The position numbers and the translations under genes are program-made. A stretch of DNA of 64,000 nt from an uncultured Candidatus Saccharibacteria bacterium (GTDB lineage Bacteria; Patescibacteriota; Minisyncoccia; Phycocordibacterales; JACOZG01), in contig CAZYXJ010000002.1 of assembly GCA_964651115.1 (NCBI GenBank), positions 48,338 through 112,337 of the forward strand. Reading direction: 5' to 3'. How positions within the stretch are numbered: the first letter of the stretch is position 1; the number at the start of each line of letters is the position of its first letter. Shown here piece by piece: positions 1-64,000 of the stretch. The notes below the pieces were generated by a model. It saw nothing but the letters and a program-made list of their open reading frames with translations. It was not told where the DNA came from and made no database searches.

Positions 1-41
1 TAGCTAGAACTAATTAGAGTCGGGGTGGTACAATAGAGCTC

Positions 42-992
42 ATGATCGAGCAGATTTTGGGTTTTACCGAACAGTTGCGTTGGCAACCAGTGATCGCCAA
101 CGGCGAGAGCTTGGCCCAAACCAATAAGTTTATTGTGGCGGGGATGGGCGGGTCGCATTTGGCCGCTGATTTGTTGCGGACTTATCGACCCGAGTTAGAT
201 CTATTAGTCCACCGAGATTATGGCCTGCCGCGAGTGCCGGCTTATTTTTTGCGAGAAAGTTTAATTGTGGTTTGTTCTCATTCGGGCGAGACGGCGGAGG
301 CGCTTGATGTTTTGCGGCAGAGTTTGGCCGCCGGCCTTAAAGTGGCCGTTTTGACGGCCGGCGGCCAGTTGCTACGTTTGGCGCAGGAGCAGGGACTCCC
401 TTACGTGCTCTATCCTGGCGAGGCGCTGGCGCCCCGCCAGGCACTTGGTTTTACTTTGGTGGGCTTGGCGGCGCTTTTTCGCCAAGTCGAACTGGGGGCG
501 GCTTTGGCGGCCACCGCGGGGGAGCTCAATCCGGCAAGTTTGCGGGAGCCGGCGGCGTTGATCGCGGATCGACTAGCTGGCCGGTTGCCCTTAATTTATA
601 GCGCCACTCAGCAGTGGTCTTTGGGCTATATTTGGAAGATTAAGCTAAACGAGACGGCCAAACTCCCGGCCTTTGCTAACGTCTTTCCGGAGCTTAATCA
701 TAATGAGCTTGAGGGTTTTGATCGGGCCGAAGCTTTGCGATATTACGCTCTGGTTTTGCTAAGTGACCCGGACTCAGATCCGCGGATCAAAGAGCGTCAA
801 GCGATCACCACCGACATCTATCGTTCGCGCGGTGCCGAGGTGGTCGAGGTGCCCTTGACTGGTAGAGGGTGGGCCAAGTTGTTAGCTAGTGTGTTGCTGG
901 CCGATTGGGTGAGTTGGCACTTAGCCGATCGAGCGGGCTTGGATCCGGTGAGCGTGCCACTGATTACCGAGTTCAAAAAACGTTTAACCTAA
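42..992 (+). CDS. SIS-domain bifunctional phosphoglucose/phosphomannose isomerase-like protein
   Basis: The translation has SIS-type motifs (GMGGSHLAADLL and CSHSGET). The ~316 aa length is typical of archaeal-type PGI/PMI. Confidence 0.55.
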   Translation: MIEQILGFTEQLRWQPVIANGESLAQTNKFIVAGMGGSHLAADLLRTYRPELDLLVHRDYGLPRVPAYFLRESLIVVCSHSGETAEALDVLRQSLAAGLKVAVLTAGGQLLRLAQEQGLPYVLYPGEALAPRQALGFTLVGLAALFRQVELGAALAATAGELNPASLREPAALIADRLAGRLPLIYSATQQWSLGYIWKIKLNETAKLPAFANVFPELNHNELEGFDRAEALRYYALVLLSDPDSDPRIKERQAITTDIYRSRGAEVVEVPLTGRGWAKLLASVLLADWVSWHLADRAGLDPVSVPLITEFKKRLT

Positions 993-997
993 TCCCA

Positions 998-1762
998 ATG
1001 TATCTTTTATTTGATATTGGCGGTTCTAAGATGCGCTTAGCCCTTTCGGCTGACGGCCAAACTTATCGTGATCCCGTTTTGGTATCGACACCTTCGGATG
1101 CCGCTAGTTTGCTGGAAGTTTTTCGCGGCTTGGCTGACTCGTTGGTGGCGGGCCAGAAGCTGGCGGGCGTGGCCGGAGGGATTACTCGTAAGCGCCTCGA
1201 GAGTGTGCCCGACCTACAGTCTCTGTTTGATTGCCCGGTGGCGATCGAAAACGACACGGCCTTGGTGGGCTTGGGTGAGGCGGTGGCAGGCGCTGGCCAG
1301 CCAGAGGGCATTATGGCTTACGTGACGGTGAGTACTGGGGTTGGCGCGGTCCGGTTAGTCGACGGTCGGATCGATCGCTCGGCGCGAGGCTTTGAACCCG
1401 GCCACCAGATTATTGATTGGGAAAATAATCGCTCACTCGAGTCGCTGGTCTCGGGCAATGCCGTTTCGGCCGAACGCGGAGTGGAACCTCAGTTGGTGAC
1501 GGACGTTGATTATTGGCGTGCTAAGGCCAAAATTTTGGCCATCGGTTTACATAATTTGATTTTACATTGGTCGCCAGAGCTGGTGGTGCTCGGTGGCAGT
1601 ATGTTTAAGACACCTGGTTTGGATTTGGAGGAGGTGAGGGCGGCGCTGGGGGAGATTCCTAGTATTTTGGGCGAGCCACCAACTTTGCGTTTAGCTAAGC
1701 TCGGAGACTTTGGCGGTCTCGATGGCGCCTTAGCTTTAGCGCAAGAAAAATTCGGCGCTTAA
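998..1762 (+). CDS. ROK-family sugar kinase (glucokinase-like)
   Basis: An in-frame ATG at 998 gives the N-terminus MYLLFDIGGSKMRLAL, a ROK/BadF-type ATPase signature. The ORF-track start at 905 overlaps the upstream gene and is less likely. Confidence 0.55.
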   Translation: MYLLFDIGGSKMRLALSADGQTYRDPVLVSTPSDAASLLEVFRGLADSLVAGQKLAGVAGGITRKRLESVPDLQSLFDCPVAIENDTALVGLGEAVAGAGQPEGIMAYVTVSTGVGAVRLVDGRIDRSARGFEPGHQIIDWENNRSLESLVSGNAVSAERGVEPQLVTDVDYWRAKAKILAIGLHNLILHWSPELVVLGGSMFKTPGLDLEEVRAALGEIPSILGEPPTLRLAKLGDFGGLDGALALAQEKFGA

Positions 1763-1903
1763 AATCGGTTCCAATTGCACCCTTCGCTTGCGTCAGAGGA
1801 GCATTTATTTTCTAACCGTTATTTGATGCACTTATCCACTCGGTCGCCGAGGGCGAGTGGTTTACAATGACTCTGTTACTATTAATTAACTTCGACTTTC
1901 CCC

Positions 1904-4237
1904 ATGCCTAAAGTTGCCAAACGCTCACCTAAGATCGAAAAGAAGAAGCCCGTTTACGTGGTAAAAAAGGTGCGCAAGCGCGACGGCTCCGTAGTCTCGT
2001 TTGATGAGGGGCGGATTGCTTTGGCTGTGGGCAAGGCCATGAAGGCGACGGGCGAGGGTGGGGAGAAGGAGGCTTTGGCGGTGGCCGCCTCAGTGACGCG
2101 CGACCTCAATAAGGGTGCTCGGCAAGCCGAGGGCAAATTTGTCCCGACGGTTGAGGGGGTGCAAGACATTGTTGAGGCCCAGTTGATTCTCCATGGTTTT
2201 GTTAAGACGTCTAAGGCTTATATTTTGTATCGCCAGCGTCGGGCAGAAGTGCGCCAAGAGAAGGGCGAAGTGCCAAAGGAGGTTAAAGAATTGGCCGCGG
2301 AGAGCAAAAAATATTTCCGCAATCAGTTGTCGGAGTTCGTCTACTACACCACTTATTCCAAATGGATCCCCGACAAGAATCGTCGCGAGACTTGGGTGGA
2401 GACGATTGATCGTTACGTCGATTTTATGCGCGAGAATTTGGGCGACAAGTTGACGACTAAGGAATATGCCGAAGTTCGAGAGTATATGTTGTCGATGAAG
2501 GCGATGGGCTCAATGCGTTTGCTCTGGGGAGCGGGCAAGGCCGCTCGAGCGACCAACGTTTGTGCTTATAATTGTTCGTTTATCGCGCCCAGTCAGTGGC
2601 AAGATTTCGCGGAGATTATGTATGTGTTGATGTGCGGGACGGGCTGTGGTTACTCGGTTGAGAGTCAGACTGTCGAGATGTTACCGGTAATCCAAAAACA
2701 GCGCGGTGAAAAAGTTTTGCATCACAAAATTGCCGATAGCAAAGAGGGTTGGGCCGACGCCTTCTCTTTGGGTCTTCGGACCTGGGCCGAAGGTCGTGAC
2801 ATCATCTTTGATTATTCGTTAATTCGACCACAAGGGGCTCGCTTATCGACGATGGGTGGCCGCGCTTCTGGCCCCGCGCCCCTTCGTGCGCTTTTGGAGT
2901 TTAGTCGCGAACGGATGCTTAAGCGCCAAGGCCGTCGCCTGACTACCGTAGACGTTCATGACATTGTTTGTAAGACCGGGGAGGTGGTGGTGATGGGTGG
3001 CGTCCGGCGAAGCGCGTTAATCTCCCTCTCCGATTTAGATGATGAGTTAATGCGCACCGCCAAAAACGGTCAGTTCTGGATGACTAATCCTCAGCGGAGC
3101 ATGGCCAATAACTCAGCCGTTTATAATCAGAAGCCAACCTTGGATGTTTTCTTGGACGAATGGGTTAACTTAATGAAGGGTCAGTCTGGCGAGCGAGGCA
3201 TCTTTAATCGTGGCGGCTTAATTAATCAATTGCCGGCTCGACGCTGGCCAGTTTTTAAGCCCGATTCCGATACCTCGGGGACTAATCCTTGTGGTGAAAT
3301 CGTTCTCAAGTCTAAGCAGTTTTGTAACCTGTCCGAAGTTGTCGCGCGCGCCGACGACACTTACGAGACCCTGGCCGACAAGGTTCGGATCGCGACGATC
3401 TTGGGCACCTACCAGGCCACTTTGACTAATTTCCCCTATCTCTCTAAGGAGTGGAAGAAAAATTGCGATGAGGAGGCACTCTTAGGTGTGTCGATTACTG
3501 GTCAGTTCGATAGCCGAGTCGTACGCAATCCCAACACCCTACGCAAGCTCAAGGAGGTGGCGATCGAGACTAATCGTAAGTACGCCACTCGCTTTGGCAT
3601 TAACCAGTCAACTTGTATTACGACGGTTAAACCATCGGGTAACGGTTCGCAACTCTTCGATTCTTCTTCGGGAATGCATCCGCGTCATGCCCCCTTCTAC
3701 ATCCGGCGGGTTCGCATCGAGAGCCACAATCCACTCTTTATGATGTTGCGCGACATGGGTGTACCTCATCATCCGGAAGTTGGTCAGACTGCCGAGTCAG
3801 CCACCACTTATGTGCTCGAGTTTCCGATCAAGGCGCCCCGCGGTTCGATTTTTAAGAACGATTTGTCGGCCATTCAGCAGCTTGAGCACTGGCGAATGCT
3901 GAAAGAGAATTATACCGAGCACAATCCTTCCACGACGGTGTCGATTGGCGAGGAGGAATGGTTGCAAGTGGCAAACTGGGTCTACGAAAATTGGGACATC
4001 GTTGGTGGGCTATCCTTTTTACCTCGCAGTGATCACGTTTATCGTCTAGCGCCTTACGAGGAGGTTACCGAAGAACGCTACAACGAGATGGTTAAAAATT
4101 TCCCCAACATTGATTTCTCCAAAATTGTGCTTTATGAGTACGACGATCAGACGAAGGGTGCTAAGGAGCTGGCCTGTGTCTCGGGTACGTGCGAAGTAGA
4201 TATTCCTAGCCCGAGTGAGGAGGTCAACAAGAAGTAA
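1904..4237 (+). CDS. nrdJ: Class II (adenosylcobalamin-dependent) ribonucleotide reductase with N-terminal ATP-cone
   Basis: The N-terminus carries an ATP-cone (VVKKVRKRDGSVVSFDEGRI...). The catalytic region has the NPCGEI motif and the 777 aa length is typical of monomeric class II RNR. Confidence 0.85.
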   Translation: MPKVAKRSPKIEKKKPVYVVKKVRKRDGSVVSFDEGRIALAVGKAMKATGEGGEKEALAVAASVTRDLNKGARQAEGKFVPTVEGVQDIVEAQLILHGFVKTSKAYILYRQRRAEVRQEKGEVPKEVKELAAESKKYFRNQLSEFVYYTTYSKWIPDKNRRETWVETIDRYVDFMRENLGDKLTTKEYAEVREYMLSMKAMGSMRLLWGAGKAARATNVCAYNCSFIAPSQWQDFAEIMYVLMCGTGCGYSVESQTVEMLPVIQKQRGEKVLHHKIADSKEGWADAFSLGLRTWAEGRDIIFDYSLIRPQGARLSTMGGRASGPAPLRALLEFSRERMLKRQGRRLTTVDVHDIVCKTGEVVVMGGVRRSALISLSDLDDELMRTAKNGQFWMTNPQRSMANNSAVYNQKPTLDVFLDEWVNLMKGQSGERGIFNRGGLINQLPARRWPVFKPDSDTSGTNPCGEIVLKSKQFCNLSEVVARADDTYETLADKVRIATILGTYQATLTNFPYLSKEWKKNCDEEALLGVSITGQFDSRVVRNPNTLRKLKEVAIETNRKYATRFGINQSTCITTVKPSGNGSQLFDSSSGMHPRHAPFYIRRVRIESHNPLFMMLRDMGVPHHPEVGQTAESATTYVLEFPIKAPRGSIFKNDLSAIQQLEHWRMLKENYTEHNPSTTVSIGEEEWLQVANWVYENWDIVGGLSFLPRSDHVYRLAPYEEVTEERYNEMVKNFPNIDFSKIVLYEYDDQTKGAKELACVSGTCEVDIPSPSEEVNKK

Positions 4238-4238
4238 C

Positions 4239-4266
4239 TTGCCTTATTGTTTGGTTATTGTATAAT
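4239..4266 (+). promoter_or_regulatory. Sigma70-like promoter (TTGCCT-N16-TATAAT) upstream of the RNase P RNA
   Basis: A -35-like TTGCCT at 4239-4244 and a perfect TATAAT at 4261-4266 sit ~7 nt before the predicted 5' end of the RNA. Confidence 0.45.
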
Positions 4267-4272
4267 GCTAGT

Positions 4273-4580
4273 GTGCGGTGTTGAGTAATCGCTCTCACTC
4301 TCGGCTTAGCCGGTAGTGGGGGAGGAAAGTCCGAACACTCAGCTGTCTTTTGGCAACAAGGGTAGTGGTTAACGGCCACCGGGAGCAATCCTCGAGGTGC
4401 GAACAGAGACGAGTCTTCTGTCTTCGGGCAGAAGGGTGAAACGGCTAAATCCTTACCTGAGTGCAAGGCCGGACTCTCAAGTCCTCACGGATTTAGAGAG
4501 GGTGCCGCTTGATCCGTACGGTAACGTACTGGACAGATAAATGATTACCTAAAACAGAATTCGGCTTACGGACACCGCAC
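4273..4580 (+). ncRNA. rnpB: RNase P RNA (bacterial type, reduced size ~308 nt)
   Basis: Conserved P4 elements are present: GGAGGAAAGTCCG near the 5' end and ACAGAATTCGGCTTAC near the 3' end. A GGGTGAAACGGC motif is also present. Helix P1 pairs 5' GTGCGGTGT with 3' ACACCGCAC. No ORF covers this interval. Confidence 0.7.
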
Positions 4581-4592
4581 GTTTGCATCAGA

Positions 4593-4624
4593 CGCCCCGC
4601 CTATTTCGGCGGGGCGTTTGCTCG
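4593..4624 (+). terminator. Rho-independent terminator after rnpB
   Basis: The hairpin CGCCCCGCC-tatttc-GGCGGGGCG is followed by TTTGCTCGTTTG. Confidence 0.6.
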
Positions 4625-4655
4625 TTTGCCCATTTTCTCTTATGATTACAACATT

Positions 4656-6842
4656 ATGGATTCATCCTTGGTGCGTTCGCGCCCCGGCCTCTCGTTTAAT
4701 ACTCTGGCGCCTTTGATTTTGTCGGCGTTAGTGTTGGTTGTCCCGCTCTTAATTATCCCGGGTTGGCGGGGTGATTTGGAGGCCTGGCGTCGCCTGGTCG
4801 TGGTGGGGTTAGTTTTGTTGTCTGGCGGCGCTTGGACGATTGCTCGATTTCAGCGTGGTCGTTTAAGTTTGCCGTGGCATCCTTTGCTGGCGGCAACCGT
4901 GGCTTTGGCCCTGGCTCAAGCTTTGGCGGCGGCGTCAGTCGGTCCTTGGTTGTATGCGTTATGGGGCGGAGCTTTAGGTCCGGGATCAATTTTAAGTTGG
5001 CTCGGCTTCGCGCTTTCGGTTGCGCTTGGAGCTTACTATTTTAGTACGGCCGAGCGCATCCGTCAGTTAGTCGGCTTGGCCAGTTGGGGATTTGGGGCCG
5101 TGCTCGTGGCCGACACTTTAGCGCCGCTTACGGGCTTTCCCTTTATTGCAACCTTCGATGACCGCTTGCTGGTGCTGGGGTGGTTTATTTTTCTTAGTTG
5201 GTGGCTGATCACGAGAGCGACCACGAGGCGAGCTCGCTTCTTTGCTTGGCTGTTGTTTAGTTTGTCCTTGCTTTGGTGGCTTCTGACGGCTCGAGCGGTG
5301 TGGTTCCCCCTCATTTTAACTTTGGTGGGTTTGGGTTGGTGGTTGGCCCCTTGGATTATCGGCCAGCGAGCCAGGCGAGAAATGCGGCAACCTTTTGGTG
5401 TTTTAAGTGGATTGATGGTGGCCGCTTACGCTTTTTACTACGCTTTGCCTTTTGTGTTTGGTCGATTAGTTGGTTTCGTCGCGTCTCTCGGCTTGCCGGT
5501 TACTGGTCCCTTGCCCTGGTTGTGGTCGGGGAGAGTAATTGATGCCGCTTGGCGTCTTAAGCCGCTTACTGGCGTTGGCCTTTCGGCCGTACCGTCTCTG
5601 GTGGCGAGCCAGGGCGTAGGGACGATTGGTTGGTGGGCGGCTTGGTTGGCCGCTGGTGGGCTGGTGGTGGCCGCCGCTGCCTTGGCCTTGATTTTCTTTT
5701 GGTTGAGAACTTGGTGGCAGAGTCGCGTGCGGCCCAGTGACTCGGCGGGCGAAGCTGGTGAAGTGGCCTGGTTATTGGGGGCGTTGGTGGCTTGGAGTTG
5801 GTGTTCTTTGTTGGTGATTGCTCCCGGACTGCCATTTTTGATCTTGATCGCTCTCTTGACTGGAGCGTGGATCGGCTTATTAACCGCCGAACGGCGCCTT
5901 AACGTTAAAACTTGGGCCTTGGTTGATTCCTCGGGTCGCTTCCATCGAGCGTTTGGTGGTTTGGTATTGTTGGGCATTGTTTTGCTGGCGACCTTGGTGA
6001 TTAGTTTGCGAGTGGGCAGTGGTTTAGTTTTGGTAGAACGAGGTTTGCGTCTGGCTCCCATTAAAGAATCTCAAGCCGTGACCATGGTTACTAATGGTTT
6101 GCGTTTGGCGCCGAGCGATGAGCTGGCGAGATTGCTGGTGGATTGGCGTTTGCGCGAACTGGCTACGATGTCGTCGGCCACGACCACGACGGAGGAATTA
6201 AAGTTCCGCTTTAAGACCACGGCCGAGGCGGCCGTCGCCGCCGCGCGTCAGGCGCTCGTTTGGGCGCCTGACGCGCCAGCCAATTGGCTGGCGGCCGCTC
6301 GAGTTTCTGATGCTCTTGATTATTACGGCGTTGGCGGTGCCAAAGCGGAGGCCGAGGGGGCTTATGGTCAAGCGATTCGTTTGGCACCATACGATCTTAG
6401 TCCGGTGTTGTCGTGGGCTACGATGTTGGTGCGTCACCAAGAATCAGCGTCGGCCTTTAAATTATTGGAAGAATTTTTGGATCGCGTGCCCACCTCGGCG
6501 GCCGGTTTAGCCGCCTTGACGGAGTTGGCGGAGCGCCAAAATAATTTAAAGGTCGTTCTGGAGCGTTACGACCAGGCTCTCTCTCAGTCACCCCAAAATC
6601 CGGAATTGTGGTTCCAACGAGGATACGTCCATTATCGGCGCGGTGAATATTCTTTGGCCGTGACGGATCTGAGTCGGGCGTTAGAACTTTCACCTGGTTA
6701 CGCTAATGCTCTTTATTTCCGAGGATTGGGTTACCGCGCGCTCGGCAATCGGGCGGCCGCTTTGGCCGACTGGCAGTTAGTCAATCAGCTTAATCCTGGT
6801 TCGGCCGAGATCGAGGCCGCGTTAAAATCGCTCGACTCTTAA
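4656..6842 (+). CDS. Polytopic membrane protein with C-terminal TPR repeats (possible O-antigen ligase/polymerase-like)
   Basis: There are many hydrophobic helices rich in W, L and G. The C-terminal ~150 aa show TPR-like repeats (ELWFQRGYVHYRRGEYSLAVTDLSRALELSP, ALYFRGLGYRALGNRAAALADWQ). The ORF-track start at 4626 is a TTG lying inside the rnpB terminator T-tract, so the ATG at 4656 is preferred. Confidence 0.5.
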   Translation: MDSSLVRSRPGLSFNTLAPLILSALVLVVPLLIIPGWRGDLEAWRRLVVVGLVLLSGGAWTIARFQRGRLSLPWHPLLAATVALALAQALAAASVGPWLYALWGGALGPGSILSWLGFALSVALGAYYFSTAERIRQLVGLASWGFGAVLVADTLAPLTGFPFIATFDDRLLVLGWFIFLSWWLITRATTRRARFFAWLLFSLSLLWWLLTARAVWFPLILTLVGLGWWLAPWIIGQRARREMRQPFGVLSGLMVAAYAFYYALPFVFGRLVGFVASLGLPVTGPLPWLWSGRVIDAAWRLKPLTGVGLSAVPSLVASQGVGTIGWWAAWLAAGGLVVAAAALALIFFWLRTWWQSRVRPSDSAGEAGEVAWLLGALVAWSWCSLLVIAPGLPFLILIALLTGAWIGLLTAERRLNVKTWALVDSSGRFHRAFGGLVLLGIVLLATLVISLRVGSGLVLVERGLRLAPIKESQAVTMVTNGLRLAPSDELARLLVDWRLRELATMSSATTTTEELKFRFKTTAEAAVAAARQALVWAPDAPANWLAAARVSDALDYYGVGGAKAEAEGAYGQAIRLAPYDLSPVLSWATMLVRHQESASAFKLLEEFLDRVPTSAAGLAALTELAERQNNLKVVLERYDQALSQSPQNPELWFQRGYVHYRRGEYSLAVTDLSRALELSPGYANALYFRGLGYRALGNRAAALADWQLVNQLNPGSAEIEAALKSLDS

Positions 6843-6845
6843 TTT

Positions 6846-8525
6846 ATGGTGGCTCGCGTCTGGCGTTGGTTTACTCGAGAGTTTTCTAATCTGCACGAAG
6901 CGGCGTTGCTCTTGGGAGTGGCCGCCTTCTCCTCTCAACTTTTGGCGCTGATCCGCGATCGCTTATTGGCCGCCAACTTTGGCGCCAGTGGACAGTTGGA
7001 CGTTTACTACACGGCTTTCCGTTTGCCCGATTTGGTCTATGCCACGATTGCCTCTTTTGTCTCGGTGACTGTTTTGATTCCCTACGTCGTGACGGCTTTG
7101 ACGGAGGGTGATCGTGAGCGCGCGCGACGACTGCTTTCTAGTGTTCTGACGGCCTTTATGGCGGTGATGGTGGTGGCGATGGCGACGGTGTGGTTTTTGT
7201 TACCGTGGTTAGCGCCACGAATCGCTCCCGGCTTTGATCAAGAACAGTTGGCCTTGTTGGTGACTTATTCGCGGATCTTATTGTTTTCGCCCCTCTTTTT
7301 GGGTTTGTCTAACGTGTTGGGGGCGGTGACTCAGTCGGTGAGGCAGTTTTTTGTTTATGCCGCCAGTCCTCTTTTATACAATCTAGGGATTATTATTGGC
7401 GTGGTTTGGCTTTATCCACGCGTGGGACCGACGGGTTTGGTTTGGGGAGTGGTAATCGGGGCTTTTCTCCACGTGGCGATTCAGATCCCGGTGGTGTGGC
7501 GCGCCGGTGTCGCGCCACGTCTCGTTTGGCGTTTGAGTTGGTCGGAACTAGTAACGATTATTCGGACGTCGCTACCCCGCACTCTGGCTTTGGGGGCGCA
7601 TCAATTTACGTTGTTGATTTTGGTGGCCTTGGCTTCGGCGATTGGCGCGGGGGCCGTGTCGGTGTTTAATTTCGCGCTAAATTTGCAGTCGGTGCCGCTC
7701 TCGATTATTGGCGTGAGTTATTCGGTCGCCGCCTTCCCAACTTTGGCGCGTCTGTTTTCTAGTGGTCAGCGGGAGGAATTTTTGAGTCACGTAACGGGCG
7801 CTTTGCGCCACGTGTTATTTTGGTCTTTGCCGGCGACGGTGATGTTTATTGTTTTGCGGGCTCAGATTGTGCGAGTGATTTTGGGCAGTGGATCTTTCGA
7901 TTGGACGGCGACGCGTCTGACGGCCGCCGCGCTGGCCCTCTTCGTCCTGTCGGTTGCCGGACAGAATTTGATCCAATTATTTATGAGGGGCTATTACGCC
8001 TGCGGTCGGACGCGGCGGCCATTTGTGCTCAATGTGGTGGGGCTCTTGGTGTCGGTGGCGGCCGCGCCAGTGTTGGTCTGGTGCTTCCGTACGGCTCCCG
8101 GCTTTCGGGCGGTGGTCGAGAGAATTTTGCGGGTTGATGCCGTCGAGACCACGGCTATTTTGATGTTGCCACTGGCCTTTAGTTTGGGCGTGGCGGTTAA
8201 CGTTAGTTTGTACTGGTATTTTTTCCAAAAAGATTTTGGGCGTTTTTCGCGAGTGGTGGATCGAGCCTTAGGGCAGTCGGCGCTCGGCTCGTTGGTGGCC
8301 GGAGTGGTGACTTACCAGGTGTTGGGTTGGCTGGCGCCGCTGGTTAATCAAAATACTTTTTCGGGGATTTTTGTTCAGGGGGTGGCGGCCGGATTGGCTG
8401 GATTGGTCACCCTCATTATTATCTTGCGAGGCTTTAATAACCGAGAAATTAATGAGATCGAAACTTCGTTACGGCATAAGTTTTGGCGGGCCAAGCCCAT
8501 TGCCCCCGACCCCGAAGGGTTGTAG
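6846..8525 (+). CDS. murJ: Lipid II flippase MurJ (MviN)
   Basis: The N-terminal motif LIRDRLLAANFGASGQLDVYYTAFRLPDL matches MurJ. The protein is ~559 aa with 14-TM-like hydrophobicity. Confidence 0.8.
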   Translation: MVARVWRWFTREFSNLHEAALLLGVAAFSSQLLALIRDRLLAANFGASGQLDVYYTAFRLPDLVYATIASFVSVTVLIPYVVTALTEGDRERARRLLSSVLTAFMAVMVVAMATVWFLLPWLAPRIAPGFDQEQLALLVTYSRILLFSPLFLGLSNVLGAVTQSVRQFFVYAASPLLYNLGIIIGVVWLYPRVGPTGLVWGVVIGAFLHVAIQIPVVWRAGVAPRLVWRLSWSELVTIIRTSLPRTLALGAHQFTLLILVALASAIGAGAVSVFNFALNLQSVPLSIIGVSYSVAAFPTLARLFSSGQREEFLSHVTGALRHVLFWSLPATVMFIVLRAQIVRVILGSGSFDWTATRLTAAALALFVLSVAGQNLIQLFMRGYYACGRTRRPFVLNVVGLLVSVAAAPVLVWCFRTAPGFRAVVERILRVDAVETTAILMLPLAFSLGVAVNVSLYWYFFQKDFGRFSRVVDRALGQSALGSLVAGVVTYQVLGWLAPLVNQNTFSGIFVQGVAAGLAGLVTLIIILRGFNNREINEIETSLRHKFWRAKPIAPDPEGL

Positions 8526-8536
8526 AATGCGCTTCT

Positions 8537-10348
8537 ATGGCTGAAGCCAAATTTATCCGAAATTTCTCGATTATTGCCCATATTGACCACGGTAAATCAA
8601 CCTTGGCCGATCGCTTGCTGGAGGCCACCGCCACCATCGAAAAGCGCAAAATGCGCGAACAGGTGCTGGATAGCATGGATCTGGAGCGCGAGCGGGGAAT
8701 TACGATCAAGATGCAACCGGTGCGCTTGCGCTATCATCGAGGGGCGGAGGAGTATCTTTTCCATCTAATTGATACGCCGGGGCACATTGATTTTTCTTAC
8801 GAAGTGTCGCGGGCCCTTAAGGCCGTTGAAGGGGTTCTGCTATTGGTTGATGCTACCCAGGGCGTCCAGGCTCAGACTTTTACGGTGTTGGCTATGGCTC
8901 AGGAGTTGGGATTGAAAATTATTCCGGTGGTGAACAAAATTGATTTGCCGGTTGCTCGGGTGGAGGAGACGAAGGCGGAGATTGTGAACTTGATTAAGTG
9001 TCGTCCAGAAGAGATTGTGGCCGTTTCGGGCAAGACTGGTGCTGGTGTGCCGGAGTTGTTGGAGGCGATTGTTGATCGTGTGCCACCGCCGACGAGCGAG
9101 TTTCCTACTACGGACGGCGCTCGCGCCTTGGTTTTTGATTTTTCTTATTCGATCCACCAGGGCGTGGTGGTCTATGCCCGAGTTTTTGATGGCGAAATTG
9201 TCACTGGTGATGAGTTGGTGTTTGCGGCCACGGGCGAGAAGTTTACCGCGTTAGAGGTGGGGACTTTCGCGCCGGAGAAGGTGGCGACTGGACGTTTGGC
9301 GGCCGGAGAGATTGGTTACGTGGTAACGGGCATTAAGCGCACGGGCAGTACTCGCGTGGGTGACACGCTGTTGCGGGCTAAAGTGCCATTGCCGCCCGAG
9401 CCAGGTTACGCCGAACCGCGTTCCGTCGTCTGGGCTTCTGTCTATCCGGAAAGCCAGGATGATTTGCCTACTTTGCGTCAGGCTCTGGGTCGCCTCAAGC
9501 TTGGCGATGCCGCTCTCTCGTTTGAAGAAGAGGCCTCCACGACCTTGGGCCGCGGTTTCCGTTGCGGTTTTTTGGGGTTGTTGCATCTAGAAATTATTAG
9601 CGAGCGACTCAAGCGCGAATTTAATTTATCGCTGATTATTGCGACGCCGTCAATTAGTTATACTGTAGAAAATTCTCGAACGGGCGAGCGCGAAGTGATC
9701 TACTCTCCGCACCTTTTTCCTGACGAGACCAAAAATTATCGGATTTGGGAGCCATGGGTCAGCGCGCGAGTGATCGTACCACCAAGTTACGTGGGTAATG
9801 TGATGAAAATTTTTAATGATCACGAAGTGGTGGTGCTGGCCGTCGAAACCTGGGGGACGGACCGAACGCTTTTAACTGTCGAATTGCCGCTGCGCGAACT
9901 GATGCGTAACTTTTTTGATGAACTGAAAAGCGTTTCTTCTGGTTATGCCTCTTTTTCTTATTCTCTTTTGCCCGAACGAGAGGCCGAGGTGATGAAGTTG
10001 GAGGTGCTGGTTAACGAGGAGGTGATCCCGGCTTTTACGCGGGTGGTGGCCCGGCGAAAATTGGATCACGAAGCGCAGGATGTAGCCGAACGGCTGAAAA
10101 ATTTATTACCGCGGCAGTTAATCGCGATCAAGATCCAGGCCCGCGGCGGTGGACGGATTGTGGCCGCCCGCAGTATTAGCGCCATGCGCAAAGACGTTAC
10201 CGACTATCTCTATGGTGGTGATATTACCCGCAAGATGAAATTGCGTGAGAAGCAGAAGAAAGGTAAAAAGAAAATGCAGTCCTTGGGCTCGGTTTCGATC
10301 CCCGAGGAGGTCTTCTTAAAGATGATTAGTGGCGGCGGGCAGAATTAA
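8537..10348 (+). CDS. lepA: Elongation factor 4 (LepA)
   Basis: The in-frame ATG at 8537 gives [29 protein letters not shown], the GTPase G1 motif, plus DTPGHIDF. The conserved LepA C-terminus ends ...EKQKKGKKKM. Confidence 0.9.
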   Translation: MAEAKFIRNFSIIAHIDHGKSTLADRLLEATATIEKRKMREQVLDSMDLERERGITIKMQPVRLRYHRGAEEYLFHLIDTPGHIDFSYEVSRALKAVEGVLLLVDATQGVQAQTFTVLAMAQELGLKIIPVVNKIDLPVARVEETKAEIVNLIKCRPEEIVAVSGKTGAGVPELLEAIVDRVPPPTSEFPTTDGARALVFDFSYSIHQGVVVYARVFDGEIVTGDELVFAATGEKFTALEVGTFAPEKVATGRLAAGEIGYVVTGIKRTGSTRVGDTLLRAKVPLPPEPGYAEPRSVVWASVYPESQDDLPTLRQALGRLKLGDAALSFEEEASTTLGRGFRCGFLGLLHLEIISERLKREFNLSLIIATPSISYTVENSRTGEREVIYSPHLFPDETKNYRIWEPWVSARVIVPPSYVGNVMKIFNDHEVVVLAVETWGTDRTLLTVELPLRELMRNFFDELKSVSSGYASFSYSLLPEREAEVMKLEVLVNEEVIPAFTRVVARRKLDHEAQDVAERLKNLLPRQLIAIKIQARGGGRIVAARSISAMRKDVTDYLYGGDITRKMKLREKQKKGKKKMQSLGSVSIPEEVFLKMISGGGQN

Positions 10349-10475
10349 CGGATCAGGGAGGGGATATAGAGCAAAATCATTCCGGCAATCACGATTAGAC
10401 TGACGATGGCGCTAATTAGATTGAGGGTGCGACGATGTCTTTTATTTAAAATCATAAGAGTATATTATACGAGGA

Positions 10476-10850
10476 ATGCGCGAGTTTCAAGGCAAACGCC
10501 GGCTAAAGCAATTTTTTTATTCTCGGGCAACCGTGGCCTTATTGATTTTGGCCGTTTTGCTCTTAGGGAAAGCGGCCGCCGGTGTTTGGTGGCGGTCGCG
10601 GGGTGTGGCTGAGGAACGTCAGGCAGTTGATCAGGAGTTGGCGGAGGCGGTATCGCGCCGTCAGGAACTGACAGCGTCGATTGCTCGCTTGGAAACGGCT
10701 CGGGGTGTCGAGGCGGAGTTGCGATCGAAGTTTTCGGTGGCACGGCCAGGCGAGCGAGTGATTTCGGTGATCTCGTCTGGGTCAGCCGAACCGGTGGCGC
10801 CACAAGATCGGGGCTGGTGGGAGTGGGTAAGGAATTTTTTGCGGGATTAG
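10476..10850 (+). CDS. Septum formation initiator-like protein (FtsB/DivIC family, putative)
   Basis: A single N-terminal TM helix is followed by a coiled-coil (QELAEAVSRRQELTASIARLETARGVEAELRSKF), an architecture typical of FtsB/FtsL. The last 10 nt overlap tRNA-Gly. Confidence 0.4.
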   Translation: MREFQGKRRLKQFFYSRATVALLILAVLLLGKAAAGVWWRSRGVAEERQAVDQELAEAVSRRQELTASIARLETARGVEAELRSKFSVARPGERVISVISSGSAEPVAPQDRGWWEWVRNFLRD

Positions 10851-10914
10851 TTTAGTGGTAGGACGATTGCTTCCCAAGCAATAGGCGGGGGTTCGATTCC
10901 CCCATCCCGCACCA
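10841..10914 (+). tRNA. tRNA-Gly (anticodon CCC), CCA encoded
   Basis: I folded a cloverleaf by eye. The anticodon loop TTCCCAA sits on stem TTGC/GCAA. The T-arm is GGGGGTTCGATTCCCCC and the acceptor is GCGGGAT/ATCCCGC. Confidence 0.85.
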
Positions 10915-11193
10915 ATGTTCATCAAGAAGCAGGAAAATTTTACGTGCGAGCGCTGTGGTGCGGTGGTGGAGGGCGATGGCTATACCAATCATTGCCCCGC
11001 TTGTTTGTGGTCCAAGCACGTGGATGTGGAGCCGGGTGATCGCGCCGCCGAGTGCGGGGGCTTGATGCGTCCGGTTGAGTATCAGGCCGCTGGCGGCGGC
11101 TTTGATCTGATCCACGAGTGCCTCAAGTGTGGTCACCGCAAGCGTAACAAGGTGGCGCCGGATGATGACCTTGCTCGGCTAGCGGCCCTCTGA
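10915..11193 (+). CDS. RNHCP-domain zinc-ribbon protein
   Basis: The translation contains CERCG...YTNHCPACLWSKHVD...CLKCGH, which matches the RNHCP domain signature. Confidence 0.5.
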   Translation: MFIKKQENFTCERCGAVVEGDGYTNHCPACLWSKHVDVEPGDRAAECGGLMRPVEYQAAGGGFDLIHECLKCGHRKRNKVAPDDDLARLAAL

Positions 11194-11205
11194 TAAACTG
11201 CAGTC

Positions 11206-11454
11206 ATGAAAAAAGTTGCCATTTACACGACTCCGACTTGTACTTATTGCCAGATGACTAAAGAGTTTTTTAAGCAGAATGGGGTAGAGTATTCCGAATA
11301 TGACGTGGCCGCCGACGTGGCCAGGCGTCAGGAGATGGTCGGTAAGACTGGGCAGATGGGCGTACCGGTAATCTCGGTGACGGAGGAGGATGGGGAGGAG
11401 CACTTGATTGTAGGCTTCGATAAGGGCGGTTTGTCGGCGGCGCTCGGCATCTAG
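11206..11454 (+). CDS. Glutaredoxin-like protein (NrdH/glutaredoxin family)
   Basis: A CTYC active-site motif (TPTCTYCQMTKEFF) sits near the N-terminus of an ~80 aa thioredoxin fold. Confidence 0.7.
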   Translation: MKKVAIYTTPTCTYCQMTKEFFKQNGVEYSEYDVAADVARRQEMVGKTGQMGVPVISVTEEDGEEHLIVGFDKGGLSAALGI

Positions 11455-11461
11455 TTCGCCG

Positions 11462-11535
11462 GCCTCTATAGTTCAATGGATAGAACAGTCCCGTCCTAAG
11501 GGATCGATCCCTGTTCGATTCGGGGTAGAGGCGCC
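11462..11535 (+). tRNA. tRNA-Arg (anticodon CCT)
   Basis: A cloverleaf folds with acceptor GCCTCTA/TAGAGGC and anticodon loop GTCCTAA. The T-loop is TTCGATT. Confidence 0.75.
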
Positions 11536-11558
11536 TTAAAAAATGTTATACTAGCACC

Positions 11559-11816
11559 GTGGATCAGCAAGACAAAATTTTACTTAAACAAGTCGCCGAG
11601 CTAACGGAAGAGAATAATCGGCTGGTCCGCAAACTCGTCACTTCCCAGCGGTGGAATCGGATCCTCTTTTTTGCCAAGTGGTTCGTGGTAATCGCCCTAA
11701 CTTTGGGAGCTTATTATTACATCCAGCCATTGGTGGACCAGGTGATCGAGACTTATCGTAATTTAGGAATAAAAATTCCCGAGACCAATAGTCTGGAGAA
11801 GTGGTTTAGCCAGTAA
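11559..11816 (+). CDS. Hypothetical small membrane protein with N-terminal coiled-coil
   Basis: An 85 aa ORF has one TM helix (ILFFAKWFVVIALTLGAYYYI). It lies between two tRNAs. No family was recognised. Confidence 0.35.
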   Translation: MDQQDKILLKQVAELTEENNRLVRKLVTSQRWNRILFFAKWFVVIALTLGAYYYIQPLVDQVIETYRNLGIKIPETNSLEKWFSQ

Positions 11817-11867
11817 GCCCTAGGGTTTACTTTTGAGCCTTTTTTCTCTAAAATAAGCCCACCCGAT

Positions 11868-11943
11868 GCTTGGATAGCTCAGTTGGTAGAGCATTCCCCT
11901 GAAGAGGGAAGGGTCGCCGGTTCGAGCCCGGCTCCAAGCACCT
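11868..11943 (+). tRNA. tRNA-Phe (anticodon GAA)
   Basis: The 5' end reads GCTTGGATAGCTCAGTTGGTAGAGC. The anticodon loop CTGAAGA sits on stem TTCCC/GGGAA. The T-arm is GCCGGTTCGAGCCCGGC. Confidence 0.85.
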
Positions 11944-11947
11944 TAGA

Positions 11948-12421
11948 TTAGAGCGACTTAACTTTGAGAGTTTGTTTCTTTCCCTTGTCGATTTTGGGCA
12001 GGCGGATCGTTAAGAGGCCGTGCTTTTCGAGGGCCTCAGCTTCTTCTACCTCCACTTCCGCAGGGAGGAGGATGGTCCGCGCGAAAGAGCCCCAGTAGAG
12101 CTCGCGCTGGAAGTAGTTATCCTCATTGATCTCTCGGACGCTCTCGCGCTTGCCCCGGATCGTGACCATGTCGCGAGTAATCCCCACCTCTAGATCTTCT
12201 GGCTTAACCCCAGAGACCATTGCTTTGATTACAATTTCTGAGGGTGTCTGGTAGACGTCGACGGCAAGCTCTCCTTCTTCGGCATCTTCGAGCCAGGCAC
12301 TACTTGAGGGGGCGGCGTGGCCGCGTTCGGGAGTTATTTCGGTTGGTCCCGATACCTCATCCTCATCTTGGATAGAAATACTGCCAGTCAAACGCTCAAG
12401 GAAAGATCGCTTTTTATTCAT
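11948..12421 (-). CDS. Hsp20/alpha-crystallin family small heat shock protein
   Basis: The alpha-crystallin domain is recognisable (VDVYQTPSEIVIKAMVSGVKPEDLEVGITRDMVTIRGKRE...GSFARTILLPAEV). Confidence 0.8.
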   Translation of the reverse strand: MNKKRSFLERLTGSISIQDEDEVSGPTEITPERGHAAPSSSAWLEDAEEGELAVDVYQTPSEIVIKAMVSGVKPEDLEVGITRDMVTIRGKRESVREINEDNYFQRELYWGSFARTILLPAEVEVEEAEALEKHGLLTIRLPKIDKGKKQTLKVKSL

Positions 12422-12425
12422 TGTT

Positions 12426-13166
12426 TTAAATAGTGTTTACTAAATCTCGAGTTCTCTGTGTCGCTTTAACTCGCTCGAACAAGAGAATGATCAGCAGAGC
12501 GGTTAGCCACAAGAGAGCAAAAATCTTCAGCACTCCCGAACCGTTACTCTGAATTATAGTGTAGTTAAACAGGGCATGCAACCCAACGGCCGTGCTTAGT
12601 CCGAGTAAAAAGTAAACGAGACGAGCGAGTGGTGATTTGTAAAAACCCAAACCAACAAAGCCACCGACTAAACCTGAGGCCACAATGTGGACCACTGAGG
12701 CGCCGATAAAGCGGAAGTTGCCGGTAATTAAAAAAGAGAGCGAGGATGAGCCGTCGGCGTTGATTGCGCCCAGCATAAAGAGCATATTTTCTAGCGCGGC
12801 AAAGCCGAGAGCGCCGGTAATCATATACATCATGGCGTCAACGGGCTCATCATAGTTGCGACCAGAGAGCGCGCCCACATAGACGGCCAAATACTTTAAA
12901 CCCTCCTCAATCAGCGACCAGAGAAAGACGACCAGGAGGAGGTTTTGGGCTAAGGGCCAAGTGTTGCCGACGGCGCGCTCGATAAAATAAGCCGGGATGA
13001 CGGCGAGTGCGCCGAGGACAAAGGTTTCGGCAATTTTGCCCCGCGGCTCAGGACTTTTTTGATCTTCGTGGAGCCAAAACCACAACCAAAAGAGCGCAGG
13101 CAGAACGCCACCCAAAAAAATAAAGGGGAAGATTTGCCAATTCTCGACTAGCGCGCTAGCGGCCAT
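12426..13166 (-). CDS. PrsW-family intramembrane metalloprotease
   Basis: It is a multi-TM protein carrying the EEGLKY and GFAALENMLF motifs characteristic of PrsW/YpdC proteases. Confidence 0.55.
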   Translation of the reverse strand: MAASALVENWQIFPFIFLGGVLPALFWLWFWLHEDQKSPEPRGKIAETFVLGALAVIPAYFIERAVGNTWPLAQNLLLVVFLWSLIEEGLKYLAVYVGALSGRNYDEPVDAMMYMITGALGFAALENMLFMLGAINADGSSSLSFLITGNFRFIGASVVHIVASGLVGGFVGLGFYKSPLARLVYFLLGLSTAVGLHALFNYTIIQSNGSGVLKIFALLWLTALLIILLFERVKATQRTRDLVNTI

Positions 13167-15307
13167 GGCGTGATGATGAGGGGAGTAGTTTCTTCATGGG
13201 GCAGGAGAGACCACAGTTCTTCGGTCACGGCGGGCATAAAGGGGTGGAGCAGTTTGAGCGAAGTAAGTAGAATCGTTGGTAAGACCGCGCAAACTTTTTT
13301 ATCTTGTTTGGCCTCCTCGATTATTTTATCAGCAACCGTGTGCCAAATATAGTGGTATAACTTTTCGCCGGCTAGATCGAAGCGGAAGTTCTCTAGGTCG
13401 TTAGTGATTTCTAGTTTAAATTTTTCTAATTCCTCGAGGTGGGGATGGTCGGGGGCGTTGGTCCAATCTTGGGCTTGAGCGTTGGTGGTAACGAAGCGAG
13501 CGATGTTCCACAGCTTGTTGGCGAAATGTTTGTAGGCTTTAACTTTGTTATCGCCAATTTTAGAATCATTGCCCGGACCGGTGCCGACGATGAGGGCCAT
13601 CCGGAGGGCGTCGGCGCCATATTTGGCGATAATCTCGAGCGGATCAATGGCGTTGCCAAGAGATTTGGAGAGCTTGCGACCCTGCTCATCGCGAACTAGG
13701 CCGTGGAGATAAACGGTGTGAAAGGGGATGTCGCCAAGCAGAAAGCCGCTCATTAAGATCATGCGTGCCACCCAAAAAAAGATGATGTCGTAACCGGTTT
13801 CGATCACATTAGTGGGATGGAAGGCGGCTAGATCAGCGGTTGGCTCGGGCCAACCAAGGGTCGAGAAGGTCCAAAGCCCGGAGGAGAACCAGGTATCGAG
13901 GGTGTCTTCGTCTTGCGTCCAGCCCTCGCCCGTGGGCTCTTCTGTGCCCACATAAATCTCCTCGCCGCGGTACCAAACAGGAATCCGATGGCCATACCAA
14001 ATTTGGCGGGAGATGCACCAGTCCCGGAGATTGTCGATCCAGTTAAAATAAATATTCTCAAACCGCTCGGGCAAAATTTTGATCTGGTCGTTTTTGACGA
14101 CGGCCTGCATCGCTTCTTTTAACGACACCATTTCACCTCTCTGGATACCGTTAATTTTATCGCTGGCGAAAGGGAATTTTTTGTTGACATCAATAAACCA
14201 CTGGCGCAAAATTTGTGGTTCAATTATCTCGTCACTTCGTTCGCTTGTGGCAATGTTGTGGACATAATTTTCTTCAATTTTCTCGACCAACCCCTTAGCC
14301 TTCAATTTTTCTATAATTGCTGGACGCGCCTTTTTGATGTGTTGGCCGGCAAATTCGCCGGAAATGGGCAGGAGTTTTCCCTTAAGATCGATTACCTGTT
14401 CTTTGGATAGATTGTGTTTTTGGGCTAGTTCAAAATCAGCCTGACTGTGCCATGGGGTGATGGTCATTACTCCCGTACCAAAATTCATGTCGATTGATTC
14501 GTCTTTAATTATCGTAGCGGTGATTGGCCCGTTAATCCACTCTAGGTCGATTTTCTGGCCATGATCATATTTATGGTAACGATGGTCGTCGGGGTGCATT
14601 ACTACGTACTTGTCTCCGAATTTTGTTTCTGGTCGGGCTGTGCCAATGATAAAGGGCCCATACTTTAAGTAGTAGAAATTAGTTTTTTCTTCTTTGTAAA
14701 CTATCTCATCGTCAGAAATGGTGGTTTGCAGCTTGGGATCCCAGTTAACGATCCGGTCGCCGCGGTAGATCAGTCCCGCTTCGTACATTTTTTTAAACGC
14801 GGTCCGGACGGCACGGGTCCGCGGCTCATCTAGCGTAAAGGCCTCGCGACTCCAATCCAGTGATGCCCCCATCTTTTTGCTCTGATTGATAATCGTGTCG
14901 TGGCTTTGCTGGGCAAATTCGTGCACGCGACGCAAAAATTCTTCGCGCCCGAGGTCGTGGCGATTTTTGTTTTCTTTTTTAACTAATTCTTTTTCTACTT
15001 TTGACTGCGTGGCGATAGCCGCGTGATCAGTGCCGGGCAACCAGAGTGTTCGGTCGCCGCGCATCCGATGGTAGCGGACCATAATATCTTCGATGGCGAG
15101 CGTCAAGGCGTGACCAAGATGGAGTTGGCCGGTGACGTTTGGTGGCGGCAGGACGATCGAAAAGTTTTGCCCACGATGATTGGGGCCATTTTCGGGTTTA
15201 AAATAGCCAGCTTCTTCCCAGGCACGATAAAGGCGATCTTCGGTGCTGGCCGGATCATAGGGTTTGAGCAATTTTTCGGGCACGTTGGGGGATGGGGGGG
15301 TGACCAT
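13148..15307 (-). CDS. valS: Valyl-tRNA synthetase (short form lacking the C-terminal coiled-coil)
   Basis: PPPNVTGQLHLGHAL is the HIGH motif in a ValRS-type context, and KLSKSLGN is the KMSKS motif. An editing domain is present. Confidence 0.8.
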   Translation of the reverse strand: MVTPPSPNVPEKLLKPYDPASTEDRLYRAWEEAGYFKPENGPNHRGQNFSIVLPPPNVTGQLHLGHALTLAIEDIMVRYHRMRGDRTLWLPGTDHAAIATQSKVEKELVKKENKNRHDLGREEFLRRVHEFAQQSHDTIINQSKKMGASLDWSREAFTLDEPRTRAVRTAFKKMYEAGLIYRGDRIVNWDPKLQTTISDDEIVYKEEKTNFYYLKYGPFIIGTARPETKFGDKYVVMHPDDHRYHKYDHGQKIDLEWINGPITATIIKDESIDMNFGTGVMTITPWHSQADFELAQKHNLSKEQVIDLKGKLLPISGEFAGQHIKKARPAIIEKLKAKGLVEKIEENYVHNIATSERSDEIIEPQILRQWFIDVNKKFPFASDKINGIQRGEMVSLKEAMQAVVKNDQIKILPERFENIYFNWIDNLRDWCISRQIWYGHRIPVWYRGEEIYVGTEEPTGEGWTQDEDTLDTWFSSGLWTFSTLGWPEPTADLAAFHPTNVIETGYDIIFFWVARMILMSGFLLGDIPFHTVYLHGLVRDEQGRKLSKSLGNAIDPLEIIAKYGADALRMALIVGTGPGNDSKIGDNKVKAYKHFANKLWNIARFVTTNAQAQDWTNAPDHPHLEELEKFKLEITNDLENFRFDLAGEKLYHYIWHTVADKIIEEAKQDKKVCAVLPTILLTSLKLLHPFMPAVTEELWSLLPHEETTPLIITPWPLAR

Positions 15308-15333
15308 GCGCCCAATAGTAGCAAAAACTAGCG

Positions 15334-16500
15334 TTAGGTTAAAGAGAGGTTGCCCTTGGCGGCCAGGGAGAAATCAGTCGTTAATTCTTTCTGTTCGAGG
15401 GCGCGGAAGTAAGCCGCCAGCCCAATCATGGTGGCATTGTCGGTAGTGAGAGCCGCCTCAGGAACGAGGAGTTTAATCTTGGGATATTCGTCGTCGAGGT
15501 ATTCTTTAAAAGCTTGTCGCAGACGCTGGTTGGCGATGACGCCACCGCCGATGATAAAAGTTTTAGGTTGATAAGCCTCGATTGCTTTGACGCTTTTGCG
15601 CAAGAGGACGTCGATGACTGCCTCTTGGAACTCGGTGGCGATCTCGACTTTGTCGATGTTTGAGAGGGGCTCTTTTTTGCGAGCCAAATAGAGGACAGCC
15701 GTTTTTAGGCCAGAGAACGAGAAGTCAAAATCGCCCGATTCCATCATGGGACGAGGGAGGCGGAAGTCGCGTTCACGTTCTGGTTCGGTCTCAGCCAGGC
15801 GGGAGATTTCTGGTCCGCCAGGATAAGGTAGTCCCAGAATTCTGGCCACCTTGTCGAAAGCTTCGCCGACGGCGTCGTCTCGTGTTTGCCCCAGAATTTT
15901 ATAATCATGCCAGTCGCGCACCAAGACTAGTTCGGTGTGGCCGCCACTAATTAACAAGGCGATGGCGGGGAAGTTGACCTTGCTCTCGGGTGAGGTGAGG
16001 ACGGAGACGATATGACCCTCCATATGATTGACGGGGATGACGGGCGCATTCCAACTTTTACTTAGGGCTTTGGCGCAGTTGATCCCCACCCAGAGGGCTG
16101 GTTCTAGGCCGGGACCTTGGGTGACGGCGATGGCATCAATATCGGGCACGGTCAGCGCCGGTACGGTGTCGAGAAAGAAGCTCAGTAATTCTGGTTCGCG
16201 CTCCAAAATTTCGCGGATCTCTTCGATCGTGGCCAGAGTTAGTTGATGGCCGGTTTTTTCGCGCGAGGCCACCGGCACCTTGGCGGTGCGGAGCGCTTCC
16301 ACCACGAGGGGGAGTAAGTTTTTAGAGTGTTCGCGTTTGGCTAGCGAGGGGACGACGCCGCCCCATTCGGCGTGGAGTTTGACTTGAGAGGAGACCAGGT
16401 GCGCGAGAACCGTAAAGTGCGGACGAGTAAAGCCACCAGTCGCTTCGATGACGCTGACAGCCGTCTCGTCACAGCTCGTTTCGATGGCCAGGATGCGCAT
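15334..16500 (-). CDS. tsaD: tRNA N6-adenosine threonylcarbamoyltransferase TsaD (Kae1/Gcp family)
   Basis: The N-terminus MRILAIETSCDETAVSVIE matches TsaD. An internal FDFSFSGLKTAV motif is also present. Confidence 0.85.
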   Translation of the reverse strand: MRILAIETSCDETAVSVIEATGGFTRPHFTVLAHLVSSQVKLHAEWGGVVPSLAKREHSKNLLPLVVEALRTAKVPVASREKTGHQLTLATIEEIREILEREPELLSFFLDTVPALTVPDIDAIAVTQGPGLEPALWVGINCAKALSKSWNAPVIPVNHMEGHIVSVLTSPESKVNFPAIALLISGGHTELVLVRDWHDYKILGQTRDDAVGEAFDKVARILGLPYPGGPEISRLAETEPERERDFRLPRPMMESGDFDFSFSGLKTAVLYLARKKEPLSNIDKVEIATEFQEAVIDVLLRKSVKAIEAYQPKTFIIGGGVIANQRLRQAFKEYLDDEYPKIKLLVPEAALTTDNATMIGLAAYFRALEQKELTTDFSLAAKGNLSLT

Positions 16501-16509
16501 TAAGATTAT

Positions 16510-17064
16510 TTACATCGACTGGATAACCTCCAGGAGTGGTCCGCGGCAATTGGCTGAGCCGTCAAAGATTCCCGTCATTAACGTTTGCGATGATTGCTGG
16601 AAGCTGGCGGAATTATTAATGACGCAGGTGAGCTCCTTGTTTTCCCAATCGGGGTTAGGGTTTTTGGTATATTTAAAGCTGATTTGGCAGCCACCACTGG
16701 CGGGTCCGATAATTTTGTACTCGACGGCCGCGATGCCTTCGGCGTCCACGTTAGTTGTGGCCGGCTGGCAAGCAGCAAATTTCTGCTCGAAGCAGTTTGC
16801 TCCCGAGCAGTTATTGGTGGTGGCAAGGTCGGTCGTGACCGAAACGTTAACGGTGCCAACTGGCGACGTGGCGCTGGTGGTGGCAGTGACGGTGGTTGTC
16901 GTGGGGGTGACAGCGGCTTCGGTCTCAAGTTGGGTCTCGGGCGCTTCTTCGACGGTGATGCCGGCGTTATTGACGCCGTACCAATAATAACCGCCGCCAG
17001 CGACGGCCAAAGCCACCACTATTACTAACACGATGCCAATAAATCCCGAATGGTAATTTTTCAT
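16510..17064 (-). CDS. Membrane-anchored secreted protein with Thr-rich linker and Cys-containing C-terminal domain (hypothetical)
   Basis: An N-terminal TM helix (FIGIVLVIVVALAVAG) is followed by a low-complexity TTTTVTATTSAT linker and a C-terminal domain with about 5 Cys. Confidence 0.45.
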   Translation of the reverse strand: MKNYHSGFIGIVLVIVVALAVAGGGYYWYGVNNAGITVEEAPETQLETEAAVTPTTTTVTATTSATSPVGTVNVSVTTDLATTNNCSGANCFEQKFAACQPATTNVDAEGIAAVEYKIIGPASGGCQISFKYTKNPNPDWENKELTCVINNSASFQQSSQTLMTGIFDGSANCRGPLLEVIQSM

Positions 17065-17091
17065 CAGATTAAAATTAAAATTATAAAAAGT

Positions 17092-17164
17092 GGGCGATAC
17101 AGGACTCGAACCTGTGACCTTTTCTACGTCAAAGAAACGCTCTAGCCAACTGAGCTAATCGCCC
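17092..17164 (-). tRNA. tRNA-Val (anticodon GAC)
   Basis: The reverse complement folds with acceptor GGGCGAT/ATCGCCC, anticodon loop TTGACGT and T-arm ACAGGTTCGAGTCCTGT. Confidence 0.85.
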
Positions 17165-17179
17165 ATTGCCGCGGGGGCG

Positions 17180-17268
17180 GGCGGAGGCGAGAGGATTTGA
17201 ACCTCTGAGGGGCTTTCGCCCCTGCCGCGTTTCGAATGCGGTGCCTTCAACCACTCAGCCACGCCTCC
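17180..17268 (-). tRNA. tRNA-Ser (anticodon CGA), long variable arm
   Basis: The reverse complement reads GGAGGCGTGGCTGAGTGGTTGAAGGCA... with anticodon loop TTCGAAA. The long extra arm (GGCAGGGGCGAAAGCCCCTC) and the T-arm GAGGTTCAAATCCTC fit a serine tRNA. Confidence 0.8.
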
Positions 17269-17433
17269 AGGGTTACGGCTGTAATCCTATCATCTTTTTG
17301 CCAAAAGCTCAAAAGATGCTATATTTTAGGCGCACGAGCCAGATAGCGGCCCTATCGTCCCTGCCTGCGCAGGCAGGTAATGGCTAGTGACATTCCGGAT
17401 AAAACAAAAAGAACTGTTTCGTAAATAATATAA

Positions 17434-17505
17434 GGCCCTATCGTCTAATGGCTAGGACATCACCCTCTCACGGTGGTAATCGGGGTTCGACTCCCCGTAG
17501 GGTCA
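17434..17505 (+). tRNA. tRNA-Glu (anticodon CTC)
   Basis: The 5' end reads GGCCCTATCGTCTAATGGCTAGGACA. The anticodon loop CTCTCAC sits on stem TCACC/GGTGG, and the T-arm is CGGGGTTCGACTCCCCG. Confidence 0.8.
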
Positions 17506-17672
17506 CAGGATCAAAAAAGATGTAGCCGGAGGTTACGTCTTTTTGCATCCCTAGTGATCTCTTGGCCGAGAGAGTTGAAAGTCACAGTCCGCCAGGGGGC
17601 GGACGAGGCGGGGTCGAGCAATCCGCCAGCGGGGCGGATATGCGTGACCACAGATTTTGATATAGTTATAAA

Positions 17673-18329
17673 ATGAAATTATTACTCACTTCAGCCGGAA
17701 TAACCAATAAATCTCTGGCAAATGCCCTGCTTGAGCTTACGGGTAAACCTTTCGAGGAAACCTCAATTGTTTTCATTCCTACCGCTTCAAATGTTGAAAA
17801 AGGTGATAAAGGCTGGCTGATTGATAACTTAGTTCAGCTTCAAAACCTAAACTTTAAACAAATTGAAATTGTCGATATTTCTGCTGTTCCCGACAGGGTT
17901 TGGAGGCCCAAGCTCGAAGAGGCCGATGTGCTTTTCTTTGGAGGCGGTAACACTTATTACTTAATGGAATGGTTGAATAAGTCCGGCCTTACTAAGCTTC
18001 TGCCCGAACTTCTCAAAACCCGTGTGTATTTAGGTGTGAGTGCGGGAAGTATGGTTACAAACCCTGATTTAGCTCTCAAGCTTTCTCAGGTGGTATATGG
18101 AGAAGATTTGGATAAGATGGAAGATGTGGATGGCTTAGGGTATGTAGATTTTTACTTCTTGCCCCATCTTAACTCTGAGTACTTTGTAAATCTTAGGAAA
18201 AAGAATATCGAAGAAGTTTCTACTGGAATGACCGCAAAGATTTATGCGATGGATGATGCTTCTGGTTTGAAAATCGTTGATGGAAACATAGAAATTGTCA
18301 GCGAAGGTGAATATCTAGAATTTAATTAA
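17673..18329 (+). CDS. Peptidase E-like (S51 family dipeptidase)
   Basis: The GGGNTYYL and GVSAGSMV motifs and the overall colinearity match PepE. The local GC (~40%) is well below the window average. Confidence 0.7.
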   Translation: MKLLLTSAGITNKSLANALLELTGKPFEETSIVFIPTASNVEKGDKGWLIDNLVQLQNLNFKQIEIVDISAVPDRVWRPKLEEADVLFFGGGNTYYLMEWLNKSGLTKLLPELLKTRVYLGVSAGSMVTNPDLALKLSQVVYGEDLDKMEDVDGLGYVDFYFLPHLNSEYFVNLRKKNIEEVSTGMTAKIYAMDDASGLKIVDGNIEIVSEGEYLEFN

Positions 18330-18355
18330 TAGACGAGGTCTGGAAAAATTAGAAG

Positions 18356-18745
18356 ATGATAAATCCTTCACGTGGGCTTAAAATAATCATCTTAGCTACT
18401 TTGTTTATTGTGGCTGGATTTCTCTTAAGCGGTAAATCAAGCGCCGTTACTCCTTCCGTGGCCAATGTTGAAGTAAATAATACTCCCCTGATAATAGATC
18501 ACGGGCAATCTATTCCCGATTATTATCCAACGAAGAAAACGGTCAGCGGTAATAATTACTCAAATGCTGAACCTCAGAAATCTGTTATGGGCCCAAGTAC
18601 GAATGGCGATAAAGACTGCAAAGACTTTAGTACTCAGCTTGAGGCGCAGACCTATTTTGACTTTAATGGTGGCAGTCTTGTCAACAACGTGGACAAATTA
18701 GATGGTCCAGATCGCGATGGGAAGGTTTGCGAAAGCTTACCGTAA
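18356..18745 (+). CDS. Excalibur calcium-binding domain protein (secreted)
   Basis: The N-terminal signal/TM is followed by a C-terminal DKDCKDFSTQLEAQTYFDFNGG...DGPDRDGKVCESLP segment, a close match to the Excalibur signature (DxDxDGxxCE). Confidence 0.7.
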   Translation: MINPSRGLKIIILATLFIVAGFLLSGKSSAVTPSVANVEVNNTPLIIDHGQSIPDYYPTKKTVSGNNYSNAEPQKSVMGPSTNGDKDCKDFSTQLEAQTYFDFNGGSLVNNVDKLDGPDRDGKVCESLP

Positions 18746-18761
18746 ATTTTAGAATATTTTC

Positions 18762-18986
18762 ATGATCAAGCCGGGAATCTATCGACACTTTAAGGGCGAG
18801 GATAAGAAATATGAGGTCATTGGCACCGCGATGCACTCCGAGACGGGCGAGTCGCTGGTGGTCTATCGCGCCCTCTATGGTGAGGGTGGTCTCTTTGTTC
18901 GGCCGGAAGCAATGTTTCTGGAGGAGGTGGACAAGCCCGAGTACAATTACCGCGGCCCGCGATTTATTTTTGTGTCAGAAATTTGA
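18762..18986 (+). CDS. DUF1653 domain protein
   Basis: The GIYRHFKG...AMHSETGESLVVYRALYG pattern is typical of DUF1653. Confidence 0.6.
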   Translation: MIKPGIYRHFKGEDKKYEVIGTAMHSETGESLVVYRALYGEGGLFVRPEAMFLEEVDKPEYNYRGPRFIFVSEI

Positions 18987-19136
18987 CAATCTTGTTGGTG
19001 GGTTTATGATTAAGGGTATGCAGTGGTTAAGTTCTATCACGAAGTTCGTCCGCGTCTACCTTGCGCTTATTGCGCCGGGGAGATTGGCGTTGGTACGGAT
19101 CGCGCGCTAGCACTTGATCACTCGTACCTCTCCAAA

Positions 19137-19163
19137 CTCCCCGCATGTCGCGGGGAGTTTTTG
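19137..19163 (+). terminator. Rho-independent terminator
   Basis: The hairpin CTCCCCGCATGTCGCGGGGAG is followed by TTTTT. Confidence 0.5.
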
Positions 19164-19200
19164 GTGGAGGTGGGTGCTAAAATCAGTGGAGGTTGTTGTG

Positions 19201-19398
19201 ATGGAAGAACGGAGTCAGTCGGAGCGTCCTCTTGGTCAAACAACGCCGAGTCAAAAGTTTGTTGCTGGTCGGCTGGGCCGAACCCAGCGCGTGGCGCCGG
19301 CGCGTTCGCGTCGTCCAGAGGAGTATCTGCCGGCCGAAGATCGGCGGCACAGCGCCTGCGGCATCGAGTATGAGCCAGAGGGGGAAGCGAGTTGATTT
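19201..19398 (+). CDS. Small Arg-rich hypothetical protein (65 aa), weak call
   Basis: The ATG is preceded by GGAGG 9 nt upstream, and the ORF lies between two terminators. ORFs are open in several frames here, so it could be non-coding. Confidence 0.2.
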
Positions 19399-19418
19399 GC
19401 CTGCCGCTTTTACCCCTT

Positions 19419-19448
19419 CCCGCCGAGCTTGGGCTCGGCGGTTTTTTT
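19419..19448. terminator. Bidirectional terminator between the small ORF and murA
   Basis: The hairpin CCCGCCGAGCttggGCTCGGCGG is followed by TTTTTTT, and has an A/G-rich run on the other side. It overlaps the murA stop codon. Confidence 0.55.
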
Positions 19449-20742
19449 ATTTGACGACTTGGATATCCGCTCCTAGTTTGGCGAGACGCGCGGCCAAGTC
19501 TTCGTAGCCGCGATTGATGGAGTAGACGTTACGTAGGAGCGAGGTGCCCGGGGCCGCGAGCATGCCAATCAAGATAATCGCCGCCGGCCGCAGAGCGGGT
19601 GGGCAGATGATTTCCGCGGCTTTGAGTGGCGTTGGACCGTTAATTATTACTCGATGAGGATCAGCCAAAATAATTTCCGCGCCTAATTTGGTCATTTCGA
19701 GATAATAAATGGCGCGATTTTCGTAAACCCAGTCGTGGATGAGGGTCGTGCCTTTGGCTTGGGTGGCGATAGGCACAAAAAAGGGCAAGTTGTCGATGTT
19801 TAAGCCGGGGTAGGGCAGGGGGTGGATTTTTTCTTCCAAGGCCTTGAGCTTGCTTGGTCGGGTGGTCAGGTCCACCAGTTTGGTGTGGCCGTTGTCGCTC
19901 AGATAAATTTTTGAGCGCGAATATTTAAAGCCCATTTTTTCTAATTTCAAGAGTTCGAGTTCCAAGAAGTCGATGGGCGCGCGCTTGATCGTGATGGTCG
20001 ACTTAGTCACGGCGGCAATGGCCAGAAAGAGCATGGCTTCGATCGGATCTTCGCCCAGGCTGTAGCTGACGTCACGATTAATTTCTTTGACGCCGCGGAC
20101 GGTCAGGGTGTTGGAACCGATGCCGTCGATTTCCACGCCGAGAGCTACGAGATAGTGGCACAGATCTTGGACCATGTAGTTGGCCGAAGCGTATTTAATT
20201 GTGGTGGTGCCGGGCACGAGCGCGGCGGCGATGAGGGCATTTTCCGTCACGGTATCGCCGGTTTCGTAGAGGACAATTTCGGCCGGTTTTAATTTGGGTG
20301 CGCGGACGAGATAGTCGTCGTGCCGCGAGGTCACCGAGACGCCCAATTTTTCTAGCGCGTAGAGATGTGGTCGGACGCTCCGCGCGCCGAGCTTGCAACC
20401 ACCCGGATGCGGGAGGGTAAAGTTTTGTTCGTGATGGATGAGCGCGCCCAGCATCATTAGCACGCTTCGCGTCCGGATGGCCGCCGCGCGGTCTAATTTT
20501 TTAAGACTTAGCTTGGCTGGCGGGGTAATGATCAGATCTTCGCCTCGCCAAACGCTTTTCACTCCCAGACTGGCCAAGACTTCGGTAATCCGATTAACCT
20601 CTTCGATCTTGGGGACGCGCTTAAGCGTGGTGGTGCCGCGATTGATTAGCGAGGCGCAGAGGAGGGCGACGGCGGAGTTTTTGGCTGAGAGCGTTGTAAT
20701 ACTGCCGGAGAGGGTTTTGCCTCCCTTGATCTGGAAGTTCAT
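19447..20742 (-). CDS. murA: UDP-N-acetylglucosamine 1-carboxyvinyltransferase
   Basis: The N-terminus MNFQIKGGKTLSGSITTLSAKNSAVALLCASL matches MurA. The 431 aa length fits. Confidence 0.9.
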   Translation of the reverse strand: MNFQIKGGKTLSGSITTLSAKNSAVALLCASLINRGTTTLKRVPKIEEVNRITEVLASLGVKSVWRGEDLIITPPAKLSLKKLDRAAAIRTRSVLMMLGALIHHEQNFTLPHPGGCKLGARSVRPHLYALEKLGVSVTSRHDDYLVRAPKLKPAEIVLYETGDTVTENALIAAALVPGTTTIKYASANYMVQDLCHYLVALGVEIDGIGSNTLTVRGVKEINRDVSYSLGEDPIEAMLFLAIAAVTKSTITIKRAPIDFLELELLKLEKMGFKYSRSKIYLSDNGHTKLVDLTTRPSKLKALEEKIHPLPYPGLNIDNLPFFVPIATQAKGTTLIHDWVYENRAIYYLEMTKLGAEIILADPHRVIINGPTPLKAAEIICPPALRPAAIILIGMLAAPGTSLLRNVYSINRGYEDLAARLAKLGADIQVVK

Positions 20743-20752
20743 GACCGAAAGT

Positions 20753-21679
20753 CTATTGTTTGGTTAGGTACGAATAAATATCTTCAATTGCCTTGACGGC
20801 ATCACCCGCGGCGATATTGTTTTGATGATAGAGACCGTCGGTACAATCGCCCGCCGACCAGATGCCAATGCGGCTGGTGCGTTGAGTACGAGGATCAACT
20901 CTGACGGCGCCATGTTCGGTAGTCTCAACCAGAGGTTTAACAAAGTCGGTGCTCGGCAAAAAGCCAATTTCCACAAAGACGCCCGTGACGTCCAACTCGT
21001 GGCTAGTGCCCGTGGTCGTGTCGCGGTAAACTAATTTTTTGACGAAGCGCTCACCCTTAAACTCGGTGGTTTCGGCGTTGGTGATGATTTTTACTTTGGG
21101 ATTGGCCTTAACTTTCTCGAGCGTGATTGCGTCGGCACGCCAAACATCACTGCGATGGATTAGCGTGACCGTCTTGCAGTAGGCGACGAGCTGGAGCACG
21201 GTTTCGAGAGCGGCATTGCCCCCACCGATGACGGCGACGTCTTGGTCGGCAAAGAGTGGGCCATCACAGGTGGCGCAATAAGTGATGCCCTTTTGTTCGA
21301 ATTCGGCCGCGCCAGGCACGGTTAGTTTGCGACGGTGGGCGCCAGTAGCCACCAGCACAGTTCGGCCCTCCTGAGTGCTCCCATCGCTGGTGGTGACGAT
21401 AAAGCCGCGAGGACTGGGCTCGACGGCTGTCACGCGGAAGCCCTCCTTGGTTTGCAAGGTTTGACCTTGGTAGCTTAAGAGGTGGTCGCGCAGATTTTTG
21501 GCTAGCTCTTCGCCCGAAATATTTTTGGTGCCGATCCAGTTTTGGATATCAGCCGAGACGATTGATTGACCGCCCCAGCTCTCAGCGATGACGAGGGTGG
21601 TTAAGCGTTTGCGGGCGGCGTAGACGCCGGCCGAAATGGCGGCGGGTCCGCCGCCGATAATGATCACATCATGAGTCAT
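20753..21679 (-). CDS. trxB: Thioredoxin reductase
   Basis: It has the IIIGGGPAAISAG FAD-binding motif and the CATCDG redox-active motif. The start was moved to the internal Met (MTHDVIIIGG), which matches TrxB N-termini. The ORF-track start at 21745 would add 22 aa and overlap ftsZ. Confidence 0.85.
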   Translation of the reverse strand: MTHDVIIIGGGPAAISAGVYAARKRLTTLVIAESWGGQSIVSADIQNWIGTKNISGEELAKNLRDHLLSYQGQTLQTKEGFRVTAVEPSPRGFIVTTSDGSTQEGRTVLVATGAHRRKLTVPGAAEFEQKGITYCATCDGPLFADQDVAVIGGGNAALETVLQLVAYCKTVTLIHRSDVWRADAITLEKVKANPKVKIITNAETTEFKGERFVKKLVYRDTTTGTSHELDVTGVFVEIGFLPSTDFVKPLVETTEHGAVRVDPRTQRTSRIGIWSAGDCTDGLYHQNNIAAGDAVKAIEDIYSYLTKQ

Positions 21680-21692
21680 GGCGTACAGTATA

Positions 21693-22874
21693 CTACTTCT
21701 TGGGTCGGCGGAGAAAGGCGGGGATTGATGACCAGTCGTCGTCATCTTCTACTTCGGCGGTGACCGTCTTGGCCGGGGTCATTTTGGGGGTCACGGGCTC
21801 GGGTTTTTTAATATTTTTTAGATCAAGTGGAGCCGGTTCGTGTTCTTTCATGATCGGAGTTTCGTCCACGATTTTTAGATCAGCGCTTGAGCCCATGGAG
21901 AGAGGTTTACGTTTAAGATTTTCCGGGAAGCCGGAGGCGATGACGGTAATCTTGATTTCGTTCTTATTAAGATTGTCGCTGTAGAAGGCGCCGAAGATAA
22001 TTTTAGCGTTTGGATCAATGGCCTCGATAATAACCTTGGCTGCTTCTTGGATCTCAAACATCGTCATATTCTGATCACCGGCGATGGCAAAGAGGACACC
22101 CTTGGCGCCATCGATCGAAATGTCGAGTAGGGGCGAGTTGATGGCGGCGCGAGCGGCTTCGGTGGCGCGATTGTCGCCCGCTGACCGGCCGATGCCCATG
22201 AGAGCGGGACCAGCATTCGACATAATCGCTCGGATGTCGGCAAAGTCGACGTTAACCACACCGTTGGTAGTGATGAGCTCCGAGATGCCCTCAACGGCTT
22301 GGCGGAGGATCTCGTCACACATCGCGAAGGCGGTGGAAAAGCTGGTATTTTTATCAATCAGGTTAAGTAGTCGATCGTTGGGGATCACGATAATCGCGTC
22401 AACTTCTTTGCGAATTTCTTCGATGGCGCGATCGGCAATCTGACTGCGCTGATTGCCTTCAAAAAAGAACGGACGAGTGACGACGGCGACGGTGAGGATG
22501 CCTTGATCCTTGGCGGCTTTGGCAATTGGGGCCATCGCGCCCGAGCCCGTACCACCACCCATGCCGCTGGCCAAGAAAACCATGTCGGCGCCCTTTAAGA
22601 CATTTTGGACTTCTTCCAAACTTTCTTCCGCGGCTTTGCGACCGACTTCCGGATTCATGCCCGCGCCCAACCCTCGCGTGAGATTTTTACCGATGTGGAC
22701 TTTCTTCTTCGCGAGCGAGTGATGCAGATCTTGAGCGTCGGTGTTGATGGCGATAAAGTCCACGCCCTTAACATTCGATCGGACCATGTGATTAATCGCA
22801 TTACAACCAGAGCCGCCAACTCCAACAACTTTCAATCGGGCAAAGGCTTCAATTTCTGGTTCAATTTTGGGCAT
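21693..22874 (-). CDS. ftsZ: Cell division protein FtsZ
   Basis: The GGGTGSG tubulin signature, KVVGVGGSGCNAINHM and a C-terminal linker plus conserved tail (SIPAFLRR) are all present. Confidence 0.9.
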   Translation of the reverse strand: MPKIEPEIEAFARLKVVGVGGSGCNAINHMVRSNVKGVDFIAINTDAQDLHHSLAKKKVHIGKNLTRGLGAGMNPEVGRKAAEESLEEVQNVLKGADMVFLASGMGGGTGSGAMAPIAKAAKDQGILTVAVVTRPFFFEGNQRSQIADRAIEEIRKEVDAIIVIPNDRLLNLIDKNTSFSTAFAMCDEILRQAVEGISELITTNGVVNVDFADIRAIMSNAGPALMGIGRSAGDNRATEAARAAINSPLLDISIDGAKGVLFAIAGDQNMTMFEIQEAAKVIIEAIDPNAKIIFGAFYSDNLNKNEIKITVIASGFPENLKRKPLSMGSSADLKIVDETPIMKEHEPAPLDLKNIKKPEPVTPKMTPAKTVTAEVEDDDDWSSIPAFLRRPKK

Positions 22875-22948
22875 AGGAATAGTCGGGCGTAGTAATTTTC
22901 TAATACGCTAAGGTTAACAGTTATAAGAGAAAATGCAAACCCTTATTT

Positions 22949-24109
22949 TTAGGGCCAGAATTCCTTAAACCAACGCAAAAGACGGCTTCCCGTGGCTTTA
23001 ATTCGGCTATGGATTGAGCCCCGGGTGTCGTGGTCTAGACCATAAAGGCAGAGGCCATAAGCGACGGTCCAGCCAGAATCTTTAAGACCGCTCCGGAAGG
23101 GTCCGTCGCGGCTGGGGTCAAAAATTTTGGCGGGCAAGCGCAGGGCGGACTTGGCCAGATTTTCTAAATTTTCTTCATGAGCGCCACCACCCACAATGAT
23201 GATGCCGGCCGGCAAGAGACCACCGCGACCAATTTTTTTCAAATGAGCGTCAATTAACTCGAGCGTGTCGGTTAGTCGAGCTTCGATAATCTCGTCGAGT
23301 TTCCGTCGTTGGTAATTAGAATTGTCGGGATTGAGTTTGACGCGCTCGGCCTCATCAAGGGGGATGCGGAGGCCGAGGGCAATATCGTTAGTCACATCGT
23401 TGGAACCGATGGGCAAAACTTGCAAAGAGATCGGCAGACCTTCTTCGAAGGTGACGAGCGAGGTGGTTTGTGACCCGATGTTGACGAGCAGGCAGCCGGC
23501 GGCTTTTTGGGTGGCGGTGAGAGTGGGCAGGCTGGCCGCGATGGGCGCGGCGACAACGTCGTCGATCGAGAGGCCCGCCGCCTCAACTACGCGGATAAAA
23601 TCATGGAGATGTTGGCCGAGACTGTGAATGAACAAAGTTTTGACTTCTAACTTTTGGCCCCGCAGTCCGCGTGGCTGACCAAGAACTTTGTGGCCATCAA
23701 TTTTGTAATTGATGGGTAGGGCGTGGATGATTTTTCGATTGGCAAAGTCGGTGAGATTGCGTTCACTGGCTTCGCCCGCCCGCTGGAGGTCGTTACTAGA
23801 AATTTCTAGATCCCCGGTCGAAACGAGGACGCTCCCTTCGGCGACGCGCGATTCTAAACTAATGCCGCCAATGCCCAAAAAAACGCTCCGCAGTTTAACG
23901 CGAGCGATTTTTTCGGCTTCGGCGATGGCCGCCCGGACGCTGTCTAAAGTTTCGTCAAAGTTAATGATGTAGCCCCGGCGGACGCCACTTGATTCTTTGC
24001 GAACCTGGGCTAAAATTTTCGGCGCTCGGTTATCGGGCCCGGCGAGAGCGACCACCACCCTGATGGCGGAGCTTCCGATGTCGAGGCCGGCGACGATGGG
24101 ACGAGGCAT
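22949..24109 (-). CDS. ftsA: Cell division protein FtsA
   Basis: The N-terminal actin-fold motif IVAGLDIGSSAIRVVVA matches FtsA, and the gene lies immediately upstream of ftsZ. Confidence 0.85.
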   Translation of the reverse strand: MPRPIVAGLDIGSSAIRVVVALAGPDNRAPKILAQVRKESSGVRRGYIINFDETLDSVRAAIAEAEKIARVKLRSVFLGIGGISLESRVAEGSVLVSTGDLEISSNDLQRAGEASERNLTDFANRKIIHALPINYKIDGHKVLGQPRGLRGQKLEVKTLFIHSLGQHLHDFIRVVEAAGLSIDDVVAAPIAASLPTLTATQKAAGCLLVNIGSQTTSLVTFEEGLPISLQVLPIGSNDVTNDIALGLRIPLDEAERVKLNPDNSNYQRRKLDEIIEARLTDTLELIDAHLKKIGRGGLLPAGIIIVGGGAHEENLENLAKSALRLPAKIFDPSRDGPFRSGLKDSGWTVAYGLCLYGLDHDTRGSIHSRIKATGSRLLRWFKEFWP

Positions 24110-24455
24110 GAGATAAAAAAAGCTGAAGTAATCTAGCTTCTTCGGCCTCCATTGTACTACCGTGGTCCAATCCTTTCAAATGAAGTAATCCGTGGATAAA
24201 TAAAAAGAGAAAATAATCGGCGTAATTTTTTTCAAATTCTGGCGCCTTTTTAGCAATCATCCCGCGATTAAAAATTAGCTCGCCCTCAGTGGTGGAGAGG
24301 GGGAAGGAGAGAACATCAGTCGGTTCGTCGAGTTGACGATAAGTTTTATTTAACTGCCGAATCGTCGCCCGGTTAACAAAGGCGACGGAAAGTTGATACT
24401 CGGGACCGAGAATCGTCTCTTTAATTTTGGTTTTAAGAGCGGCGGGCAGTGACAT
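24030..24455 (-). CDS. ybeY: Endoribonuclease YbeY (rRNA maturation factor)
   Basis: The TDVLSFP and HGLLHLKGLDH metal-binding motifs are present. The Arg-rich C-terminal tail overlaps the ftsA start by ~80 nt. Confidence 0.65.
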   Translation of the reverse strand: MSLPAALKTKIKETILGPEYQLSVAFVNRATIRQLNKTYRQLDEPTDVLSFPLSTTEGELIFNRGMIAKKAPEFEKNYADYFLFLFIHGLLHLKGLDHGSTMEAEEARLLQLFLSHASSHRRRPRHRKLRHQGGGRSRRAR

Positions 24456-24672
24456 CGACTTTGCCTAACTTCTTGAGTCGTTCGTAGGCGGTTCGGCGAG
24501 CCAGGCGGGTGAGGGCGGACTTTTTCTTTTTGTAGCTCGAAAGGGCGCGTTCCGAAAAGCGCATGCCCTTAAGGCGCTTAACAATGCCCGATCCTTGAAC
24601 TCTTTTAGAGAAACGGCGCAAGACACTAGAGTTGGACTCGTTCTGCTCGCGACTGACTTCGATCATAATCAT
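24433..24672 (-). CDS. rpsU: 30S ribosomal protein S21
   Basis: An ~79 aa basic protein with RRFSKRVQGSGIVKRLKGMRFSERALS is consistent with bS21. Confidence 0.65.
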   Translation of the reverse strand: MIMIEVSREQNESNSSVLRRFSKRVQGSGIVKRLKGMRFSERALSSYKKKKSALTRLARRTAYERLKKLGKVDVTARRS

Positions 24673-24714
24673 AGTGGCGCTAGTCTACCACAGCCATTTG
24701 GCCGTGGCAAGACG

Positions 24715-26031
24715 CTATTTAAGGTGTTTAACGTAGTCGGCTAACTTGGTCACCGCGACGATGTCTTGGGAGCGGGTGGTCATATTGCGGACGATGACGG
24801 TGCCTTCGAGGGCTTCTTTTTGGCCCAGGATCAAGGTGTAGGGGACGCCCATCTTTTCCGCGATGCCCAGCTGGATACCTAGCGAATCTTTGGAGAGTGA
24901 CTGAGCCATGGGGATCCGGGCCTTGCGCAAAATCTCGATGACCGGGATGCTTTTTAGTTTGGCATCAAAGGAGAGCTGGATAAAAAAGACTTTGGGTTTT
25001 TTGAGGATTCGTGGATCTTGGCGTTGGTAGTTGGGGGAGAGCATCATCCGATCGACACCGATGGCCCCACCAACGGCTGGCAAATCTTTTTTGCTACCCA
25101 GAGAGCGGGCCAGGTAATCGTAGCGACCACCACCAGCGATGGTGAGGGGTTGACCCGTTTCGTCGCCCGAGGGCTCGCTCGTCACCGCCGGATCGATAAT
25201 TTCGAAAACAGTTCGCGAGTAATAATCGAGTCCCCGGACCAGGCTGTGATTAATCTCGTAGGGGATGCCCATTTCCTCCAAGTATTCGAGAACTTCTTTA
25301 AAGTGGCTTTTACAACTGCCGCATAAGTAACTAATCGAGGTGGGGGCGGCCTGTTTGATTTCTTGGCACTTAGGATTTTTGCAATCGAGCAGACGCAAGG
25401 GGTTAGTCTTGAGTCGTTCGCGACAGTCGGGGCAGATTTGGCGCAGATTTTTTTTGTAATAGTTAACTAGCTCGCGCCGGTAAATCGGGCGGCACTCTTT
25501 GTCGCCAATGGAATTGAGTTGGACGGTCAGATTTTTTAATCCGGCTTCTTCAAGAATAGTGAGGAGGATCTTGATCGTCATGGCGTCGGCGATGCTTTTG
25601 CCGGTGCCAATGGCGTCAACGTTAAATTGATAAAATTGGCGATAGCGACCCTTTTGTGGTCGGTCGTGACGAAAGAGTGGTCCGTAGGAATAGAGGAGGA
25701 CGGGTTGCGGTTGTGATTGCATGCCCGTTTCAAAATAAGACCTCATAATTGCTGGCGTCAGTTCTGGTCGGAGAGAGACTTCGTCACCGCCACGAGTTTT
25801 AAAGCTATACATTTCTTTATCAACAATGTCGGTGGCTTGGCCGGTGCCGCGTTCGAAGAGGGCGGTTTTTTCGAGCATGGGCGTATCGATTGGCGTAAAG
25901 CCGTAGTAAAGGGCAATTTCTGACGCCTTTTCAAAAAAGCCTTGCAGGGCGTAAAAATCTTCGCCAATAATGTCGCGCATCCCCTTAACGGTGCTAAGGG
26001 GTTCGTTGGAATCTGTTTTTTTGGGCGTCAT
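24715..26031 (-). CDS. hisS: Histidyl-tRNA synthetase
   Basis: It has class II aaRS motifs (KGMRDIIGEDF, GGGRYD) and a C-terminal anticodon-binding domain. Confidence 0.9.
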   Translation of the reverse strand: MTPKKTDSNEPLSTVKGMRDIIGEDFYALQGFFEKASEIALYYGFTPIDTPMLEKTALFERGTGQATDIVDKEMYSFKTRGGDEVSLRPELTPAIMRSYFETGMQSQPQPVLLYSYGPLFRHDRPQKGRYRQFYQFNVDAIGTGKSIADAMTIKILLTILEEAGLKNLTVQLNSIGDKECRPIYRRELVNYYKKNLRQICPDCRERLKTNPLRLLDCKNPKCQEIKQAAPTSISYLCGSCKSHFKEVLEYLEEMGIPYEINHSLVRGLDYYSRTVFEIIDPAVTSEPSGDETGQPLTIAGGGRYDYLARSLGSKKDLPAVGGAIGVDRMMLSPNYQRQDPRILKKPKVFFIQLSFDAKLKSIPVIEILRKARIPMAQSLSKDSLGIQLGIAEKMGVPYTLILGQKEALEGTVIVRNMTTRSQDIVAVTKLADYVKHLK

Positions 26032-26041
26032 AAAATGGTGA

Positions 26042-26593
26042 CTAATTGGCTAATGTGGCGTCGACGGCTCCGGGCAGTAGGTTGATCCGGTCGAGCGGGA
26101 AGAGGCGCAGAAAGGCTCGGCCCTTAATATTTTCGCTAGGCAGGGCGCCCCAACTGCGAGAGTCGAGACTGACTAAGCGATTGTCGCCCATGACAAAATA
26201 TTCCTGATCGCCTAGCGTTTGTTCAACGTCAGCCCAAAAGCCGCCCGTGAGGTAGGGTTCTTGGAGGACGGTGGTTTGGCCGTTGGTGGTAATGCTGACT
26301 TCATTATTTTTGACGCGAACCGTTTCGCCGGGCAGGCCGATGATCCGCTTGATGAAATATTTTTTTGGATCGCGAGGATATTTAAAAATCACGACTTCAC
26401 CGCGAGCCGGCGAGCGCAGATGGTAAGATAGCTCGTCCACGATGAGATATTCGTTGTGGAGGAAGGTGGGAGACATCGAGGCCCCAGAGACGATAAAGGG
26501 TTGGGCGATAAAGTAGCGGATTGGCAAGACAATCACTAAGATCGTAATCACAAATTTGAGAATCTCCCATAGATTGCTTTGCAAATCCTTCAT
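26042..26593 (-). CDS. lepB: Signal peptidase I
   Basis: The SGASMSPTF (catalytic Ser) and GDNRLVSLDSR motifs are present behind an N-terminal TM helix. Confidence 0.8.
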   Translation of the reverse strand: MKDLQSNLWEILKFVITILVIVLPIRYFIAQPFIVSGASMSPTFLHNEYLIVDELSYHLRSPARGEVVIFKYPRDPKKYFIKRIIGLPGETVRVKNNEVSITTNGQTTVLQEPYLTGGFWADVEQTLGDQEYFVMGDNRLVSLDSRSWGALPSENIKGRAFLRLFPLDRINLLPGAVDATLAN

Positions 26594-26659
26594 GATTGCC
26601 TTGTAGTGTATCGTCTTTTTTAGTTTGACGCAAGAAAATTTTACTCTTATAATTCGGTA

Positions 26660-27229
26660 ATGAAATATCTGGTGGTGGGTTTAGGCAATGTTGGTCGCGA
26701 ATACGAATTAACTCGCCACAATCTCGGCCGCCGCGCCGTCGTCGCGGCGGCGCGCGCCGTAGGCGCGCCCGACTTCCGCTTGGAGCGGAGGTCGTCGAGC
26801 TTGGTCACCACGGGTCAGGTGGCTGGCCACGGAGTAGTTTTTATGTTACCTGAGACGATGATGAATAATTCTGGTGCCGCCGTGTCGTCCTACGTGGATT
26901 ACGAAGTGCCCCGGGAGCGGTTGGTGGTAGTCTATGACGATGTTGCTCTGCCTTTGGGCGTGACGCGAATCTCTTTTGATCGAGGTGATGGCGGTCATAA
27001 CGGAGTGGCCTCGATTGCCGAGCGAGCGGGGGGAGCCGATTTTATTCGAGTGCGCTTGGGGGTTGGTCCCGTCGCGCCTGGTCGTGATTTGTCCGAATTT
27101 GTTTTAGAGCGTTTTACGCCGACGGAAGAGGAGGCGCTCCCGGCTTTGATTGCACAGGCGGGGGCAGCGCTAGTATCGATTGTCGGTGACGGCCTGGCCG
27201 CCGCCATGAACGAGTGGAATTCGAGATAG
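26660..27229 (+). CDS. pth: Peptidyl-tRNA hydrolase
   Basis: The N-terminus MKYLVVGLGNVGREYELTRHNLG is the canonical Pth start. Confidence 0.85.
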   Translation: MKYLVVGLGNVGREYELTRHNLGRRAVVAAARAVGAPDFRLERRSSSLVTTGQVAGHGVVFMLPETMMNNSGAAVSSYVDYEVPRERLVVVYDDVALPLGVTRISFDRGDGGHNGVASIAERAGGADFIRVRLGVGPVAPGRDLSEFVLERFTPTEEEALPALIAQAGAALVSIVGDGLAAAMNEWNSR

Positions 27230-27243
27230 GGGCCAAAATTAAC

Positions 27244-27272
27244 TTGACTTTAGATATAAAAGTGATATAATT
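27244..27272 (+). promoter_or_regulatory. Consensus sigma70 promoter (TTGACT-N17-TATAAT)
   Basis: A perfect -35 and -10 with 17-nt spacing lie ~60 nt upstream of a GTG start that is preceded by AAAGGAG. Confidence 0.5.
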
Positions 27273-27331
27273 AAAAGAGTTCTTTAACACTGGGTTAAAG
27301 ACGATTTTCTGGTGAGAAAGGAGATGATAAG

Positions 27332-27985
27332 GTGGGACTTACTCTTCGAGAGTGGTCTGCCATTGTGTCGGCGACGCTGGTGATTGTGGGTACGTTTTGG
27401 TATGTGACCTTGGTCCTTCTGCGGATCAAGATTCGCCCAGTACTCGCAAGCTGGATCGTCCTGGCTGGCACAATGACCTTGTCATTTGCCACCTACTGGA
27501 CGTCGCCGCGCCACAGCCTTGTCAGTAATGCTTGCAATGCGGCAAGTGTTATCTCGACTCTGGCAATTCTCGGGGCGGTGATCTGGATACACTGGAAGAC
27601 GGGCGGAGAACTCCGTTTCTCCCTTTTCCAGAAGTGGTGTTTGGGAGTTTCCGCTAGTATCGCCGCGCTTTGGATAACGCTGGTGTGGGGTTTGCATCGC
27701 ACCGGCACGGTGCCCAACGTCATGACGCAGATTTTGATGCTTATCGGTTATTTGGTAACCGCCGAGAAATTATGGCGAGCGACCAAGAACACCGAGAGCT
27801 TCTTCACTTGGGGGTGTATCATGATCGCTAGCGCGATCGCGCTCTACACCGCCTGGGTGAGCCGGGATGTGCTCGCGGGACTCTATGCTACCCGAGCCAC
27901 CTTGGCCTCTGCGACAATCGTTGTTTTGATGTACCGCCTTGAGCGTAGGCAAAATGTGGTACTAGAAACAGTCACTACTCAGTAA
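27332..27985 (+). CDS. Hypothetical polytopic membrane protein
   Basis: About 6 hydrophobic helices are predicted. It has a GTG start with a good RBS and its own promoter. No family was recognised. Confidence 0.45.
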   Translation: MGLTLREWSAIVSATLVIVGTFWYVTLVLLRIKIRPVLASWIVLAGTMTLSFATYWTSPRHSLVSNACNAASVISTLAILGAVIWIHWKTGGELRFSLFQKWCLGVSASIAALWITLVWGLHRTGTVPNVMTQILMLIGYLVTAEKLWRATKNTESFFTWGCIMIASAIALYTAWVSRDVLAGLYATRATLASATIVVLMYRLERRQNVVLETVTTQ

Positions 27986-27991
27986 ACCAAA

Positions 27992-28030
27992 TGGCGCGTT
28001 CCTTCGGGAACGCGCCTCTTTGTTTTTATA
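27992..28030. terminator. Bidirectional terminator between the membrane protein gene and rpsA
   Basis: The hairpin GGCGCGTTCCttcgGGAACGCGCC is followed by TCTTTGTTTTT. Confidence 0.5.
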
Positions 28031-28037
28031 TTCCGGG

Positions 28038-29138
28038 CTACTTCTGGGCTGGCTTCTCGCCAAGCGAGAGAGTCATTTTTTGATCCTTGGCGTCAAAGAC
28101 GTTGATCGTAAAGGTGTAGGTTTTGCCTAATTCGAGGGCTTTCTTGAGCTCGTCGTCAGAACCGAATTCGGAGATGTGGACTAATCCCGCCACGCCTTCC
28201 TCGATGGCTACCAGGGCGCCGTGTTTGTTGTGTTTGATGACTACGCCCTTTACCACGTCGCCCTTTTTGTACTTATCACCAGCGTCCTGCCAGGGATTTT
28301 TCTTGAGGGCCTTGATGGAGAGAGAGATTTTGTCGTCCTTGATTTCGATGATCTTAGCCTTGACCTTGTCGCCAACCTTAAAGTGGTCGCGGGGGTTTTC
28401 TACCAAAGACCAGTCGATTTCCGAAATGTGGATCAGGCCTTCAAAGCCCTCTTCCATCTTAACGAAGACACCAAAGTCCACTACGCCCGTTACTTCGCCC
28501 GAGACGGTGTCGCCTAAATTGTACTTAGCGATAATCTCTTTGCGGCTCTTGGAGGCGAGGGCTTTTTCCGAAAAGATGAGTTTGCCTTCTTTGGGATCAG
28601 CGGTAATGAGATAGACTTCCAACTTCTGACCAACGAGCTTTTTGAGCTCTTCCATGATGCGGTCCTTGTTGCCGTCCTCAACTTTAGGATAATGCTCTGG
28701 TTTGAGCTGAGAGGCGGGGAGAAAGCCGTCGATGCCTTGCCATTCGATCATCAAACCGCCCTTGTTGGCGTTTTTGACCGGCAGTTCAAAGACGGAGTTC
28801 TGTTCGATGGCGCGCTTAGCATCAGCCCAGATAATGGCTTGTTTGGCTTCTTTGAGCGAGAGTTCGATGTAACCGTTTTCGCCTTCGGCCTCAACCACCT
28901 TAGCGGTAATCGTGTCGCCGACGTTAACTTCCTTAATGATGTCGCGAGCATTGAGATATTCGCGACCAAAAATAATGCCGGTGCCAAAGGGGGAGATGTC
29001 CACAAAAACGCCAGCTTTGGACTTGGCGATCACGGCGCCCTTAACGAGCGATTTTTCCCGCGGACGTTCGGGGGTAGTTTTATAGACCTCGTCCATGGGG
29101 GTCTCGGGCTTCGTGCTAATAATTTGTTCTATTTCCAT
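28038..29138 (-). CDS. rpsA: 30S ribosomal protein S1 (short, ~4 S1 domains)
   Basis: It contains repeated S1 domains (for example GDVVKGVVIKHNKHGALVAIEEGVAGLVHISE). Confidence 0.8.
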   Translation of the reverse strand: MEIEQIISTKPETPMDEVYKTTPERPREKSLVKGAVIAKSKAGVFVDISPFGTGIIFGREYLNARDIIKEVNVGDTITAKVVEAEGENGYIELSLKEAKQAIIWADAKRAIEQNSVFELPVKNANKGGLMIEWQGIDGFLPASQLKPEHYPKVEDGNKDRIMEELKKLVGQKLEVYLITADPKEGKLIFSEKALASKSRKEIIAKYNLGDTVSGEVTGVVDFGVFVKMEEGFEGLIHISEIDWSLVENPRDHFKVGDKVKAKIIEIKDDKISLSIKALKKNPWQDAGDKYKKGDVVKGVVIKHNKHGALVAIEEGVAGLVHISEFGSDDELKKALELGKTYTFTINVFDAKDQKMTLSLGEKPAQK

Positions 29139-29195
29139 AGGGTTTTAGTATATATATTTATTGATAAATGGCAAATTTTTTGCTAGAGTAGGGCA

Positions 29196-29813
29196 ATGGT
29201 ACTCAGCTATCACGGTCTCGGGATGATTAAGGCCTCAATTGGCGATACGACAGTGGTCTTTAACCCCATTGCCGAGGCGCCCGGTCTTCGGGCTTCTAAA
29301 TTTGGCGCCGATTTGGCCCTCGTTTCGCTTAACGACCCTGGTTATAACGGGATAACTCAGGCTTCTCGTGGCGACCGCGTACCCTTTGCGGTGACGGGGC
29401 CAGGAGAGTATGAGGTCGGAGGCATCTTTATTAAGGGTGTGGGGACGCCTGGACCAGGCGGTCGGATTAATACGATTTATTCGTTGATGTGGGACGGCAT
29501 TAAGTTAATCCATTTGGGGGTGCCAGCTACCACCGAAATTTCTCCTCGTGACAAGGAGGCGCTCGGAGCGGTGGATATTTTGTTTGTTCCCTTGGGCGCC
29601 GCCGGCGGCCTTGAGGCCAAGGCCGCCGCGAAATTCGTGACGGCCTTTTCGCCGCGCCTAGTAATTCCGGTTGATTATGATGAGCGGAGCTCGTTGCCCG
29701 TGTTTCTAAAAGAGGTTGGGGCCGAAGGTAAGTCACCTGTGCCCAGTTTGTCGCTTAAGCGTAAGGATTTACAAGATAAAGAGACGGAAGTGGCCGTGCT
29801 GGCCTTAAGTTAG
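29196..29813 (+). CDS. Metallo-beta-lactamase-fold hydrolase (UPF0173-like)
   Basis: An ~205 aa protein with an MBL-like topology (IDILFVPLG...VIPVDYD). Confidence 0.5.
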   Translation: MVLSYHGLGMIKASIGDTTVVFNPIAEAPGLRASKFGADLALVSLNDPGYNGITQASRGDRVPFAVTGPGEYEVGGIFIKGVGTPGPGGRINTIYSLMWDGIKLIHLGVPATTEISPRDKEALGAVDILFVPLGAAGGLEAKAAAKFVTAFSPRLVIPVDYDERSSLPVFLKEVGAEGKSPVPSLSLKRKDLQDKETEVAVLALS

Positions 29814-29826
29814 AGTTTAAAATATT

Positions 29827-30084
29827 ATGGGTATTTGGGAGTGGATCGAACAAGTGCGGCGCCGTGACGAGGCCTATCGCCGACGTTTGGTCCTGGGCGT
29901 GACGTTCGGAGTTACTTTTATAATTGTGATAGTATGGGCAAGCTCGCTCCGACTAACATGGAACGAGCCGGCCATTAGTGGACCGGCCTCCAAGCCCGAG
30001 GTTCAGGGGCCCGTGGGACGTTTTTGGGACGAGAGTAAGCTAAGAATTATTACAGGATGGCACAAGATCACGAAGCAGAAGTAA
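29827..30084 (+). CDS. Small hypothetical membrane protein
   Basis: An 85 aa ORF has one TM helix (LVLGVTFGVTFIIVIVWA). Its last 28 nt overlap the gyrA start. Confidence 0.3.
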   Translation: MGIWEWIEQVRRRDEAYRRRLVLGVTFGVTFIIVIVWASSLRLTWNEPAISGPASKPEVQGPVGRFWDESKLRIITGWHKITKQK

Positions 30085-32513
30085 AAGCTGGACGCATCGT
30101 CCCCACCGATATTATCGGGGAGATGAAGGAGTCCTACATCAACTACGCGATGTCGGTGATTGTTTCGCGTGCCTTGCCCGACGTCCGCGACGGCCTTAAA
30201 CCTGTTCAGCGACGAATTTTATACACCATGCACGAGCTGGGCCTCTCGCCGGGAGCCAAGTTCCGCAAATGCGCCAAGATTACCGGTGACACGACCGGCA
30301 ACTATCACCCGCACGGGACGGCTTCGGTTTATGATGCGTTGGCGCGCTTGGCTCAAGATTTTAGCTTGCTCCACCCGCTGATTTGGGGTCAGGGTAACTT
30401 TGGTTCGATTGACGGTGACCCGCCGGCGGCCGAGCGTTATACCGAAGCTAAATTAATGCCCCTGTCGCTTGAGTTGTTGCGTGATATCGAAAAGGATACT
30501 GTTGATTTTAGCCCCAACTACGAAAATACCCGCAAAGAGCCAGTCGTCTTGCCTTCTCGTTTCCCTAATCTTTTGGTTAACGGCACGCTCGGCATCGCGG
30601 TCGGCATGGCCACGCGCGTGCCGCCGCACAATTTAGGCGAGGTGATGGAGGCCTTGATCCATTTAATCGATAACCCCGAGGCCACCACGGAGGATCTGTT
30701 GCAGTTTGTGCAGGGTCCCGACTTTCCGACGGGTGGTTTAATTTTTAATGCTAAGGATATTGCCCACGCCGCGGCGACGGGTCGGGGAGGCGTGCTGTGT
30801 CGCGGCGAAGCGGAAATCGTTGAGCCCAAAAATGGTTCGTTCCAGATCGTCATCAGCTCGATTCCTTTTCAGGTTAACAAGCAGGATTTAATCACCAAGA
30901 TTGCCGATTTGGTTCGCGAGAAAAAGATCGAAGGGATTCGCGACATTCGCGACGAGTCAACGACGCTTGATGACATTCGGATTGTGATTGAGCTCAAAAA
31001 TGGCGCTTTCCCGCAAAAGATATTAAACGCTCTTTATAAACACACCGAGCTGGAGACTGTTTTCCATTACAACATGTTGGCGATTGTTGATGGCGTACCA
31101 AAGCTTTTGTCGCTGAAGGGAGTTATCGAAGAGTTTATTGATTATCGTCGTGAGGTGGTGACGCGGCGCACCAAGTTTGATTTGGCGCGCGCCGAAGAGC
31201 GTGAGCATATTTTGGAGGGTCTCAAAAAGGCCGTTGATATTATCGACGCGATTATCGCGACGATCCGGAAGTCGGCTGACGGTCCGGAGGCCCACGCTAA
31301 TTTGATGAAGAAGTTTGATTTTACGGATCGTCAGGCGACAGCCATTTTGGAAATGCGCTTGCAGAAACTGGCCGGCCTCGAAATCAAAAAAATTATTGAT
31401 GAGTTGGAGGAGAAGCGCGCCTTAATTAAAGAGCTCAAGTCTTTGCTGGCTGATGTAAAGAAGATGATGGCCGTCATTAAGAACGAATTTGTGGAAGTTA
31501 AATCCAAATATGCCGTGGCGCGTCGAACTAAGATTGTTAAGGGCGGCGTCAAAGAAATTAGTACCGAAGATTTAATTCCGGAAAAAGAGAATGTATTGGT
31601 GATCACGGCCGGGGGCTACATCAAGCGGACGGATCCGATCGAGTATCGCGCTCAGCGTCGCGGTGGTGTGGGCGTCATTGATTTGGATGTGAAGGAAGAA
31701 GATTTTGTGACCATGTTTTTGACGGCCAACACCCACTCTGATTTATTGTTCTTTACCAACAAGGGCAAGGCTTATCAGATTAAGATGTACGATATTCCCG
31801 AGGGCAAGCGGGCGACTCGCGGCAAGTCGATTATGAACTTTTTGCCACTCTCGGAGGACGAGAAAATCAATTCGGTCTTGGCTAGACCAAAGGAGGATAA
31901 GGGTAAGCAGGCGTCATTAATGTTGGTCACGCGTCGTGGTACGGCGAAAAAAATGGGTATCAAGAGTTTTGAGGATGTGCGGCGCAGTGGGATTATTGCC
32001 ATTCGCTTGGATGCCGGCGACGCTCTCCACTCGGCGTTGTTGGTGGAGAAGGGCGACGAAGTAATTGTTGCCTCACGCGCGGGCCAGTCGATTCGTTTTA
32101 AGGAAGGCGATATCCGCGAGATGGGTCGCACGGCGGGCGGCGTGCGGGCGATGAAGTTGGGCGCGAGCGACCACATCGTGGGCGCGAGCGTGATCCGACC
32201 CGTCGACAAAACCGCTCAATTTTTAATTATGACGGAGCATGGTTACGGCAAAAAGACCAAACTCCCAGAATATAAGACGCAAAAGCGTGGCGGCTCGGGT
32301 ATCAAGACGGCCAAAGTCACCAGCAAGACCGGAGCGGTGATTGATAGCAAAATTATTTACGAAGATGAGTCGGAGATCATCGCGGTTTCCAAAATGGGTC
32401 AAGTCATTCGCACTAAGTTGGACGAGATTCCTTCGCTGGGCCGACAGACGCAGGGTGTTCGCATTATGAAGTTGCGCACAGGCGACTCCCTCGCTTCGCT
32501 TACTTTCTTGTAA
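30057..32513 (+). CDS. gyrA: DNA gyrase subunit A
   Basis: The MSVIVSRALPDVRDGLKPVQRRILY motif is present together with C-terminal beta-pinwheel repeats. Confidence 0.9.
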   Translation: MAQDHEAEVKAGRIVPTDIIGEMKESYINYAMSVIVSRALPDVRDGLKPVQRRILYTMHELGLSPGAKFRKCAKITGDTTGNYHPHGTASVYDALARLAQDFSLLHPLIWGQGNFGSIDGDPPAAERYTEAKLMPLSLELLRDIEKDTVDFSPNYENTRKEPVVLPSRFPNLLVNGTLGIAVGMATRVPPHNLGEVMEALIHLIDNPEATTEDLLQFVQGPDFPTGGLIFNAKDIAHAAATGRGGVLCRGEAEIVEPKNGSFQIVISSIPFQVNKQDLITKIADLVREKKIEGIRDIRDESTTLDDIRIVIELKNGAFPQKILNALYKHTELETVFHYNMLAIVDGVPKLLSLKGVIEEFIDYRREVVTRRTKFDLARAEEREHILEGLKKAVDIIDAIIATIRKSADGPEAHANLMKKFDFTDRQATAILEMRLQKLAGLEIKKIIDELEEKRALIKELKSLLADVKKMMAVIKNEFVEVKSKYAVARRTKIVKGGVKEISTEDLIPEKENVLVITAGGYIKRTDPIEYRAQRRGGVGVIDLDVKEEDFVTMFLTANTHSDLLFFTNKGKAYQIKMYDIPEGKRATRGKSIMNFLPLSEDEKINSVLARPKEDKGKQASLMLVTRRGTAKKMGIKSFEDVRRSGIIAIRLDAGDALHSALLVEKGDEVIVASRAGQSIRFKEGDIREMGRTAGGVRAMKLGASDHIVGASVIRPVDKTAQFLIMTEHGYGKKTKLPEYKTQKRGGSGIKTAKVTSKTGAVIDSKIIYEDESEIIAVSKMGQVIRTKLDEIPSLGRQTQGVRIMKLRTGDSLASLTFL

Positions 32514-32525
32514 TACAATAGAAGA

Positions 32526-33050
32526 ATGTTTTCTGACCCTGTTCAGAATGTCGCCGCTCTCGGTCTAACTGAGGGGATGCGGGTGGCTGATTTTGGCGCC
32601 GGTACCGGCGACCACACTTTAGCTTTGGGTAAACGGGTCGGCGCTCACGGCAAGGTTTACGCGATTGACGTAAACAAAAATTTGCTTGATCGCTTGCAGT
32701 CAGAAGCCAAGCGTCAAGGTATTTTAAATTTAGAGATTATTTGGGGTGATCTCGAAAAGCGCGGCGGCTCGACGCTTAAAGAGGACGCGGTGGATCTGGT
32801 TTTGCTGGCCAATGTCCTCTTTCAATCTGAGGCGCGATATTCGATGCTGTTGGAGGCTCGGCGGATCGTCCGTCCAGGCGGTCGGGTGGCGGTGATCGAG
32901 TGGAGTGATTCGTTTGCTGGTTTGGGGCCAGCGCCCGAGAGCGTGGTCCAGCCGATGGCGCTAAACGACATTGCTATCCAAGCTGGCCTCCGCCCCGAGA
33001 GAGAGTTTGCCGCTGGCGCGCACCATTATGGTCGGCTTTTTGTAAAATAA
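32526..33050 (+). CDS. Class I SAM-dependent methyltransferase
   Basis: The VADFGAGTGDHT SAM-binding motif I is present. Confidence 0.6.
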   Translation: MFSDPVQNVAALGLTEGMRVADFGAGTGDHTLALGKRVGAHGKVYAIDVNKNLLDRLQSEAKRQGILNLEIIWGDLEKRGGSTLKEDAVDLVLLANVLFQSEARYSMLLEARRIVRPGGRVAVIEWSDSFAGLGPAPESVVQPMALNDIAIQAGLRPEREFAAGAHHYGRLFVK

Positions 33051-33054
33051 TTTT

Positions 33055-34356
33055 ATGAATAATCTTAGTACTTTCCAGATCATCCTGCTCCTCGGCTTTG
33101 TCTTTGTGGTTTTTGTTGGCGTCCTGGTTTTCGCGGGCATTATTCCCGGTTTTCGAGCGCCAGAAGGAGGTTCGGGTGGTCAGGTGACGATCTGGGGCAC
33201 GATCCCATCGGAAACGATGAATCAGTTCTTTTCTGACTTTCAGGATGCCCACGAGTCGGAGTTTACGGTTAATTATAATTACGTCGATCCGCGCCGGATT
33301 GAAAACGAATTTGTTAACGCCCTCGCCGCTGGTCGGGGTCCGGATCTAGTCATTTGGCCGCATTCGTATTTACTTAAGCATCGAGATAAGTTGGCCGCGA
33401 TCCCTTACGAGCAATTGGCCGTGCGCAATTTCCGAGAAAATTTTGTTCGGTCGGCGAACGTCTATCTCTTCCCGCAAGGAATTTTGGGCCTGCCCCTAAC
33501 CGTTGATCCTCTCGTCCTTTATTACAATCAAGATTTGTTGACCACTGCGCGTTTGGTGGCGCCACCGCGCGCCTGGTCGCAGATCCAAGAGACGGTTAAG
33601 GCGTTAACCAAAGTTGATGATCGGGGGAGTTTGACGCAATCGGCCATCGCGATGGGGACCTTTAATAATAACGCCAATGCTCGAGACATTTACGCTCTGC
33701 TAACTTTGCAGGCGGGCAATCCCATTTTTGAATTTGGCGCCGAGGGAGGGAAGATCGTGCTTCAAGAGAGTCGAGGTTACGCGCAGAGTCCGGCGATCGA
33801 AGCTCTGAACTTTTTTGTGCGCTTTATTGATCCGGCTAATTCTCTCTATAGTTGGAACGCCGCTCAGATTGACGCACGGCAAGCTTTTGTGCGCGGAACG
33901 CTTGGGCTGTATCTTGGCTATGCTAGTGAGTACAATACTTTGCGACGTCAAAACCCCCAGCTATCAATTGGGGCTGCTCCGGTTCCACAACTGGGTGCCG
34001 CTGGCGACGCGACGATTGCTCAATTAACTGGCGTGTCGCTGGTTAAAAATTCCGCCAACTTAAATACTGCCGCCACCGTGGCCTACTATCTCTCGGCCGA
34101 AGCTTTTGCTGGTCCGTTGGCTCAAGCTTCGGGCCTGCCACCGGCGGCGGTTGATCTGGTGCGGGTGGATCCGCCAGATCCGGTGGCTAGTGTGGCTTAT
34201 GAGTCGGCGATTATTGCTCGCGCCTGGCTGGATCCTGATCCAGTGGCTTCGCGGGCCATCTTCCAGCGCCTGGTCGAGACGTATACCAGCGGCCGCGAAG
34301 AGGTTGGCTCGGCCATCAATCGCGCCCAGCTCGAACTGCAAGCCTTAGTCCGATAA
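33055..34356 (+). CDS. Extracellular solute-binding protein-like (membrane-anchored)
   Basis: An N-terminal TM anchor is followed by a ~400 aa periplasmic-type domain, and the composition resembles ABC sugar-binding proteins. The assignment is tentative. Confidence 0.4.
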   Translation: MNNLSTFQIILLLGFVFVVFVGVLVFAGIIPGFRAPEGGSGGQVTIWGTIPSETMNQFFSDFQDAHESEFTVNYNYVDPRRIENEFVNALAAGRGPDLVIWPHSYLLKHRDKLAAIPYEQLAVRNFRENFVRSANVYLFPQGILGLPLTVDPLVLYYNQDLLTTARLVAPPRAWSQIQETVKALTKVDDRGSLTQSAIAMGTFNNNANARDIYALLTLQAGNPIFEFGAEGGKIVLQESRGYAQSPAIEALNFFVRFIDPANSLYSWNAAQIDARQAFVRGTLGLYLGYASEYNTLRRQNPQLSIGAAPVPQLGAAGDATIAQLTGVSLVKNSANLNTAATVAYYLSAEAFAGPLAQASGLPPAAVDLVRVDPPDPVASVAYESAIIARAWLDPDPVASRAIFQRLVETYTSGREEVGSAINRAQLELQALVR

Positions 34357-34366
34357 TTTTTAACCT

Positions 34367-34756
34367 ATGATGTGGCGACAAAAATTTTTTGTTCATCTCG
34401 TGGCGGCGGCGCTTGTGCTGTTGGGTGGCGCGGGGGTAGTTTGGGCGCAAACGCAAACTTCGGGTTTGGTGCCCTGCGAGGGGTTAGAAGATTGCAATTG
34501 GGATAAATTTTTAAAGCTTTTGGGTAATATTTATGGTTGGTTGGTGCGCTTGGCCTTGCCGCTGGCGACGATTATGATCATGGTGTCTGGAGGGATGTAT
34601 CTGGTCTATTCGACTAATCCCGGTAAGCGAGAGTTGGCGAAAAAATATCTTCTGGCCTCGGTGATTGGTTTGGTGGTTGTGCTAGGGTCTTATATAATAG
34701 TAGCAACGATTATCAGATTTATCGCCGACCCCAGCACGGTTAGAAAACTATTATGA
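34367..34756 (+). CDS. Small secreted 2-TM protein, paralog 1 of array (TrbC/VirB2-like T4SS pilin candidate)
   Basis: It has a signal peptide (LVLLGGAGVVWAQTQ). The mature part has two TM helices with the shared pattern ...MVSGGMYLVYSTNPGKRELAKKYLLASVIGLVVVLG... Confidence 0.4.
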   Translation: MMWRQKFFVHLVAAALVLLGGAGVVWAQTQTSGLVPCEGLEDCNWDKFLKLLGNIYGWLVRLALPLATIMIMVSGGMYLVYSTNPGKRELAKKYLLASVIGLVVVLGSYIIVATIIRFIADPSTVRKLL

Positions 34757-35136
34757 TTTTGAGCTTATTGTTTAAAGTACTTCATGCCGCCGAAGAGGGT
34801 TATACCGGTTTTGGTGGCGAGGAGGGTTATAGCGGCGGCGGTGATTTTGGAGATTCTGCTGGGGGCATCCTCCAGAATTATTTAAAGTCTGGCATTGATA
34901 GTATCCCTCAGTTGATTTCTTACATCCTTAAATTAGCCGCCATGATTGGCTTGCCGATCGTGGTGCTATTTATTATGTGGGCTGGTTTTATGTATGTGAC
35001 GGCGCGTGGCGATCAGGCCAAGATCAGCCGAGCCCATGACGCCTTTCTTTACAGCGTCATTGGTGCGGCTCTGGTCTTGGGCGCGGCGGTGATTGCGGCG
35101 GCCATCCAGGGGACGATTAGTAATTTAAGCGTTTAA
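34753..35136 (+). CDS. Small 2-TM protein, paralog 2 of array (Gly/Glu-rich N-terminus)
   Basis: The shared core is FIMWAGFMYVTARGDQAKISRAHDAFLYSVIGAALVLG. The start overlaps the preceding gene by 4 nt. Confidence 0.4.
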   Translation: MILSLLFKVLHAAEEGYTGFGGEEGYSGGGDFGDSAGGILQNYLKSGIDSIPQLISYILKLAAMIGLPIVVLFIMWAGFMYVTARGDQAKISRAHDAFLYSVIGAALVLGAAVIAAAIQGTISNLSV

Positions 35137-35139
35137 ATT

Positions 35140-35550
35140 ATGCGTTACAAATGGTTATTAGCTTTGGTGTTGGTCTTGCCTCTCGTGACCTTGGCTCAAG
35201 TGACTGGTCCGGGCGGGGTTAGCGGGCCGTGGTCGCCCGATGTCGCGGCGGCCAACGACACCTCCACCTTCGCGGGGATGGTTAACTACGTGATTATCAA
35301 TATTGGTGGGCCGATCAGGAATTTGATTGTGGCCGGAGCCCTGATTTACTTTTTGTGGGGCCTGTTCCAGTACATCAATTCTGGCGGTGATCCGGCGACG
35401 AGGAAGAAGGCCACCGGTACAATGACTTGGGGAATAATTATTTTAGCGGTGATGGTTTCGGTTTGGGGATTGGTCAATCTCTTACTAGACACCTTCCCGC
35501 TGGATAGTAAAACAACACCAAAACCTCCCCAACTTCTCCTGTCTAACTAG
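35140..35550 (+). CDS. Small secreted 2-TM protein, paralog 3 of array
   Basis: It has a signal peptide (LLALVLVLPLVTLAQV). The core is IYFLWGLFQYINSGGDPATRKKATGTMTWGIIILAVMVSVWGLVNLL. Confidence 0.45.
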   Translation: MRYKWLLALVLVLPLVTLAQVTGPGGVSGPWSPDVAAANDTSTFAGMVNYVIINIGGPIRNLIVAGALIYFLWGLFQYINSGGDPATRKKATGTMTWGIIILAVMVSVWGLVNLLLDTFPLDSKTTPKPPQLLLSN

Positions 35551-35605
35551 TGGAGCTGTGGTATACTGTAGAGCATTATAAAGATTATTAAGTTAAGTTT
35601 ATTTT

Positions 35606-35992
35606 ATGGTTCAGAAAATTAAAGGCTTAGTTTTGGGTTTGGCTGCCTTTTTGCCACTGGCAACTTTCGCTCAAAGCGCTTTTCGTAGCATTGGCGGTGC
35701 TTTCAAAGAAGTAATTGCCATTCTCAACACATATGTCATCCCGTTTATTATCGGTTTAGGGGTGATCTATTTCTTGTGGGGCTTGCTCGGTTATATTCGT
35801 AAGGCAGGAGATGAGAAGGAACGAGAAGCCGCTAAACATCAAATGATCTATGGAATCATTATCTTGTTTGTAATGACAGCAGTTTGGGGGCTAGTCAACG
35901 TGCTTACTGATACGCTTGATCTCAAAAAGGCGATTCCTAACCTGCCTGATGTTCCCACAATTAACGTCGGGGATGATACTGTTAATCGCTAA
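35606..35992 (+). CDS. Small secreted 2-TM protein, paralog 4 of array
   Basis: It has a signal peptide (GLAAFLPLATFAQSA). The core IYFLWGLLGYIRKAGDEKEREAAKHQMIYGIIILFVMTAVWGLVNVL is near-identical in pattern to paralog 3. Confidence 0.45.
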   Translation: MVQKIKGLVLGLAAFLPLATFAQSAFRSIGGAFKEVIAILNTYVIPFIIGLGVIYFLWGLLGYIRKAGDEKEREAAKHQMIYGIIILFVMTAVWGLVNVLTDTLDLKKAIPNLPDVPTINVGDDTVNR

Positions 35993-35998
35993 TCTGCA

Positions 35999-36262
35999 AT
36001 GATTGCTTACGCCGCTGAGACTTTCCCTCTGCTCAATCAGATCCAGACCAGTATTATCAATCCTTTGATCTTACTTGGTTTGGCGGCGGCTGTGCTGGTG
36101 TTCTTGTACGGCTTGTTTGAGATGTTGCGGGGGATTAATCAGCCCGCCCAGGTAGAGAAGGGTACCAAACATATTATCTGGGGGGTGATCGGACTGACAA
36201 TTATGGTTTCTGCCTTTGGGCTGATTAACTTGATTTGTTCGACGATTGGGGCGCAGTGTTAA
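35999..36262 (+). CDS. Small 2-TM protein, paralog 5 of array
   Basis: The core is VFLYGLFEMLRGINQPAQVEKGTKHIIWGVIGLTIMVSAFGLINLI. Confidence 0.4.
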   Translation: MIAYAAETFPLLNQIQTSIINPLILLGLAAAVLVFLYGLFEMLRGINQPAQVEKGTKHIIWGVIGLTIMVSAFGLINLICSTIGAQC

Positions 36263-36280
36263 AAGTTTATTTCGGATAGG

Positions 36281-36317
36281 AAAAAGGCCGTCGCGCAAGC
36301 GACGGCCTAGTTGTTTT
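36281..36317. terminator. Bidirectional terminator between the pilin-like array and the convergent membrane protein gene
   Basis: The hairpin GGCCGTCGCgcaaGCGACGGCC is flanked by AAAAA on one side and TTGTTTT on the other. Confidence 0.55.
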
Positions 36318-37230
36318 AGGGGAGAGGAAGACCTTTTTTTAGGTTCTCCCTCTCTTCCCTTGAGAGCGGTTGAATTGTTAATTTGGCGGTCGTTGGAAAA
36401 ATCCCCAACGACTGCAGGCGAAACTTTTTGTCGTTTTCGCCTATTTTCCCCACCTTTCTTTCGACTTCTGGTGAAATTTCCCGTTCCTTCCCCGAGGCGT
36501 TTTGGCAGAGAGTTCTGCCGCTTACCTCAAGTTTGAATCTTACCAGGGGAGGGATTTCGATCCATCTGCTCCACCTCTCTACCGGAACCTCGATCAACTC
36601 GGTCACAGTGGAGGTTGGCGTGGCGATGGACGTATTCTCCACGGGAGCGGGTTGTTTGGCGTAGGCGCGCTCCCGCCCCAGATCGTTGAGGGACAATTTC
36701 CCCATCCCCCAGGTGTCGGCGTAAGCCAACGCCACGAAGGCGATCGATCCAACGAGGATCCATCGCCGAGCGCTGACGGATAGATTTGTGGCCGTCAGCA
36801 GTCCCGCAATCATGGTTGTAATGATCGCAGTGACGAGCAACTTGGGGGCCCAGGTTGGCACTTGACCGATCTGGAGGTCTCTCCATTCTTCCCATTCCCG
36901 CCAAGAGATGAGCAGAACGCAAAGACCAAAGGTCAAGACCAGCGCCAGGCTGATCTTGATCACGTCGCGGACGGTGTTGGCCGTACCGGACATGGCGCCA
37001 CTGGTGAACCGCCAAATTTTTTTAGCGACCCACACCCCGCCGAGCACGCCAGCGATGCTTAAAACGATCAGCCCATTTAATCGCTCACCTGACATCTCCG
37101 AGATTGGCGGGGGAGAGAGGTCTTTTTCTGGTGAAGGGTCAGAAAACAAGACCCAGGTCACGCAGAGCGCCAGGCCCACCACCGACAGGGTGATCAAGGC
37201 CATCCAATGGCGACGGATGAATTCCTTCAT
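36316..37230 (-). CDS. Hypothetical membrane protein (4-5 TM) with soluble C-terminal domain
   Basis: A 304 aa ORF with hydrophobic helices in the N-terminal two thirds. It is separated from the SPFH gene by a terminator. Confidence 0.4.
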   Translation of the reverse strand: MKEFIRRHWMALITLSVVGLALCVTWVLFSDPSPEKDLSPPPISEMSGERLNGLIVLSIAGVLGGVWVAKKIWRFTSGAMSGTANTVRDVIKISLALVLTFGLCVLLISWREWEEWRDLQIGQVPTWAPKLLVTAIITTMIAGLLTATNLSVSARRWILVGSIAFVALAYADTWGMGKLSLNDLGRERAYAKQPAPVENTSIATPTSTVTELIEVPVERWSRWIEIPPLVRFKLEVSGRTLCQNASGKEREISPEVERKVGKIGENDKKFRLQSLGIFPTTAKLTIQPLSREERENLKKGLPLP

Positions 37231-37381
37231 GATTATTCTCCTACTATTGTAATTGTTTGTGAAAGTCCTAAAAGGTCACTTAAATAATATATCATTAAAC
37301 GCAATTAGTCAAGGGCTAGAAATTTGGGTATAAAAAAGCCGTTCGCGTGGCCGGGGCCAGCGAACGGCAGATGGGAACTTG

Positions 37382-38680
37382 TTAGGAGTTTGACGAGTTG
37401 GGAGGTAAGAGTGTCTTGGTGGGCGGGAGAACGGCCTGGGCGGTGCCCAGTAATTCTCGGAATCCCTCCAGACCCAAGAGCACCACCTTTCCCTCGCCCT
37501 GGGCGATGGCTTTGGCCACTTCAGCCCCTTGTATTTGCTCGGGCGACAAGCCGCTTTCTTCCGCTGACTCTCTGAGGCCTTTGCCTATTTCCGCAATCAG
37601 CCGTCTTTGGTTTTCCGCTGCCGCTTGGCCCTCAGCGATTTTCTTTAACCGTTCTTGCTCTGCTTTGGCGGCAGCCGCCTGAATCCCCACTTGCTCGGCC
37701 ATGGCGGTAGCTTGGGCCTTACTTACCCCCCTCTGAATACCCGGGCCCTTAATCGAGACTGAAAGAAGGTTTATTCCCCAGCTATGATTGGGATTGATGT
37801 CTCCCGAGTGGGCGAGTTCCGAGGGGCTACCCTTTTCGCTCTCTGGTCGTTTGGCCCCCTCTTCACCTATTGCCCACTCCAAAGCATTTTTGATTTTGGC
37901 TTCGAGGTGAGAAAGGAGAAGAAGGTAAACCGCTGGGTTCATCCTGGGTACTAGGGCTTGTAACTGGGAGATGACTATGTCTTCCAGTTGAGTGGCCGCA
38001 GCTTCAATAGTGCCAATTCGCGGAATAAATTCCACCGTATTGGCTACCTGGCCCCGGAAGACGATTCGGGGATCCCACGTCTGACCCTCTATAACGTTGA
38101 GAGGGTCAGTCTTGGACTTTGCGGTCAGCATGACTTTTTCCCACAGTCTTTCAGCTTGCTGGACCTGGGCTGGGTCAGCCGGATTAAATACCAGCCAATC
38201 TTCCATTTTTTCGGTGCCGTCTTTGAATCCGACGCCGCTGCCGAAGACGACCCGGAAGTCCCGGGTATGACCTCTTATAAGTAAAGTATTTTCATCTACT
38301 TGTTCGGCCCTGGCGATGCCGACATTACTTGAGTCTACTTCTCGGTCCGAGGCAATTTCGACTTGAAAATCAAGCCCAGAAATTGTTGTGACCGTACAAA
38401 ATCCTCGAGGGGCGTAGTATAGGCCCGAACCGAGGTGCTGAATCGGCTTGCCGAAAAATAATTTGGCACCGATAAGGGGAGCTGTGATTTCTCCCAAACT
38501 GGTAACGTTGTACCAGGCGAGGGCCGCGATCACCAGCAGAATTGCCGGTATTTTGATCACGAAGAGGTCAATACGGCCGAGCCCAAGGCCAACCCCTAGA
38601 ACGGCCAGGTGGGCCACGATGACCCAGAACCAAAATCTATTATTGTATTCAGAGATTTTGGCTTGCCACTTGTCTTCCAT
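37382..38680 (-). CDS. SPFH/Band 7 (flotillin/YqiK-like) membrane protein
   Basis: An N-terminal TM hairpin is followed by a C-terminal region (WGINLLSVSIKGPGIQRGVSKAQATAMAEQ...AEQERLKKIAEGQAAAENQRRLIAEIG...KVVLLG) that resembles SPFH C-terminal Ala/Glu-rich helices. An intrinsic terminator lies downstream (37335-37375). Confidence 0.5.
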   Translation of the reverse strand: MEDKWQAKISEYNNRFWFWVIVAHLAVLGVGLGLGRIDLFVIKIPAILLVIAALAWYNVTSLGEITAPLIGAKLFFGKPIQHLGSGLYYAPRGFCTVTTISGLDFQVEIASDREVDSSNVGIARAEQVDENTLLIRGHTRDFRVVFGSGVGFKDGTEKMEDWLVFNPADPAQVQQAERLWEKVMLTAKSKTDPLNVIEGQTWDPRIVFRGQVANTVEFIPRIGTIEAAATQLEDIVISQLQALVPRMNPAVYLLLLSHLEAKIKNALEWAIGEEGAKRPESEKGSPSELAHSGDINPNHSWGINLLSVSIKGPGIQRGVSKAQATAMAEQVGIQAAAAKAEQERLKKIAEGQAAAENQRRLIAEIGKGLRESAEESGLSPEQIQGAEVAKAIAQGEGKVVLLGLEGFRELLGTAQAVLPPTKTLLPPNSSNS

Positions 38681-38874
38681 AGTCCCTAACTCCTTATTTT
38701 AAGGTTCTGTGCTTAATTTTCGAACACCGTCCCTAATAATACATATTTTAAATATTGTGTCAATGTCAAATATTTTAATCTATTGACGAAAATAACTTTT
38801 AGTGCTAGTAGTTAGAGCTGGTAGTTCATCGTCAAGAGTGGAAGATTTAATCACAAAAGAGAAAGGAGGGTTCT

Positions 38875-39630
38875 ATGAACCCCAGTAACCCTGCACCCGC
38901 ACCAACGCCGACGACCCCAAATCCAGCTCCCCCGGCTGTTGCGGCCCCAAATTGGAAGGAATCTTGGGAAACAGCCAAGGTTCCAGTCGTAGTCATCGTC
39001 ATGGCGACCTCGCTGTTTTTTGCGATAATGATGTTTTCCTCGGAGGGGTGCCGTCAGTCGGTGCGCAATTTGCGCTTAAGTGCGCAGGAGCGCGACCGCG
39101 AGGTGGCGGCTTCGCCCGTGATTCAAGAGAAGATGCGCGGCCTCGCGAGGGACGAGATTCGCACGGCCACTCAGCCGGGCGGTACCTTGGAGGAGGTTCG
39201 TGGTCGTTACCACGTTACCACCTCCAGCCCCGCAGTTCGACCCCCGCTCGAGAGCGGCATCCTCGTCCAGAACTACTGGATGAAAATGCGCGATGGTAGT
39301 GAGGGCTCGTGTTATGCAGGGGATTCACTCCAGGTGGTGGATCGAGTGGGCGATGCCTCCTGCATCGTCACGTGCGTTCATCTTCGTAATGAGGATTCTT
39401 CTCGTCGGCATGAGGTTGCGGAGGGTCGAGGGGAGAATGCGACAGCGATTATTCCCTACCAGGAGTATCGAAAACTGGTGGGAGAGTCGTCGATTGCTTC
39501 TCGCCCCACCGCCGCGAAGCCGCGGGTGGAGTTCTCCGGACCGCGAGAGATCAAGATCCCTCAGCGGATCGAGGTGGAAGTAAAGTATTTACCTCCACCG
39601 TGTCCCGGCCCGCCTTGCGGCGGCAAGTAG
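38875..39630 (+). CDS. Hypothetical membrane-anchored protein with Pro-rich N-terminus and Cys-containing C-terminus
   Basis: It has a strong RBS (GAAAGGAGGG). The N-terminus is PAPAPTPTTPNPAPPAVAAP followed by a TM helix, and the C-terminus is PPPCPGPPCGG. A terminator follows (39640-39665). Confidence 0.45.
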   Translation: MNPSNPAPAPTPTTPNPAPPAVAAPNWKESWETAKVPVVVIVMATSLFFAIMMFSSEGCRQSVRNLRLSAQERDREVAASPVIQEKMRGLARDEIRTATQPGGTLEEVRGRYHVTTSSPAVRPPLESGILVQNYWMKMRDGSEGSCYAGDSLQVVDRVGDASCIVTCVHLRNEDSSRRHEVAEGRGENATAIIPYQEYRKLVGESSIASRPTAAKPRVEFSGPREIKIPQRIEVEVKYLPPPCPGPPCGGK

Positions 39631-39721
39631 TTTTTGGCCAATCCCCGGCGCCGCGGGGTTGGCTCCAGCAGGCGCGCGTTCCCTTTGGGGTTCGCGCGCC
39701 TTTTTCTTTGTCCCATTATTC

Positions 39722-39805
39722 GGTGGGCGGGAGAGGACTTGAACCTCCACGGATTGCTCCACTAGCTCCTAAGGCTAGCGCGTCTGCCAATTTCGCCACC
39801 CGCCC
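39722..39805 (-). tRNA. tRNA-Leu (anticodon TAG), long variable arm
   Basis: The reverse complement reads GGGCGGGTGGCGAAATTGGCAGACGCGCTAGCCTTAGGAGCTAG..., with anticodon loop CTTAGGA and a long extra arm. Confidence 0.75.
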
Positions 39806-39825
39806 CTTTTAAATTTTACCGAGTG

Positions 39826-39898
39826 CCCCGTGAGGGATTCGAACCCCCGACCGTTCGCTTAAGAGGCGACTGCTCTACCAACTGAGCTAACGAGGCGC
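39826..39898 (-). tRNA. tRNA-Lys (anticodon CTT)
   Basis: The reverse complement reads GCCTCGTTAGCTCAGTTGGTAGAGCAGTCGCCTCTTAAGCGAC..., with anticodon loop CTCTTAA and T-loop TTCGAAT. Confidence 0.8.
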
Positions 39899-39936
39899 AC
39901 GCTTTTTATACCACAGAAAATCTTTTTCCGAAACGG

Positions 39937-40018
39937 TGCCCGGGGTGGGGGTCGAACCCACACGCCTTACGGCGATCGATCTTAAGTCGATTGCGTCTGC
40001 CAATTCCGCCACCCGGGC
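39937..40018 (-). tRNA. tRNA-Leu (anticodon TAA), long variable arm
   Basis: The reverse complement reads GCCCGGGTGGCGGAATTGGCAGACGCAATCGACTTAAGATCGAT..., with anticodon loop CTTAAGA. Confidence 0.75.
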
Positions 40019-40061
40019 AATTTTATGGGATGATCTTAAGGTTCTCTTTTGCTCCACTCCC

Positions 40062-40135
40062 GGAGGCCTGGGCGGGAATTGAACCCGCGCATAAGGGTTT
40101 TGCAGACCCTTGCCTTACCACTTGGCTACCAGGCC
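40062..40135 (-). tRNA. tRNA-Cys (anticodon GCA)
   Basis: The reverse complement reads GGCCTGGTAGCCAAGTGGTAAGGCAAGGGTCTGCAAAACCCTT..., with anticodon loop CTGCAAA. Confidence 0.75.
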
Positions 40136-40146
40136 ATCTTCTATTA

Positions 40147-40434
40147 TTACTGTTTTTGACCAGAGAGCACAACCTCGAGCCAGGGGATGTGCCGCGCGCG
40201 CAAGTTTTCCATCATGTAACCGCGCAAGCCCGAAAGTTGCCGGTGAGCAAAGTCGAGGGCCGCGGCCGCTTTGTCATCGGGTAAAACGGAGATGGCAATG
40301 ATGGCTGTTCGTCCCTCGTCTTTTAATGTGACGCTAGTAACAGTGATTAGCGATTGACGATTAGTCTCGCGATTAAAATATTCGGCGGCGAGCTCGTGGA
40401 GGGCGCTGGTTAATTTGGCTCGACGATCAAGCAT
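40147..40434 (-). CDS. rbfA: Ribosome-binding factor A
   Basis: An ~95 aa KH-like protein (RAKLTSALHELAAEYFNRE...) lying immediately downstream of infB, the canonical infB-rbfA order. Confidence 0.8.
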   Translation of the reverse strand: MLDRRAKLTSALHELAAEYFNRETNRQSLITVTSVTLKDEGRTAIIAISVLPDDKAAAALDFAHRQLSGLRGYMMENLRARHIPWLEVVLSGQKQ

Positions 40435-40437
40435 AAA

Positions 40438-41952
40438 TTATTTTGTAACCATTTCTACTACTTGGATGAGGTCGCCCGGAGCGATCGTGACCTTGGCGTC
40501 AATCATTGCCCCGAATTGGTTACCTTCGCTAACTTCTTTGACCGCGGTTTTGAGTTGCTGGAGTTCGACGATTTTGCCGCGACCGATTTCGGCCTCGCGA
40601 CGAATAATTTTTACAGCTCGTCCGAGGCCGATGGTGCCGCTGGTTACTGCGCCACCGATTACTTGTTTGGTGCGCGCCGCGCTAAAGAATTTTAAGATTT
40701 TTGCTTGACCGGTAACCTCTTCGGCGGTCACGCGCGGCGTGCGACTGGCTACTTCGAGCGCTAGCCATTCGGAAAGTTTGTAAATGATGTCAAAGGTTTT
40801 AACGGTAATTCCATTGATCTCGGCTAACTCTAGGGCGCTCGGCTGGATGCTAACGTTAAAGCCCAAAACGAGACTGCGATTGGAGCCGCTGGCTAGCTTA
40901 ATGTCGTTTTCAGTAATTTGTCCGACACCACTACCGATGACGGCGATGGCAACGTTTGGGGTGGCTTGATTTTTAACCTCGCGACTCACCGCCTCGACCG
41001 CGCCCGCGACGTCGGCTTTGATCAGGACGGGGATAATGGCTTTGAGGGGATCGTCGGTGGTGGTGAGGGGGCGAGTGGGATTAGTTGGGGCCGCCGCCTC
41101 GGGCTTTTTGGCTAGTGCTTCGGCTTCCGATTTGGCGGTGGCGGTTGTAAAGTTGGCGCCAACTAGTGGCAATTCTGGTAGCCCCAAAACTTGCGCCGGG
41201 GCGGAGGCCACCAAACTTTCCACTGCTTGGCCCATAAAATTGTTAAGTCGTTTGATCTTGGCGACTAGTTGATTGATGATGAGAAAGTCTCCCACTCGCA
41301 CGGTGCCGTTTTTAATAATTAACGTCGCCGTCACGCCCTGACGCGGATCGCGGTTGGTTTCTAAAATGTAGCCACTGCCCGCGGCGGCGGCGTCAGTTTT
41401 TAGTTCACTGATTTCCGCGACCAAGAGGACGAGGTCGAGAAGTTCGTCGATGCCGGCGCCGGTTTTGGCCGAGATCGCGGCGGCGGGGATGGTGCCGCCG
41501 TACTCTTCGATCAAGATATTATTTTCGGCGAGCGATTGTTTGGTGCGTTCGGGACTCGCGTTGGGCCGGTCAATTTTATTGATGGCGACGATGTAGGGCA
41601 GACCAGCTTCGGTAATGGCCGTAAGGGCTTCGAGCGTTTGCGGTTTAACGCCTTCTTCGGCCGAGACGACCAAGATGGCGATGTCGGCAATCTGGGCGCC
41701 GCGCTGACGCATGGTTTGGAAGGCGGCGTGTCCGGGCGTGTCGATAAAGGTGATGGTGTGGGGCTGACCATTTTTTTCGCGGACGACTTCGTAAGCCGAA
41801 ATACTTTGAGTGATGCCACCGGCCTCGGAGGCCACGACGTTAGATTGTCGAATAAAGTCGAGCAGAGTTGATTTGCCGTGGTCGATGTGACCCATCACCG
41901 CGACGATGGGCGGCCGGACGTTAGGGGTAGAAGGTGAGGAATTTTTCATCAT
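40438..41952 (-). CDS. infB: Translation initiation factor IF-2 (short form, 504 aa)
   Basis: [16 protein letters not shown] (G1) and DTPGHAAF (G3) are present. The domain order matches IF-2 domains G2-C2 without the long N-terminal region. Confidence 0.9.
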
Positions 41953-41959
41953 GAAAAAA

Positions 41960-42415
41960 TTAACGACCGAGAGCTTCGCGTTCTTCGGTAGTGAGTTCGA
42001 AATCGGATTGACCGCTAGCGATTGGTTTGGCGTAGACGCTTACGCGATCGCGAGTGTACAGTCCGGTGATCACCGCCCCCGAACCCTCTTCGTTGAGAAA
42101 GGCGGTGGCAAAGCTATGATTGCCACCTTGCCCAGCGCCCTGGAAGGGGTTAAAGCGGATTGTTTTGACGTGTTGAATGCTTTTGCGCAATCGACCCTCG
42201 ACCGAAATTAAATGCTTTTTAATTTCTTCGTTAATGGTGTCGGTGCTATCAATTCGCTTCAAAATCGAGATCAAGGTATCTTCTAGACTCGCGGCGCTTC
42301 GACCACTCATAAAACGAGCTAGCTTCCGCTCTAGCCAGGCGACCCAACCAGCCAAAAAAACGATGACCAGTCCGAGGCCAATAATAACCAAAGTGATGGG
42401 ATCAAGCGCGGGCAT
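41960..42415 (-). CDS. Hypothetical membrane-anchored protein (possibly DUF4446-like)
   Basis: An N-terminal TM helix is followed by a soluble domain with an RFNPFQGAGQGGNHSF segment. The family assignment is uncertain. Confidence 0.35.
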   Translation of the reverse strand: MPALDPITLVIIGLGLVIVFLAGWVAWLERKLARFMSGRSAASLEDTLISILKRIDSTDTINEEIKKHLISVEGRLRKSIQHVKTIRFNPFQGAGQGGNHSFATAFLNEEGSGAVITGLYTRDRVSVYAKPIASGQSDFELTTEEREALGR

Positions 42416-42483
42416 AGTGACCGGAATTATAGCGTATCAAAGCCATCTTTGCAAAGTTGGCGTTCAATCAGTAGAATGCGGAG

Positions 42484-43665
42484 ATGAGACGAATCTATCT
42501 CGATACGGCGGCGGCCACACCCTTGGATCGGCGGGTGGCGCGGGCGATGTGGCGAGCCGGAGCGTTGGTGGGCAACCCCGCTAGCTTGCATGAGGAGGGA
42601 GTTGTGGCATCTCGAGCACTGGCGCGGGCTCGAGCGGTGGTGGCCGGCTGTTTGGAGGCTCGACCGGAAGAAATTGTTTTTACCAGCGGTGGAACGGAAT
42701 CAAACAACTTAGCTCTGCGTGGGGTTGGCGGCGATGGCTCAATCATCACGACGATGATTGAGCATGCTTCGGTTAAACATCCGGCCCAAGAATTAGCCGC
42801 TCGGGGCACGGAGGTGGTTTGGCTCGGGGTTGATAAAAACGGTTTGATTGATTTGGCGGAGCTGGCTCGGTCCTTGCGTCCTTCCACCAAATTAATTTCT
42901 TTAATTTACGCTCATCACGAATTTGGCGTGATTCAACCAGTGCGCGAGATCATGAAGGTGGTGCGCGATCATCGAGCTAAGCATGGTGTGGCGACGCCGT
43001 ACGTTCATCTGGATGCTAGCCAGGCCGCGCGGCATTTGGATTTGTCGGTGGCGCGATTGGGGGTGGATCTAATGACTTTGGGCGCGGGCAAATTTTACGG
43101 TCCGCGCGGCATTGGTTTGCTTTATGTTCGACGTGGCGTGCCGGTGGTGGCGGAGCAGCTGGGTGGTGGACAGGAGGCAGGCCGTCGGTCGGGGACGGAG
43201 CCAGTGGCTTTGGCGGTGGGTTTGGCGCGCGCGCTAGAATTAGCGCGCGCGAGCCGCGCCGGCGAGGCGGCGCGGCTCGAAAAATTGGGAACAATTTTTG
43301 CGCGCGAAGTGACGTCACTGCCCGGCGTGGAACTAGTGGCCGCCACGGCGCCGCGCGTGCCGCACATTTTAAATTTTTTAGTCGACGGGGTGCTGGCCGA
43401 ACAGCTCGTGCTGGAGCTGGATGCTCGGGGGATTGCCGCCTCAACGGGCAGTGCTTGTGCCATCCGTACGGCCGAAGAGTCGTATGCTATAATGGCTCTC
43501 GGGCACTCGAGCGAAGCGGCCAAAACGGCCATCCGTTTTTCGCTTGATCGCACTACCACGGCTCGACAGTTGCGAGTAGTCTCTCGTCACTTGGCCGCGG
43601 TCATTAGTCGCTTAAGAAAATATCAACCCCAAGCTTATGCACGAGATTCCTTCCCTGTCTTATAA
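42484..43665 (+). CDS. Cysteine desulfurase (class V aminotransferase, IscS/NifS-like)
   Basis: The N-terminus MRRIYLDTAAATPLD matches. A PLP-lysine region and a C-terminal SGSAC active-site Cys motif are present. Confidence 0.8.
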   Translation: MRRIYLDTAAATPLDRRVARAMWRAGALVGNPASLHEEGVVASRALARARAVVAGCLEARPEEIVFTSGGTESNNLALRGVGGDGSIITTMIEHASVKHPAQELAARGTEVVWLGVDKNGLIDLAELARSLRPSTKLISLIYAHHEFGVIQPVREIMKVVRDHRAKHGVATPYVHLDASQAARHLDLSVARLGVDLMTLGAGKFYGPRGIGLLYVRRGVPVVAEQLGGGQEAGRRSGTEPVALAVGLARALELARASRAGEAARLEKLGTIFAREVTSLPGVELVAATAPRVPHILNFLVDGVLAEQLVLELDARGIAASTGSACAIRTAEESYAIMALGHSSEAAKTAIRFSLDRTTTARQLRVVSRHLAAVISRLRKYQPQAYARDSFPVL

Positions 43666-44236
43666 GTACGGAGATTTGGAGCCGTTCTTCGATGAGGAGA
43701 CGATGCGATTGCACCACACTAAGCACCATCAAACTTACGTTGATAAACTTAACGCGGCTTTGGAACCTTATCCGGATTTGGCCAAGCTAGCGGTGGCCGA
43801 TTTGGTTGCTAATTTGGAAGCGGTGCCTGAGGCCATTCGTCCAATTGTCCGGAATCATGGTGGAGGACACTTTAATCACTCTTTGTGGTGGGAGATGATT
43901 GGTTTGCCAGGCAGTTCGCCTCGCGAAGAGACGATTACTCGTCTTGATCAGACTTTTGGCGGCGTAGAACAATTTAAGGCCGCCTTTAAAGAGGCGGCTT
44001 TGGGGCGATTTGGTTCGGGCTGGGCCTGGTTGGTATTGGGAGGGGAAAATAATTTGCAAATTACTACCACCGCTAATCAGGATACCCCTTGGAGTGAGGG
44101 TAAAAAACCACTGCTGGGTATCGACGTTTGGGAGCACGCTTATTATTTAAAATATCAAAATCGGCGAGCTGATTATTTTGAAGCTTTCTGGTCAGTTATC
44201 AATTGGGCGACGGTTGAGAAAAATCTTGCCGTTTAA
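43637..44236 (+). CDS. sodA: Fe/Mn superoxide dismutase
   Basis: It contains LPSLSYKYGDLEPFFDEETMRLHHTKHHQTYV and DVWEHAYYLKYQNRRADY, the canonical SOD motifs. Confidence 0.85.
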   Translation: MHEIPSLSYKYGDLEPFFDEETMRLHHTKHHQTYVDKLNAALEPYPDLAKLAVADLVANLEAVPEAIRPIVRNHGGGHFNHSLWWEMIGLPGSSPREETITRLDQTFGGVEQFKAAFKEAALGRFGSGWAWLVLGGENNLQITTTANQDTPWSEGKKPLLGIDVWEHAYYLKYQNRRADYFEAFWSVINWATVEKNLAV

Positions 44237-44262
44237 CGTTAAATGTTGTAAAGTCATAAACA

Positions 44263-45102
44263 ATGGAGGACCTGAATAAAAATCAAATTGTTCTCTTGGT
44301 TTTGCTGGTCAGTTTTGTCACCTCGATCGCCACGGGGATTGTGACGGTGACCCTAATGGATCAGGCGCCGGCGGGAGTTACGCAGACGGTCAATCGGATC
44401 GTGGAACGGACCGTGGAGAGAGTTGTTCCGGGCGAGCCGACCGAGCGGACGGTAATCCGCGAGGTGCCGGTGCTCGTTAGCCAGGAGGAGGTGATTCTTG
44501 ATATCGTACGCAACGCCGAACTCTCGGTGGTGCGGCTGGCTGATGCTCGCGGCGATGTGGCTTATGGCAGTGGTTTTGTGATTGATAGTCAGGGGACAGT
44601 CGTGACCGCGGCTCACCTTTTGCCTCAAGATCGTCGGACTCGTGGATTGAGCATCTTTTTTCGCAATGGCGAGCGAGTGGAAATGAGCTTGGTAAAAATT
44701 TCATCTGAACGTGATATTGCTATCATGAAGCCGGCAGACCCCGCTCGTTTTACGGCCGCCGTGACTTCGCTCATGGCCGCGGTCTCACAGGCCACTTCTA
44801 CTGCGCCCGCACCGGTGTGGCGACCCTTGGAGCTCGCTCTTGATACCAACATTATTTCTGGTCAAACGGTAGTCGCTTTGGGGATGAGTGAGAATGATCC
44901 GATTGTTTCTGGTGGCTTGGTCTCGGCCGTCACCAGCGTACCGGACTTGCCTTCGGCGAAGTTCATCAAAACTAACGCAATTAATACGAGTAATATCGGC
45001 GGCCCCTTGCTCAATACTAAAGGTTTAGTTGTGGGTTTGGGCGTGGAGGTGGGGAGCGCGCTCGCGGCTAATGCTTTAGCCACCTTCGCGAACGCTAATT
45101 AA
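44263..45102 (+). CDS. Trypsin-like serine protease (S1 family, membrane-anchored, no PDZ)
   Basis: An N-terminal TM helix is followed by a His-box (VVTAAHLL), an Asp-box (DIAIMK) and a Gly-rich C-terminus consistent with the catalytic Ser region. Confidence 0.55.
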   Translation: MEDLNKNQIVLLVLLVSFVTSIATGIVTVTLMDQAPAGVTQTVNRIVERTVERVVPGEPTERTVIREVPVLVSQEEVILDIVRNAELSVVRLADARGDVAYGSGFVIDSQGTVVTAAHLLPQDRRTRGLSIFFRNGERVEMSLVKISSERDIAIMKPADPARFTAAVTSLMAAVSQATSTAPAPVWRPLELALDTNIISGQTVVALGMSENDPIVSGGLVSAVTSVPDLPSAKFIKTNAINTSNIGGPLLNTKGLVVGLGVEVGSALAANALATFANAN

Positions 45103-45132
45103 GGACTTGACGCGTCGTGTATACTAAAAAAT

Positions 45133-47838
45133 ATGTTACCACCATTTTCTAATTTCACATCCAAAGCCAAAGAGGTCATTCGTAAGACACACGAATTGGC
45201 GATTGAGCGGGGTCAGAATCAAGTGACGCCAGTTCATTTATTGGCGGGCTTACTCTTGCAAGAAGAGGGTATTTTGACTTCGATTCTCGATAAGGTTGAG
45301 GTGGATACGATTATGCTCACGGATCACGTGATCGAGCAGATTGATGGCGGAGAATCGAGTCCCGTCGTTTCCCCTTCCTACCAAATTTATTTGACGCCAG
45401 AGTTGGTCCGAATTTTGGATAGTTCGGTTAAGGTGGCCAATACGATGGGGGATGAATTTGTTTCAGTTGAGCATTTGCTCTTGGCTCTTTTGGAGACCCC
45501 CAATCAGGCCCACGAAATTTTGAATCGCTTTCGCGTTAACCGTGATCGCGTTTTAAAGGTGGTGCAAGAGATGCGCACTAAGCGGACTGAGACAACGGGT
45601 GGTGAGAAGCGCTTTAAGGCGATTGAAAAGTTTACTAAGAATCTCACCGAGCTAGCGCGCCATGACAAACTTGACCCAGTAATTGGTCGCGAGGAGGAGG
45701 TCCAGCGGATTATGGAAATTTTGTCTCGTCGGACGAAAAATAATCCGATCTTGATCGGTGAGGCCGGTGTTGGTAAGACGGCGATTGCCGAGGGATTGGC
45801 CAATAAGATTGCTAAGGGTGATGTGCCCGAGTCTTTGCGTGATAAAGAACTTGTTTCGCTTGATCTTGGTTTGTTGGTGGCGGGGACTAAATATCGAGGC
45901 GAATTCGAAGAGCGCCTCAAGAATGTGATCAAAGAGATTGAGCGTTCGGCCAACAAAATCATTTTGTTTATTGACGAGATCCACACCATCGTCGGAGCCG
46001 GGGCCGCCGAGGGAGCCATTGATGCTTCTAATATGCTCAAACCAGCTTTGGCGCGCGGCGAACTGCGGGCCATCGGAGCCACTACTTTTAAGGAATATCA
46101 AAAGCATATTGAAAAGGATCAGGCCCTAACGCGTCGCTTTCAGCCCGTCCACGTCGAGGAGCCGAGCGTTGAAGATGCTGTGACCATTTTGCGCGGCTTG
46201 AAAGATAAGTATGAGTATCATCACGGTATCCACATTACTGATGGCGCGATCGTGGCGGCAGTAACGCTCTCGAGTCGGTACATCACTGACCGCTTTTTGC
46301 CCGACAAGGCGATTGACTTGGTTGACGAAGCGTCTTCGGCCCTACGCTTGCAGTTAGAAAACAAGCCGGTTGCTCTAGAGCAGGCCGACACTAAGATCCG
46401 TCGTTTGGAGGTGGAGAAGGAGGCCCTCAAAAAAGAGGTGGAATTGAATGATGATAAAAAAGCCAAAGCTCGGATCAAGAAGATTGATAAGGAGGTTGGC
46501 GATTTGCGTGAGGGGGTGGGCGAGTTGGAGCTCCGTTGGCGCAACGAGAAGGAGACTATCGCTGAGATTAAGCAGGGCAAGGGCGAACTAGAGCGCTTGC
46601 GTTTGGAAGCCGAGCAGGCCGAACTGCGCGGCGACCTTTCTCGCGCCGCCGAGATTCGCTATGGGCGAATTCCGGAAACCGAAAAGCATCTCCGCACGCG
46701 CGAGACCAAATTAAAAAAGTTGCAGGGGACGCGTCGGATTTTGAAAGAAGAAATTACTGAGGAAGATATTGCCAAAGTGGTGGCTCGCTGGACGCACATT
46801 CCGGTCACTAAGATGCTTGAGGGTGAGGCCGACAAATTGTTGCGAATGGAAGATGAATTGCGAGCGCGCGTTCGCGGTCAGGATGAGGCCCTCCGCAAAA
46901 TCAGCGAAGCGGTTAAGCGCTCACGCGCCGGCATTTCTGATCCCGATCGGCCGATTGGCTCCTTTATGTTGCTTGGGCCAACCGGCGTAGGTAAAACGGA
47001 GCTGGCCAAGGCGCTCTCGTCATTTATGTTTAATGATGAAAAATCTCTCGTGCGCGTCGACATGAGCGAGTACATGGAAAAATATTCGGTTTCTAAAATG
47101 ATTGGTTCGCCGCCGGGTTACGTGGGACACGACGAGGGTGGGGCGCTAACGGAGACGGTTCGTCATCGGCCTTATTCGGTTTTGCTTTTTGATGAGATCG
47201 AAAAGGCCCATCCCGAAGTCTTTAATATCTTGTTGCAAGTGTTAGATAATGGTCGCCTCACGGACGCCAAGGGGCGGGTGGTTAACTTTAAGAACACGAT
47301 TATCTTGCTGACCTCAAATATTGGCAGTGAGTTTATGAATCGTTTGCAAAAAATTGGCTTTGCCGGCGAGGATGCTTCCACGATGTTGGGAGAGTTTGAG
47401 GAGACTAAGTCGCGCATTATGGATAGTCTCAAGAATCATTTCCGACCAGAATTTTTGAATCGCTTGGACGATATTATTATCTTTAATCCGCTTCGAGCGG
47501 AGGTGATCCGCGAGATTGTGGACATTCAATTGGGTCTAGTCCGGACGCGTTTAGCGGCGAAGCAGATCCAATTAGAAGTTTCGGCCGAAGCGATGGATTG
47601 GTTGGCGCGGGAAGGCTACAGTCAGGAGTACGGCGTGCGACCGCTTAAGCGCTTGATCCAAAACAAAATTCTTAACCCGGTGGCCGAGTTTATTATCTCC
47701 CGCAAGCTCGATCGCGGTGGCGTCTTGGTGGTGGAGATTAAAAACGGTCAACCCGCAATCGAGATCCGTAAGGGCGGGCGATCGCGCAAGTCCTCACTGC
47801 GCAATCTTAACGAGACACTCTCGGCTGGCAGTAAATAG
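45133..47838 (+). CDS. clpB: ATP-dependent chaperone ClpB
   Basis: It has two AAA+ modules ([15 protein letters not shown] and [16 protein letters not shown]), a middle coiled-coil domain and a ~900 aa length. Confidence 0.9.
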
Positions 47839-47882
47839 TGGGTGACATTTGAGCTGGTTTTTGCTATTCTACGAGCGTATTT

Positions 47883-47968
47883 GCGTCGGTGGTAGAGTGG
47901 TCAATTACAACAGACTGTAAATCTGTCGCCCTTTGGGCTACGTAGGTTCGAATCCTACCCGGCGCACC
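47883..47968 (+). tRNA. tRNA-Tyr (anticodon GTA), long variable arm
   Basis: It folds with acceptor GCGTCGG/CCGGCGC, anticodon loop CTGTAAA on stem ACAGA/TCTGT and T-arm GTAGGTTCGAATCCTAC. CC is encoded. Confidence 0.7.
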
Positions 47969-48060
47969 GCTTGATTGACTTTTCGTGTTTGGGGTGGTAA
48001 TATTGTTCGCAGATTGACTGCCACGGTGGCAGTTAAAAACTAGATAAAGGAGGGAGAGCA

Positions 48061-48477
48061 ATGGAGAAGGGAGAACTTAAGGCCAGGCTCGAGAGAGCTC
48101 TTCGTCGCACGGAGAAAGTGCCCCGGCAGCTCGTGGTCATGTTTCCGGATCATCCTCAACTTAACGAAATGATGAGGGTGTTGTCTGGCGACGAGCAGAA
48201 GGAATTTCTGCAGCTCTTTGTGAGAGCTTGGCGGCTGGGGGCGAGGGAGGTATTTGTGGAAATCTTGCCCTGGCTCAATAGCCACAAGTTCAAGTGGAGC
48301 ATGGTAGAGGCTTCCGGTAACGAGCTCCACTTCCATTCCTGCGCTGACGACGGCTTGGTCGTCTGTGAGTGTTCACTAAGTTCGTCGAGTTCTTTGGCGG
48401 GGCTCGACGCTCGGGTTCCTCTTAGGAAGACCCTTTTCTGGGTGGCGGGTCGCTCCCAAGACCTACCCATTTTCTAG
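48061..48477 (+). CDS. Hypothetical protein (138 aa), foreign-looking codon usage
   Basis: It has a strong RBS (AAAGGAGGGAGAGCAATGG). Codon usage is rich in CTC/AGG/AGA, unlike the core genes. No family was recognised. Confidence 0.4.
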   Translation: MEKGELKARLERALRRTEKVPRQLVVMFPDHPQLNEMMRVLSGDEQKEFLQLFVRAWRLGAREVFVEILPWLNSHKFKWSMVEASGNELHFHSCADDGLVVCECSLSSSSSLAGLDARVPLRKTLFWVAGRSQDLPIF

Positions 48478-48568
48478 TTTAGGTTCTGGGTCGCAACCTC
48501 GTTGGTACCTGTTTTTAAGCCAGGGCCGCGGGGTTGCTTTTTTATCCGGATGTGCTATTCTGGCCGGC

Positions 48569-48727
48569 ATGTCGCAAGACCAACTCATCAAGCTCGCCTG
48601 CCAGAAGTGCAAGCGAATCAATTACTGGAGCCGCAAGAACCGCAAGACGGTGGAGCGGAAGATTGAGCTTAAAAAGTATTGCCGCTGGTGCAAGGCTCAT
48701 AAACCCCATAAAGAGATTAAAAAATAA
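48569..48727 (+). CDS. rpmG: 50S ribosomal protein L33 (52 aa, below the ORF-track size cutoff)
   Basis: The translation MSQDQLIKLACQKCKRINYWSRKNRKTVERKIELKKYCRWCKAHKPHKEIKK has the two CxxC zinc-ribbon pairs and the NY..KN...+ELKKYC motif of bL33. Confidence 0.7.
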   Translation: MSQDQLIKLACQKCKRINYWSRKNRKTVERKIELKKYCRWCKAHKPHKEIKK

Positions 48728-48733
48728 TTTCAG

Positions 48734-48764
48734 AAAAAGTCCCCGCTCGGGGACTTTTGTTTTA
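48734..48764 (+). terminator. Rho-independent terminator after rpmG
   Basis: The hairpin AAAAAGTCCCCGctcGGGGACTTTT is followed by GTTTT. Confidence 0.6.
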
Positions 48765-48794
48765 GCGCAAAATCGGCTACTATGGGGCCAATCA

Positions 48795-48868
48795 GGGCCT
48801 GTAGTTTCAATGGTAAAACATCGGTCTCCAAAACCGAGGTTCTCGGTTCGAATCCGAGCGGGCCCGCC
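48795..48868 (+). tRNA. tRNA-Trp (anticodon CCA)
   Basis: It folds with acceptor GGGCCTG/CGGGCCC, anticodon loop CTCCAAA on stem TCGGT/ACCGA and T-arm CTCGGTTCGAATCCGAG. Confidence 0.8.
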
Positions 48869-49031
48869 CCAAATATCTGTTATTGGCAGATCTGAGTGCC
48901 TTGGGGCACTTGTTTGTTGAAAACGATCAGATGGCATCTACTCAACATGTAAATACTGAGCAGATGTCATGCCCATGTTGGTAGCATCTCCTTGCAAAAA
49001 AGTACACCGCGGCTTATACTCATTTATACCT

Positions 49032-49667
49032 ATGCTTGATCACCTGAACGAGAACGACAAGAAGGCCTACGCCCTAATCCGCAACCGTCTCGTGCACGGC
49101 ATGGAGGCCCCCACCCTCAGGGAGATAAATGAGGTGACCGGGAAAGCTTCGCCGCGGTCGGCCGTGCTGGCGCTTGAGCGCCTTGAGCGCGCCGGGCTTA
49201 TCCGCCGCGCCGGAAGAAAGATCCGCCTGACCAGACCGAGCCTCGCATCGAACGCCTCGGTATCGACCGTGAATGTTCCGCTCGTCGGCAGCATCGCGGC
49301 TGGCGCACCGATCCTCGCAGAGGAGAACGTCGAGGCGGTGATTCCGGTTTCGACCGCGCTCGCTCGGCCGGGATCGAAGTACTTCCTGCTCCGCGTTTCC
49401 GGAACGTCGATGAACGAAGCAAAGATTGATGGTTCGAAGATAGAGGGCGGCAGCATCGTGCTCGTGCGCCAGCAGAATTCCGCTGACGACGGACAGGTGG
49501 TTGTCGCGCTCATCAACGACGAAGCAACGGTGAAGATACTCGAACGCAAGAACGGCGTCGTCATCCTCCGCCCGAAGTCGTCTGACCAGCATTCGCCGAT
49601 CGTATTAACAGATAACTGCGCTATTCAGGGCGTGGTGGTGGGAGTCCTGCCGCCCGGCCTGCTCTAA
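49032..49667 (+). CDS. lexA: LexA-like S24-family transcriptional repressor (island-borne)
   Basis: An N-terminal wHTH is followed by an S24 peptidase domain with GSIAAGAP (cleavage-site region), VSGTSM (catalytic Ser) and KIL (catalytic Lys). The start was moved to the ATG at 49032. The ORF-track start is 48969. Confidence 0.7.
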   Translation: MLDHLNENDKKAYALIRNRLVHGMEAPTLREINEVTGKASPRSAVLALERLERAGLIRRAGRKIRLTRPSLASNASVSTVNVPLVGSIAAGAPILAEENVEAVIPVSTALARPGSKYFLLRVSGTSMNEAKIDGSKIEGGSIVLVRQQNSADDGQVVVALINDEATVKILERKNGVVILRPKSSDQHSPIVLTDNCAIQGVVVGVLPPGLL

Positions 49668-49671
49668 ACAT

Positions 49672-49899
49672 ATGGCAAAGAACATCCACACCGTATTCAA
49701 CTCCGACAAGCACCGCTGGGAGAACAAGTCCGAGGGAAGCGCGAAGCCCCTCTCGTGGCACCGCACCAAGGATAACGCGGAAGACCGCGCCCAGGACATC
49801 GCGGAGAACAAGAAGGTCGAGCATTTTATCCATGGTAAAGACGGAAAGATCCAGGAGCGCAACAGCTACGGGAACGATCCATTCCCGCCTCGCGGCTAA
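49672..49899 (+). CDS. DUF2188 domain protein
   Basis: The W.HRTKDNAEDRAQDIAENKKVEHFIHGKDGKIQE pattern is typical of DUF2188. It sits 5 nt after lexA. Confidence 0.5.
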   Translation: MAKNIHTVFNSDKHRWENKSEGSAKPLSWHRTKDNAEDRAQDIAENKKVEHFIHGKDGKIQERNSYGNDPFPPRG

Positions 49900-49904
49900 C
49901 ACCC

Positions 49905-50327
49905 ATGGAATCGAAATTGAAACACCTTGAATTCATTCAGGACGCCATCAAACGGATGGCGGGCAACTCATTCCTGCTCAGGGGGTGGAGTATCACCTTG
50001 GTGATTGCGATCTTCACTCTTGCCAGCCAGACCTACCGGCCGATCTACGTTTGGATCGCCCTTTTTATAACGGTGGTGTTCTGGCTTCTCGACTCGTACT
50101 ACCTCCGTCAGGAACGCCGCTTCCGCTGCCTCTACGAGATAGTCCGGGTGAAAGACCCTGGGAGCATCGACTTCTCGATGTCGCTCCCGAAGAAACACTG
50201 CAGCAACTGCAGCTGGTTCTCGGCAGCCAGATCCCCCATCTTTACCGTGTTCTACGGATTAATAACCATGATCTTGATCGCGATCCTGCTCGGGATCTAC
50301 CTCAATATCTCAATAACCCTAAAATAA
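49905..50327 (+). CDS. Small 2-3 TM membrane protein (hypothetical)
   Basis: A 140 aa ORF has hydrophobic helices GWSITLVIAIFTLA, IYVWIALFITVVFWLL and FTVFYGLITMILIAILLGIYL. It is tightly packed in the cassette. Confidence 0.45.
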   Translation: MESKLKHLEFIQDAIKRMAGNSFLLRGWSITLVIAIFTLASQTYRPIYVWIALFITVVFWLLDSYYLRQERRFRCLYEIVRVKDPGSIDFSMSLPKKHCSNCSWFSAARSPIFTVFYGLITMILIAILLGIYLNISITLK

Positions 50328-50330
50328 TTT

Positions 50331-50975
50331 ATGGCCCGAAAAATATTCTTCAGTTTCCATTATGAGCGCGATGCTTGGCGAGCCGGCCAGGTTCGCAACA
50401 GCGACTTGCTCCCTAACGAGGATGAACGCGGATTCATCGACGCAGCGGCATGGGAGGAAATAAAGCGCAAAGGCGATGCGGCGATTCAGAACTGGATCAA
50501 CGAGCAGCTTGAAGGCACCTCGGTCACAGTCGTTCTAATTGGAGCAGAAACCTCGCAACGCCCGTGGGTTGATTACGAAATCCGCACCAGCTGGGAGCGA
50601 GGCAATGCCATCATCGGCCTCTACATCCACGGCGTGAAAGATCAGGAGAGCAAGACTGACACGAAGGGCGCAAATCCTCTCGACGGCATCTATCTCGCTG
50701 ACGGGCAGCCACTCTCAAGCGCATGCAAGACTTATGACTGGGTTCTCAACGACGGGCGCAACAATCTCGGCGGCTGGGCAGATCTCGCTGCAAAGGAACG
50801 CGCAGAGTACAAGGGCGAAACTAAGCTCAAGGTCGGAGCGGTAAAGGGCTTGGTGCCGCCTCCAACCCGCCCGACAACTCCGGGACTTATTAATCCGACC
50901 ATGCCACGAACCGCGCCCAACACAGGCTTCGTGCCTCATTCTCCGCATTCGGACTATGCTGACGGAGAGCGATAA
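50331..50975 (+). CDS. TIR-like domain protein (ThsB-like / DUF1863-type)
   Basis: The N-terminus MARKIFFSFHYERDAWRAGQVRN, then GTSVTVVLIGAETSQRPWVDYEIRTSWERGNAIIGLYIHG, matches my recollection of the conserved blocks of the MTH538/ThsB TIR-like family. A Pro-rich C-terminal tail follows. Confidence 0.6.
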   Translation: MARKIFFSFHYERDAWRAGQVRNSDLLPNEDERGFIDAAAWEEIKRKGDAAIQNWINEQLEGTSVTVVLIGAETSQRPWVDYEIRTSWERGNAIIGLYIHGVKDQESKTDTKGANPLDGIYLADGQPLSSACKTYDWVLNDGRNNLGGWADLAAKERAEYKGETKLKVGAVKGLVPPPTRPTTPGLINPTMPRTAPNTGFVPHSPHSDYADGER

Positions 50976-51660
50976 GCAGTGGCTGGCGGAAAACTATCCG
51001 AATCTTTCGGTCGAATCAGATAACCGGGTTTTTGGCGAGGTGCCGTTCGTTGCGACCTACAACGCTGAGACTGGACGGTTTTTGCAGATTACTCCTGACG
51101 TCGTAGACGGCGTGGGAGGATTGCGACTGTCCGGAACATTTTGTATCGCCATAGCAGAGCGAACTACGACGCCTAACTCGCGCCTGCCGGCGCTCACCGT
51201 CGAAGGAGTTGATACGCTGCCGGATCGCCACTTCAACCAGTCTGACCTCAGCGCCTGCATGTGCAATCCTCTCGAGGAAGACGAATATCTAGAGCCTGCG
51301 TTCGATTTTCAGAGATACTTCAAGGAGTTGGTGATCCCGTTTCTTTACGGCCAGCTGTGCTATTCACAAGAGACGCGATGGCCTTGGTTCGACTACGCAC
51401 ATGGTGGCGTAGGGACAATTGAGGCGTTCTCCAAAAATCCCACACCAGCCAAAGCGGAGGAATGTATCGGAATCATCTCGCGCGAAATCCGTCTGTGGCC
51501 GCTAGTTAAACGGTTGCTGCTACAGACGGGTGACATAAAGGGACACGCTCCATGCCTGTGTCCGAAGCGCGATCATTTACGGCGATGCCATCCTGTAGCG
51601 CTTACAGGTTTGAGGCTTCTAAGGGACGCGGTGAAAACGCACAAGATCCAGCTCCCGTAA
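50956..51660 (+). CDS. Hypothetical Cys-rich protein, translationally coupled to the TIR-like gene (candidate effector/sensor partner)
   Basis: A 234 aa ORF overlaps the TIR gene by 20 nt. Its Cys/His clusters (CMCNP, CYSQ, HAPCLCPKRDHLRRCHP) suggest metal binding. No family was recognised. Confidence 0.4.
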   Translation: MLTESDKQWLAENYPNLSVESDNRVFGEVPFVATYNAETGRFLQITPDVVDGVGGLRLSGTFCIAIAERTTTPNSRLPALTVEGVDTLPDRHFNQSDLSACMCNPLEEDEYLEPAFDFQRYFKELVIPFLYGQLCYSQETRWPWFDYAHGGVGTIEAFSKNPTPAKAEECIGIISREIRLWPLVKRLLLQTGDIKGHAPCLCPKRDHLRRCHPVALTGLRLLRDAVKTHKIQLP

Positions 51661-51710
51661 AAGTGACACATGAATGTCCCGTTTCAGTGTCACTTTTGTA
51701 ACTTTTCAAA
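51661..51710 (+). terminator. Rho-independent terminator ending the cassette
   Basis: The 10-bp stem AAAGTGACAC...GTGTCACTTT is followed by TGTAACTTTTCAAAAAA. Confidence 0.55.
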
Positions 51711-51830
51711 AAACCAGCTAGCGACCCGGGTGCCTCGGCAAACCCCAGGTGGATGCGCTAGAATACCCTTGTAAACACTCACCTCACGGGTACTAATCCC
51801 GAATGGCCCGCCAAGAAGTGTTAAATTTTA

Positions 51831-51873
51831 AAAAAGATTTCCCCCAGGCAGTTATCTGCGCTGGGGGATGGGG
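51831..51873 (-). terminator. Repeat copy A: hairpin terminator abutting the stop of the 51875-52450 gene
   Basis: On the minus strand the sequence reads CCCCATCCCCCAGCGCAGATAACTGCCTGGGGG followed by AAATCTTTTTT. It is near-identical to copy B at 52537-52587. Confidence 0.5.
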
Positions 51874-51874
51874 C

Positions 51875-52450
51875 TTATGGATGGTCGCGGAGGGAGTTGA
51901 GAAAGGCGGTCATTTCATTCATCGTTCTTTGTTGGAAGTCTTTTGTTCCGGTCAAGTTGATTACCTCTTCGGGAAGCTCGTGCCAACTTTCGGCTCCAGC
52001 ATCGCAGAGGGTAATAATGTGATCAAAAATCTCAAAATTCCCCACGGCCGAGCAGGTTTCTATTCCTGCCCGGGTAAGTCCTTGCCACCGAGGGCGACCC
52101 ACGATCACTGTTAGATTTGGGAACTTTTGACGGTTCGTCGAATTTTGTATCAGTGCCCTAAGCCTTTCTGCTTCCATAAAAGCGTTTTTAGCAGTCCACT
52201 GAGATTCCACTTCATCCACTTCAGCTTTAGCCACAACAAGCCTAGCTGGGGCGAGCTGGATAAAGGGGAAGTATTTCCGCCAATTTTTTGACTCCTGGTC
52301 CGTTTCTTCGTGAGTTACATAACGGCAATTTTTGATGTGGAATCCGTGTTGGCAGAGGGGGGTGAGCAGATCAATTAGGGGTTTGCTAAATCCTTTTTCC
52401 CTCAGCCATTTTTGGCTCGCTTTCTCGGGCAGAAGCGCCTTTGTGTTCAT
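51875..52450 (-). CDS. Hypothetical protein, paralog A (191 aa)
   Basis: It shares a W(K/R)(H/K)(Y/F)FPFI.L block and the N-terminal pattern with the 52588-53121 product. Its lower GC and AAA/AGG codons look foreign. Confidence 0.4.
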   Translation of the reverse strand: MNTKALLPEKASQKWLREKGFSKPLIDLLTPLCQHGFHIKNCRYVTHEETDQESKNWRKYFPFIQLAPARLVVAKAEVDEVESQWTAKNAFMEAERLRALIQNSTNRQKFPNLTVIVGRPRWQGLTRAGIETCSAVGNFEIFDHIITLCDAGAESWHELPEEVINLTGTKDFQQRTMNEMTAFLNSLRDHP

Positions 52451-52536
52451 TTCAATGTTCTCCTTGGGTAAGGTTTGGAATTTTGCTCCTGGCTTCTAAA
52501 CTATTCTTTTAAAAACATTTGTCAATTTTATTTTTT

Positions 52537-52587
52537 TAAAAAAGATTTCCCCCAGAGCAGTTTTCTGCGCTGGGGGATGGGGGGGGG
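52537..52587 (-). terminator. Repeat copy B: hairpin terminator abutting the stop of the 52588-53121 gene
   Basis: The core is the same as copy A (AAAAAGATTTCCCCCAGAGCAGTTTTCTGCGCTGGGGGATGGGG) with an extended G-run. Confidence 0.5.
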
Positions 52588-53121
52588 TTACTTGGTCGGG
52601 AGATTGTCCATGAGCCACTTGCCGAAGGCCACCAATTCTTTACGGCCCCGCTCTTGGAATCTTTTCCGTTTGGTTGGATTGTTATATTCGCGCGGAATTT
52701 TGGCCACCCAGGGTCCGCCCCGGTCACAGAGGGTCAGGTACCAGGCCAGATGTTCTGGAGAAGGTGTTGGCCGTTGACCGTAGATTTTTCCTCGGTGAAC
52801 CTCAAGATCCTTTTTGAATTTGTGGTTAAAGCGGTCCACCAGGTCTGACAGCCGATGGAACTGTCTTTCGTCATTGTCGTCGATGCGTGGCAGTGAGGTG
52901 AAGGTTATGACCGACCCTCGATATGTACCCTCGACTGGCTCGTTGGTTGTCAGGGTTATGAAAGGGAAATGTTTCCAACGTGCGCCCAGCACCGTAAATC
53001 GATGGTAGAAAAGAGCTTCCACCGCATCCCTTAGTGGGTGAGTGGAGCCCATTTTTTGCAACAGGGGGTTTTGGGGCAGATAGCATTTCATCCTTTCGAT
53101 GAAAAGTTCTTGAGGAGACAA
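52588..53121 (-). CDS. Hypothetical protein, paralog B (177 aa)
   Basis: See paralog A. It is divergent, but the shared blocks and the duplicated 3' hairpin indicate a tandem duplication. Confidence 0.4.
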   Translation of the reverse strand: MSPQELFIERMKCYLPQNPLLQKMGSTHPLRDAVEALFYHRFTVLGARWKHFPFITLTTNEPVEGTYRGSVITFTSLPRIDDNDERQFHRLSDLVDRFNHKFKKDLEVHRGKIYGQRPTPSPEHLAWYLTLCDRGGPWVAKIPREYNNPTKRKRFQERGRKELVAFGKWLMDNLPTK

Positions 53122-53232
53122 GTTTATTCCCTTTCAGTAAGAGTTTGATGGTTCAGTTCTGGTTTTTAAATTACTACTTATTAAAATAATGTCAAGTGCC
53201 GGCTGGGGTGAGGCTTTGGTATACTACACTCC

Positions 53233-53916
53233 ATGGCAACTACCGAAGTAAAAAAATTATGGGCCATTATGGCTCTCGTTTTGTTGGCGATCGTCGCCTT
53301 ATTGATTGTGGCGGTAACCTCGGGCAATCGACGGGGGCCCTCTATTTTGGAGCCCCTCACTCTTAGTCAGCCGGTAGTGGCTGGTGAGTGGACGGCCGGT
53401 CTGGCCTCAAGTTCGGTGGCGGTGGTTGAGTACAGCGACTTCCAGTGTCCGGCCTGTGCCACTTATGCTCCGGTGGTTAAGCAGTTGATTGCGGATTATG
53501 GTGATCGAATTTCGGTTACTTACCGCCATTTCCCACTCGCCATTCATCCCAACGCGACCGCGGCGGCGGCGGCGAGTGAGGCGGCCGGGTTGCAGGGCAA
53601 GTTTTGGGAAATGGCCGACGTCTTGTTTGAACGTCAGGCGGACTGGTCCGCCACGCGCGCGCCCGAAGAACTTTTCCTTTCTTATGCCCAGACTTTGGGT
53701 CTAAGCGTCGAGCGTTTTGCGGCCGATCTTAATTCCACCGCGGTCAAGCAAGCGGTGGCTGATGATCTGGCTTCGGCTAACGCCACCGGTCTTAGTCATA
53801 CCCCAACCTTCTTTATTAACGGCCAAGAAATCGATAATCCAAAATCTTATGACGAATTTTCTGCCTTGGCGGAAGCGGCCCTTGGCTCTACCAGCGCCAC
53901 GACGACTGCCCGATAG
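53233..53916 (+). CDS. DsbA-family thiol:disulfide oxidoreductase (membrane-anchored)
   Basis: An N-terminal TM helix is followed by a thioredoxin fold with CPAC (SDFQCPACATYAPVVKQL). Confidence 0.7.
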   Translation: MATTEVKKLWAIMALVLLAIVALLIVAVTSGNRRGPSILEPLTLSQPVVAGEWTAGLASSSVAVVEYSDFQCPACATYAPVVKQLIADYGDRISVTYRHFPLAIHPNATAAAAASEAAGLQGKFWEMADVLFERQADWSATRAPEELFLSYAQTLGLSVERFAADLNSTAVKQAVADDLASANATGLSHTPTFFINGQEIDNPKSYDEFSALAEAALGSTSATTTAR

Positions 53917-53947
53917 GCGCCCGTTGATCCTAACTCTTGTTTTGGCG

Positions 53948-54325
53948 ATGATCGGTTTTATTGATGCCGCCTATTTGGCGGTCTATCATTTTCTCGGTGA
54001 GGTGGTCCCCTGTGCTTTGACGAGTGGCTGTGAGGCCGTTACGACGAGTCGTTTTGCCACCATCGGTCCGGTACCGGTGGCGATCCTGGGAGTGATTTAT
54101 TATGGTTTGATTTTGTTTCTTGGGGCTCATCTTTTGCACTCACGATCTCGGGCCGTGGCTTCGTGGCTGGCGCTGGTCACCGCTCTTGGTTTTGCGTTCT
54201 CGCTCTACCTAATTTTCTTGCAGGCGACGATCATTAATGCTTTTTGTTTTTATTGTTTGGTCTCCGCGACTGTAAGCATTTGTTTGTTTGTGGTGTCGTT
54301 TTTCTTAAAACGCGCTACACTGTAG
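53948..54325 (+). CDS. Vitamin K epoxide reductase (VKOR) family protein
   Basis: A CxxC appears in the first loop (VPCALTSGCEAV) and a TxxxSRxA-like segment is present. A C-terminal CFYC lies in a TM helix. The start may instead be the TTG at 53924. The ORF-track start at 53717 overlaps dsbA and was rejected. Confidence 0.55.
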   Translation: MIGFIDAAYLAVYHFLGEVVPCALTSGCEAVTTSRFATIGPVPVAILGVIYYGLILFLGAHLLHSRSRAVASWLALVTALGFAFSLYLIFLQATIINAFCFYCLVSATVSICLFVVSFFLKRATL

Positions 54326-54334
54326 TTACTAACC

Positions 54335-55570
54335 ATGTCTATTTTGGCTAAAAATCCTGAGACGATTGTGGTAGTCGGGGGAGGATTTGGCGGAGTGGCG
54401 ACCGCTCTTGATCTGGCGCGACGTTCGCGTCGCGGTCAGTACGAAATTATTTTAATTAGCGATAAGCCGCACTTTGAATATACGCCAACCCTGTATCGCG
54501 TAGTGACGGGAGGTTCCGCGCTCGAAGTGTGTGTCCCCTTGGCTAAGATTTTTGCCGGCACTAACGTCCGCCTAATTGAGGCCAAGGTGACGGGGATTGA
54601 TTTGGCTCATCGGACCATCTCGTGCGCCGGCGGTTACGGTACCGCCTTTGACCGCCTGGTCTTGGCGCTGGGGAGCGAGACCGCCTACTTTAACATTCCA
54701 GGTTTGGCCGAGCTCTCTTACGGTTTTAAATCGACTTACGAAGCTTTAATTTTAAAAAAGCATCTGGAGGGCGTGATGTCGGTGGTGGCGACGGCGTCAG
54801 CTCAGGAAGAGAAGGTGGCTCTCGCCCACGTGGCGATCGTGGGCGCTGGAGCGAGTGGCACGGAGTTGGCCGCTGAGTTGGCCATTTATCTCCAGGACTT
54901 AGCTCGACGACATGGCATCGACGCTGGATTGGTGACGATTGATTTGTTTGAGGGCGCGCCGCGCGTGGTGCCGCTCGTCGCGCCAGAAATTTCGGCTCGG
55001 ATCAAATCTCGCTTGCATGCTTTGGGGGTGAACGTTTTTCTTAATCGCACGCTCTTAAAAGAAGAGATTGACGGCGTCTATCTCAAAGATATGCAGATGA
55101 AGGCCAAGACGGTGATCTGGACGGCGGGAGTTAAGCCGCATCACTTGCTGGCTAGCGTGGCCGGCCTCTCGTTTGATAAGCGGGGCAAGGTCATCGTTAA
55201 TGAGTCATTGCAAGTCCCGGGTTGCGAGCAAGTTTACGTGGTTGGCGATGGGGCTTCAACGGAGTTTAGTGGCATGGCTCAGACGGCTATCGCCGGCGGG
55301 CAATACGTGGCGCGAAAAATTTTAGGTCAAGCTCCTGGTCCTTTTAAGCCGCGTCAACCAGTCTATGCTATTCCGGTTGGGCCAGGTTGGGCGGCTGTCG
55401 CTTTGGGGCCCGTTCATCTTTATGGCCGATTAGGTTGGTGGCTGAGACGCTTCGCCGACTGGCGCTATCTCTTGTCGATTTTGTCTTGGGCCGATGCTTG
55501 GCGCGCTTTTCGAGCGGGACGGCGGCTAGCCACTCACTGCTCAATTTGTGGGCCTGGGGAAAAGTGCTAA
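54335..55570 (+). CDS. Type II NADH dehydrogenase (NDH-2) / FAD-dependent pyridine nucleotide-disulfide oxidoreductase
   Basis: It has two dinucleotide-binding motifs (IVVVGGGFGGVATALDL and IVGAGASGTELAAELA). Confidence 0.75.
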   Translation: MSILAKNPETIVVVGGGFGGVATALDLARRSRRGQYEIILISDKPHFEYTPTLYRVVTGGSALEVCVPLAKIFAGTNVRLIEAKVTGIDLAHRTISCAGGYGTAFDRLVLALGSETAYFNIPGLAELSYGFKSTYEALILKKHLEGVMSVVATASAQEEKVALAHVAIVGAGASGTELAAELAIYLQDLARRHGIDAGLVTIDLFEGAPRVVPLVAPEISARIKSRLHALGVNVFLNRTLLKEEIDGVYLKDMQMKAKTVIWTAGVKPHHLLASVAGLSFDKRGKVIVNESLQVPGCEQVYVVGDGASTEFSGMAQTAIAGGQYVARKILGQAPGPFKPRQPVYAIPVGPGWAAVALGPVHLYGRLGWWLRRFADWRYLLSILSWADAWRAFRAGRRLATHCSICGPGEKC

Positions 55571-56423
55571 GCCACTTGATTCGATTGTCTCGACGGAACC
55601 ACGTTAACTGGCGTTTAGCGTATTGTTCGATGGCTCGGGTTAGTTGCTCAACCATTTCCTGGCGAGTTAATTTTTTTTGCAAATACTGAGCCACAAAATA
55701 ATATTCGAGACCAAAGCTTTCTAGTCGCTTCCAGCTTAAGCCCGTGTCGTGCAGGTCGGACACTTCTTTAACCAGTCCGGCTCGCAGGCGCTCTTTTAAA
55801 CGATGGTTGATTTTTTGTTTGAGTTGAGACTCGGGTAGAGAAATTCCTAATTGCAAAAATCGATAGGGCGGCGGATTTTTTTTAAGGGGTGGGACGTGGC
55901 CGAGGGCGCGGGCAATTTCGATGGCGCGGATCAATCGATGGGGATTGTGGCGATCAATCTTTTCCGCTCGGTGAGGATCAAGCTGCTGGAGTTCGTGGAA
56001 CAATTCCTTGGTACTTAGTTGGGCGAGAGAACGTCGTAGCTCGCGGTTGGGTTTAACGGTGGGCAGAATCAAGCCATCAACAATAGCTTGAATATAGAAA
56101 CCTGTTCCGCCCACAATAATGGGGAGTTTGCCGCGACGCAAAATTTCCTGAATTTTCTGGTTAGCTAGTTTTTGATAACGAGCGACGCTAAAAACGCGAC
56201 GGGGTTCAGCGACGTCGAGGAGGTGATGGGGGACGCCAGCCATCTCGCGGCGCGTAATTTTGCCACTACCCAAATTTAGGCCGCGATAGACTTGGCGCGA
56301 ATCGGCGGACACAATTTCGCTCCCGCCTCCTTTGGCGGATAATTTTTTGGCCAGGCGAACAGCCAGGGCCGATTTGCCGCTGGCCGTGGGACCGACGATC
56401 ACTAAGACTGGCGCCAACTCCAT
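55368..56423 (-). CDS. miaA: tRNA dimethylallyltransferase
   Basis: The N-terminus has the VIVGPTASGKSALAV P-loop, the conserved MiaA start. The 3' ~200 nt overlap the convergent NDH-2 gene, so the true C-terminus may be shorter. Confidence 0.75.
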   Translation of the reverse strand: MELAPVLVIVGPTASGKSALAVRLAKKLSAKGGGSEIVSADSRQVYRGLNLGSGKITRREMAGVPHHLLDVAEPRRVFSVARYQKLANQKIQEILRRGKLPIIVGGTGFYIQAIVDGLILPTVKPNRELRRSLAQLSTKELFHELQQLDPHRAEKIDRHNPHRLIRAIEIARALGHVPPLKKNPPPYRFLQLGISLPESQLKQKINHRLKERLRAGLVKEVSDLHDTGLSWKRLESFGLEYYFVAQYLQKKLTRQEMVEQLTRAIEQYAKRQLTWFRRDNRIKWLSTFPQAHKLSSEWLAAVPLEKRAKHRPKTKSTRDSASRRSVSATNLIGHKDERAPKRQPPNLAQPE

Positions 56424-56424
56424 G

Positions 56425-56499
56425 TGGTGTCCCCGGCAGGAATCGAACCTGCATCTCGAGCTTCGGAGGCCCGTGTTCTATCCATTGGACTACGGGGAC
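56425..56499 (-). tRNA. tRNA-Arg (anticodon CCG), CCA encoded
   Basis: The reverse complement reads GTCCCCGTAGTCCAATGGATAGAACACGGGCCTCCGAAGCTCG..., with anticodon loop CTCCGAA and T-arm GCAGGTTCGATTCCTGC. Confidence 0.7.
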
Positions 56500-56780
56500 C
56501 TGTCTGGTGCAGTATTCTTGAATTAGTCCGAACGCATTTCGCCGCCTGCGGCGGCGAGGAAGTCCCCCCGCGAAAATTCGGAAAGGCGGCGGAGCCGCAC
56601 CGCTGACAATTTCTTCAAGTTTTTCTTTGGCGGCATTCAATCCAAGAATTCGCAAAGCGAATACAAATGTATTATATGAAAAATTTAGAAATAAATCAAA
56701 AAGTAAGAAAAAAGAAAGGCCAGCCGTTGATGTTATCGCAAGCTGGCCTGAATGGGTGGCCTGCACATGAACCCCGCCGA

Positions 56781-57128
56781 TTACAGGCCAAGAACTTCGA
56801 GAACCTTCATGGGCATGGCATCTTTCGTGGATTCGTGGTCGCATCCCGCGCTGACGAGCTTGGCACGATATTCTGGCAAGCTCGAGATTGCGATGATTGG
56901 ACCCGTGAAGGTTTCCCTGAACTTCCGCACGAGAGGCGGCGTGGTCGGCGAATCCCCCGGCACGCACGCATCCATGACGATAGCATCAATGTCGGGGCTG
57001 GCAGTGAACTGTTCCTCGGCCTCCTCGATGGAGGGCGCGAAAATCAGCTCCACTTTGTTGTCGAATTCTCGACGCCACCTGTCGTACTTGCACTCCTCGT
57101 CTTCGACAATGAGCACTTTCTTACTCAT
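56781..57128 (-). CDS. Stand-alone response-regulator receiver (CheY-like) domain protein
   Basis: MSKKVLIVEDEE...DIDAIVMDACVPG...PIIAISS gives the acidic pocket, phospho-Asp and conserved T/S positions. A strong RBS (AGGAGG) lies 7 nt upstream of the ATG at 57128. Confidence 0.5.
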   Translation of the reverse strand: MSKKVLIVEDEECKYDRWRREFDNKVELIFAPSIEEAEEQFTASPDIDAIVMDACVPGDSPTTPPLVRKFRETFTGPIIAISSLPEYRAKLVSAGCDHESTKDAMPMKVLEVLGL

Positions 57129-57396
57129 TTGCTGTCCTCCTTTCAAAGGGCTTTCGGTTTGATTTCATCTGGACGGGGTGCCCAGATTTCATTTCAAGTT
57201 ATCACAAATTACCTCGGACGTCAAGAGCGACAAAAAATCCGCAATATTGAGGTTTCTAAATTCTTGACTCTTAGGATTAAAAAATTTTCTTCCCCAAAAA
57301 TGCGAAATCGGGAATTCGTTTTTACCCCCAAAATTGAATACAAATTAGTCGCCGAGCGAAGCGAGGCGAACCAAAACTCTTTGACTTTTCCTACGT

Positions 57397-57480
57397 GGTG
57401 CCGAAGGTGGGAATCGAACCCACACTCCTTGCGGAACACGATTTTGAGTCGTGCGCGTCTGCCAATTCCGCCACTTCGGC
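57397..57480 (-). tRNA. tRNA-Leu (anticodon CAA), long variable arm
   Basis: The reverse complement reads GCCGAAGTGGCGGAATTGGCAGACGCGCACGACTCAAAATCGTG..., with anticodon loop CTCAAAA and T-arm GTGGGTTCGATTCCCAC. Confidence 0.75.
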
Positions 57481-57495
57481 TTATAGTCTTTTAAC

Positions 57496-57518
57496 TGCCA
57501 ATTCCGCCACTTCGGCCT
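57496..57518 (-). repeat. Partial duplicate of the tRNA-Leu(CAA) 5' segment (acceptor plus D-arm, 22 nt)
   Basis: TGCCAATTCCGCCACTTCGGC at 57459-57480 is repeated at 57496-57518, 15 nt away. Confidence 0.6.
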
Positions 57519-57577
57519 TGCCGTCTATCGTACCGAATGTGCGGTCTAAAATCAATTTATGATACAATTTTAAGCAA

Positions 57578-58573
57578 ATGAGCGAGCAATACCATAATTC
57601 GATTTTTTGGATCGAGGTCGATAAAATTCGCCCCAATCCTTACCAGCCGCGACTAGAATTTGATCAGGATAAACTGCAAGCCTTGTCTGATTCTATTCGT
57701 CAATATGGCGTACTCCAGCCGCTGGTCGTGACGCGGCGAGAAGTTACTCGCGAGGACGGAGGAATTGCCGTGGAGTACGAATTGATTGCCGGCGAGCGTC
57801 GCTGGCGCGCCTCCAAGCTCGCCGGAGTTTTGCAGGTGCCAGCCATAATTCGGCAGGGTGAGGGGTCCGACAAGCTCAAGTTAGAGATGGCGATTATTGA
57901 AAATCTCCAGCGCGAAGATCTTAACCCCGTGGAGCGCGCCAAGGCTTTTCAAAAGTTGGCTCAAGAGTTTAGTCTTAAGCACGCGGAGATTGCTCGTCGG
58001 GTGGGCAAGAGTCGTGAGTATGTGTCTAACTCGATTCGCATTATGGCCCTACCGCCAGCGGCGCTGGAACTTTTGTCGGCGGGCAAAATTACTGAGGGTC
58101 ACACCCGTCCGATTTTGATGTTGTCTGATCGCCCCGAGGAACAGTTAACTTTAATGCAAGAGATTTTGGTTAAACATTTGTCGGTTCGTGATACCGAGGC
58201 CATCGCTCGACGGATTGCTTACGATAAGGTGCGGAAGAAGGAGTACTTGTTAGATCCGCGGATCGCTGAGGTTGAGCAAGAGCTAACGCAAAAGTTGGGG
58301 ACGCGCGTGACGATCGACCGCAAGCAGGTCGGCGGCAAAGTGATTATCGACTTTATTTCTAACGACGACCTGCATCTCATTCTCGATTTGTTGTCTAAGC
58401 GTGAGCAGCAGGCCGCGCCAGCGCCGCGGGCCAATCATGGTCGCGAGCAAGAGAGCTTGGAAGCCGAGATTCCCGTGGCCCTGGCGGCGGAGGTGGCGGA
58501 GACGCCCGCGGCGCCAGTTGAGGAGCCGGCGCCGGACGATGACCTTTATAATATTAAGAATTTTTCTCTCTAA
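57578..58573 (+). CDS. parB: ParB/Spo0J chromosome partitioning protein
   Basis: The ParB box ELIAGERRWRASKLAG and an HTH are present, with a C-terminal acidic/Ala-rich tail. Confidence 0.85.
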   Translation: MSEQYHNSIFWIEVDKIRPNPYQPRLEFDQDKLQALSDSIRQYGVLQPLVVTRREVTREDGGIAVEYELIAGERRWRASKLAGVLQVPAIIRQGEGSDKLKLEMAIIENLQREDLNPVERAKAFQKLAQEFSLKHAEIARRVGKSREYVSNSIRIMALPPAALELLSAGKITEGHTRPILMLSDRPEEQLTLMQEILVKHLSVRDTEAIARRIAYDKVRKKEYLLDPRIAEVEQELTQKLGTRVTIDRKQVGGKVIIDFISNDDLHLILDLLSKREQQAAPAPRANHGREQESLEAEIPVALAAEVAETPAAPVEEPAPDDDLYNIKNFSL

Positions 58574-60762
58574 CTTTTTGCTGGAGCGTTTAGTTTATGG
58601 GGATTATGATTCGGACAAGTCTTGTCACTACATCTTTCGGGTATCGTTTTGGTGCCTTCCATCATTAGGGCGCCGCACATTGGGCAGAGTTTGCCGGTGG
58701 GTTTGGTTTTGATGATGTTCTTGCACTTGGGGTAATTGGAACAGCCGTAAAAGGGCCCAAAGCGTCCGCGCTTTTCGATCATGTTACCCTGACGACATTT
58801 TGGGCACTCGACGCCAGTATCACTTAAGCCGCCCTTGCCCCCGCTTTCGTCTTTTTTAATATACTTACATTTGGGGTAGTTGGAGCAAGCCACAAATTTG
58901 CCATAGCGACCTTCGCGCTCCATTAGTTGATGGTCGCAGTCTGGGCATTTTTCTTCCAACAATTTCGGACCCTCCATTTCTTTACCTTCTAGGGTGCGTG
59001 CCCCCTGGCAGTCGGGAAACTTGGCACAGCTGTAGAAGCGGCCACTCTTTCCTAGTTTAATAATCATTGGGCCAGCACAGGTAGGGCACTTCATCTGGCT
59101 GGGGGCCTCACCGAGATTAGAAATTTTTTCTAAATCTTTCTTTGATTTGATTGCTTTGACAAAGGGGCCGTAGAAGTTTTCTAGCATCTTGACGTACTCT
59201 TCTTTGCCGGCGGCAATGTTGTCGAGTTTGTCTTCCATTTCGCGGGTAAAGTCGTCACTGATGTAGTGAGCAAAATATTTGTCGAGAAAGTCGCTGACTA
59301 CTTCGCCGGTATCGGTGGGACGGAGACTGCGCTGTTCTTTCTCCACGTAACCTCGATCAATAATGGTTTTAATAATTGAGGCGTAGGTGCTCGGTCGGCC
59401 GATACCGCGCTTTTCTAATTCTTTAACTAAGCCGGCTTCCGAATAGCGGTTGGGTGGCGTGGTCTCTTTGCCGGTCGCTTCGATGGTGACTAATTCGAGT
59501 GGTGAGTTAACTTGGAGGGCGGGTAGTTCGTTCTCCTCACCGCGAGCCGCTGGATCAGCTTTAAGCCAGCCGTCAAAGGTGACGACTGAGCCGTTAGCGT
59601 GGAAGTCGGGCAAATTTTTAGCTTCGGCCGTGACTTTAGTCTTAAGTAGGCCGGCGTCACTCATCTGACTGGCAATGGTTCGAGACCAGATTAGACGATA
59701 AAGTTTTTGTTCTTGAGGTGAGTGGCCCGCGCCCAGCACGTCGGCATGGGTGGGCCGGATCGCTTCGTGGGCTTCTTGGGCATTTTTTGATTTGGTAGCG
59801 TAGGTCTGACGTTGGTGATAGTTGGCGCCAAATTTTTGCTTGATCACGGTTTCGATTTCTCCCAGCGCGATGGGGCTGAGATTGGTACTGTCGGTGCGCA
59901 TGTAAGTAATGTGACCGGCTTCATAGAGTTTTTGCGCCAGGCGCATGGTGATCGATGGCGAATAGCCCAAGCGCGATGAAGCGAATTGTTGCAGGGTTGA
60001 GGTGGTAAATGGCGGCCGAGCGCGCCGCTTGGTCTCGGTTTGTTTAATGTCGGAGATTTTCCAGTTGGCCTGACGAGCCGAGTCAACAATTTGATCGGCT
60101 TCGGCTTGAGTCGTCGGCTCTACACTGCACCCAAAGGGGATGGTGCCGCCGGTCGTGGTTTTAAATTGCGCCTCAATCACCCAGTAAGCTACTGGGACGA
60201 AAGAGCGAATTTCTTTTTCCCGCTCGACGAGGATGCGGAGGGCGGGCGATTGGACTCGCCCCGCCGAGAGCCCGTAGCGGAGCTTTTTCCAAATGAGGCC
60301 GGAGAGATCGTAGCCAAACAAGCGATCCAAAACTCGACGCGCTTCTTGGGCGGTCTTGAGATTTTCGTCAATGCCGCGGGGGTGTTTGATGGCTTCTTGG
60401 ACCGCCGGTTTGGTGATCTCGTGAAAGACGATGCGCTTGGGATTTTTTAAGCCAATCGCCTCTTGGAGATGCCAAGCGATGGCCTCACCTTCGCGGTCGG
60501 GGTCAGTGGCGAGTAGAACTTCGCTCGCTTTTTTGGCCAAGCTCTTTAGTTCGCTGACAACTTTTTCTTTACCTTTAGAAATTTCGTAATGAGGAACAAA
60601 GCCGCCGCTAATGTCGATGGCGTTCTTGCTCGACTTTGGCAGGTCGCGAATATGACCGATCGACGCGCGAACGGTGTACTCGTTGTCGAGGTATTTAGAA
60701 ATAGTTTTGGCTTTGGCGGGGGACTCAACAATCAGGAGTTTTTTGGAAGAACTCGTACTCAT
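58570..60762 (-). CDS. topA: DNA topoisomerase I
   Basis: The Toprim N-terminus KKLLIVESPAKAKTISKYL and a catalytic Tyr region are present. Multiple C-terminal CxxC zinc ribbons follow. Confidence 0.9.
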   Translation of the reverse strand: MSTSSSKKLLIVESPAKAKTISKYLDNEYTVRASIGHIRDLPKSSKNAIDISGGFVPHYEISKGKEKVVSELKSLAKKASEVLLATDPDREGEAIAWHLQEAIGLKNPKRIVFHEITKPAVQEAIKHPRGIDENLKTAQEARRVLDRLFGYDLSGLIWKKLRYGLSAGRVQSPALRILVEREKEIRSFVPVAYWVIEAQFKTTTGGTIPFGCSVEPTTQAEADQIVDSARQANWKISDIKQTETKRRARPPFTTSTLQQFASSRLGYSPSITMRLAQKLYEAGHITYMRTDSTNLSPIALGEIETVIKQKFGANYHQRQTYATKSKNAQEAHEAIRPTHADVLGAGHSPQEQKLYRLIWSRTIASQMSDAGLLKTKVTAEAKNLPDFHANGSVVTFDGWLKADPAARGEENELPALQVNSPLELVTIEATGKETTPPNRYSEAGLVKELEKRGIGRPSTYASIIKTIIDRGYVEKEQRSLRPTDTGEVVSDFLDKYFAHYISDDFTREMEDKLDNIAAGKEEYVKMLENFYGPFVKAIKSKKDLEKISNLGEAPSQMKCPTCAGPMIIKLGKSGRFYSCAKFPDCQGARTLEGKEMEGPKLLEEKCPDCDHQLMEREGRYGKFVACSNYPKCKYIKKDESGGKGGLSDTGVECPKCRQGNMIEKRGRFGPFYGCSNYPKCKNIIKTKPTGKLCPMCGALMMEGTKTIPERCSDKTCPNHNPHKLNAPAKS

Positions 60763-60827
60763 TGAGCTACATTAGTACTACACGGTCGAAAATTTTGCAA
60801 ACCTAACTGATAATAACTCACCCCAAA

Positions 60828-60852
60828 CCCCTCTCTTACTTTAAGAGAGGGG
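60828..60852. repeat. Palindromic hairpin repeat, upstream copy (CCCCTCTCTTA-ctt-TAAGAGAGGGG)
   Basis: An 11-bp perfect stem. Its partner at 61223-61247 differs by a compensatory pair. Confidence 0.6.
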
Positions 60853-60873
60853 TGGAGTATAATTATATTACTG

Positions 60874-61239
60874 ATGAGTCCGAAAAAGTTTATCTACAAT
60901 AATCAAAAGTTTAAAGAACGCCGAAGGGAACTTAGAAAAAATCAGACTAGGGTTGAGGGGATTTTATGGCAACACATTCGCGGTGGTAAGTTAAATGGAT
61001 TCAAGTTTTATCGTCAATACAGCGTTGGACCATATATCTTAGATTTTTATTGTCCTAAAATTAGACTAACCATAGAGCTTGATGGTAAATCCCACGAGTC
61101 CAAGGATGCAGAGAATTACGATCAAGAACGTACGGATTACTTGTACAATAACGATATCAAAGAAATTAGGTTTAAAAATGTTGAGGTGTTAGAAAACGTC
61201 CGGGGCGTTATCGAGAAAATTTCCCTTCTCTTAAGGTAA
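60874..61239 (+). CDS. DUF559 endonuclease-domain protein (Vsr/restriction-endonuclease-like fold)
   Basis: RRELRKNQTRVEGILWQHIRGGKLNGFKFYRQYSVGPYILDFYCPKIRLTIELDGKSH matches the DUF559 signature. The gene is ~37% GC against ~57% for the window. Confidence 0.7.
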   Translation: MSPKKFIYNNQKFKERRRELRKNQTRVEGILWQHIRGGKLNGFKFYRQYSVGPYILDFYCPKIRLTIELDGKSHESKDAENYDQERTDYLYNNDIKEIRFKNVEVLENVRGVIEKISLLLR

Positions 61240-61247
61240 GAGAAGGG
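61223..61247. repeat. Palindromic hairpin repeat, downstream copy (CCCTTCTCTTA-agg-TAAGAGAAGGG)
   Basis: An 11-bp perfect stem that overlaps the DUF559 stop codon. The C>T change in the 5' arm is compensated by G>A in the 3' arm relative to the upstream copy. Confidence 0.6.
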
Positions 61248-61263
61248 CGAGGGATGAGTTATG

Positions 61264-62136
61264 TCAATATAAACGAATTTCCCCGCCAACTTCTTTGATT
61301 AATCCTTTAAGCTCTAGCAGTCCGAGTAGAGAATTAGCTTCGCTCGTTGAGAGGGCCAGCGCGCGGATTAACTCATCGCGCGGGAGAGCTTCGAGGGCTA
61401 GGCAGTCGACTACGCGACGTTCGCTGGGCGAGAGTTGAGAAAATTCGAAGGAGCGTTGATGTTCGTTGGCTTCGTCGGAACTTAGGCCGAAAACTTCTAA
61501 AATATCGTGGGACGAAGTGATGGGTGTGGCGCCTTGGCGGATCAGGCGATTGGTGCCGACGGACCCACCATTGAAGATTGAGCCAGGCACGGCCAGGACC
61601 TCGCGATTGTAATCTAGGGCCAGTCGGGCCGTGATTAGGGTGCCAGACTTTTCGCCGGCCTCAATAATTAATACCGCTTCGGCGACGCCCGCCATGAGTC
61701 GGTTGCGTTTGGGGAAGGTGTGGAGACCGGCGGGATAAGTGAGCGGAAATTCGGAGACCAGAGCGCCGCCGGCGGCGACAATTTCTTCCGCCAGGCGGCG
61801 ATTCGACGGCGGATGCAAAACACTTGGGTCCAGACCAGAGCCAGGGAAGGCGATCGTGGGTAAGCGGGCAGTTAAGGCGGATTGATGGGCGACAGTGTCG
61901 ACGCCGAGCGCCAGGCCAGAGATGATGGCGATGGGTTGGCCGGTTAACCCGCTGATTAGTGACTCGCAGACTTCTCGACCGTAATGAGAGAGGCGTCGCG
62001 ATCCTACGACGGTGAGGAGGTGGAAGGTGGGTTCGGGCCATTGGCCGGCCAGCCACAGCGTGGCTGGCGGCTCGGGGATCTCGGCTAAGGCCGGGGGCAA
62101 ATCAGCCAGGGCGATTAGTTGGGGCGAGCTCATCAC
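61264..62136 (-). CDS. dprA: DNA processing protein DprA (Smf)
   Basis: A Rossmann-like core (VVGSRRLSHYGREV...ISGLALGVDTVAHQSAL) is followed by a C-terminal winged helix. Confidence 0.8.
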   Translation of the reverse strand: MMSSPQLIALADLPPALAEIPEPPATLWLAGQWPEPTFHLLTVVGSRRLSHYGREVCESLISGLTGQPIAIISGLALGVDTVAHQSALTARLPTIAFPGSGLDPSVLHPPSNRRLAEEIVAAGGALVSEFPLTYPAGLHTFPKRNRLMAGVAEAVLIIEAGEKSGTLITARLALDYNREVLAVPGSIFNGGSVGTNRLIRQGATPITSSHDILEVFGLSSDEANEHQRSFEFSQLSPSERRVVDCLALEALPRDELIRALALSTSEANSLLGLLELKGLIKEVGGEIRLY

Positions 62137-62195
62137 TAATTATTGTAGCACAGCCCGGTTCTCTTTTTTGAGGTTTTTTGTTATTGTAGAGAGCA

Positions 62196-63464
62196 ATGCT
62201 CGATATTAAATTTATTCGGGAAAATCCCGAACTCATCCAAGTGGCAGCAGCCAAGAAGCGCTCTGATTTTAAGGTTGAAGAATTAATCGAAGTAGACACT
62301 AAGCGCTTGGGGCTATTGGCGGCCGTCGAAGCTTTGCGACGCCAGCAGAATGAGGCTAGCCAAAAAATCGCGACGATTACCGATCACGATGTGCGCAATC
62401 AATTAATTGTGTCGATGAAGGCGGTTAAGGATAAGTTGAGCGCGGAGGAGGCGGCGTTGGCGGAAGTGATGAAGTCTTGGCAGCGTTTGATGTTGGCCGT
62501 GCCGAACTTGCCGGATATTTCGGTTCCCGATGGAGCTAGTGACGCCGACAATCAGGAGATTCGCACTTGGGGCGAGAAAACGACTTTTGCGTTCCCGCCC
62601 CGCGATCACGTTGATCTCCTAACCTCTTTGGACCTGGCGGATTTTGAACGCGGCGCTAAGGTGTCGGGCTTCCGCGGCTACTTTCTTAAAAATGAAGGCG
62701 CACGGTTGGAGTGGGGTTTGTTCCAATACGCCTGGCAATTTTTCCAGTCTCGTGGTGGATTTATTCCGCTCTCCGCTCCCTCGCTGGTTAATCGCGAAGC
62801 TTTTTTGGGTACGGGCTATTTGCCGTCCGGCGAAGATGATTTGTACAAGACGCAGGACGATCAATTTTTGGCTGGCACGGCGGAGGTGGCGACCATGGCT
62901 TATTATGCTGACGAAGTTTTGTCGGCCGAATCTTTGCCCCAAAAGTTTTTAGCTTTTTCTCCTTGCTTCCGACGGGAGGCCGGCAGTCATGGTAAAGACA
63001 CCAAGGGACTTTTTCGAGTCCATGAATTTTTTAAGCTTGAGCAAGTGGTGTTGTGTGAGGCGTCTCACGAGACCAGTGTCCGTTTGCACGAAGAGTTAAC
63101 GGCTAATTCGGAGGCCTTTTTACAATCGCTTAATTTGCCTTATCGGGTGGTGGTAAATTGCGGCGCGGACTTAGGCCAAGGTCAGGTTAAGAAATATGAT
63201 TTAGAGGCGTGGATGCCCAGTGAGAATACTTATCGCGAAACTCACTCGTCGTCTTACTTTCATGATTTCCAAACTCGACGGCTTAATATTCGTTATCGCG
63301 ACGCGGAGGGCAAACTACGCTTCGTCCACTCCCTAAACAATACGGCGGTGGCGGCCCCGCGCATTTTGGCCCACTTGGTGGAAAATAATCAGCAAGCCGA
63401 TGGTAGCGTTAAGGTTCCAGAGGTCCTGATTCCCTTTGTGGGAACTGATATACTGAAGCGGTAA
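62196..63464 (+). CDS. serS: Seryl-tRNA synthetase
   Basis: An N-terminal coiled-coil (MLDIKFIRENPELI...) is followed by class II motifs (FRREAGSHGKDTKGLFRVHEF, GDL...E). Confidence 0.9.
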   Translation: MLDIKFIRENPELIQVAAAKKRSDFKVEELIEVDTKRLGLLAAVEALRRQQNEASQKIATITDHDVRNQLIVSMKAVKDKLSAEEAALAEVMKSWQRLMLAVPNLPDISVPDGASDADNQEIRTWGEKTTFAFPPRDHVDLLTSLDLADFERGAKVSGFRGYFLKNEGARLEWGLFQYAWQFFQSRGGFIPLSAPSLVNREAFLGTGYLPSGEDDLYKTQDDQFLAGTAEVATMAYYADEVLSAESLPQKFLAFSPCFRREAGSHGKDTKGLFRVHEFFKLEQVVLCEASHETSVRLHEELTANSEAFLQSLNLPYRVVVNCGADLGQGQVKKYDLEAWMPSENTYRETHSSSYFHDFQTRRLNIRYRDAEGKLRFVHSLNNTAVAAPRILAHLVENNQQADGSVKVPEVLIPFVGTDILKR

Positions 63465-64000
63465 TGGAGCGCGCGACGGATATTTTGAAACGTTCTCGGC
63501 AGCGTCAGGCCGCGAAGCAAATTCGTCGGGGTATTGTGGTGGTGATTACGCTGGGGGTGGTAGCTGGTTTTTCGGCCCTGGTGGCGCACTATCATTCGTT
63601 CCTCTTAACGGAGGTGGTGGTGAGTGGCAATCAGACGCTTTCGGCCGCCCCCGATTCGGCGGCGGCGGCCCACATTATTTTTCAGAAGTATTATTACTTG
63701 TGGCCCAAACGTAGTCGCTGGCTTTACCCGCGCGAAAGTTTGGCCGCCGCTTTAGCCAACGCTTTTCCTCGACTATCCGCGGTGGAGGTGGCCGCTGATC
63801 AGCAAAAATTACTGCTCCAGGTGACCGAACGGGAAGGCGTCGCCCTGTGGTGTCGCGGTGGCGAGTGTTATTTTGTTGATGATGTTGGTTATATTTTTGT
63901 GCGCGCGCCGCACTTTACGGGTAATCCTTATTTGATTATTTCTTCGCCGTTGGCCGGTGAGCCGATTGGTCAGCGACCATTGCCGGTGGGAGATTTTAAA
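63464..64000 (+). CDS. FtsQ/DivIB-like cell division protein (partial, runs off the window end)
   Basis: The ATG overlaps the serS stop (TAATGG). A basic N-terminus and TM helix (IVVVITLGVVAGFSALVA) are followed by a POTRA-like region. The frame is open to the window edge. Confidence 0.4.
   Translation, partial: MERATDILKRSRQRQAAKQIRRGIVVVITLGVVAGFSALVAHYHSFLLTEVVVSGNQTLSAAPDSAAAAHIIFQKYYYLWPKRSRWLYPRESLAAALANAFPRLSAVEVAADQQKLLLQVTEREGVALWCRGGECYFVDDVGYIFVRAPHFTGNPYLIISSPLAGEPIGQRPLPVGDFK

Follow-up and report, generated by a model that had tools for sequence, protein, structure and literature searches.

Positions 17348–17433 of the stretch of DNA analysed here (64 kb, hereafter the window) are probably an ORF-less remnant or miniature of a GIY-YIG cassette family located on the 5′ side of Patescibacteria tRNA-Glu genes. 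The full cassette consists, in order, of tRNA-Glu nt 1–12, a GC-rich hairpin, tRNA nt 13 to about 21, a short leader, an ORF and a complete tRNA-Glu. The window was filed as a relic or miniature rather than as a full member because it has no ORF, only a 40-nt spacer. This reading draws on directly observed features, namely the architecture, its recurrence in eight genomes, the empty and filled states of the locus, the fold of the nuclease and the covariation of the hairpin.

The split copy of tRNA-Glu in the window occupies positions 17348–17393 of the forward strand. Its part A (GGCCCTATCGTC, 17348–17359) is an exact copy of tRNA nt 1–12, matching 17434–17445 on the same strand, and spans the acceptor 5′ strand, nt 8–9 and the D-stem 5′ strand. 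Part B (TAATGGCTAG-T-GACAT, 17378–17393, forward strand) corresponds to nt 13–27, that is, to the D-loop and the D-stem 3′ strand, with one extra T at 17388. Between nt 12 and 13 lies the perfect 18-nt palindrome CCTGCCTGCGCAGGCAGG (17360–17377, strand not assigned), composed of CCTGCCTGC and GCAGGCAGG. A 40-nt AT-rich spacer (17394–17433, forward strand), which is the site of the 80–86-aa GIY-YIG ORF in relatives, separates the fragment from the intact tRNA-Glu (17434–17506, forward strand), so that the two copies start 86 nt apart. The intact gene has the anticodon CTC and no encoded CCA, and was identified by ARAGORN and by Rfam (58 bits). The initial annotation had given the sequence of the fragment and the perfect palindrome splitting it correctly, while its start for the fragment, 17351, was 3 nt off the true one.

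A D-loop C specific to the window (GGCTAG) is common to part B and the intact tRNA-Glu, whose body, compared with those of L003, L004 and L091, is of the type bearing the anticodon TTC in relatives. The gapped pattern GGCCCTATCGTC-N{0,30}-TAATGGCTAG was found in exactly two places in the window and in none of 100 shuffles. The palindrome is followed by TAATGGCTA and is single-copy in the 64-kb window (chance expectation 0.02), even when three mismatches are allowed. Other occurrences, which the initial annotation had suggested looking for, exist in L105 (the identical 18-mer) and, in related forms, in other CPR genomes. No further pieces of tRNA-Glu were detected in the window using the gapped 5′ pattern and ARAGORN, and Rfam returned only the tRNA itself at 17250–17700, even at E ≤ 10. 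A split tRNA, a permuted tRNA and a D-loop intron were considered and ruled out, given that the tRNA lying downstream is itself complete and that the fragment is not followed by a 3′ half.

The Logan contig L008 from another run (SRR14271375) has the same left junction and the palindrome as far as position 17376 (17 of its 18 bases). A metagenome assembly artefact, such as a hairpin chimera or collapsed strain variants, might be suspected since L008 ends at 17376, inside the palindrome, and Logan contig L009 begins only at 17477, which leaves no second assembly spanning the whole feature. Moreover, a Logan contig of another genome (L107) was an obvious inverted-duplication artefact and was discarded. 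Nevertheless, the identical GGCCCTATCGTC-CCTGCCTGCGCAGGCAGG-TAA junction is present in L105, an unrelated NCBI MAG, and L105, L108 and others share the junctions across different projects and assemblers. Together with L008 and with the exact resumption of the tRNA sequence at nt 13 after the palindrome, this leaves a negligible chance for an artefact. The observation is real and is neither a chance repeat nor a random footprint.

Based on TsaD and the neighbouring genes, the window belongs to Patescibacteria/CPR, its nearest relatives sharing 74% and 63% TsaD identity. The relatives L003–L006 have the same gene order as the window (HSP20, PrsW, ValRS, TsaD, a small protein, tRNA-Val and tRNA-Ser), and the relatives' tRNA-Glu lies on the other strand from this block. 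Comparison of the orthologous tRNA-Glu loci, also advised by the initial annotation, revealed that the locus is empty in L003–L006 and that the tRNA occupies the place where the window has the fragment. In two relatives, tRNA-Glu starts 78 nt (L003) and 68 nt (L004) from tRNA-Ser; in the window, a distance of 78 nt from tRNA-Ser is that of the fragment, not of tRNA-Glu. The ancestral position of the gene is therefore the one now taken by the fragment, and the tRNA-Glu in use in the window has been pushed 86 nt downstream.

The position of the putative promoter was examined by consensus scan. A sigma-70-like element at 17298–17325 (forward strand), with the −35 box TTGCCA (17298–17303) and the TG-extended −10 box TATATT (17320–17325), has a 16-nt spacer and 10 of 12 consensus matches, its function being inferred. 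It is the sole forward-strand match upstream of tRNA-Glu and adjoins the fragment, not the intact tRNA. The same TTGCCAAAAG..TGCTATAGT promoter is found immediately 5′ of the intact tRNA-Glu in L004, where it is clearly conserved, and only the TTGCCAAAAG box is recognisable upstream of tRNA-Glu in L003. Consensus scans gave no convincing match 5′ of the fragment in L105, L106, L108 and L090.

The contig L091 is syntenic with the window over approximately 9 kb, and the neighbouring proteins share 60–73% amino-acid identity. L091 is therefore this very locus as found in a relative, where a full cassette fills the gap. Thus, a single locus exists in a full (L091), an ORF-less (window) and an empty (L003–L006) state, these being states of different species, not of strains. 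The matches listed in the TsaD-alignment contig scan included no close orthologous loci and had at most 50% identity.

The construct was found 5′ of an intact tRNA-Glu in seven other Patescibacteria (CPR) genomes, which makes eight with the window. It consists of tRNA-Glu nt 1–12, an 18–20-nt CCTGCCTGC(C)/(G)GCAGGCAGG palindrome and tRNA nt 13 to about 21; within part B, only TAAYGGYTA (nt 13–21) is conserved family-wide. A scan of public metagenome contigs with a pattern of tRNA nt 1–12, 1–31 nt and tRNA nt 13–27 gave two loci. The first, L090, carries GGCCCTATCGTC-CCTGCCTACCGGCAGGTAGG-TAATGGTTAGGACAT, a 41-nt spacer and tRNA-Glu(CTC), with no ORF. The second, L091, carries the perfect 20-mer CCTGCCTGCCGGCAGGCAGG and an 85-aa ORF followed by tRNA-Glu(TTC). 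Further carriers were sought on contigs of GIY-YIG homologues (L092, L093–L102, L105, L106 and L108–L111), and every tRNA-Glu-linked homologue examined had the same left end; L105 carries the window's own 18-mer.

The ORF is present in six of the eight carriers (L091, L092, L093, L105, L106 and L108) and absent from the window and L090, where an AT-rich spacer of about 40 nt is found instead. In five of the six, the last six codons and the stop are read from tRNA nt 2–22 (..ALSSNG, ending on the D-loop TAG). The exception is L093, whose ORF has its own stop 2 nt before the tRNA. As for the window, five cassette proteins gave no tblastn match anywhere in it, and local alignment of the spacer with six cassettes was not better than with shuffles (best 38/1000). 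Since the spacer has no significant similarity to the cassette ORFs, an origin by ORF deletion is not demonstrated, and the form without an ORF could either be ancestral or have arisen independently as a miniature.

Nucleotides 1–12 of both copies are identical in seven of the eight genomes, L105 alone differing, at nt 6. Furthermore, the fragment follows the lineage changes of the resident tRNA: GGCTCTA in L108, GGCCTCA in L106 and the D-loop C in the window. Neutral decay would not yield a fragment that tracks its resident tRNA, and this tracking points to gene conversion, repeated re-creation or selection for identity as its probable source. A Mur-ligase neighbour is common to three of the cassettes (L093, L106 and L108), which indicates their long vertical inheritance.

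A neutral accident, in which local slippage duplicated the tRNA 5′ end, a palindrome was inserted by chance and the pseudogene is now decaying, would agree with the extra T at 17388, the lack of an ORF and the predicted fold of the window copy, which is not unusually stable. However, the palindrome occupies the same tRNA position in seven other genomes, in two of them as compensatory variants, and its chance expectation per window is low, as given above. We consider such an accident highly improbable.

The cassette ORF encodes a GIY-YIG domain (Pfam PF01541, E = 4e-15). The proteins, of 80–86 aa, are of the Slx1/UPF0213 type and form a single compact domain, and the nearest sequence in the PDB is that of UPF0213 BH0048. 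The AlphaFold model (pLDDT 91.7) comprises the elements E2–9, E15–20, H23–31, E44–52, H55–67 and H69–82; the best matching folds are UPF0213 and Slx1, then I-TevI, with UvrC also behind. The invariant residues Y5, Y16, G18, R26, H30 and E62 correspond to the GIY, YIG, Arg, His and Glu positions. No extra DNA-binding domain for a long target is present in the 80–86 aa, and a bare domain of this size has no obvious means of recognising a long target.

The family is large, a profile search having retrieved 18,985 representatives of clusters at E ≤ 1e-3; at E ≤ 1e-10 the number was 3,565. The SSNG terminus was found in 10 of the best 150 representatives, and many tails look tRNA-derived, e.g., ..ALSSNG; others, such as GPIV, GAIV, SSSG and SSLV, resemble translated 5′ ends of other tRNAs. 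No relatives were detected among the viral contigs scanned with the cassette protein profile. In a small, unsupported NJ tree built on 78 residues, the proteins are not grouped by tRNA-Glu locus, which hints at possible exchange between loci.

The hairpin occurs in a 20-nt palindrome form in L091, L092, L093 and L108, and in an 18-nt form in the window and L105. L090 and L106 carry compensatory variants. The eight genomes contain four sequence variants. In the register CCTGCC-GGCA-GGCAGG, pairing is 100% across all genomes, and double changes are seen in two pairs, one in L090 (G-C to A-U) and the other in L106 (C-G to U-A). The observed values were reached in only 9 of 500 shuffles, and slid registers paired at 17–46%. 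The register of the full palindrome was tried as well; it gave two mismatches with no compensation, and the shifted register fits better. The signal is modest but real and suggests that the hairpin, as RNA or single-stranded DNA, is under selection.

According to the predicted folds, RNAs of the fragment plus hairpin in the relatives form extended stems (−20 to −23 kcal/mol, z from −2.3 to −3.0), in which tRNA nt 4–11 are paired with nt 13–21. The window's 18-nt variant, folded in the same way, was not more stable than shuffles (z −0.35), nor was the window leader together with the tRNA (z −0.5). The fold of the complete L091 transcript shows the 3′ end of the tRNA as a possible pairing partner of the pseudo 5′ strand. 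We propose a clamp function for the hairpin because the stranded 5′ strand could otherwise form this pairing.

These properties could also be expected of a host cis-element, i.e., of a tRNA-Glu leader made up of the fragment and hairpin and selected for pre-tRNA processing, stability or regulation, with the GIY-YIG ORF as a later passenger in some lineages. Such a leader would account for the retention of the fragment and hairpin without an ORF in the window and L090, for the compensatory hairpin changes, for the co-variation of the fragment with the resident tRNA, for the lack of any ORF trace in the spacer and for the short ORF-less 5′ duplications at other CPR tRNAs described below. However, tRNA-Glu does well without a fragment or hairpin in L003–L006, as does tRNA-Glu(TTC) at six other CPR loci, the ORF is present in most of the distinct carriers (6/8), and the window variant has no exceptional predicted stability. 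Also, an ORF of the same layout precedes a tRNA-Val, with unrelated hairpins.

This tRNA-Val ORF, on L104, is 53% identical and ends inside tRNA-Val(TAC). On its 5′ side are tRNA-Val nt 1–15, two unrelated GC-rich hairpins and nt 18–25, the hairpins thus being placed at the same D-loop position. A related tRNA-Val ORF with the same layout ties this layout to the ORF and not to tRNA-Glu biology, and we regard a host leader as unlikely. On L010, a more distant ORF precedes tRNA-Val(GAC) and is flanked by 22-nt inverted repeats, as well as by a 6-nt direct repeat of the tRNA start.

Duplicated 5′ ends are not restricted to these genes. The TsaD-alignment contig scan supplied unbiased CPR loci with further such duplications; among them, L012 has a 5′ duplication with a CCTGC..GCAGG hairpin at tRNA-Phe, and L020 has two tandem 5′ copies without a hairpin at tRNA-Val. 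In the window itself, tRNA-Leu(CAA) has a second 5′ duplication, without a hairpin, at 57495–57516. Since hairpin-less duplications exist (window tRNA-Leu and L020), the hairpin is not obligatory, and the duplications at the window tRNA-Leu, L012 and L020 mean that the process is general in this group.

The CCTGCC..GGCAGG palindrome (18–21 nt) also occurs outside tRNA contexts in CPR genomes. L091 contains three copies in 11 kb, i.e., two extra ones; another sequence has two copies nearby, and one of these is interrupted by an extra palindrome. Rfam gave no match at the second L091 palindrome. In L018, one copy lies inside the trmD reading frame. A single copy on L103, a locus with no tRNA, was the only match in the viral contig scan.

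The initial annotation had interpreted the split fragment as a footprint of recombination at the tRNA gene (a target-site duplication and an inserted hairpin) and had noted a low-GC islet starting just downstream of the intact tRNA. The islet is confirmed: GC is 0.47 and 0.43 within 17001–19000 versus approximately 0.55 in the flanks, the region is variable, and the ORFs downstream of tRNA-Glu encode Peptidase_S51, an unknown protein and DUF1653. If the duplication were of the att type, produced by an integrative element or island at tRNA-Glu, the islet would be its cargo. The variability of the tRNA-Glu–murA region among relatives and its low GC in the window would suit such an origin, as would the serine recombinase genes that abut the 3′ side of tRNA-Glu in L092 and L108 and indicate that tRNA-Glu serves for integration in this group. 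However, the repeat comprises the 5′ part of the tRNA, the copies bracket 40 nt and not the islet, there is no integrase among the islet ORFs, and neither the gapped 5′ pattern nor ARAGORN revealed a 3′ tRNA-Glu fragment at the far end of the islet. In addition, the same fragment and palindrome were found with unrelated downstream genes across genomes. A classical integrative-element duplication linked to the islet is unsupported because of the repeated 5′ part and the missing integrase, and we judge it very unlikely. Of the proposed footprint, an insertion-type event duplicating the 5′ end stands, and a random insertion of a hairpin does not, the palindrome being a conserved module at nt 12/13 in seven other genomes. 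The initial annotation was therefore partly supported: it was right on the general class, a mobile-DNA scar at a tRNA gene, and its specific mechanism was not supported.

Returning to the GIY-YIG cassette, we infer its mobility, the target of its nuclease and the role of the hairpin, and suggest the following scheme. The cassette would have entered the tRNA gene region, bringing or generating a second copy of the tRNA 5′ end. The tRNA itself would remain intact, with its former 5′ end stranded on the upstream side. The cassette would be transcribed from the promoter of the tRNA, and in the window this conserved upstream element may drive one transcript containing the fragment, hairpin, spacer and tRNA, from which RNase P would release the tRNA. 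In cassettes whose ORF overlaps the tRNA, maturation of the tRNA and translation of the full-length nuclease would be mutually exclusive for each transcript; because processing would remove the end of the ORF, expression of the nuclease is proposed to be kept low. The hairpin may lock the redundant 5′ fragment in a stable stem-loop, and the fragment could then not compete with the real 5′ strand for the tRNA 3′ acceptor strand. The cassette itself may spread or persist as a homing-type selfish gene for a nuclease; the lineage of the window would have lost the ORF by deletion. It should be noted that a target within the tRNA would be retained in the intact copy, which is at odds with classical homing immunity. 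The tRNA segment present in both copies has too little length and variation for donor and recipient to be distinguished.

A broader possibility, which we put forward tentatively, is that Patescibacteria hold a large undescribed class of minimal (80–90 aa) Slx1-like GIY-YIG selfish cassettes colonising the 5′ ends of tRNA genes. Such cassettes would keep the tRNA alive by duplicating its first 6–27 nt and would borrow its transcription, and with the frame often ending on the D-loop TAG, processing and translation would compete. The hairpin in the stranded D-loop may be an RNA clamp or a structure recognised by the nuclease, and may itself be a tiny mobile palindrome that also lands in intergenic DNA and reading frames. 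The window would then contain two relics, at tRNA-Glu and at tRNA-Leu. In the literature, which was covered in part, we found no published description of this cassette family, of the split fragment or of a fusion between GIY-YIG ORFs and tRNA 5′ ends, and an earlier account may exist.

Stranded tRNA gene fragments are normally read as scars left by integrases at the tRNA 3′ end. Here the scar is at the 5′ end and suggests a different agent, a bare GIY-YIG domain placed between the stranded fragment and the gene. Provided that the family is mobile, bacteria would have in it an RNA-gene counterpart of the "mobile ORFs" of mitochondria, and the widespread stand-alone UPF0213/Slx1-like proteins would gain a concrete biology. 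For the annotation of CPR genomes, it is relevant that called ORFs run into tRNA genes, that leaders hold half tRNAs and that tRNA-Glu loci change their anticodon. In addition, a stop codon overlapping an RNase P substrate may be a simple case of competition between tRNA maturation and translation.

Several known systems resemble parts of the cassette. Small dispersed GC-rich palindromes include the bacterial REP elements, the Rickettsia palindromic elements (RPE) and the yeast mitochondrial GC clusters, and the CCTGCC..GGCAGG palindrome is similar to them in its presence at other CPR sites. The REP and RPE elements are much longer than the 18–21-nt palindrome of the cassette; the latter has one copy in the 64-kb window, and no associated transposase was seen. 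Integrase-derived tRNA fragments normally comprise the 3′ part of the tRNA and lie on both sides of a large element with an integrase gene. Known fragments of tRNA genes have their source in integrating phages and integrative elements, being by-products of such mobile DNA, or in CRISPR spacers (PMC9897764). The cassette shares with the integrase-derived fragments a partial tRNA copy beside an intact tRNA gene; unlike integrase scars, it repeats the 5′ part, its copies are 40–260 nt apart, and it has no integrase.

SegB of phage T4 is a site-specific GIY-YIG homing endonuclease encoded in a tRNA cluster, which cleaves that region in genomes without segB and thereby promotes inheritance of its own region (PMC2330249). 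In both cases a GIY-YIG nuclease gene lies among tRNA genes, and the Seg-type catalytic residues Tyr, Tyr, Arg, His and Glu are present in the cassette proteins, that is, in relatives only, the ORF being absent from the window. Presence or absence of the gene at one site in related genomes, another trait of Seg-type genes, is likewise seen at the cassette locus, though between species. Unlike SegB, the cassette protein is a bare domain with no room for a DNA-binding domain, and it is chromosomal, not phage-borne. The overlap of the ORF with the tRNA 5′ end, the 5′ fragment and the hairpin are features of the cassette; we saw no mention of a 5′ fragment or hairpin, and no report of a gene-end duplication, for SegB (PMC2330249).

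[quoted passage not shown] The cassette protein has the minimal single-domain fold and the catalytic motifs of stand-alone Slx1-like/UPF0213 proteins such as BH0048 (PDB 1zg2). For this family, we found no reported link to tRNA genes, gene-end duplication or a hairpin; PMC1564403 mentions "tRNA" only where it treats a methyltransferase fusion (GIY-YIG/TrmH) and in the reference list. What is known of the stand-alone Slx1-like proteins of prokaryotes is a sequence family only.

The closest analogues of the cassette are the mobile endonuclease ORFs (mORFs) of fungal mitochondria, which insert in atp6, atp9, cox2 and nad3 with a replacement gene end and leave the native end duplicated (PMC3630166). 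As in the mORFs (Allomyces atp6; Glomus atp6, atp9, cox2 and nad3), a free-standing endonuclease ORF is accompanied by a second copy of the gene end and the gene remains functional. The mORF nucleases are of the LAGLIDADG type, or GIY-YIG in atp9, and their ORF can be in phase with the host gene (PMC3630166). In mORFs, the strongly divergent copies, of which the inserted one is foreign, are of the 3′ (C-terminal) end of a protein gene, and the stranded copy is downstream; in the cassette, the copies are of a tRNA 5′ end, identical or nearly so within each genome, and the stranded copy is upstream. Unlike in mORFs, a conserved hairpin interrupts the stranded copy of the cassette, and a bare domain of 80–86 aa makes up the nuclease. 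By this analogy, the cassette is a mirror image of the mORF at the 5′ end of a bacterial tRNA gene.

The palindrome CCTGCC..GGCAGG that splits the tRNA-Glu fragment was also found outside such fragments, in four further sequences. In L091, a syntenic relative carrying the full GIY-YIG cassette, two copies are present (1820-1838 and 4234-4253). One of the two interrupts the sequence ACCTGTCCCGTTA|GA.., which is also found in unsplit form at a distance of 110 nt. The copy in contig L018 (4415-4435) is located in frame within trmD and is flanked by AAGGTCA repeats. Another is present in contig L103 (6644-6663), and the copy in the MAG L105 (1825-1840) forms a terminator-like hairpin directly 3′ of the tRNA. 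Overall, these copies have the appearance of a very small palindromic element that is dispersed.

Besides tRNA-Glu, tRNA-Leu(caa) (57396-57480, minus strand) is the only one of the 14 tRNAs in the window with a 5′ repeat. An exact second copy of GCCGAAGTGGCGGAATTGGCAG (tRNA-Leu nt 1-22) is found at 57516-57495, followed by the 14-nt spacer ttaaaagactataa and then by the tRNA; this upstream stretch (57481-57516, minus strand) contains neither a hairpin nor an ORF. ORF-less 5′ tRNA duplications also occur in two loci from other contigs, L012 and L020, which had been retrieved for an unrelated reason. In L012 (8940-9111), tRNA-Phe nt 1-17 is followed by the hairpin CCTGC-cttt ata-GCAGG, 98 nt upstream of the tRNA. 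In L020 (3205-3359), tRNA-Val nt 1-23 is present as two degenerate copies in tandem.

The Logan assembly of the window's organism is interrupted twice in the tRNA-Glu feature: contig L008 ends at window position 17376, within the palindrome, and contig L009 begins at 17477, within the tRNA. Consequently, the whole feature is spanned by no second assembly. In a different genome, contig L107 is an inverted duplicate and is probably an assembly artefact.

The tRNA-Glu of the window (17434-17506) has the anticodon CTC, and its orthologues in L091 and in the four relatives lacking the fragment (L003-L006) have TTC. The tRNA bodies are nearly identical, sharing the anticodon stem CACCC/GGTGG; they differ by a single change in the D-loop and by a T-stem pair whose bases are swapped. 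In the long ORFs of the window, GAA codons (514) are as common as GAG codons (472), so a tRNA-Glu(UUC) must be encoded elsewhere in the genome.

A low-GC islet (17673-19400, GC 0.43-0.47) lies between tRNA-Glu and murA and includes genes for Peptidase_S51, a 129-aa unknown protein and DUF1653; no integrase was seen in it. In relatives, the same spot is occupied by different genes (an NDK-like gene, NTP_transferase and small unknown proteins). At the edge of this variable islet, a motif downstream of tRNA-Glu is conserved in four genomes: the window (17575-17616), L003 (~3915-3965), L091 (~10639-10690) and L090 (~3715-3765), another genome with an ORF-less fragment and hairpin. It consists of GTGARRGCGSAG, a variable GC-rich or AT-rich hairpin and CGAGSCGGGGTC, with covariation at two pairs (RNAalifold) and no match in Rfam. 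Given its position at the islet border, the motif may represent a small RNA or an attachment site.

In the Saccharibacteria MAG L010, a GIY-YIG ORF with its flanking repeats (1908-2304) is located directly 5′ of tRNA-Val(gac). The ORF has 22-nt inverted repeats on both sides (CCTGACACACTGAATGGCCTTG / CAAGGCCATTCAGTGTGACAGG), and the tail ..GLRQGHSV, encoded by the repeat, is the C-terminal end in a large subfamily of proteins. The ORF is also bracketed by the direct repeat GCGCGG, identical to tRNA-Val nt 1-6. This arrangement resembles terminal inverted repeats together with a target duplication.

Follow-up and report, generated by a model that had tools for sequence, protein, structure and literature searches.

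Why would a bacterium of the phylum Patescibacteria keep five pilin-like genes in a row, directly behind the gene of a solute-binding protein and at a distance from virB4? Patescibacteria, which live on other cells, contribute a large part of the diversity of bacteria, and in the single genetically tractable species the T4SS and its pilin array have been found essential, with reviews speculating on host uptake (PMC12857230). The array described here lies in a 64-kb stretch of DNA, called the window throughout. The answer that we favour, with a probability of roughly 0.6, is that the genes encode five non-redundant VirB2-type (PF18895) pilins of a Patescibacterium of the class Paceibacteria (Parcubacteria), produced from an operon that includes a solute-binding protein (SBP) gene and assembled by a T4SS into a heteromeric filament or conduit at the host interface. 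The features on which the argument is built are as follows.

32526..33050, plus strand: class I SAM-dependent methyltransferase, 174 aa, with no TM segment; the usual first gene of the module.
33055..34356, plus strand: membrane-anchored homologue of MalE-type (family 1, oligosaccharide-type) solute-binding proteins, 433 aa.
34367..34756, plus strand: pil1, 129 aa, a family-1 pilin and the first gene of the array in the window.
34753..35136, plus strand: pil2, 127 aa, a family-2 pilin.
35140..35550, plus strand: pil3, 136 aa, a middle ("core") pilin.
35551..35605, plus strand: intergenic gap of 55 nt, the only sizeable one in the operon and a candidate internal promoter for pil4-pil5.
35606..35992, plus strand: pil4, 128 aa, the penultimate core pilin.
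35999..36262, plus strand: pil5, 87 aa, a short, leaderless terminal pilin consisting of the hairpin only.
36285..36308, both strands: bidirectional intrinsic terminator-like hairpin with a 10-bp stem containing 8 GC pairs.

The five plus-strand open reading frames follow one another between 34367 and 36262, as the sequence-only reading had claimed, and the loop sequences quoted there, as well as the FLWGL, WG..I and GLVNL motifs, were found in the array proteins. The shared architecture that it described is present insofar as hydropathy reveals two long hydrophobic segments and a short charged loop in each protein, but the five do not form one uniform set of paralogues. With blastp they fall into two groups, pil1 and pil2 (33% identity) and pil3, pil4 and pil5 (30-39%, with pil3 and pil4 39% identical), connected by weak links of at most 23% identity and E about 1e-4; identity within the whole array ranges from 18 to 39%. 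AQ-type signal peptides had been ascribed to all five. When leaders were called by a sequence rule that asks for an n-, an h- and a c-region and for small residues at -3/-1 before Q, this was borne out for pil1, pil3 and pil4, whose leaders end in VWA/QT, TLA/QV and TFA/QS, respectively. The start of pil2, MILSLLFKVLHAAEEGY, is atypical: a basic n-region is missing, the h-region is short and interrupted, and a Gly/acidic-rich stretch comes next. In pil5 a leader is absent altogether; its ORF is already maximal, and leaderless relatives of this type are common (P0006, P0008, P0009, P0012, P0022). In pil1 the leader is followed by a predicted extracellular N-segment with the Cys pair C37 and C43 and then by the two-helix hairpin. 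The hairpin of pil2, the start codon of which overlaps the pil1 stop codon (ATGA), spans approximately residues 53-123, and that of pil3 residues 44-118, followed by a Pro-rich C-tail.

The AF2 model of pil3 consists of two helices, 44-80 and 85-118, joined by a 4-residue turn, with a core pLDDT of 80-86. The loop carries a net charge of +1 to +2 in each of the five proteins, and in 238 pilins its mean net charge is +0.58, compared with -0.37 and -0.34 for the flanks. By the positive-inside rule, the two-helix hairpin would have both termini outside and the basic loop inside.

All five proteins match PF18895 (T4SS_pilin) above its Pfam gathering score of 26.6 bits: pil1 with 37.3, pil2 with 37.7, pil3 with 38.3, pil4 with 29.5, and pil5 with 34.6 bits, the alignments covering both helices and the loop (approximately positions 5-71 of the 71 in the profile). 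PF04956 (TrbC/VirB2, gathering score 27.9 bits) is matched above cutoff by pil1 alone, with 30.4 bits over model positions 8-98 of 98; pil2 reaches 23.8 bits, below cutoff, and pil3-pil5 give no match. The earlier call of VirB2/TrbC-like pilins was thus upheld, for the whole array by PF18895 and for pil1 by PF04956 as well. The identical copies of the array genes in locus L001 also carry PF18895 matches, and every annotated protein among the 23 homologues of pil3 belongs to PF18895. NCBIfam NF045849 (Mbov_0395 pilin-like conjugal transfer protein of a mycoplasma ICE) gave 18.6-30.9 bits against a cutoff of 40, scores that indicate a related superfamily without establishing membership. With five tandem genes that are 18-39% identical, the locus qualifies as a Patescibacteria VirB2-like pilin array, for which at least two tandem PF18895/PF04956 genes of low mutual identity are required.

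Structure comparison adds little to this. Foldseek with the pil3 model found nothing in the PDB at E <= 1e-3, which neither supports nor refutes VirB2 homology because a helical hairpin on its own does not discriminate, and the PDB profile search (query A3) returned marginal matches only, to FliL (E 0.043) and to the TraM pilin of pKM101 (8cw4, E 0.15); the homology therefore rests on the Pfam profiles. Could unrelated small proteins with two TM segments, such as holin-like, bacteriocin-immunity or other hydrophobic proteins, have matched these profiles through compositional bias? It is true that the array proteins are hydrophobic and short, that many other helical hairpins are indistinguishable from theirs in the fold search, and that there are several weak matches to unrelated TM families (E 0.01-0.3). 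We nevertheless regard such an origin of the matches as extremely unlikely. The curated PF18895 cutoff is exceeded by five proteins out of five, with matches spanning both helices and the loop, from which it follows that the family assignment is right; a distinctive conserved motif is common to 16,352 clusters of the family; and no holin or immunity family appears among the Pfam and NCBIfam matches even at E <= 10, the surroundings being housekeeping genes with no phage, lysis or toxin context. Since the pilin family is, in addition, conserved across hundreds of genomes, the array is not a product of chance. A holin identity was rejected for want of a motif or family match, and so was a type IV pilus identity, which would involve a class III signal.

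The pilin genes are part of a single operon with the order methyltransferase, binding protein, pil1, pil2, pil3, candidate internal promoter, pil4, pil5 and terminator, in which the gaps range from -4 to 10 nt, the exception being the 55 nt before pil4. The binding-protein gene is separated from pil1 by 10 nt. Its product has an N-terminal TM helix (6-28), a flexible linker and a two-lobed alpha/beta domain, the type II periplasmic-binding fold of which was recognised in four ways: by Pfam (SBP_bac_8, 2.9e-16), by PDB profile matches over residues 41-431 (4r9f, 1.2e-16; MalE, about 1e-10), by an AF2 model with pLDDT 89.8 and pTM 0.84, and by Foldseek, whose best match is the cyclo/maltodextrin-binding protein 2zyo (E 1.4e-22, TM 0.72/0.80). 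The protein thus resembles the MalE-type family 1 SBPs of ABC importers in its full two-lobed fold and in having malto-, cyclo- and manno-oligosaccharide binders as its best structural matches. It differs from them in being anchored by an N-terminal TM helix, in always being followed by pilins and in being fused to a pilin in two lineages, and it scores 43 bits against an equivalog cutoff of 291 for MalE. No cognate ABC permease or ATPase genes were found around the SBP-like gene in the window or among the listed genes of five other loci (L002, L004, L006, L168, L170). An unusually conserved TM anchor, which would have implied intramembrane contact, was considered and rejected, the conservation of the anchor being 0.475 compared with 0.513 for the rest of the protein; the FQ dipeptide is its only part conserved above 80%. 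The methyltransferase matches Pfam Methyltransf_31, Methyltransf_25, Methyltransf_11 and Ubie_methyltran, while all its NCBIfam matches are sub-threshold.

This association is strict. The SBP gene is followed by the pilin array in 77 of the 77 informative species-level genomes (80 loci, the other three ending at the SBP gene), and on the pilin side an SBP gene adjoins the array in all 36 metagenome loci with at least 1.5 kb of upstream sequence. The methyltransferase lies directly upstream of the SBP-like gene in 71 of 77 genome loci and in 29 of 30 metagenome loci. As gyrA is found upstream in about 80% of the loci, the conserved neighbourhood could in part reflect the strong synteny of this region. 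The core of the module is, on the other hand, intact where the flanks differ (L168 and L170), and the methyltransferase stays with it in both loci, in the former of which gyrA is replaced by GroEL-LemA-TPM. The convergent downstream genes were rejected as members of the module, the SPFH-like gene being detectable in 11 of 77 loci and those for the 304-aa and 251-aa proteins in none of the 77 (blastp). The operon and the convergent gene are both closed by the terminator-like hairpin, which is situated between the pil5 stop codon (36262) and position 36316, where the minus-strand gene ends.

The order of the pilins is equally stereotyped: a Cys-pair pilin, a second type, two to five core pilins and a short terminal pilin (1-2-M-M-5). 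The most frequent arrangements are 12445 (25 times), 124445 (10 times) and 12345 (5 times). Family 1 heads the array in most genomes, and 56 of its 57 members have at least two Cys residues; the family also has the motif C-x8-C-x-F. Best matches of pil2 in other genomes occupy array position -3 in 35 of 63 cases, those of pil4 position -1 in 38 of 58 genomes, and those of pil5 close the array in 57 of 59 genomes, the median length of family 5 being 91 aa. For 286 of 316 pilins the nearest relative lies in another genome and not in the pilin's own array.

These data bear on the proposal of antigenic diversification, according to which recent tandem duplication would have yielded pilin variants that can replace one another and so vary antigenicity or host range, as has been proposed for the virB2 paralogues of Bartonella and Anaplasma. 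It is true that the identity within the array is low and similar to the mean of 25% given in a survey of Patescibacteria arrays (PMC12102498), and that genomes differ in how many copies of the middle class they carry, from 2 to 5. Lineage-specific duplication is, however, confined to that class, the pilin positions are conserved across lineages of candidate-phylum rank, and the order and the family features (the Cys pair of family 1, the short leaderless form of family 5) are retained. As 286 of the 316 pilins are closer to one from another genome than to their own neighbours, the subunits are old and non-redundant, which speaks against recent antigenic variation. Such an origin is largely refuted for families 1, 2 and 5 and seems highly unlikely for the array as a whole. 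The paralogues are positional orthologues across deep lineages, which indicates fixed functional specialisation and speaks against variation that is still going on.

Support for the co-assembly of the products comes from gene fusions. In-frame fusions of the SBP to a pil1-type pilin occur in two independent lineages (L076, L085, P0094, P0098), a Peptidase_S8 domain is fused to a pilin in L023, and in some chains two or three core pilin domains follow one leader. These tandem fusions are also the only, and indirect, support for polymerisation into a putative extracellular pilus. In other genomes the pil1 position is the one at which extracellular cargo is fused. A word-indexed search with pil1 gave only two near-identical proteins and was of no use for finding cargo fusions.

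It had also been noted that the window contains no VirB4/VirB11/VirD4-like ATPase. This proved correct, and no other T4SS gene was found there either: the large ORFs and most mid-sized ones were scanned, the longest having about 900 aa, and they are housekeeping genes. No virB4 lies within 20 CDS of the array on either side, the distance applied in the published survey, and roughly 30 kb in each direction is free of it. Nor did about 160 related loci contain a T4SS gene within 10 kb on either side of their arrays, and no recurrent Walker-A family exists among the large flanking ORFs that lack a homologue in the window, a search that small or divergent T4SS parts could escape. VirB4 has been detected in 2,417 of 3,035 Patescibacteria assemblies (about 80%). 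According to the survey, VirB2-like genes are near virB4 in 1,135 of 1,948 VirB4-containing genomes and away from it in about 40%, so that distance from virB4 says little by itself; the same study describes dnaA, dnaN and similar genes as abundant near virB4 in Paceibacteria (PMC12102498).

This raises the question of whether the SBP and the pilin-like hairpins, with about 10 TM helices, could form an envelope complex independent of any T4SS, for instance one for binding-protein-dependent uptake or anchoring that does not need VirB4. The array never adjoins T4SS genes in related loci, it is strictly united in one operon with a MalE-type protein in the absence of a nearby ABC permease or ATPase gene, SBP::pilin fusions occur, and the set of subunits is fixed, as one would expect of a defined complex. 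Against this, no role of the VirB2 family is known outside T4SSs, the homologous array of a Saccharibacteria species is located inside a T4SS locus, both being essential, VirB4 is widespread in Patescibacteria, and the proteins show no similarity to transporter families above noise (DctQ, E 0.035). We therefore consider such a complex rather unlikely, and a T4SS encoded elsewhere in the genome remains our preferred assembly machinery. In Patescibacteria enrichment cultures that include Paceibacteria, T4SS pilins rank among the genes of unknown function with the highest expression. In the literature searched no pilus has been observed in any Paceibacterium.

VirB2-like arrays are already known from Patescibacteria, and the view that an array of this kind is unusual was mistaken: arrays of 2-11 genes have been published (PMC12102498; PMC10633639; PMC12857230), and this type of locus occurs in every related genome examined. 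New here is a virB4-distal, SBP-linked fixed set. The closest parallel is the six-pilin array SEML1_0014-0019 in the essential T4SS locus of Ca. Southlakia epibionticum ML1 (Wang et al. 2023, PMC10633639; reviewed in PMC12857230). Both arrays consist of tandem divergent two-helix pilins of PF18895, some also of PF04956, in a monoderm Patescibacterium and outside a relaxase-type conjugation context, the pilins in this comparison having about 100-185 aa. The Southlakia array adjoins VirB6-like, PrgI and VirB4 genes and lacks a neighbouring gene for a binding protein, whereas the array of the window is T4SS-distal and joined to the MalE-type protein and the methyltransferase. The essentiality of the T4SS and the pilin array was demonstrated in Southlakia.

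In their survey, Quiñonero-Coronel et al. (2025) counted 441 arrays, of 2-11 genes each, among 383 assemblies; Microgenomatia and Saccharimonadia had the most, and the diversity was read as possible host-range versatility (PMC12102498). As described in the methods and Fig. S9 (ring 5), arrays were scored within 20 CDS of virB4 on either side. These arrays and ours share the protein families and the array habit, with a mean identity of 25% and a maximum of 54% in the survey against the 18-39% found here, but the former are virB4-proximal and the latter is virB4-distal; a binding-protein partner is not mentioned in the survey's main text, nor did we see positional orthology or an internal promoter described there. 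Divergent tandem copies of virB2 are also present in Bartonella and Anaplasma phagocytophilum (as cited in PMC12102498); those paralogues are read as antigenic or host-interaction variants, unlike the deep positional orthologues in fixed order of the window.

Canonical VirB2/TrbC/TraA pilins share with the array proteins two hydrophobic helices and a short basic loop and, by the sequence-rule reading, a leader with pil1, pil3 and pil4; pil1 passes PF04956. Canonical systems carry a single pilin gene within the T4SS operon of a diderm; the window has five distinct genes, two of them without a normal leader, in a monoderm and unlinked to an ATPase. In type II secretion systems and type IV pili a fixed set of one abundant and several low-copy (pseudo)pilins is co-encoded, some of them with extra outer domains. 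The resemblance is drawn as an analogy, with no claim of homology. The fold, the leader (no class III prepilin signal is present here) and the assembly machinery differ.

In the model that we propose, each pilin would enter the cytoplasmic membrane as a hairpin in the N-out/C-out orientation, its basic loop inside, pil1, pil3 and pil4 via Sec with cleavage of the leader, and pil5, perhaps also pil2, by leaderless insertion. The subunits would then be drawn into a single heteromeric filament or conduit, most likely by a virB4/virB6/prgI-type T4SS encoded elsewhere in the genome. Core pilins of the pil3/pil4 type may make up the bulk, with pil4 as the candidate major subunit, while pil5 could serve as base or cap. 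We infer that pil1, together with pil2, is a specialised subunit, the disulfide-stabilised outer segment of which may, at the cell surface, dock or carry the oligosaccharide-type binding protein. The assembled structure would act at the interface with the host cell. These putative shaft, tip and base roles were deduced from position, conservation and fusions.

If the SBP link were ordinary synteny, the locus would be merely another case of a published array type. A fixed five-part set that is wired to an SBP, sometimes covalently fused to it and unlinked to an ATPase gives the vague notion of a pilin array the form of a defined complex whose parts can be tested: a binding domain that is soluble, a predicted contact with pil1, a candidate for the major subunit and one for a regulatory site. 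A bolder and doubtful version can be put forward tentatively, namely a binding-protein-primed conduit, in which the SBP, docked on or fused to pil1, captures, where a VirB2-like heteropolymer has its tip or base, a glycan or metabolite of the host for uptake or attachment between epibiont and host, perhaps independently of T4SS ATPases and with the major subunit possibly tied to the cell cycle through a DnaA-box internal promoter. Should the conduit reading be true, it would offer the first molecular handle on the function of VirB2-like pilins in Patescibacteria, in the largest class of the phylum.

The candidate regulatory site is the gap between pil3 and pil4. In the window it contains an extended -10-like element, TGgTATACT, at 35557-35567, and has no DnaA-box-like motif. 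Across 102 arrays, the median length of the gap preceding the penultimate pilin is 95 nt, and in 86% it reaches at least 40 nt, as compared with medians of 6-14 nt for the other junctions. An oriented DnaA-box-like motif (TTATCCACA) is present in 30 of 84 such gaps. The possibility that it is a generic promoter element was rejected, the motif being rare upstream of gyrA, S1, IF2, MTase and LactB3 in the same loci.

All five products of pil1-pil5, the small plus-strand pilin genes at 34367-36262, score above the curated cutoff of the Pfam family PF18895 (T4SS_pilin), with 29.5-38.3 against 26.6 bits, and proteins of this kind are published in Patescibacteria; the finding is real and the VirB2-like pilin assignment proposed in the sequence-only reading is correct. 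Membership in the Pfam family TrbC/VirB2 can also be claimed for pil1 alone, which lies above the cutoff and covers the whole model. The NCBIfam search gave only sub-threshold matches, to a mycoplasma ICE pilin-like family, and neither a holin nor another characterised family is present among the Pfam and NCBIfam matches of the five proteins. The ORFs, of 129, 127, 136, 128, and 87 aa, are located exactly where they had been placed and are spaced as in an operon, with a 4-nt overlap of pil1 and pil2 followed by gaps of 3, 55, and 6 nt. The array and its immediate neighbours are as follows:

32526-33050, plus strand: small, cytoplasmic class I SAM methyltransferase, the first gene before the binding protein
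33055-34356, plus strand: membrane-anchored binding protein, full-length but distant MalE-type, 10 nt from pil1
34367-36262, plus strand: pil1-pil5
35551-35605: 55-nt gap before pil4, with an extended -10-like TGgTATACT at 35557-35567
36285-36308, both strands: strong bidirectional terminator hairpin, directly 3' of pil5

Hydropathy bears out the two long hydrophobic segments and the short charged loop between them in each of the five proteins, and the AlphaFold2 model of pil3 comprises a leader helix, a disordered part, and helices 44-80 and 85-118, with a core pLDDT of 80-86. The AQ-type leader attributed to all five appears classical only in pil1, pil3, and pil4; the N-terminus of pil2 seems short and atypical, and pil5 is predicted to have no leader. 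The proteins had also been considered a single set of paralogues, of which only a weak link remains between two blastp groups, {1, 2} and {3, 4, 5}.

The gene preceding pil1 encodes a protein with a Pfam SBP_bac_8 match and PDB profile matches across residues 41-431. Its AF2 model (pLDDT 89.8) retrieved binders of malto-, cyclo-, and manno-oligosaccharides in Foldseek (E 1e-22, TM up to 0.80). An FQ dipeptide just N-terminal to the TM anchor (residues 7-8 in the window) is invariant or nearly so in more than 100 homologues; the conservation of the anchor as a whole is not unusual. A scan of one genome per species with the binding-protein profile yielded at least 555 relatives, and in the best 80 of these loci same-strand pilin genes follow the binding protein wherever downstream DNA exists, the three loci devoid of pilins being those in which the contig stops at the binding-protein gene. 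Conversely, metagenome loci were collected by their pilins, and in all 36 whose upstream sequence is at least 1.5 kb long the binding-protein gene directly adjoins. The linkage to the binding protein is strict; the SAM methyltransferase is found upstream of the binding protein in 71/77 and 29/30 loci. Its co-transcription with the binding protein and the pilins is predicted for about 93% of loci, and the methyltransferase is kept where gyrA, located near the module in about 80% of loci, is absent; that it might modify the pilins is only a guess. In one locus (L168) the upstream genes are GroEL-LemA-TPM instead, and the methyltransferase, binding protein, and pilins are still together.

Of the 316 pilins in 64 complete arrays (36 of five genes and 12 of six), 286 resemble a pilin from elsewhere, in a different genome, more closely than any of their neighbours in the array. 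The window's pil5 corresponds to the terminal gene of the array in 57 of 59 genomes, and pil1, pil2, and pil4 match positions -4, -3, and -1, respectively. When pilins were classified with HMMs into families 1-5, the orders 1-2-4-4-5 (25 genomes), 1-2-4-4-4-5 (10), and 1-2-3-4-5 (5) were obtained, the copy number varying only in the middle class. A Cys pair is conserved in 56/57 members of family 1, and family 5, the terminal gene, is short (median 91 aa). Such old, ordered paralogues, in which only the middle copy number changes, speak against recent duplication for antigenic diversification, as had been suggested, and argue for distinct roles within one assembly.

The loop carries a net charge of +0.58 versus -0.37 and -0.34 in its flanks, from which insertion into the membrane in an N-out/C-out orientation would be expected. 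In-frame fusions of the binding protein to a family-1 pilin occur in L076/L085 and P0094/P0098, and their topology is coherent: an outside domain, a linker, and an N-out hairpin. In the binding-domain tree the fusions fall into two distinct clades whose common ancestor also gave rise to 119 unfused proteins; the most parsimonious interpretation is that fusion took place twice, independently. Other pilins are also composite:

L023, 4722-6347: first pilin with a subtilase, Peptidase_S8 at residues 178-348 and T4SS_pilin at 450-510
L022, 11285-13341; L055, 11393-12721; L064, 11320-12726; L082, 11258-12418: pilins at position one or two of the array that carry large extra domains, the 200-430 aa extensions having no Pfam match
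P0146, P0148, P0157, P0160, and L170, 3343-4419: two to three core hairpin domains per polypeptide, joined by Gly/Ser/Pro linkers

An exhaustive profile search placed the pilin family at 16,352 clusters, its top matches having two to three core domains chained after one leader; the multi-domain pilin of L170 occupies the middle positions of a typical methyltransferase-binding protein-pilin module.

The pilins would co-assemble into a single heteromeric filament or conduit: subunits of the pil3/pil4 type would make up its bulk, pil1 would dock or present the binding protein, and pil5 would serve as base or cap. The weakest step of this scheme is the motor. A distal T4SS is most likely, given the homology with Ca. 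Southlakia epibionticum, where a six-gene VirB2-like array within a T4SS locus is essential (PMC10633639), and the presence of VirB4 in 2,417 of 3,035 Patescibacteria assemblies. The window has no T4SS ATPase among its genes, as already noted from sequence, and in about 160 related loci the ±10 kb around the array are free of T4SS genes; a T4SS-independent device coupled to the binding protein therefore stays a serious rival, if a rather improbable one.

Contrary to what had been supposed, VirB2-like arrays as such are not unusual, being already published for Patescibacteria and covered in a 2025 T4SS review (PMC12857230). In enrichments of Patescibacteria, Paceibacteria included, genes for T4SS pilins rank with the most strongly expressed ones of unknown function (PMC10936435). 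One survey (PMC12102498) reports 441 arrays of 2-11 genes in 383 assemblies, with a mean identity of 25%, counted solely within ±20 CDS of virB4, and its main text makes no mention of a binding-protein partner. In contrast to those arrays, the one in the window is virB4-distal and tied to a binding protein. A virB4-distal, ordered, and occasionally fused array with a methyltransferase and a binding protein appears to be undescribed in the searched literature, and it yields concrete, testable hypotheses.

The junctions within 102 arrays are tight with one exception, the gap 5' of the penultimate pilin, which has a median of 95 nt and reaches at least 40 nt in 86%. An oriented DnaA-box-like TTATCCACA motif is present in 30 of 84 such gaps (e.g., L025, L022, L038, L033, and L054), mostly 82-104 nt 5' of the start codon, versus 3.0 ± 1.7 in shuffles and 12-fold above the locus background; it is absent from the window's own 55-nt gap. 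A generic promoter element was ruled out, as the motif is rare 5' of gyrA, S1, IF2, MTase, and LactB3 in the same loci. One-mismatch DnaA-box-like 9-mers are located at 1832-1840 (plus strand) and 24191-24199 (minus strand). The first lies about 72 nt 5' of the gene for a B12-type ribonucleotide reductase (start 1904), the second about 82 nt 5' of ftsA (start 24109, minus strand). Their spacing is the same as in the pilin gaps, and together these motifs may mark a small DnaA-responsive gene set.

The rest of the window is a housekeeping region of the chromosome, with RNR, MurJ, LepA, a class I tRNA synthetase, FtsA/FtsZ, HisRS, Pth, S1, GyrA, IF2, ClpB, TopA, ParB, 14 tRNAs, and RNase P RNA. 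The last, of bacterial class A (4273-4584, plus strand; 131 bits, full-length model), lies between the genes for RNR and a TPR-repeat protein, and most of the tRNAs form three clusters (10841-11942, 17090-17506, and 39722-40135). The genes downstream of the array and convergent with it are not conserved in related loci: a 304-aa membrane protein (36316-37230, minus strand), for which no Pfam or NCBIfam family was found, has no detectable homologue in 77 of them, and a 432-aa protein (37382-38680, minus strand), with a weak SPFH/Band_7 match and otherwise no Pfam or NCBIfam family, is present in only 11 of the 77. No Pfam or NCBIfam family was found for 38875-39630 (plus strand) either, nor a Pfam family for 27332-27985 (plus strand). 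The stretch directly 3' of the very conserved pilin operon is fast-evolving; the third tRNA cluster (Leu, Lys, Leu, Cys) lies between it and infB. The relatives bear Parcubacteria/Paceibacteria names (Vogel-, Zambryski-, Kaiser-, Taylor-, Nomura-, Wolfe-, Adler-, and Lloydbacteria). Many CAY*/CAZ* MAGs titled "uncultured Candidatus Saccharibacteria bacterium", among them L008 and L010-L013, share the window's Parcubacteria-type synteny, and their GyrA is 58-75% identical to its counterparts in the window and in named representatives of Vogel- and Zambryskibacteria; such titles seem to be generic labels rather than true Saccharimonadia assignments.

Follow-up and report, generated by a model that had tools for sequence, protein, structure and literature searches.

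A TIR-E2 cassette 3' of tRNA-Trp in an uncultivated Patescibacteria bacterium, probably an acquired type V-like Thoeris operon

The five-gene operon lying right 3' of a tRNA-Trp gene in an uncultivated CPR/Patescibacteria bacterium is probably, at a likelihood that we put at about 0.7, a horizontally acquired anti-phage cassette that would act as a damage-inducible, type V-like Thoeris system with E2-dependent conjugation of the TIR tail. If this reading is true, a TIR enzyme producing an alarm signal would be controlled by a ubiquitin-type E2, a pairing of signal enzyme and E2 that is well known from CBASS. In the window, which is the whole stretch of 64,000 nucleotides analyzed, the island extends from 48,869 to about 51,740 and comprises five plus-strand genes encoding, in order, a LexA-type repressor, a DUF2188 protein, a membrane protein (TM140), a ThsB-type TIR protein, and a CBASS-type E2. 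It is preceded by rpmG (48569-48727, plus strand) and by tRNA-Trp(cca) (48795-48868, plus strand, detected with ARAGORN), as the sequence-only reading had it, and the tRNA forms the left boundary, with a shift in composition directly 3' of it. That reading had also listed the S24, TIR-like, and DUF2188 proteins, all of which are present, but the gene after the TIR, which it had left as an unknown, encodes the E2. The genes are tightly packed, with intergenic gaps of 4, 5, and 3 nt followed by a 20-nt overlap, and terminators lie on both flanks: a terminator-like hairpin with a T-run (48893-48922, plus strand; terminator scan, fold of -18.1 kcal/mol, z = -2.9), which would close the rpmG/tRNA-Trp transcription unit ahead of the cassette, and a hairpin with a U-rich tract at the end of the operon (51658-51707, plus strand; fold of -18.5 kcal/mol, z = -4.75).

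The E2 gene (50956-51660, plus strand) begins within the TIR gene, with whose final 20 nt it overlaps, and encodes 234 aa, composed of a UBC-like core, in which His92 (51226-51240) and Cys101 (51250-51264) are invariant, and a helical C-terminal extension carrying a C-x-C...C-H knuckle (51553-51591). Among 69 non-redundant loci, this E2 family is partnered with a TIR protein in 51 and with a CD-NTase-like enzyme in 12, and the motif G-F-x-P-[RHK]-S-P-[WH]-[CS] ends all 60 of the non-redundant partners compared (48 TIR proteins and 12 nucleotidyltransferases), being absent from the second TIRs and the E2-less TIRs in the comparison. Nucleotide homology between the present locus and CD-NTase-E2 loci begins at 50872, where the tail starts; this shows that tail and E2 are transferred jointly between genes for TIRs and for CD-NTases. 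No description of an E2-only Thoeris or of a TIR-E2 pairing was found in the searchable literature. The TIR protein itself (214 aa; 50331-50975, plus strand) matches Pfam ThsB_TIR (5.4e-26), PADLOC ThsB (1.3e-64), and PDC-M50B (4e-60). Its core covers residues 1-160 and has Glu83, invariant in the TIR alignment, at the catalytic position within VDYEI (50568-50582), and its C-terminal tail of about 55 aa (residues 161-214) contains the motif G199-FVPHSPHS at 50925-50951.

TM140 (140 aa; 49905-50327, plus strand; PADLOC PDC-M50A, 2.5e-45) is ThsF-like, and an AF2 model (pLDDT 84.8) gives it three long helices at residues 2-43, 46-82, and 111-132. Its 455 homologues have no Pfam family assigned, the matches of TM140 to Pfam DUF2270 and DUF3278 being sub-threshold only, and H7, Q12, R17, N21, D63, and E70 are invariant polar residues. 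The protein adjoins a ThsB TIR even where the E2 is lacking (loci L102 and L103) and is predicted to be a signal-gated membrane effector. Table S1 of Yirmiya et al. (bioRxiv 10.64898/2025.12.03.692087) files under "DUF2270 - Type V" a TIR domain that shares about 90% identity with the one in the window, and yet placing the system in type V and assuming 3'cADPR as its signal both mean extrapolating, because TM140 falls below the Pfam DUF2270 threshold.

The first gene (48969-49667 as the longest ORF, plus strand) encodes a winged HTH and an S24 autopeptidase, with a probable start at M22 (49032) that gives 211 aa. An Ala-Gly cleavage site is found in IAAGAP (49293-49310), and the catalytic dyad is formed by a nucleophilic Ser within SGTSM (49398-49412) and a Lys within ATVKIL (49524-49541). 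The protein matches Pfam Peptidase_S24 (1.3e-26) and LexA_DNA_bind (3.6e-6) and scores 145.3 bits against the cutoff of 110.95 for NCBIfam TIGR00498, so that its naming as an S24 repressor was right about the domain but fell short of a full LexA-type protein. In other contexts, too, LexA-type proteins next to the cassette pass this cutoff, and the most likely reading of the repressor is therefore a regulator belonging to the cassette; alternatively, it could be the host's only lexA. Upstream of its probable start lies a control region (48874-49020, plus strand) with five CAGAT half-sites, among them the palindrome CAGATGGCATCT (48928-48939), and a promoter-like element found by promoter scan, TTGCAA-17-TATACT, at 48992-49020. 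CAGAT/ATCTG occurs 5 times in 164 nt where 0.23 would be expected, for a motif picked post hoc, and upstream of the LexA genes of two related loci (L113 and L122) CAGATG overlaps the -35 element TTGACA. To judge from these patterns, the CAGAT sites may constitute the LexA operator. The second gene, an accessory gene that starts 4 nt after lexA (49672-49899, plus strand), encodes a 75-aa DUF2188 protein (Pfam, 3.9e-17; PADLOC PDC-S16, 3.8e-27) that is 76% identical to those at the same position in loci L088-90; DUF2188 is listed by Yirmiya et al. as a putative Thoeris-associated effector.

The cassette is mobile. Copies of the TM-TIR-E2 block sit between unrelated flanks elsewhere, 72-90% identical in amino acids and 73-78% in nucleotides, and 24 of 31 loci have an upstream regulator that is LexA-like or of the M78 type; in E2-family loci, an HTH + M78 pair and the LexA-type repressor are interchangeable at the same position. 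In 185,579 species genomes, by contrast, the best ClpB relative reaches only 63% identity, and the comparison of conserved synteny is made with a single, distant relative, L002 (ClpB 61% identical), which keeps ClpB-tRNA-Tyr-rpmG-tRNA-Trp and then continues with a small cupin gene and miaA. The alignment to relatives that the sequence-only reading had proposed thus finds the cassette absent after tRNA-Trp in this one relative. A large serine recombinase follows the E2 in 7 of 41 loci. Three related cassettes (L108, L114, and L115) start 70-144 nt downstream of a tRNA 3' end, belonging either to one of two different tRNA-Ser genes or to tRNA-Arg, and have the recombinase at the other edge. These starts lend comparative support to the earlier idea of a tRNA 3' end as the integration target, but the window copy has no integrase, recombinase, or remnant of one, and a repeat search with a null test gave no significant att repeat of the tRNA-Trp 3' end in the window. 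That a clean repeat is missing had been noticed already; the strongest correctly oriented candidate, at 51789-51812 (plus strand), matches 17 of the last 24 nt of tRNA-Trp and marks a position without statistical support as an att remnant (p ~0.08 when its own intergenic region alone is searched), and stronger chance matches to the tRNA-Trp 3' end occur inside coding DNA. Because the window holds neither an integrase remnant nor an att repeat, integrase-mediated insertion at this site is something that we infer, in line with the caution of the sequence-only reading. DNA shared with the L088/L113 cassette ends at 51736 by blastn, and the right end of the island is placed between 51737 and about 51812.

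The vehicle could also be a prophage or a satellite. The S24 protein would then be a CI-like phage repressor and TM-TIR-E2 a superinfection-exclusion module travelling between such a repressor and a recombinase, and the window would contain the stump of a decayed temperate element, which would be consistent with the serine recombinases, with the terminase large subunit and N6/N4 methyltransferases that adjoin the cassette in L088-90 and L099-100, and with the matches of TM140 and DUF2188 to PHROG families and of the S24 domain to phage repressor PHROGs. We nevertheless consider this origin rather unlikely: the window lacks phage structural and replication genes or remnants of them as well as a recombinase, no relative of the E2 was found among 2.9 million IMG/VR viral contigs, and the repressor, whose winged HTH is of the LexA type, lies above the LexA equivalog cutoff. 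A prophage origin would differ from the acquired-cassette reading in the vehicle only, the function of the cassette being the same.

The acquired defense cassette might work as follows. The LexA-type protein would repress its own promoter through the CAGAT-type sites until RecA-stimulated self-cleavage removes it, and the operon would therefore be induced by DNA damage or phage replication. By homology to characterized Thoeris systems, the TIR protein would sense infection and convert NAD+ into a cyclic ADP-ribose-type signal, which by analogy with type V Thoeris may be 3'cADPR. The E2 might bind the TIR tail at the shared motif and, using Cys101 and His92, probably cleave behind the Gly, removing the last 15-16 residues, and join the new C-terminus covalently, thereby priming or multimerizing the TIR as the Serratia E2 does with its cGAS; we infer this step from the biochemistry of E2-CBASS and from the fact that both tail and E2 family are shared. 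Since 16-17 residues separate the conserved Gly from the C-terminus, whereas the Gly of Serratia cGAS is penultimate, the motif could serve for docking and not for cleavage. Finally, the signal would gate the oligomeric membrane protein, and the collapse of the membrane would abort the infection. The same genes could be wired differently, with the TIR as an NAD+-depleting killer, the membrane protein as its anchor or sensor, and the E2 as an inhibitor or antitoxin-like brake. NAD+-depleting standalone or effector TIRs are common and one type V system is not triggered by 3'cADPR (Yirmiya et al.), and the cytoplasmic loop of TM140 offers only ~45 residues for a ligand. E2-tailed TIRs of this family, however, are also found in operons of canonical type I Thoeris, in which a SIR2-STALD ThsA is the effector and the TIR produces the signal; the ~90% identical TIR entry belongs to a cluster assigned to signaling Thoeris; and the invariant polar and charged residues of TM140 are as expected for a ligand pocket. 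A killer TIR is accordingly an improbable arrangement.

The composition of the island departs from that of the resident genes chiefly in strand bias. As the sequence-only reading had seen, the shift starts right after tRNA-Trp: at 48969-50975, GC skew (-0.041; mean +0.106, sd 0.055) is the lowest among the 2-kb windows in the 64 kb and GC (0.565) is in the top 0.5%, and tetranucleotide z with strands symmetrised is 2.7-2.8 for 48751-52000, second highest in the window. The C-ending codons that it described in the plus-strand genes are borne out by a C3 of 0.38-0.46 against ~0.24 for resident plus-strand genes. In a synonymous-codon log-likelihood test that separates resident plus-strand (+0.137 +/- 0.043) from resident minus-strand genes (-0.128 +/- 0.042) with zero overlap, the five cassette genes score, in order, -0.024, -0.043, -0.147, -0.053, and +0.045; the strand-specific bias present in every resident gene is absent from them, including the non-native lexA, the most GC-rich gene of the region (0.597). 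Overall GC deviates only mildly (0.530 vs 0.523 for the window). Genes elsewhere in the window depart much more strongly, with a GC of 0.36 at 60874-61239 and of ~0.40 at 17673-18745. Across hosts the GC of the cassette tracks that of each host, which means that the transfers are not recent and that what looks "foreign" here is mostly the lack of a strand bias. Deviant composition is limited to the plus-strand genes at 48,969-51,660, tetranucleotide z dropping to ~1 for 49751-52750 and to ~0.3 beyond 50751. The two minus-strand genes at 51,875-53,121, lineage-specific tandem ORFan paralogues that had been counted as foreign, score -0.095 and -0.120, typical for resident minus-strand genes, and are native and outside the island; the acquired accessory island thus stands, but its proposed far boundary at 53130 was wrong. 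That the genes are vertical and the segment was merely flipped recently against the direction of replication is very improbable, despite the GC that follows the host, the reversed or absent strand bias as the main anomaly, and the minus-like score of TM140, because a flipped native block should score uniformly near -0.13 and not from -0.147 to +0.045, copies of the block with high identity lie between unrelated flanks and beside other tRNAs, the conserved tRNA-Trp site of L002 is without it, and the tetranucleotide deviation remains after strands are symmetrised.

Compared with known systems, the island resembles tRNA-adjacent genomic islands in its start within ~100-160 nt of the tRNA 3' end, its deviant composition, its accessory cargo, and the recombinase at the far end of related islands. 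It differs in that this recombinase is a large serine recombinase, not a tyrosine integrase, and in that the window copy has neither a tRNA-derived direct repeat nor a recombinase. Damage-responsive regulators of CBASS, namely CapH/CapP (HTH + M78 protease) and CapW, are said to have been described by Lau et al. and Blankenchip et al. in 2022. The present operon shares with them a proteolysis-inactivated repressor upstream of a signaling operon, but its repressor is a self-cleaving LexA/S24 protein, whereas the HTH protein CapH is cut by a partner metalloprotease. TM140, the TIR, and the DUF2188 protein correspond to PADLOC PDC-M50A, PDC-M50B, and PDC-S16, respectively; PDC-M50, of which no mention was found in the literature searched, is a two-gene candidate with no E2 or regulator, both of which are present here. 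In E2-CBASS (type II "short" CBASS), represented by Serratia marcescens CdnG-E2 (PDB 8hsb; PMC12948482; bioRxiv 10.1101/2022.05.25.493364), the partner of the E2 is a CD-NTase and not a TIR, the E2 (SmE2, ~160 aa) is only 12% identical to that of the window and lacks its extra helical domain and knuckle, and the Gly of the cGAS is penultimate, unlike the tail Gly here. Thoeris operons with Cap2 (E1-E2) and Cap3 (JAB), noted by Yirmiya et al., likewise join CBASS ubiquitin-like conjugation machinery to a TIR with a conserved-Gly C-terminal tail, but they have an E1-E2 fusion and a deconjugating peptidase in place of the lone E2, which here is accompanied by neither an E1 nor a JAB protein, and a different tail motif. 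Type V Thoeris, which consists of a ThsB TIR and the three-TM effector ThsF/DUF2270, is matched by the ThsB-type TIR adjoining a small protein with three membrane helices and by the expected logic, in which a cADPR isomer made by the TIR would open a membrane assembly. Unlike that system, the window operon has an effector below the Pfam DUF2270 threshold and adds an E2, a TIR tail, a DUF2188 protein, and a LexA-type regulator.

The sequence-only reading had described a foreign island of about 4.3 kb that begins at tRNA-Trp, ends at 53130, and includes two minus-strand genes; our analysis upholds a genuine, acquired island adjoining the tRNA gene but reduces it to about 2.9 kb. The gene for tRNA-Trp(cca), called with ARAGORN, occupies 48795-48868 of the plus strand, 67 nt past rpmG (48569-48727), and its 3′ end at 48868 is the boundary of the island, whose first ORF begins at 48969 or 49032. 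Five packed ORFs follow on the plus strand (48969-49667, 49672-49899, 49905-50327, 50331-50975, and 50956-51660), and two more lie beyond this cassette on the minus strand (51875-52450 and 52588-53121), with dsbA, VKOR, and ndh following from 53233. GC skew over the window is strong and strand-wide, with G3 > C3 in plus-strand genes and C3 >> G3 in minus-strand genes, and the cumulative skew climbs over all 64 kb. This mutational bias is unusually strong and sensitively reveals genes that were inserted or inverted recently. The segment 48969-50975 has a GC skew of -0.041, the lowest among 2-kb windows (mean +0.106, sd 0.055), and a GC content of 0.565, in the top 0.5% of such windows, and tetranucleotide distance peaks locally at 48751-52000 (z = 2.7-2.8, second highest in the window), with or without strand symmetrization. 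Codon usage was scored as a leave-one-out synonymous-codon likelihood ratio with 25 resident plus-strand and 19 resident minus-strand genes, and the two sets did not overlap (+0.137 ± 0.043, minimum 0.042, and -0.128 ± 0.042, respectively). The cassette genes scored, in order, -0.024, -0.043, -0.147, -0.053, and +0.045, and therefore none of the five resembles the resident genes of the plus strand. The minus-strand pair, at -0.095 and -0.120, is fully typical of resident minus-strand genes. The compositional shift is thus real and begins at tRNA-Trp by skew, tetranucleotides, and codon scores, but it stops after the fifth gene and not at 53130; we limit the island to five genes because the codon anomaly is absent from the minus-strand pair.

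On their native codon usage, we rejected the minus-strand genes as island cargo, and we treat them as lineage-specific resident genes. They are weak tandem paralogs (25% identity, E = 7e-8), each followed by a 48-nt hairpin-plus-T-run element (51826-51873 and 52535-52582), and this terminator, at 81% identity, has diverged much less than the genes that it follows. Searches with both genes gave no match in Pfam, NCBIfam, PADLOC, or PHROG and no homolog in protein sets of 5.8 billion and 1.84 billion. Elsewhere in the window, the highest tetranucleotide deviation is found at about 4000-8500, where a class II ribonucleotide reductase ends and a 738-aa TPR protein and MurJ are encoded. A DUF559 gene (Vsr-like endonuclease fold; 60874-61239, plus strand), with a GC of 0.36 against 0.52 for the genome, deviates far more in GC than the island does and is probably another foreign gene. 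A low-GC patch at 17673-18745 (plus strand), in which a peptidase S51 gene and an unknown gene of 129 aa have GC of 0.40-0.42 and GC3 of 0.38, lies just past tRNA-Glu and adjoins a tRNA cluster (17090-17506), and a T4SS-pilin-like 128-aa gene (PF18895; 35606-35992, plus strand) has a GC as low as 0.43. A 138-aa ORF (48061-48477, plus strand) occupies the 600-nt gap between tRNA-Tyr and rpmG, a gap of 40 nt in the distant relative L002; it has no Pfam or PHROG match, and with a codon score of 0.040 it ranks at the extreme low end of the plus-strand genes. The ORF may represent another small insertion past a tRNA 3′ end.

The operon itself is tightly organized, with intergenic gaps of 4, 5, and 3 nt, a 20-nt overlap between the last two genes, and hairpin terminators on both sides, past tRNA-Trp and past the fifth gene. 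The first gene encodes a complete LexA-type protein with LexA_DNA_bind and Peptidase_S24 domains (TIGR00498, 145.3 bits against a cutoff of 110.95), in which the Ala-Gly cleavage site and the Ser/Lys dyad were located (IAAGAP, SGTSM, and ATVKIL). Its start is likely M22 at 49032, directly past a promoter-like TTGCAA-17-TATACT. In GC it exceeds every other gene of the region, and its codon score is non-native. Five CAGAT half-sites lie within 48874-48995, against 0.23 expected by chance for a motif that was picked post hoc, and similar sites are present upstream of the LexA genes of two other loci, L113 and L122. The second gene encodes a DUF2188 protein (Pfam; PDC-S16 in PADLOC). The third encodes a 140-aa protein that has no Pfam family but matches PADLOC PDC-M50A at 2.5e-45 and has 455 homologs; its AF2 model (pLDDT 84.8) contains three long helices, 2-43, 46-82, and 111-132, and the hydrophobic segments are kept in the family, so that the protein is predicted to span the membrane three times (hereafter, TM protein). 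The Pfam search gave no match of this protein to DUF2270 (PF10028) at E <= 0.1, and when 30 members of its family were searched, six matched DUF2270 (best E = 0.0047) and 18 matched DUF3278 (best E = 3.9e-5), all under the curated thresholds.

The fourth gene encodes a ThsB-type TIR protein (Pfam ThsB_TIR, 5.4e-26, 91.3 bits against a cutoff of 21.2; PADLOC ThsB, 1.3e-64, and PDC-M50B, 4e-60) that is extended at its C terminus by a Pro-rich tail of about 55 residues. We take its E83 to be the equivalent of the catalytic Glu of published ThsB work. E83 (W-V-D-Y-E-I) is invariant in our alignment of TIR proteins (A2), and it aligns with RWVRYEI of Bacillus cereus ThsB (Table S1 of bioRxiv 10.64898/2025.12.03.692087). 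The fifth gene product lacks a Pfam match but is recognized by seven PADLOC models of CBASS E2 (best 1.5e-18), and it has the UBC fold, a catalytic Cys, and a nearby His; the operon contains neither E1 nor JAB.

The host is a CPR/Patescibacteria bacterium whose ClpB has its closest relative at 63% identity or less among 185,579 species genomes. Comparison with relatives agrees with acquisition: L002, a single distant relative with 61% ClpB identity, keeps the order ClpB, tRNA-Tyr, rpmG, and tRNA-Trp, has no cassette, and continues with a small cupin gene and miaA, which in the window is 6.5 kb further from tRNA-Trp. The E2, on the other hand, has many homologs at 70-90% identity, whose contigs carry the identical TM-TIR-E2 arrangement. 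In the relatives of the cassette, amino acid identity is 85-90% for TIR, 72-82% for E2, and 49-86% for the TM protein, and nucleotide identity is 73-78%, with unrelated flanks. Nucleotide homology covers exactly 49904-51636 in one group of loci (L081-87) and 49671-49988 plus 50326-51736 in two others (L088 and L113), and these end points indicate that the common DNA stops about 76 nt past the E2 stop. A LexA-type gene exceeding the LexA equivalog cutoff adjoins the cassette in all these close relatives, divergently transcribed in L081-87 and co-directional with DUF2188 in L088-90, as in the window. In L081 and L085, it travels with the cassette because their upstream neighborhoods differ, yet LexA, TM-TIR-E2, and a recombinase are common to both. 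The transfers were not very recent, since the GC of the cassette tracks that of each host. Carriage by phages, to which the terminase and methyltransferases adjoining two contexts of the cassette might point, is disfavored, as no relative of the E2 was found in IMG/VR. DsbA/VKOR genes are found near the cassette in three contexts (L085, 4910-5929; L091, 9654-10385; and the window, 53233-54325); a shared chromosomal hotspot was rejected on the mutual identity of these copies, only 32-35%, and their nearness is likely a coincidence or a very old neighborhood.

The link with tRNA genes recurs in other loci. The cassette begins 70-88 nt past two different tRNA-Ser genes (L081/L108 and L085/L114), a CBASS version begins 144 nt past tRNA-Arg (L115), and a large serine recombinase is encoded past E2 on the opposite strand in L108, L114, and L115. 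TIR-type and CBASS-type islands have recombinases that share 66-86% identity, and 7 of 41 related loci have one. The tRNA-Ser bordering the cassette in L081 (6115-6204) was called with anticodon ACT, unusual for bacteria, and may be a variant or an island-associated tRNA; its equivalent in L085 has TGA. In the window, tblastn with three related serine recombinases as queries detected neither a recombinase nor a remnant. A scan of 48.9-56.4 kb on both strands for the tRNA-Trp 3′ half, which takes in the far boundary where the sequence-only reading had found no clean repeat of the tRNA 3′ end, gave no significant repeat, and the sequences examined of L081 and L085 likewise contain no tRNA-Ser repeat. 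The best same-strand candidate in the right place (51789-51812, 17/24 matches) was rejected as an att repeat on its p value of about 0.08 and on stronger chance matches to the tRNA-Trp 3′ half inside the dsbA and E2 genes. A short-read Logan contig from SRR14271372 (L106, corresponding to 51812-53200) terminates exactly at 51812, the end of this weak tRNA-Trp-like 24-mer. Strain heterogeneity at the island edge was considered, but another contig (L107, 51555-52516) crosses this point without a break, and the coincidence is probably fortuitous. Reads of the source contig are present in SRR14271372 and SRR14271365. With no recombinase, remnant, or significant repeat in the window, the insertion at tRNA-Trp is supported by analogy with the tRNA-bordered relatives and by composition, and not by att.

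The E2 family is not confined to one kind of partner. At 58% identity to the window's E2, L091 holds a classical E2-CBASS operon (HTH + M78, SAVED, SMODS, E2, and recombinase), as does L099 at 43% (S24 repressor, SAVED, SMODS, and E2), while L095, on a contig labeled Halobacteriota archaeon by one source, holds a type I Thoeris operon composed of HTH/M78, TIR, E2, a second TIR, and the SIR2-STALD protein ThsA. A metagenome scan added 80 more loci, which were annotated with HMMs built for the purpose and ARAGORN, and partners were counted over 69 nonredundant E2 loci. A TIR gene is directly upstream of E2 in 51 of them, preceded by the TM protein in 15 and accompanied by a second TIR and ThsA past E2 in at least 10; a SMODS CD-NTase takes this position in nine loci, with SAVED effectors detected in six; other nucleotidyltransferase-like proteins do so in three, and the remaining six loci are truncated where their contigs stop. 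Of the 31 loci having >3 kb of upstream sequence, 24 have a LexA-like or M78 regulator there. The TM protein also immediately precedes TIR in two E2-less loci, L102 and L103. Type I Thoeris with E2 (L095-L098, L138, L144-L149, L163-L170, and L178) is common in peat and soil metagenomes; these operons have TIR, E2, a second TIR, SIR2-STALD ThsA, and divergent HTH + M78, with the tail on the first TIR only. In L151, L161, and L173, E2 follows nucleotidyltransferase-like proteins of 327-355 aa with the same tail (e.g. ...EGFAPRSPWASEDAN), which gave no match to the SMODS HMM and may be a further enzyme class or very divergent CD-NTases.

What unites these partners is the C terminus. All 60 nonredundant E2 partners compared, whether TIR or nucleotidyltransferase, have one common motif, G-F-x-P-[RHK]-S-P-[WH]-[CS] (G in 52, F in 59, P in 60, [RHK] in 57, [SA] in 56, P in 58, [WH] in 60, and [CS] in 58), and the Phe is 15-16 residues from the C terminus in 50 of the 60. 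In the window TIR, the motif is G199-FVPHSPHS (50925-50951, plus strand). It is absent from the second TIRs of the same operons and from the compared TIRs of E2-less TM-TIR systems, e.g. the 160-aa TIR of L103. The SMODS proteins of four other loci (L109-112) end in ...TTPGLINP..TSNTGFVPHSPHSDYANGER, nearly identical to the window TIR tail, and nucleotide homology between the window and these loci runs from 50872, the first tail codons, through E2. The tail and E2 are therefore inherited as one unit, which recombination has joined to two enzyme classes that are unrelated, TIR and CD-NTase.

A bolder reading, to which as a whole we give a probability of roughly 0.45, a little under even odds, is that a lone CBASS-type E2 and a handle of ∼35 residues (the motif plus ∼7 residues) form a portable regulatory module plugged onto at least two unrelated synthase classes; that an undescribed, widespread “E2-Thoeris” with type I-like and type V-like effectors exists in CPR bacteria, soil and peat metagenomes, and archaea; that E2 cuts off a propeptide of 15-16 residues and conjugates or multimerizes TIR; and that in many copies the operon is also wired to the SOS response via its own LexA. 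The cassette itself is best read as a LexA-linked, E2-equipped Thoeris system with a predicted role in defense, whose covalent chemistry and signal molecule we infer. What we observe is which genes make up the cassette, that they are linked and mobile, and that tail and E2 are inherited together; from there, its action can be envisaged as follows. The LexA-type repressor would shut its own promoter until DNA damage or phage replication caused its self-cleavage and induced the operon. E2 would dock on the TIR tail, probably cleave after G199, and link TIR covalently, which would prime or multimerize it. The activated TIR would convert NAD+ into a cADPR-type signal. This signal would gate the three-helix membrane protein in its oligomeric form, and death or arrest of the cell would follow before phage release.

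In CBASS, immune signal synthases are known to be under ubiquitin-like control; in Thoeris, this has been noted only in passing, in the Cap2/Cap3 form. One E2 family and one tail that serve TIRs and CD-NTases, moving as a unit according to nucleotide homology, provide a simple rule, open to testing, by which immune sensors of bacteria would gain post-translational control, and offer a defined peptide motif for mutation. A reduced-genome CPR bacterium would possess a multi-layered abortive-infection system under transcriptional, conjugative, and second-messenger control. For annotation, the gain is a tRNA-adjacent island family bounded by a serine recombinase, with Thoeris-type and CBASS-type cargo in equivalent positions. 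The cargo is more interesting than the island and exposes a widespread E2-plus-tail module common to TIR and CD-NTase synthases.

Compared with tRNA-targeted integrative islands, the cassette has the tRNA 3′ boundary, the deviant composition, and the absence from L002, but it lacks a recombinase, and no significant direct copy of the tRNA 3′ end marks its far edge. It agrees with Thoeris in its ThsB-type TIR, the conserved active-site Glu, and a recurrent adjacent effector gene. Type V Thoeris consists of ThsB and ThsF, a three-TM DUF2270 effector responding to 3′cADPR, and the preprint from the Sorek laboratory that defines it names DUF2188 as a putative effector, records Cap2 + Cap3 in Thoeris operons whose TIR tail contains a Gly, and lists in its Table S1 a TIR domain ∼90% identical to the window's under the cluster-based label “DUF2270 - Type V” (bioRxiv 10.64898/2025.12.03.692087). 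The window effector is three-helix like ThsF, but the type V label is provisional because its family reaches DUF2270/DUF3278 below threshold only. In the searchable literature, neither a lone-E2 Thoeris nor the tail motif was found to be described. The Serratia E2 (Cys101 and His87) cuts the cGAS C terminus after a conserved Gly and forms thioester and isopeptide links, giving poly-cGAS chains that switch on signaling (PMC12948482; bioRxiv 10.1101/2022.05.25.493364). The window shares with E2-CBASS a lone E2 of UBC fold with Cys and His and without E1/JAB, but its partner is TIR and not a CD-NTase, and therefore the system is better described as one that would work like E2-CBASS than as a member of it. 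The tail of the window TIR is conserved in all 60 partners and has been transferred together with E2; processing and covalent linkage by E2, as for the synthase tail of E2-CBASS, is its putative function.
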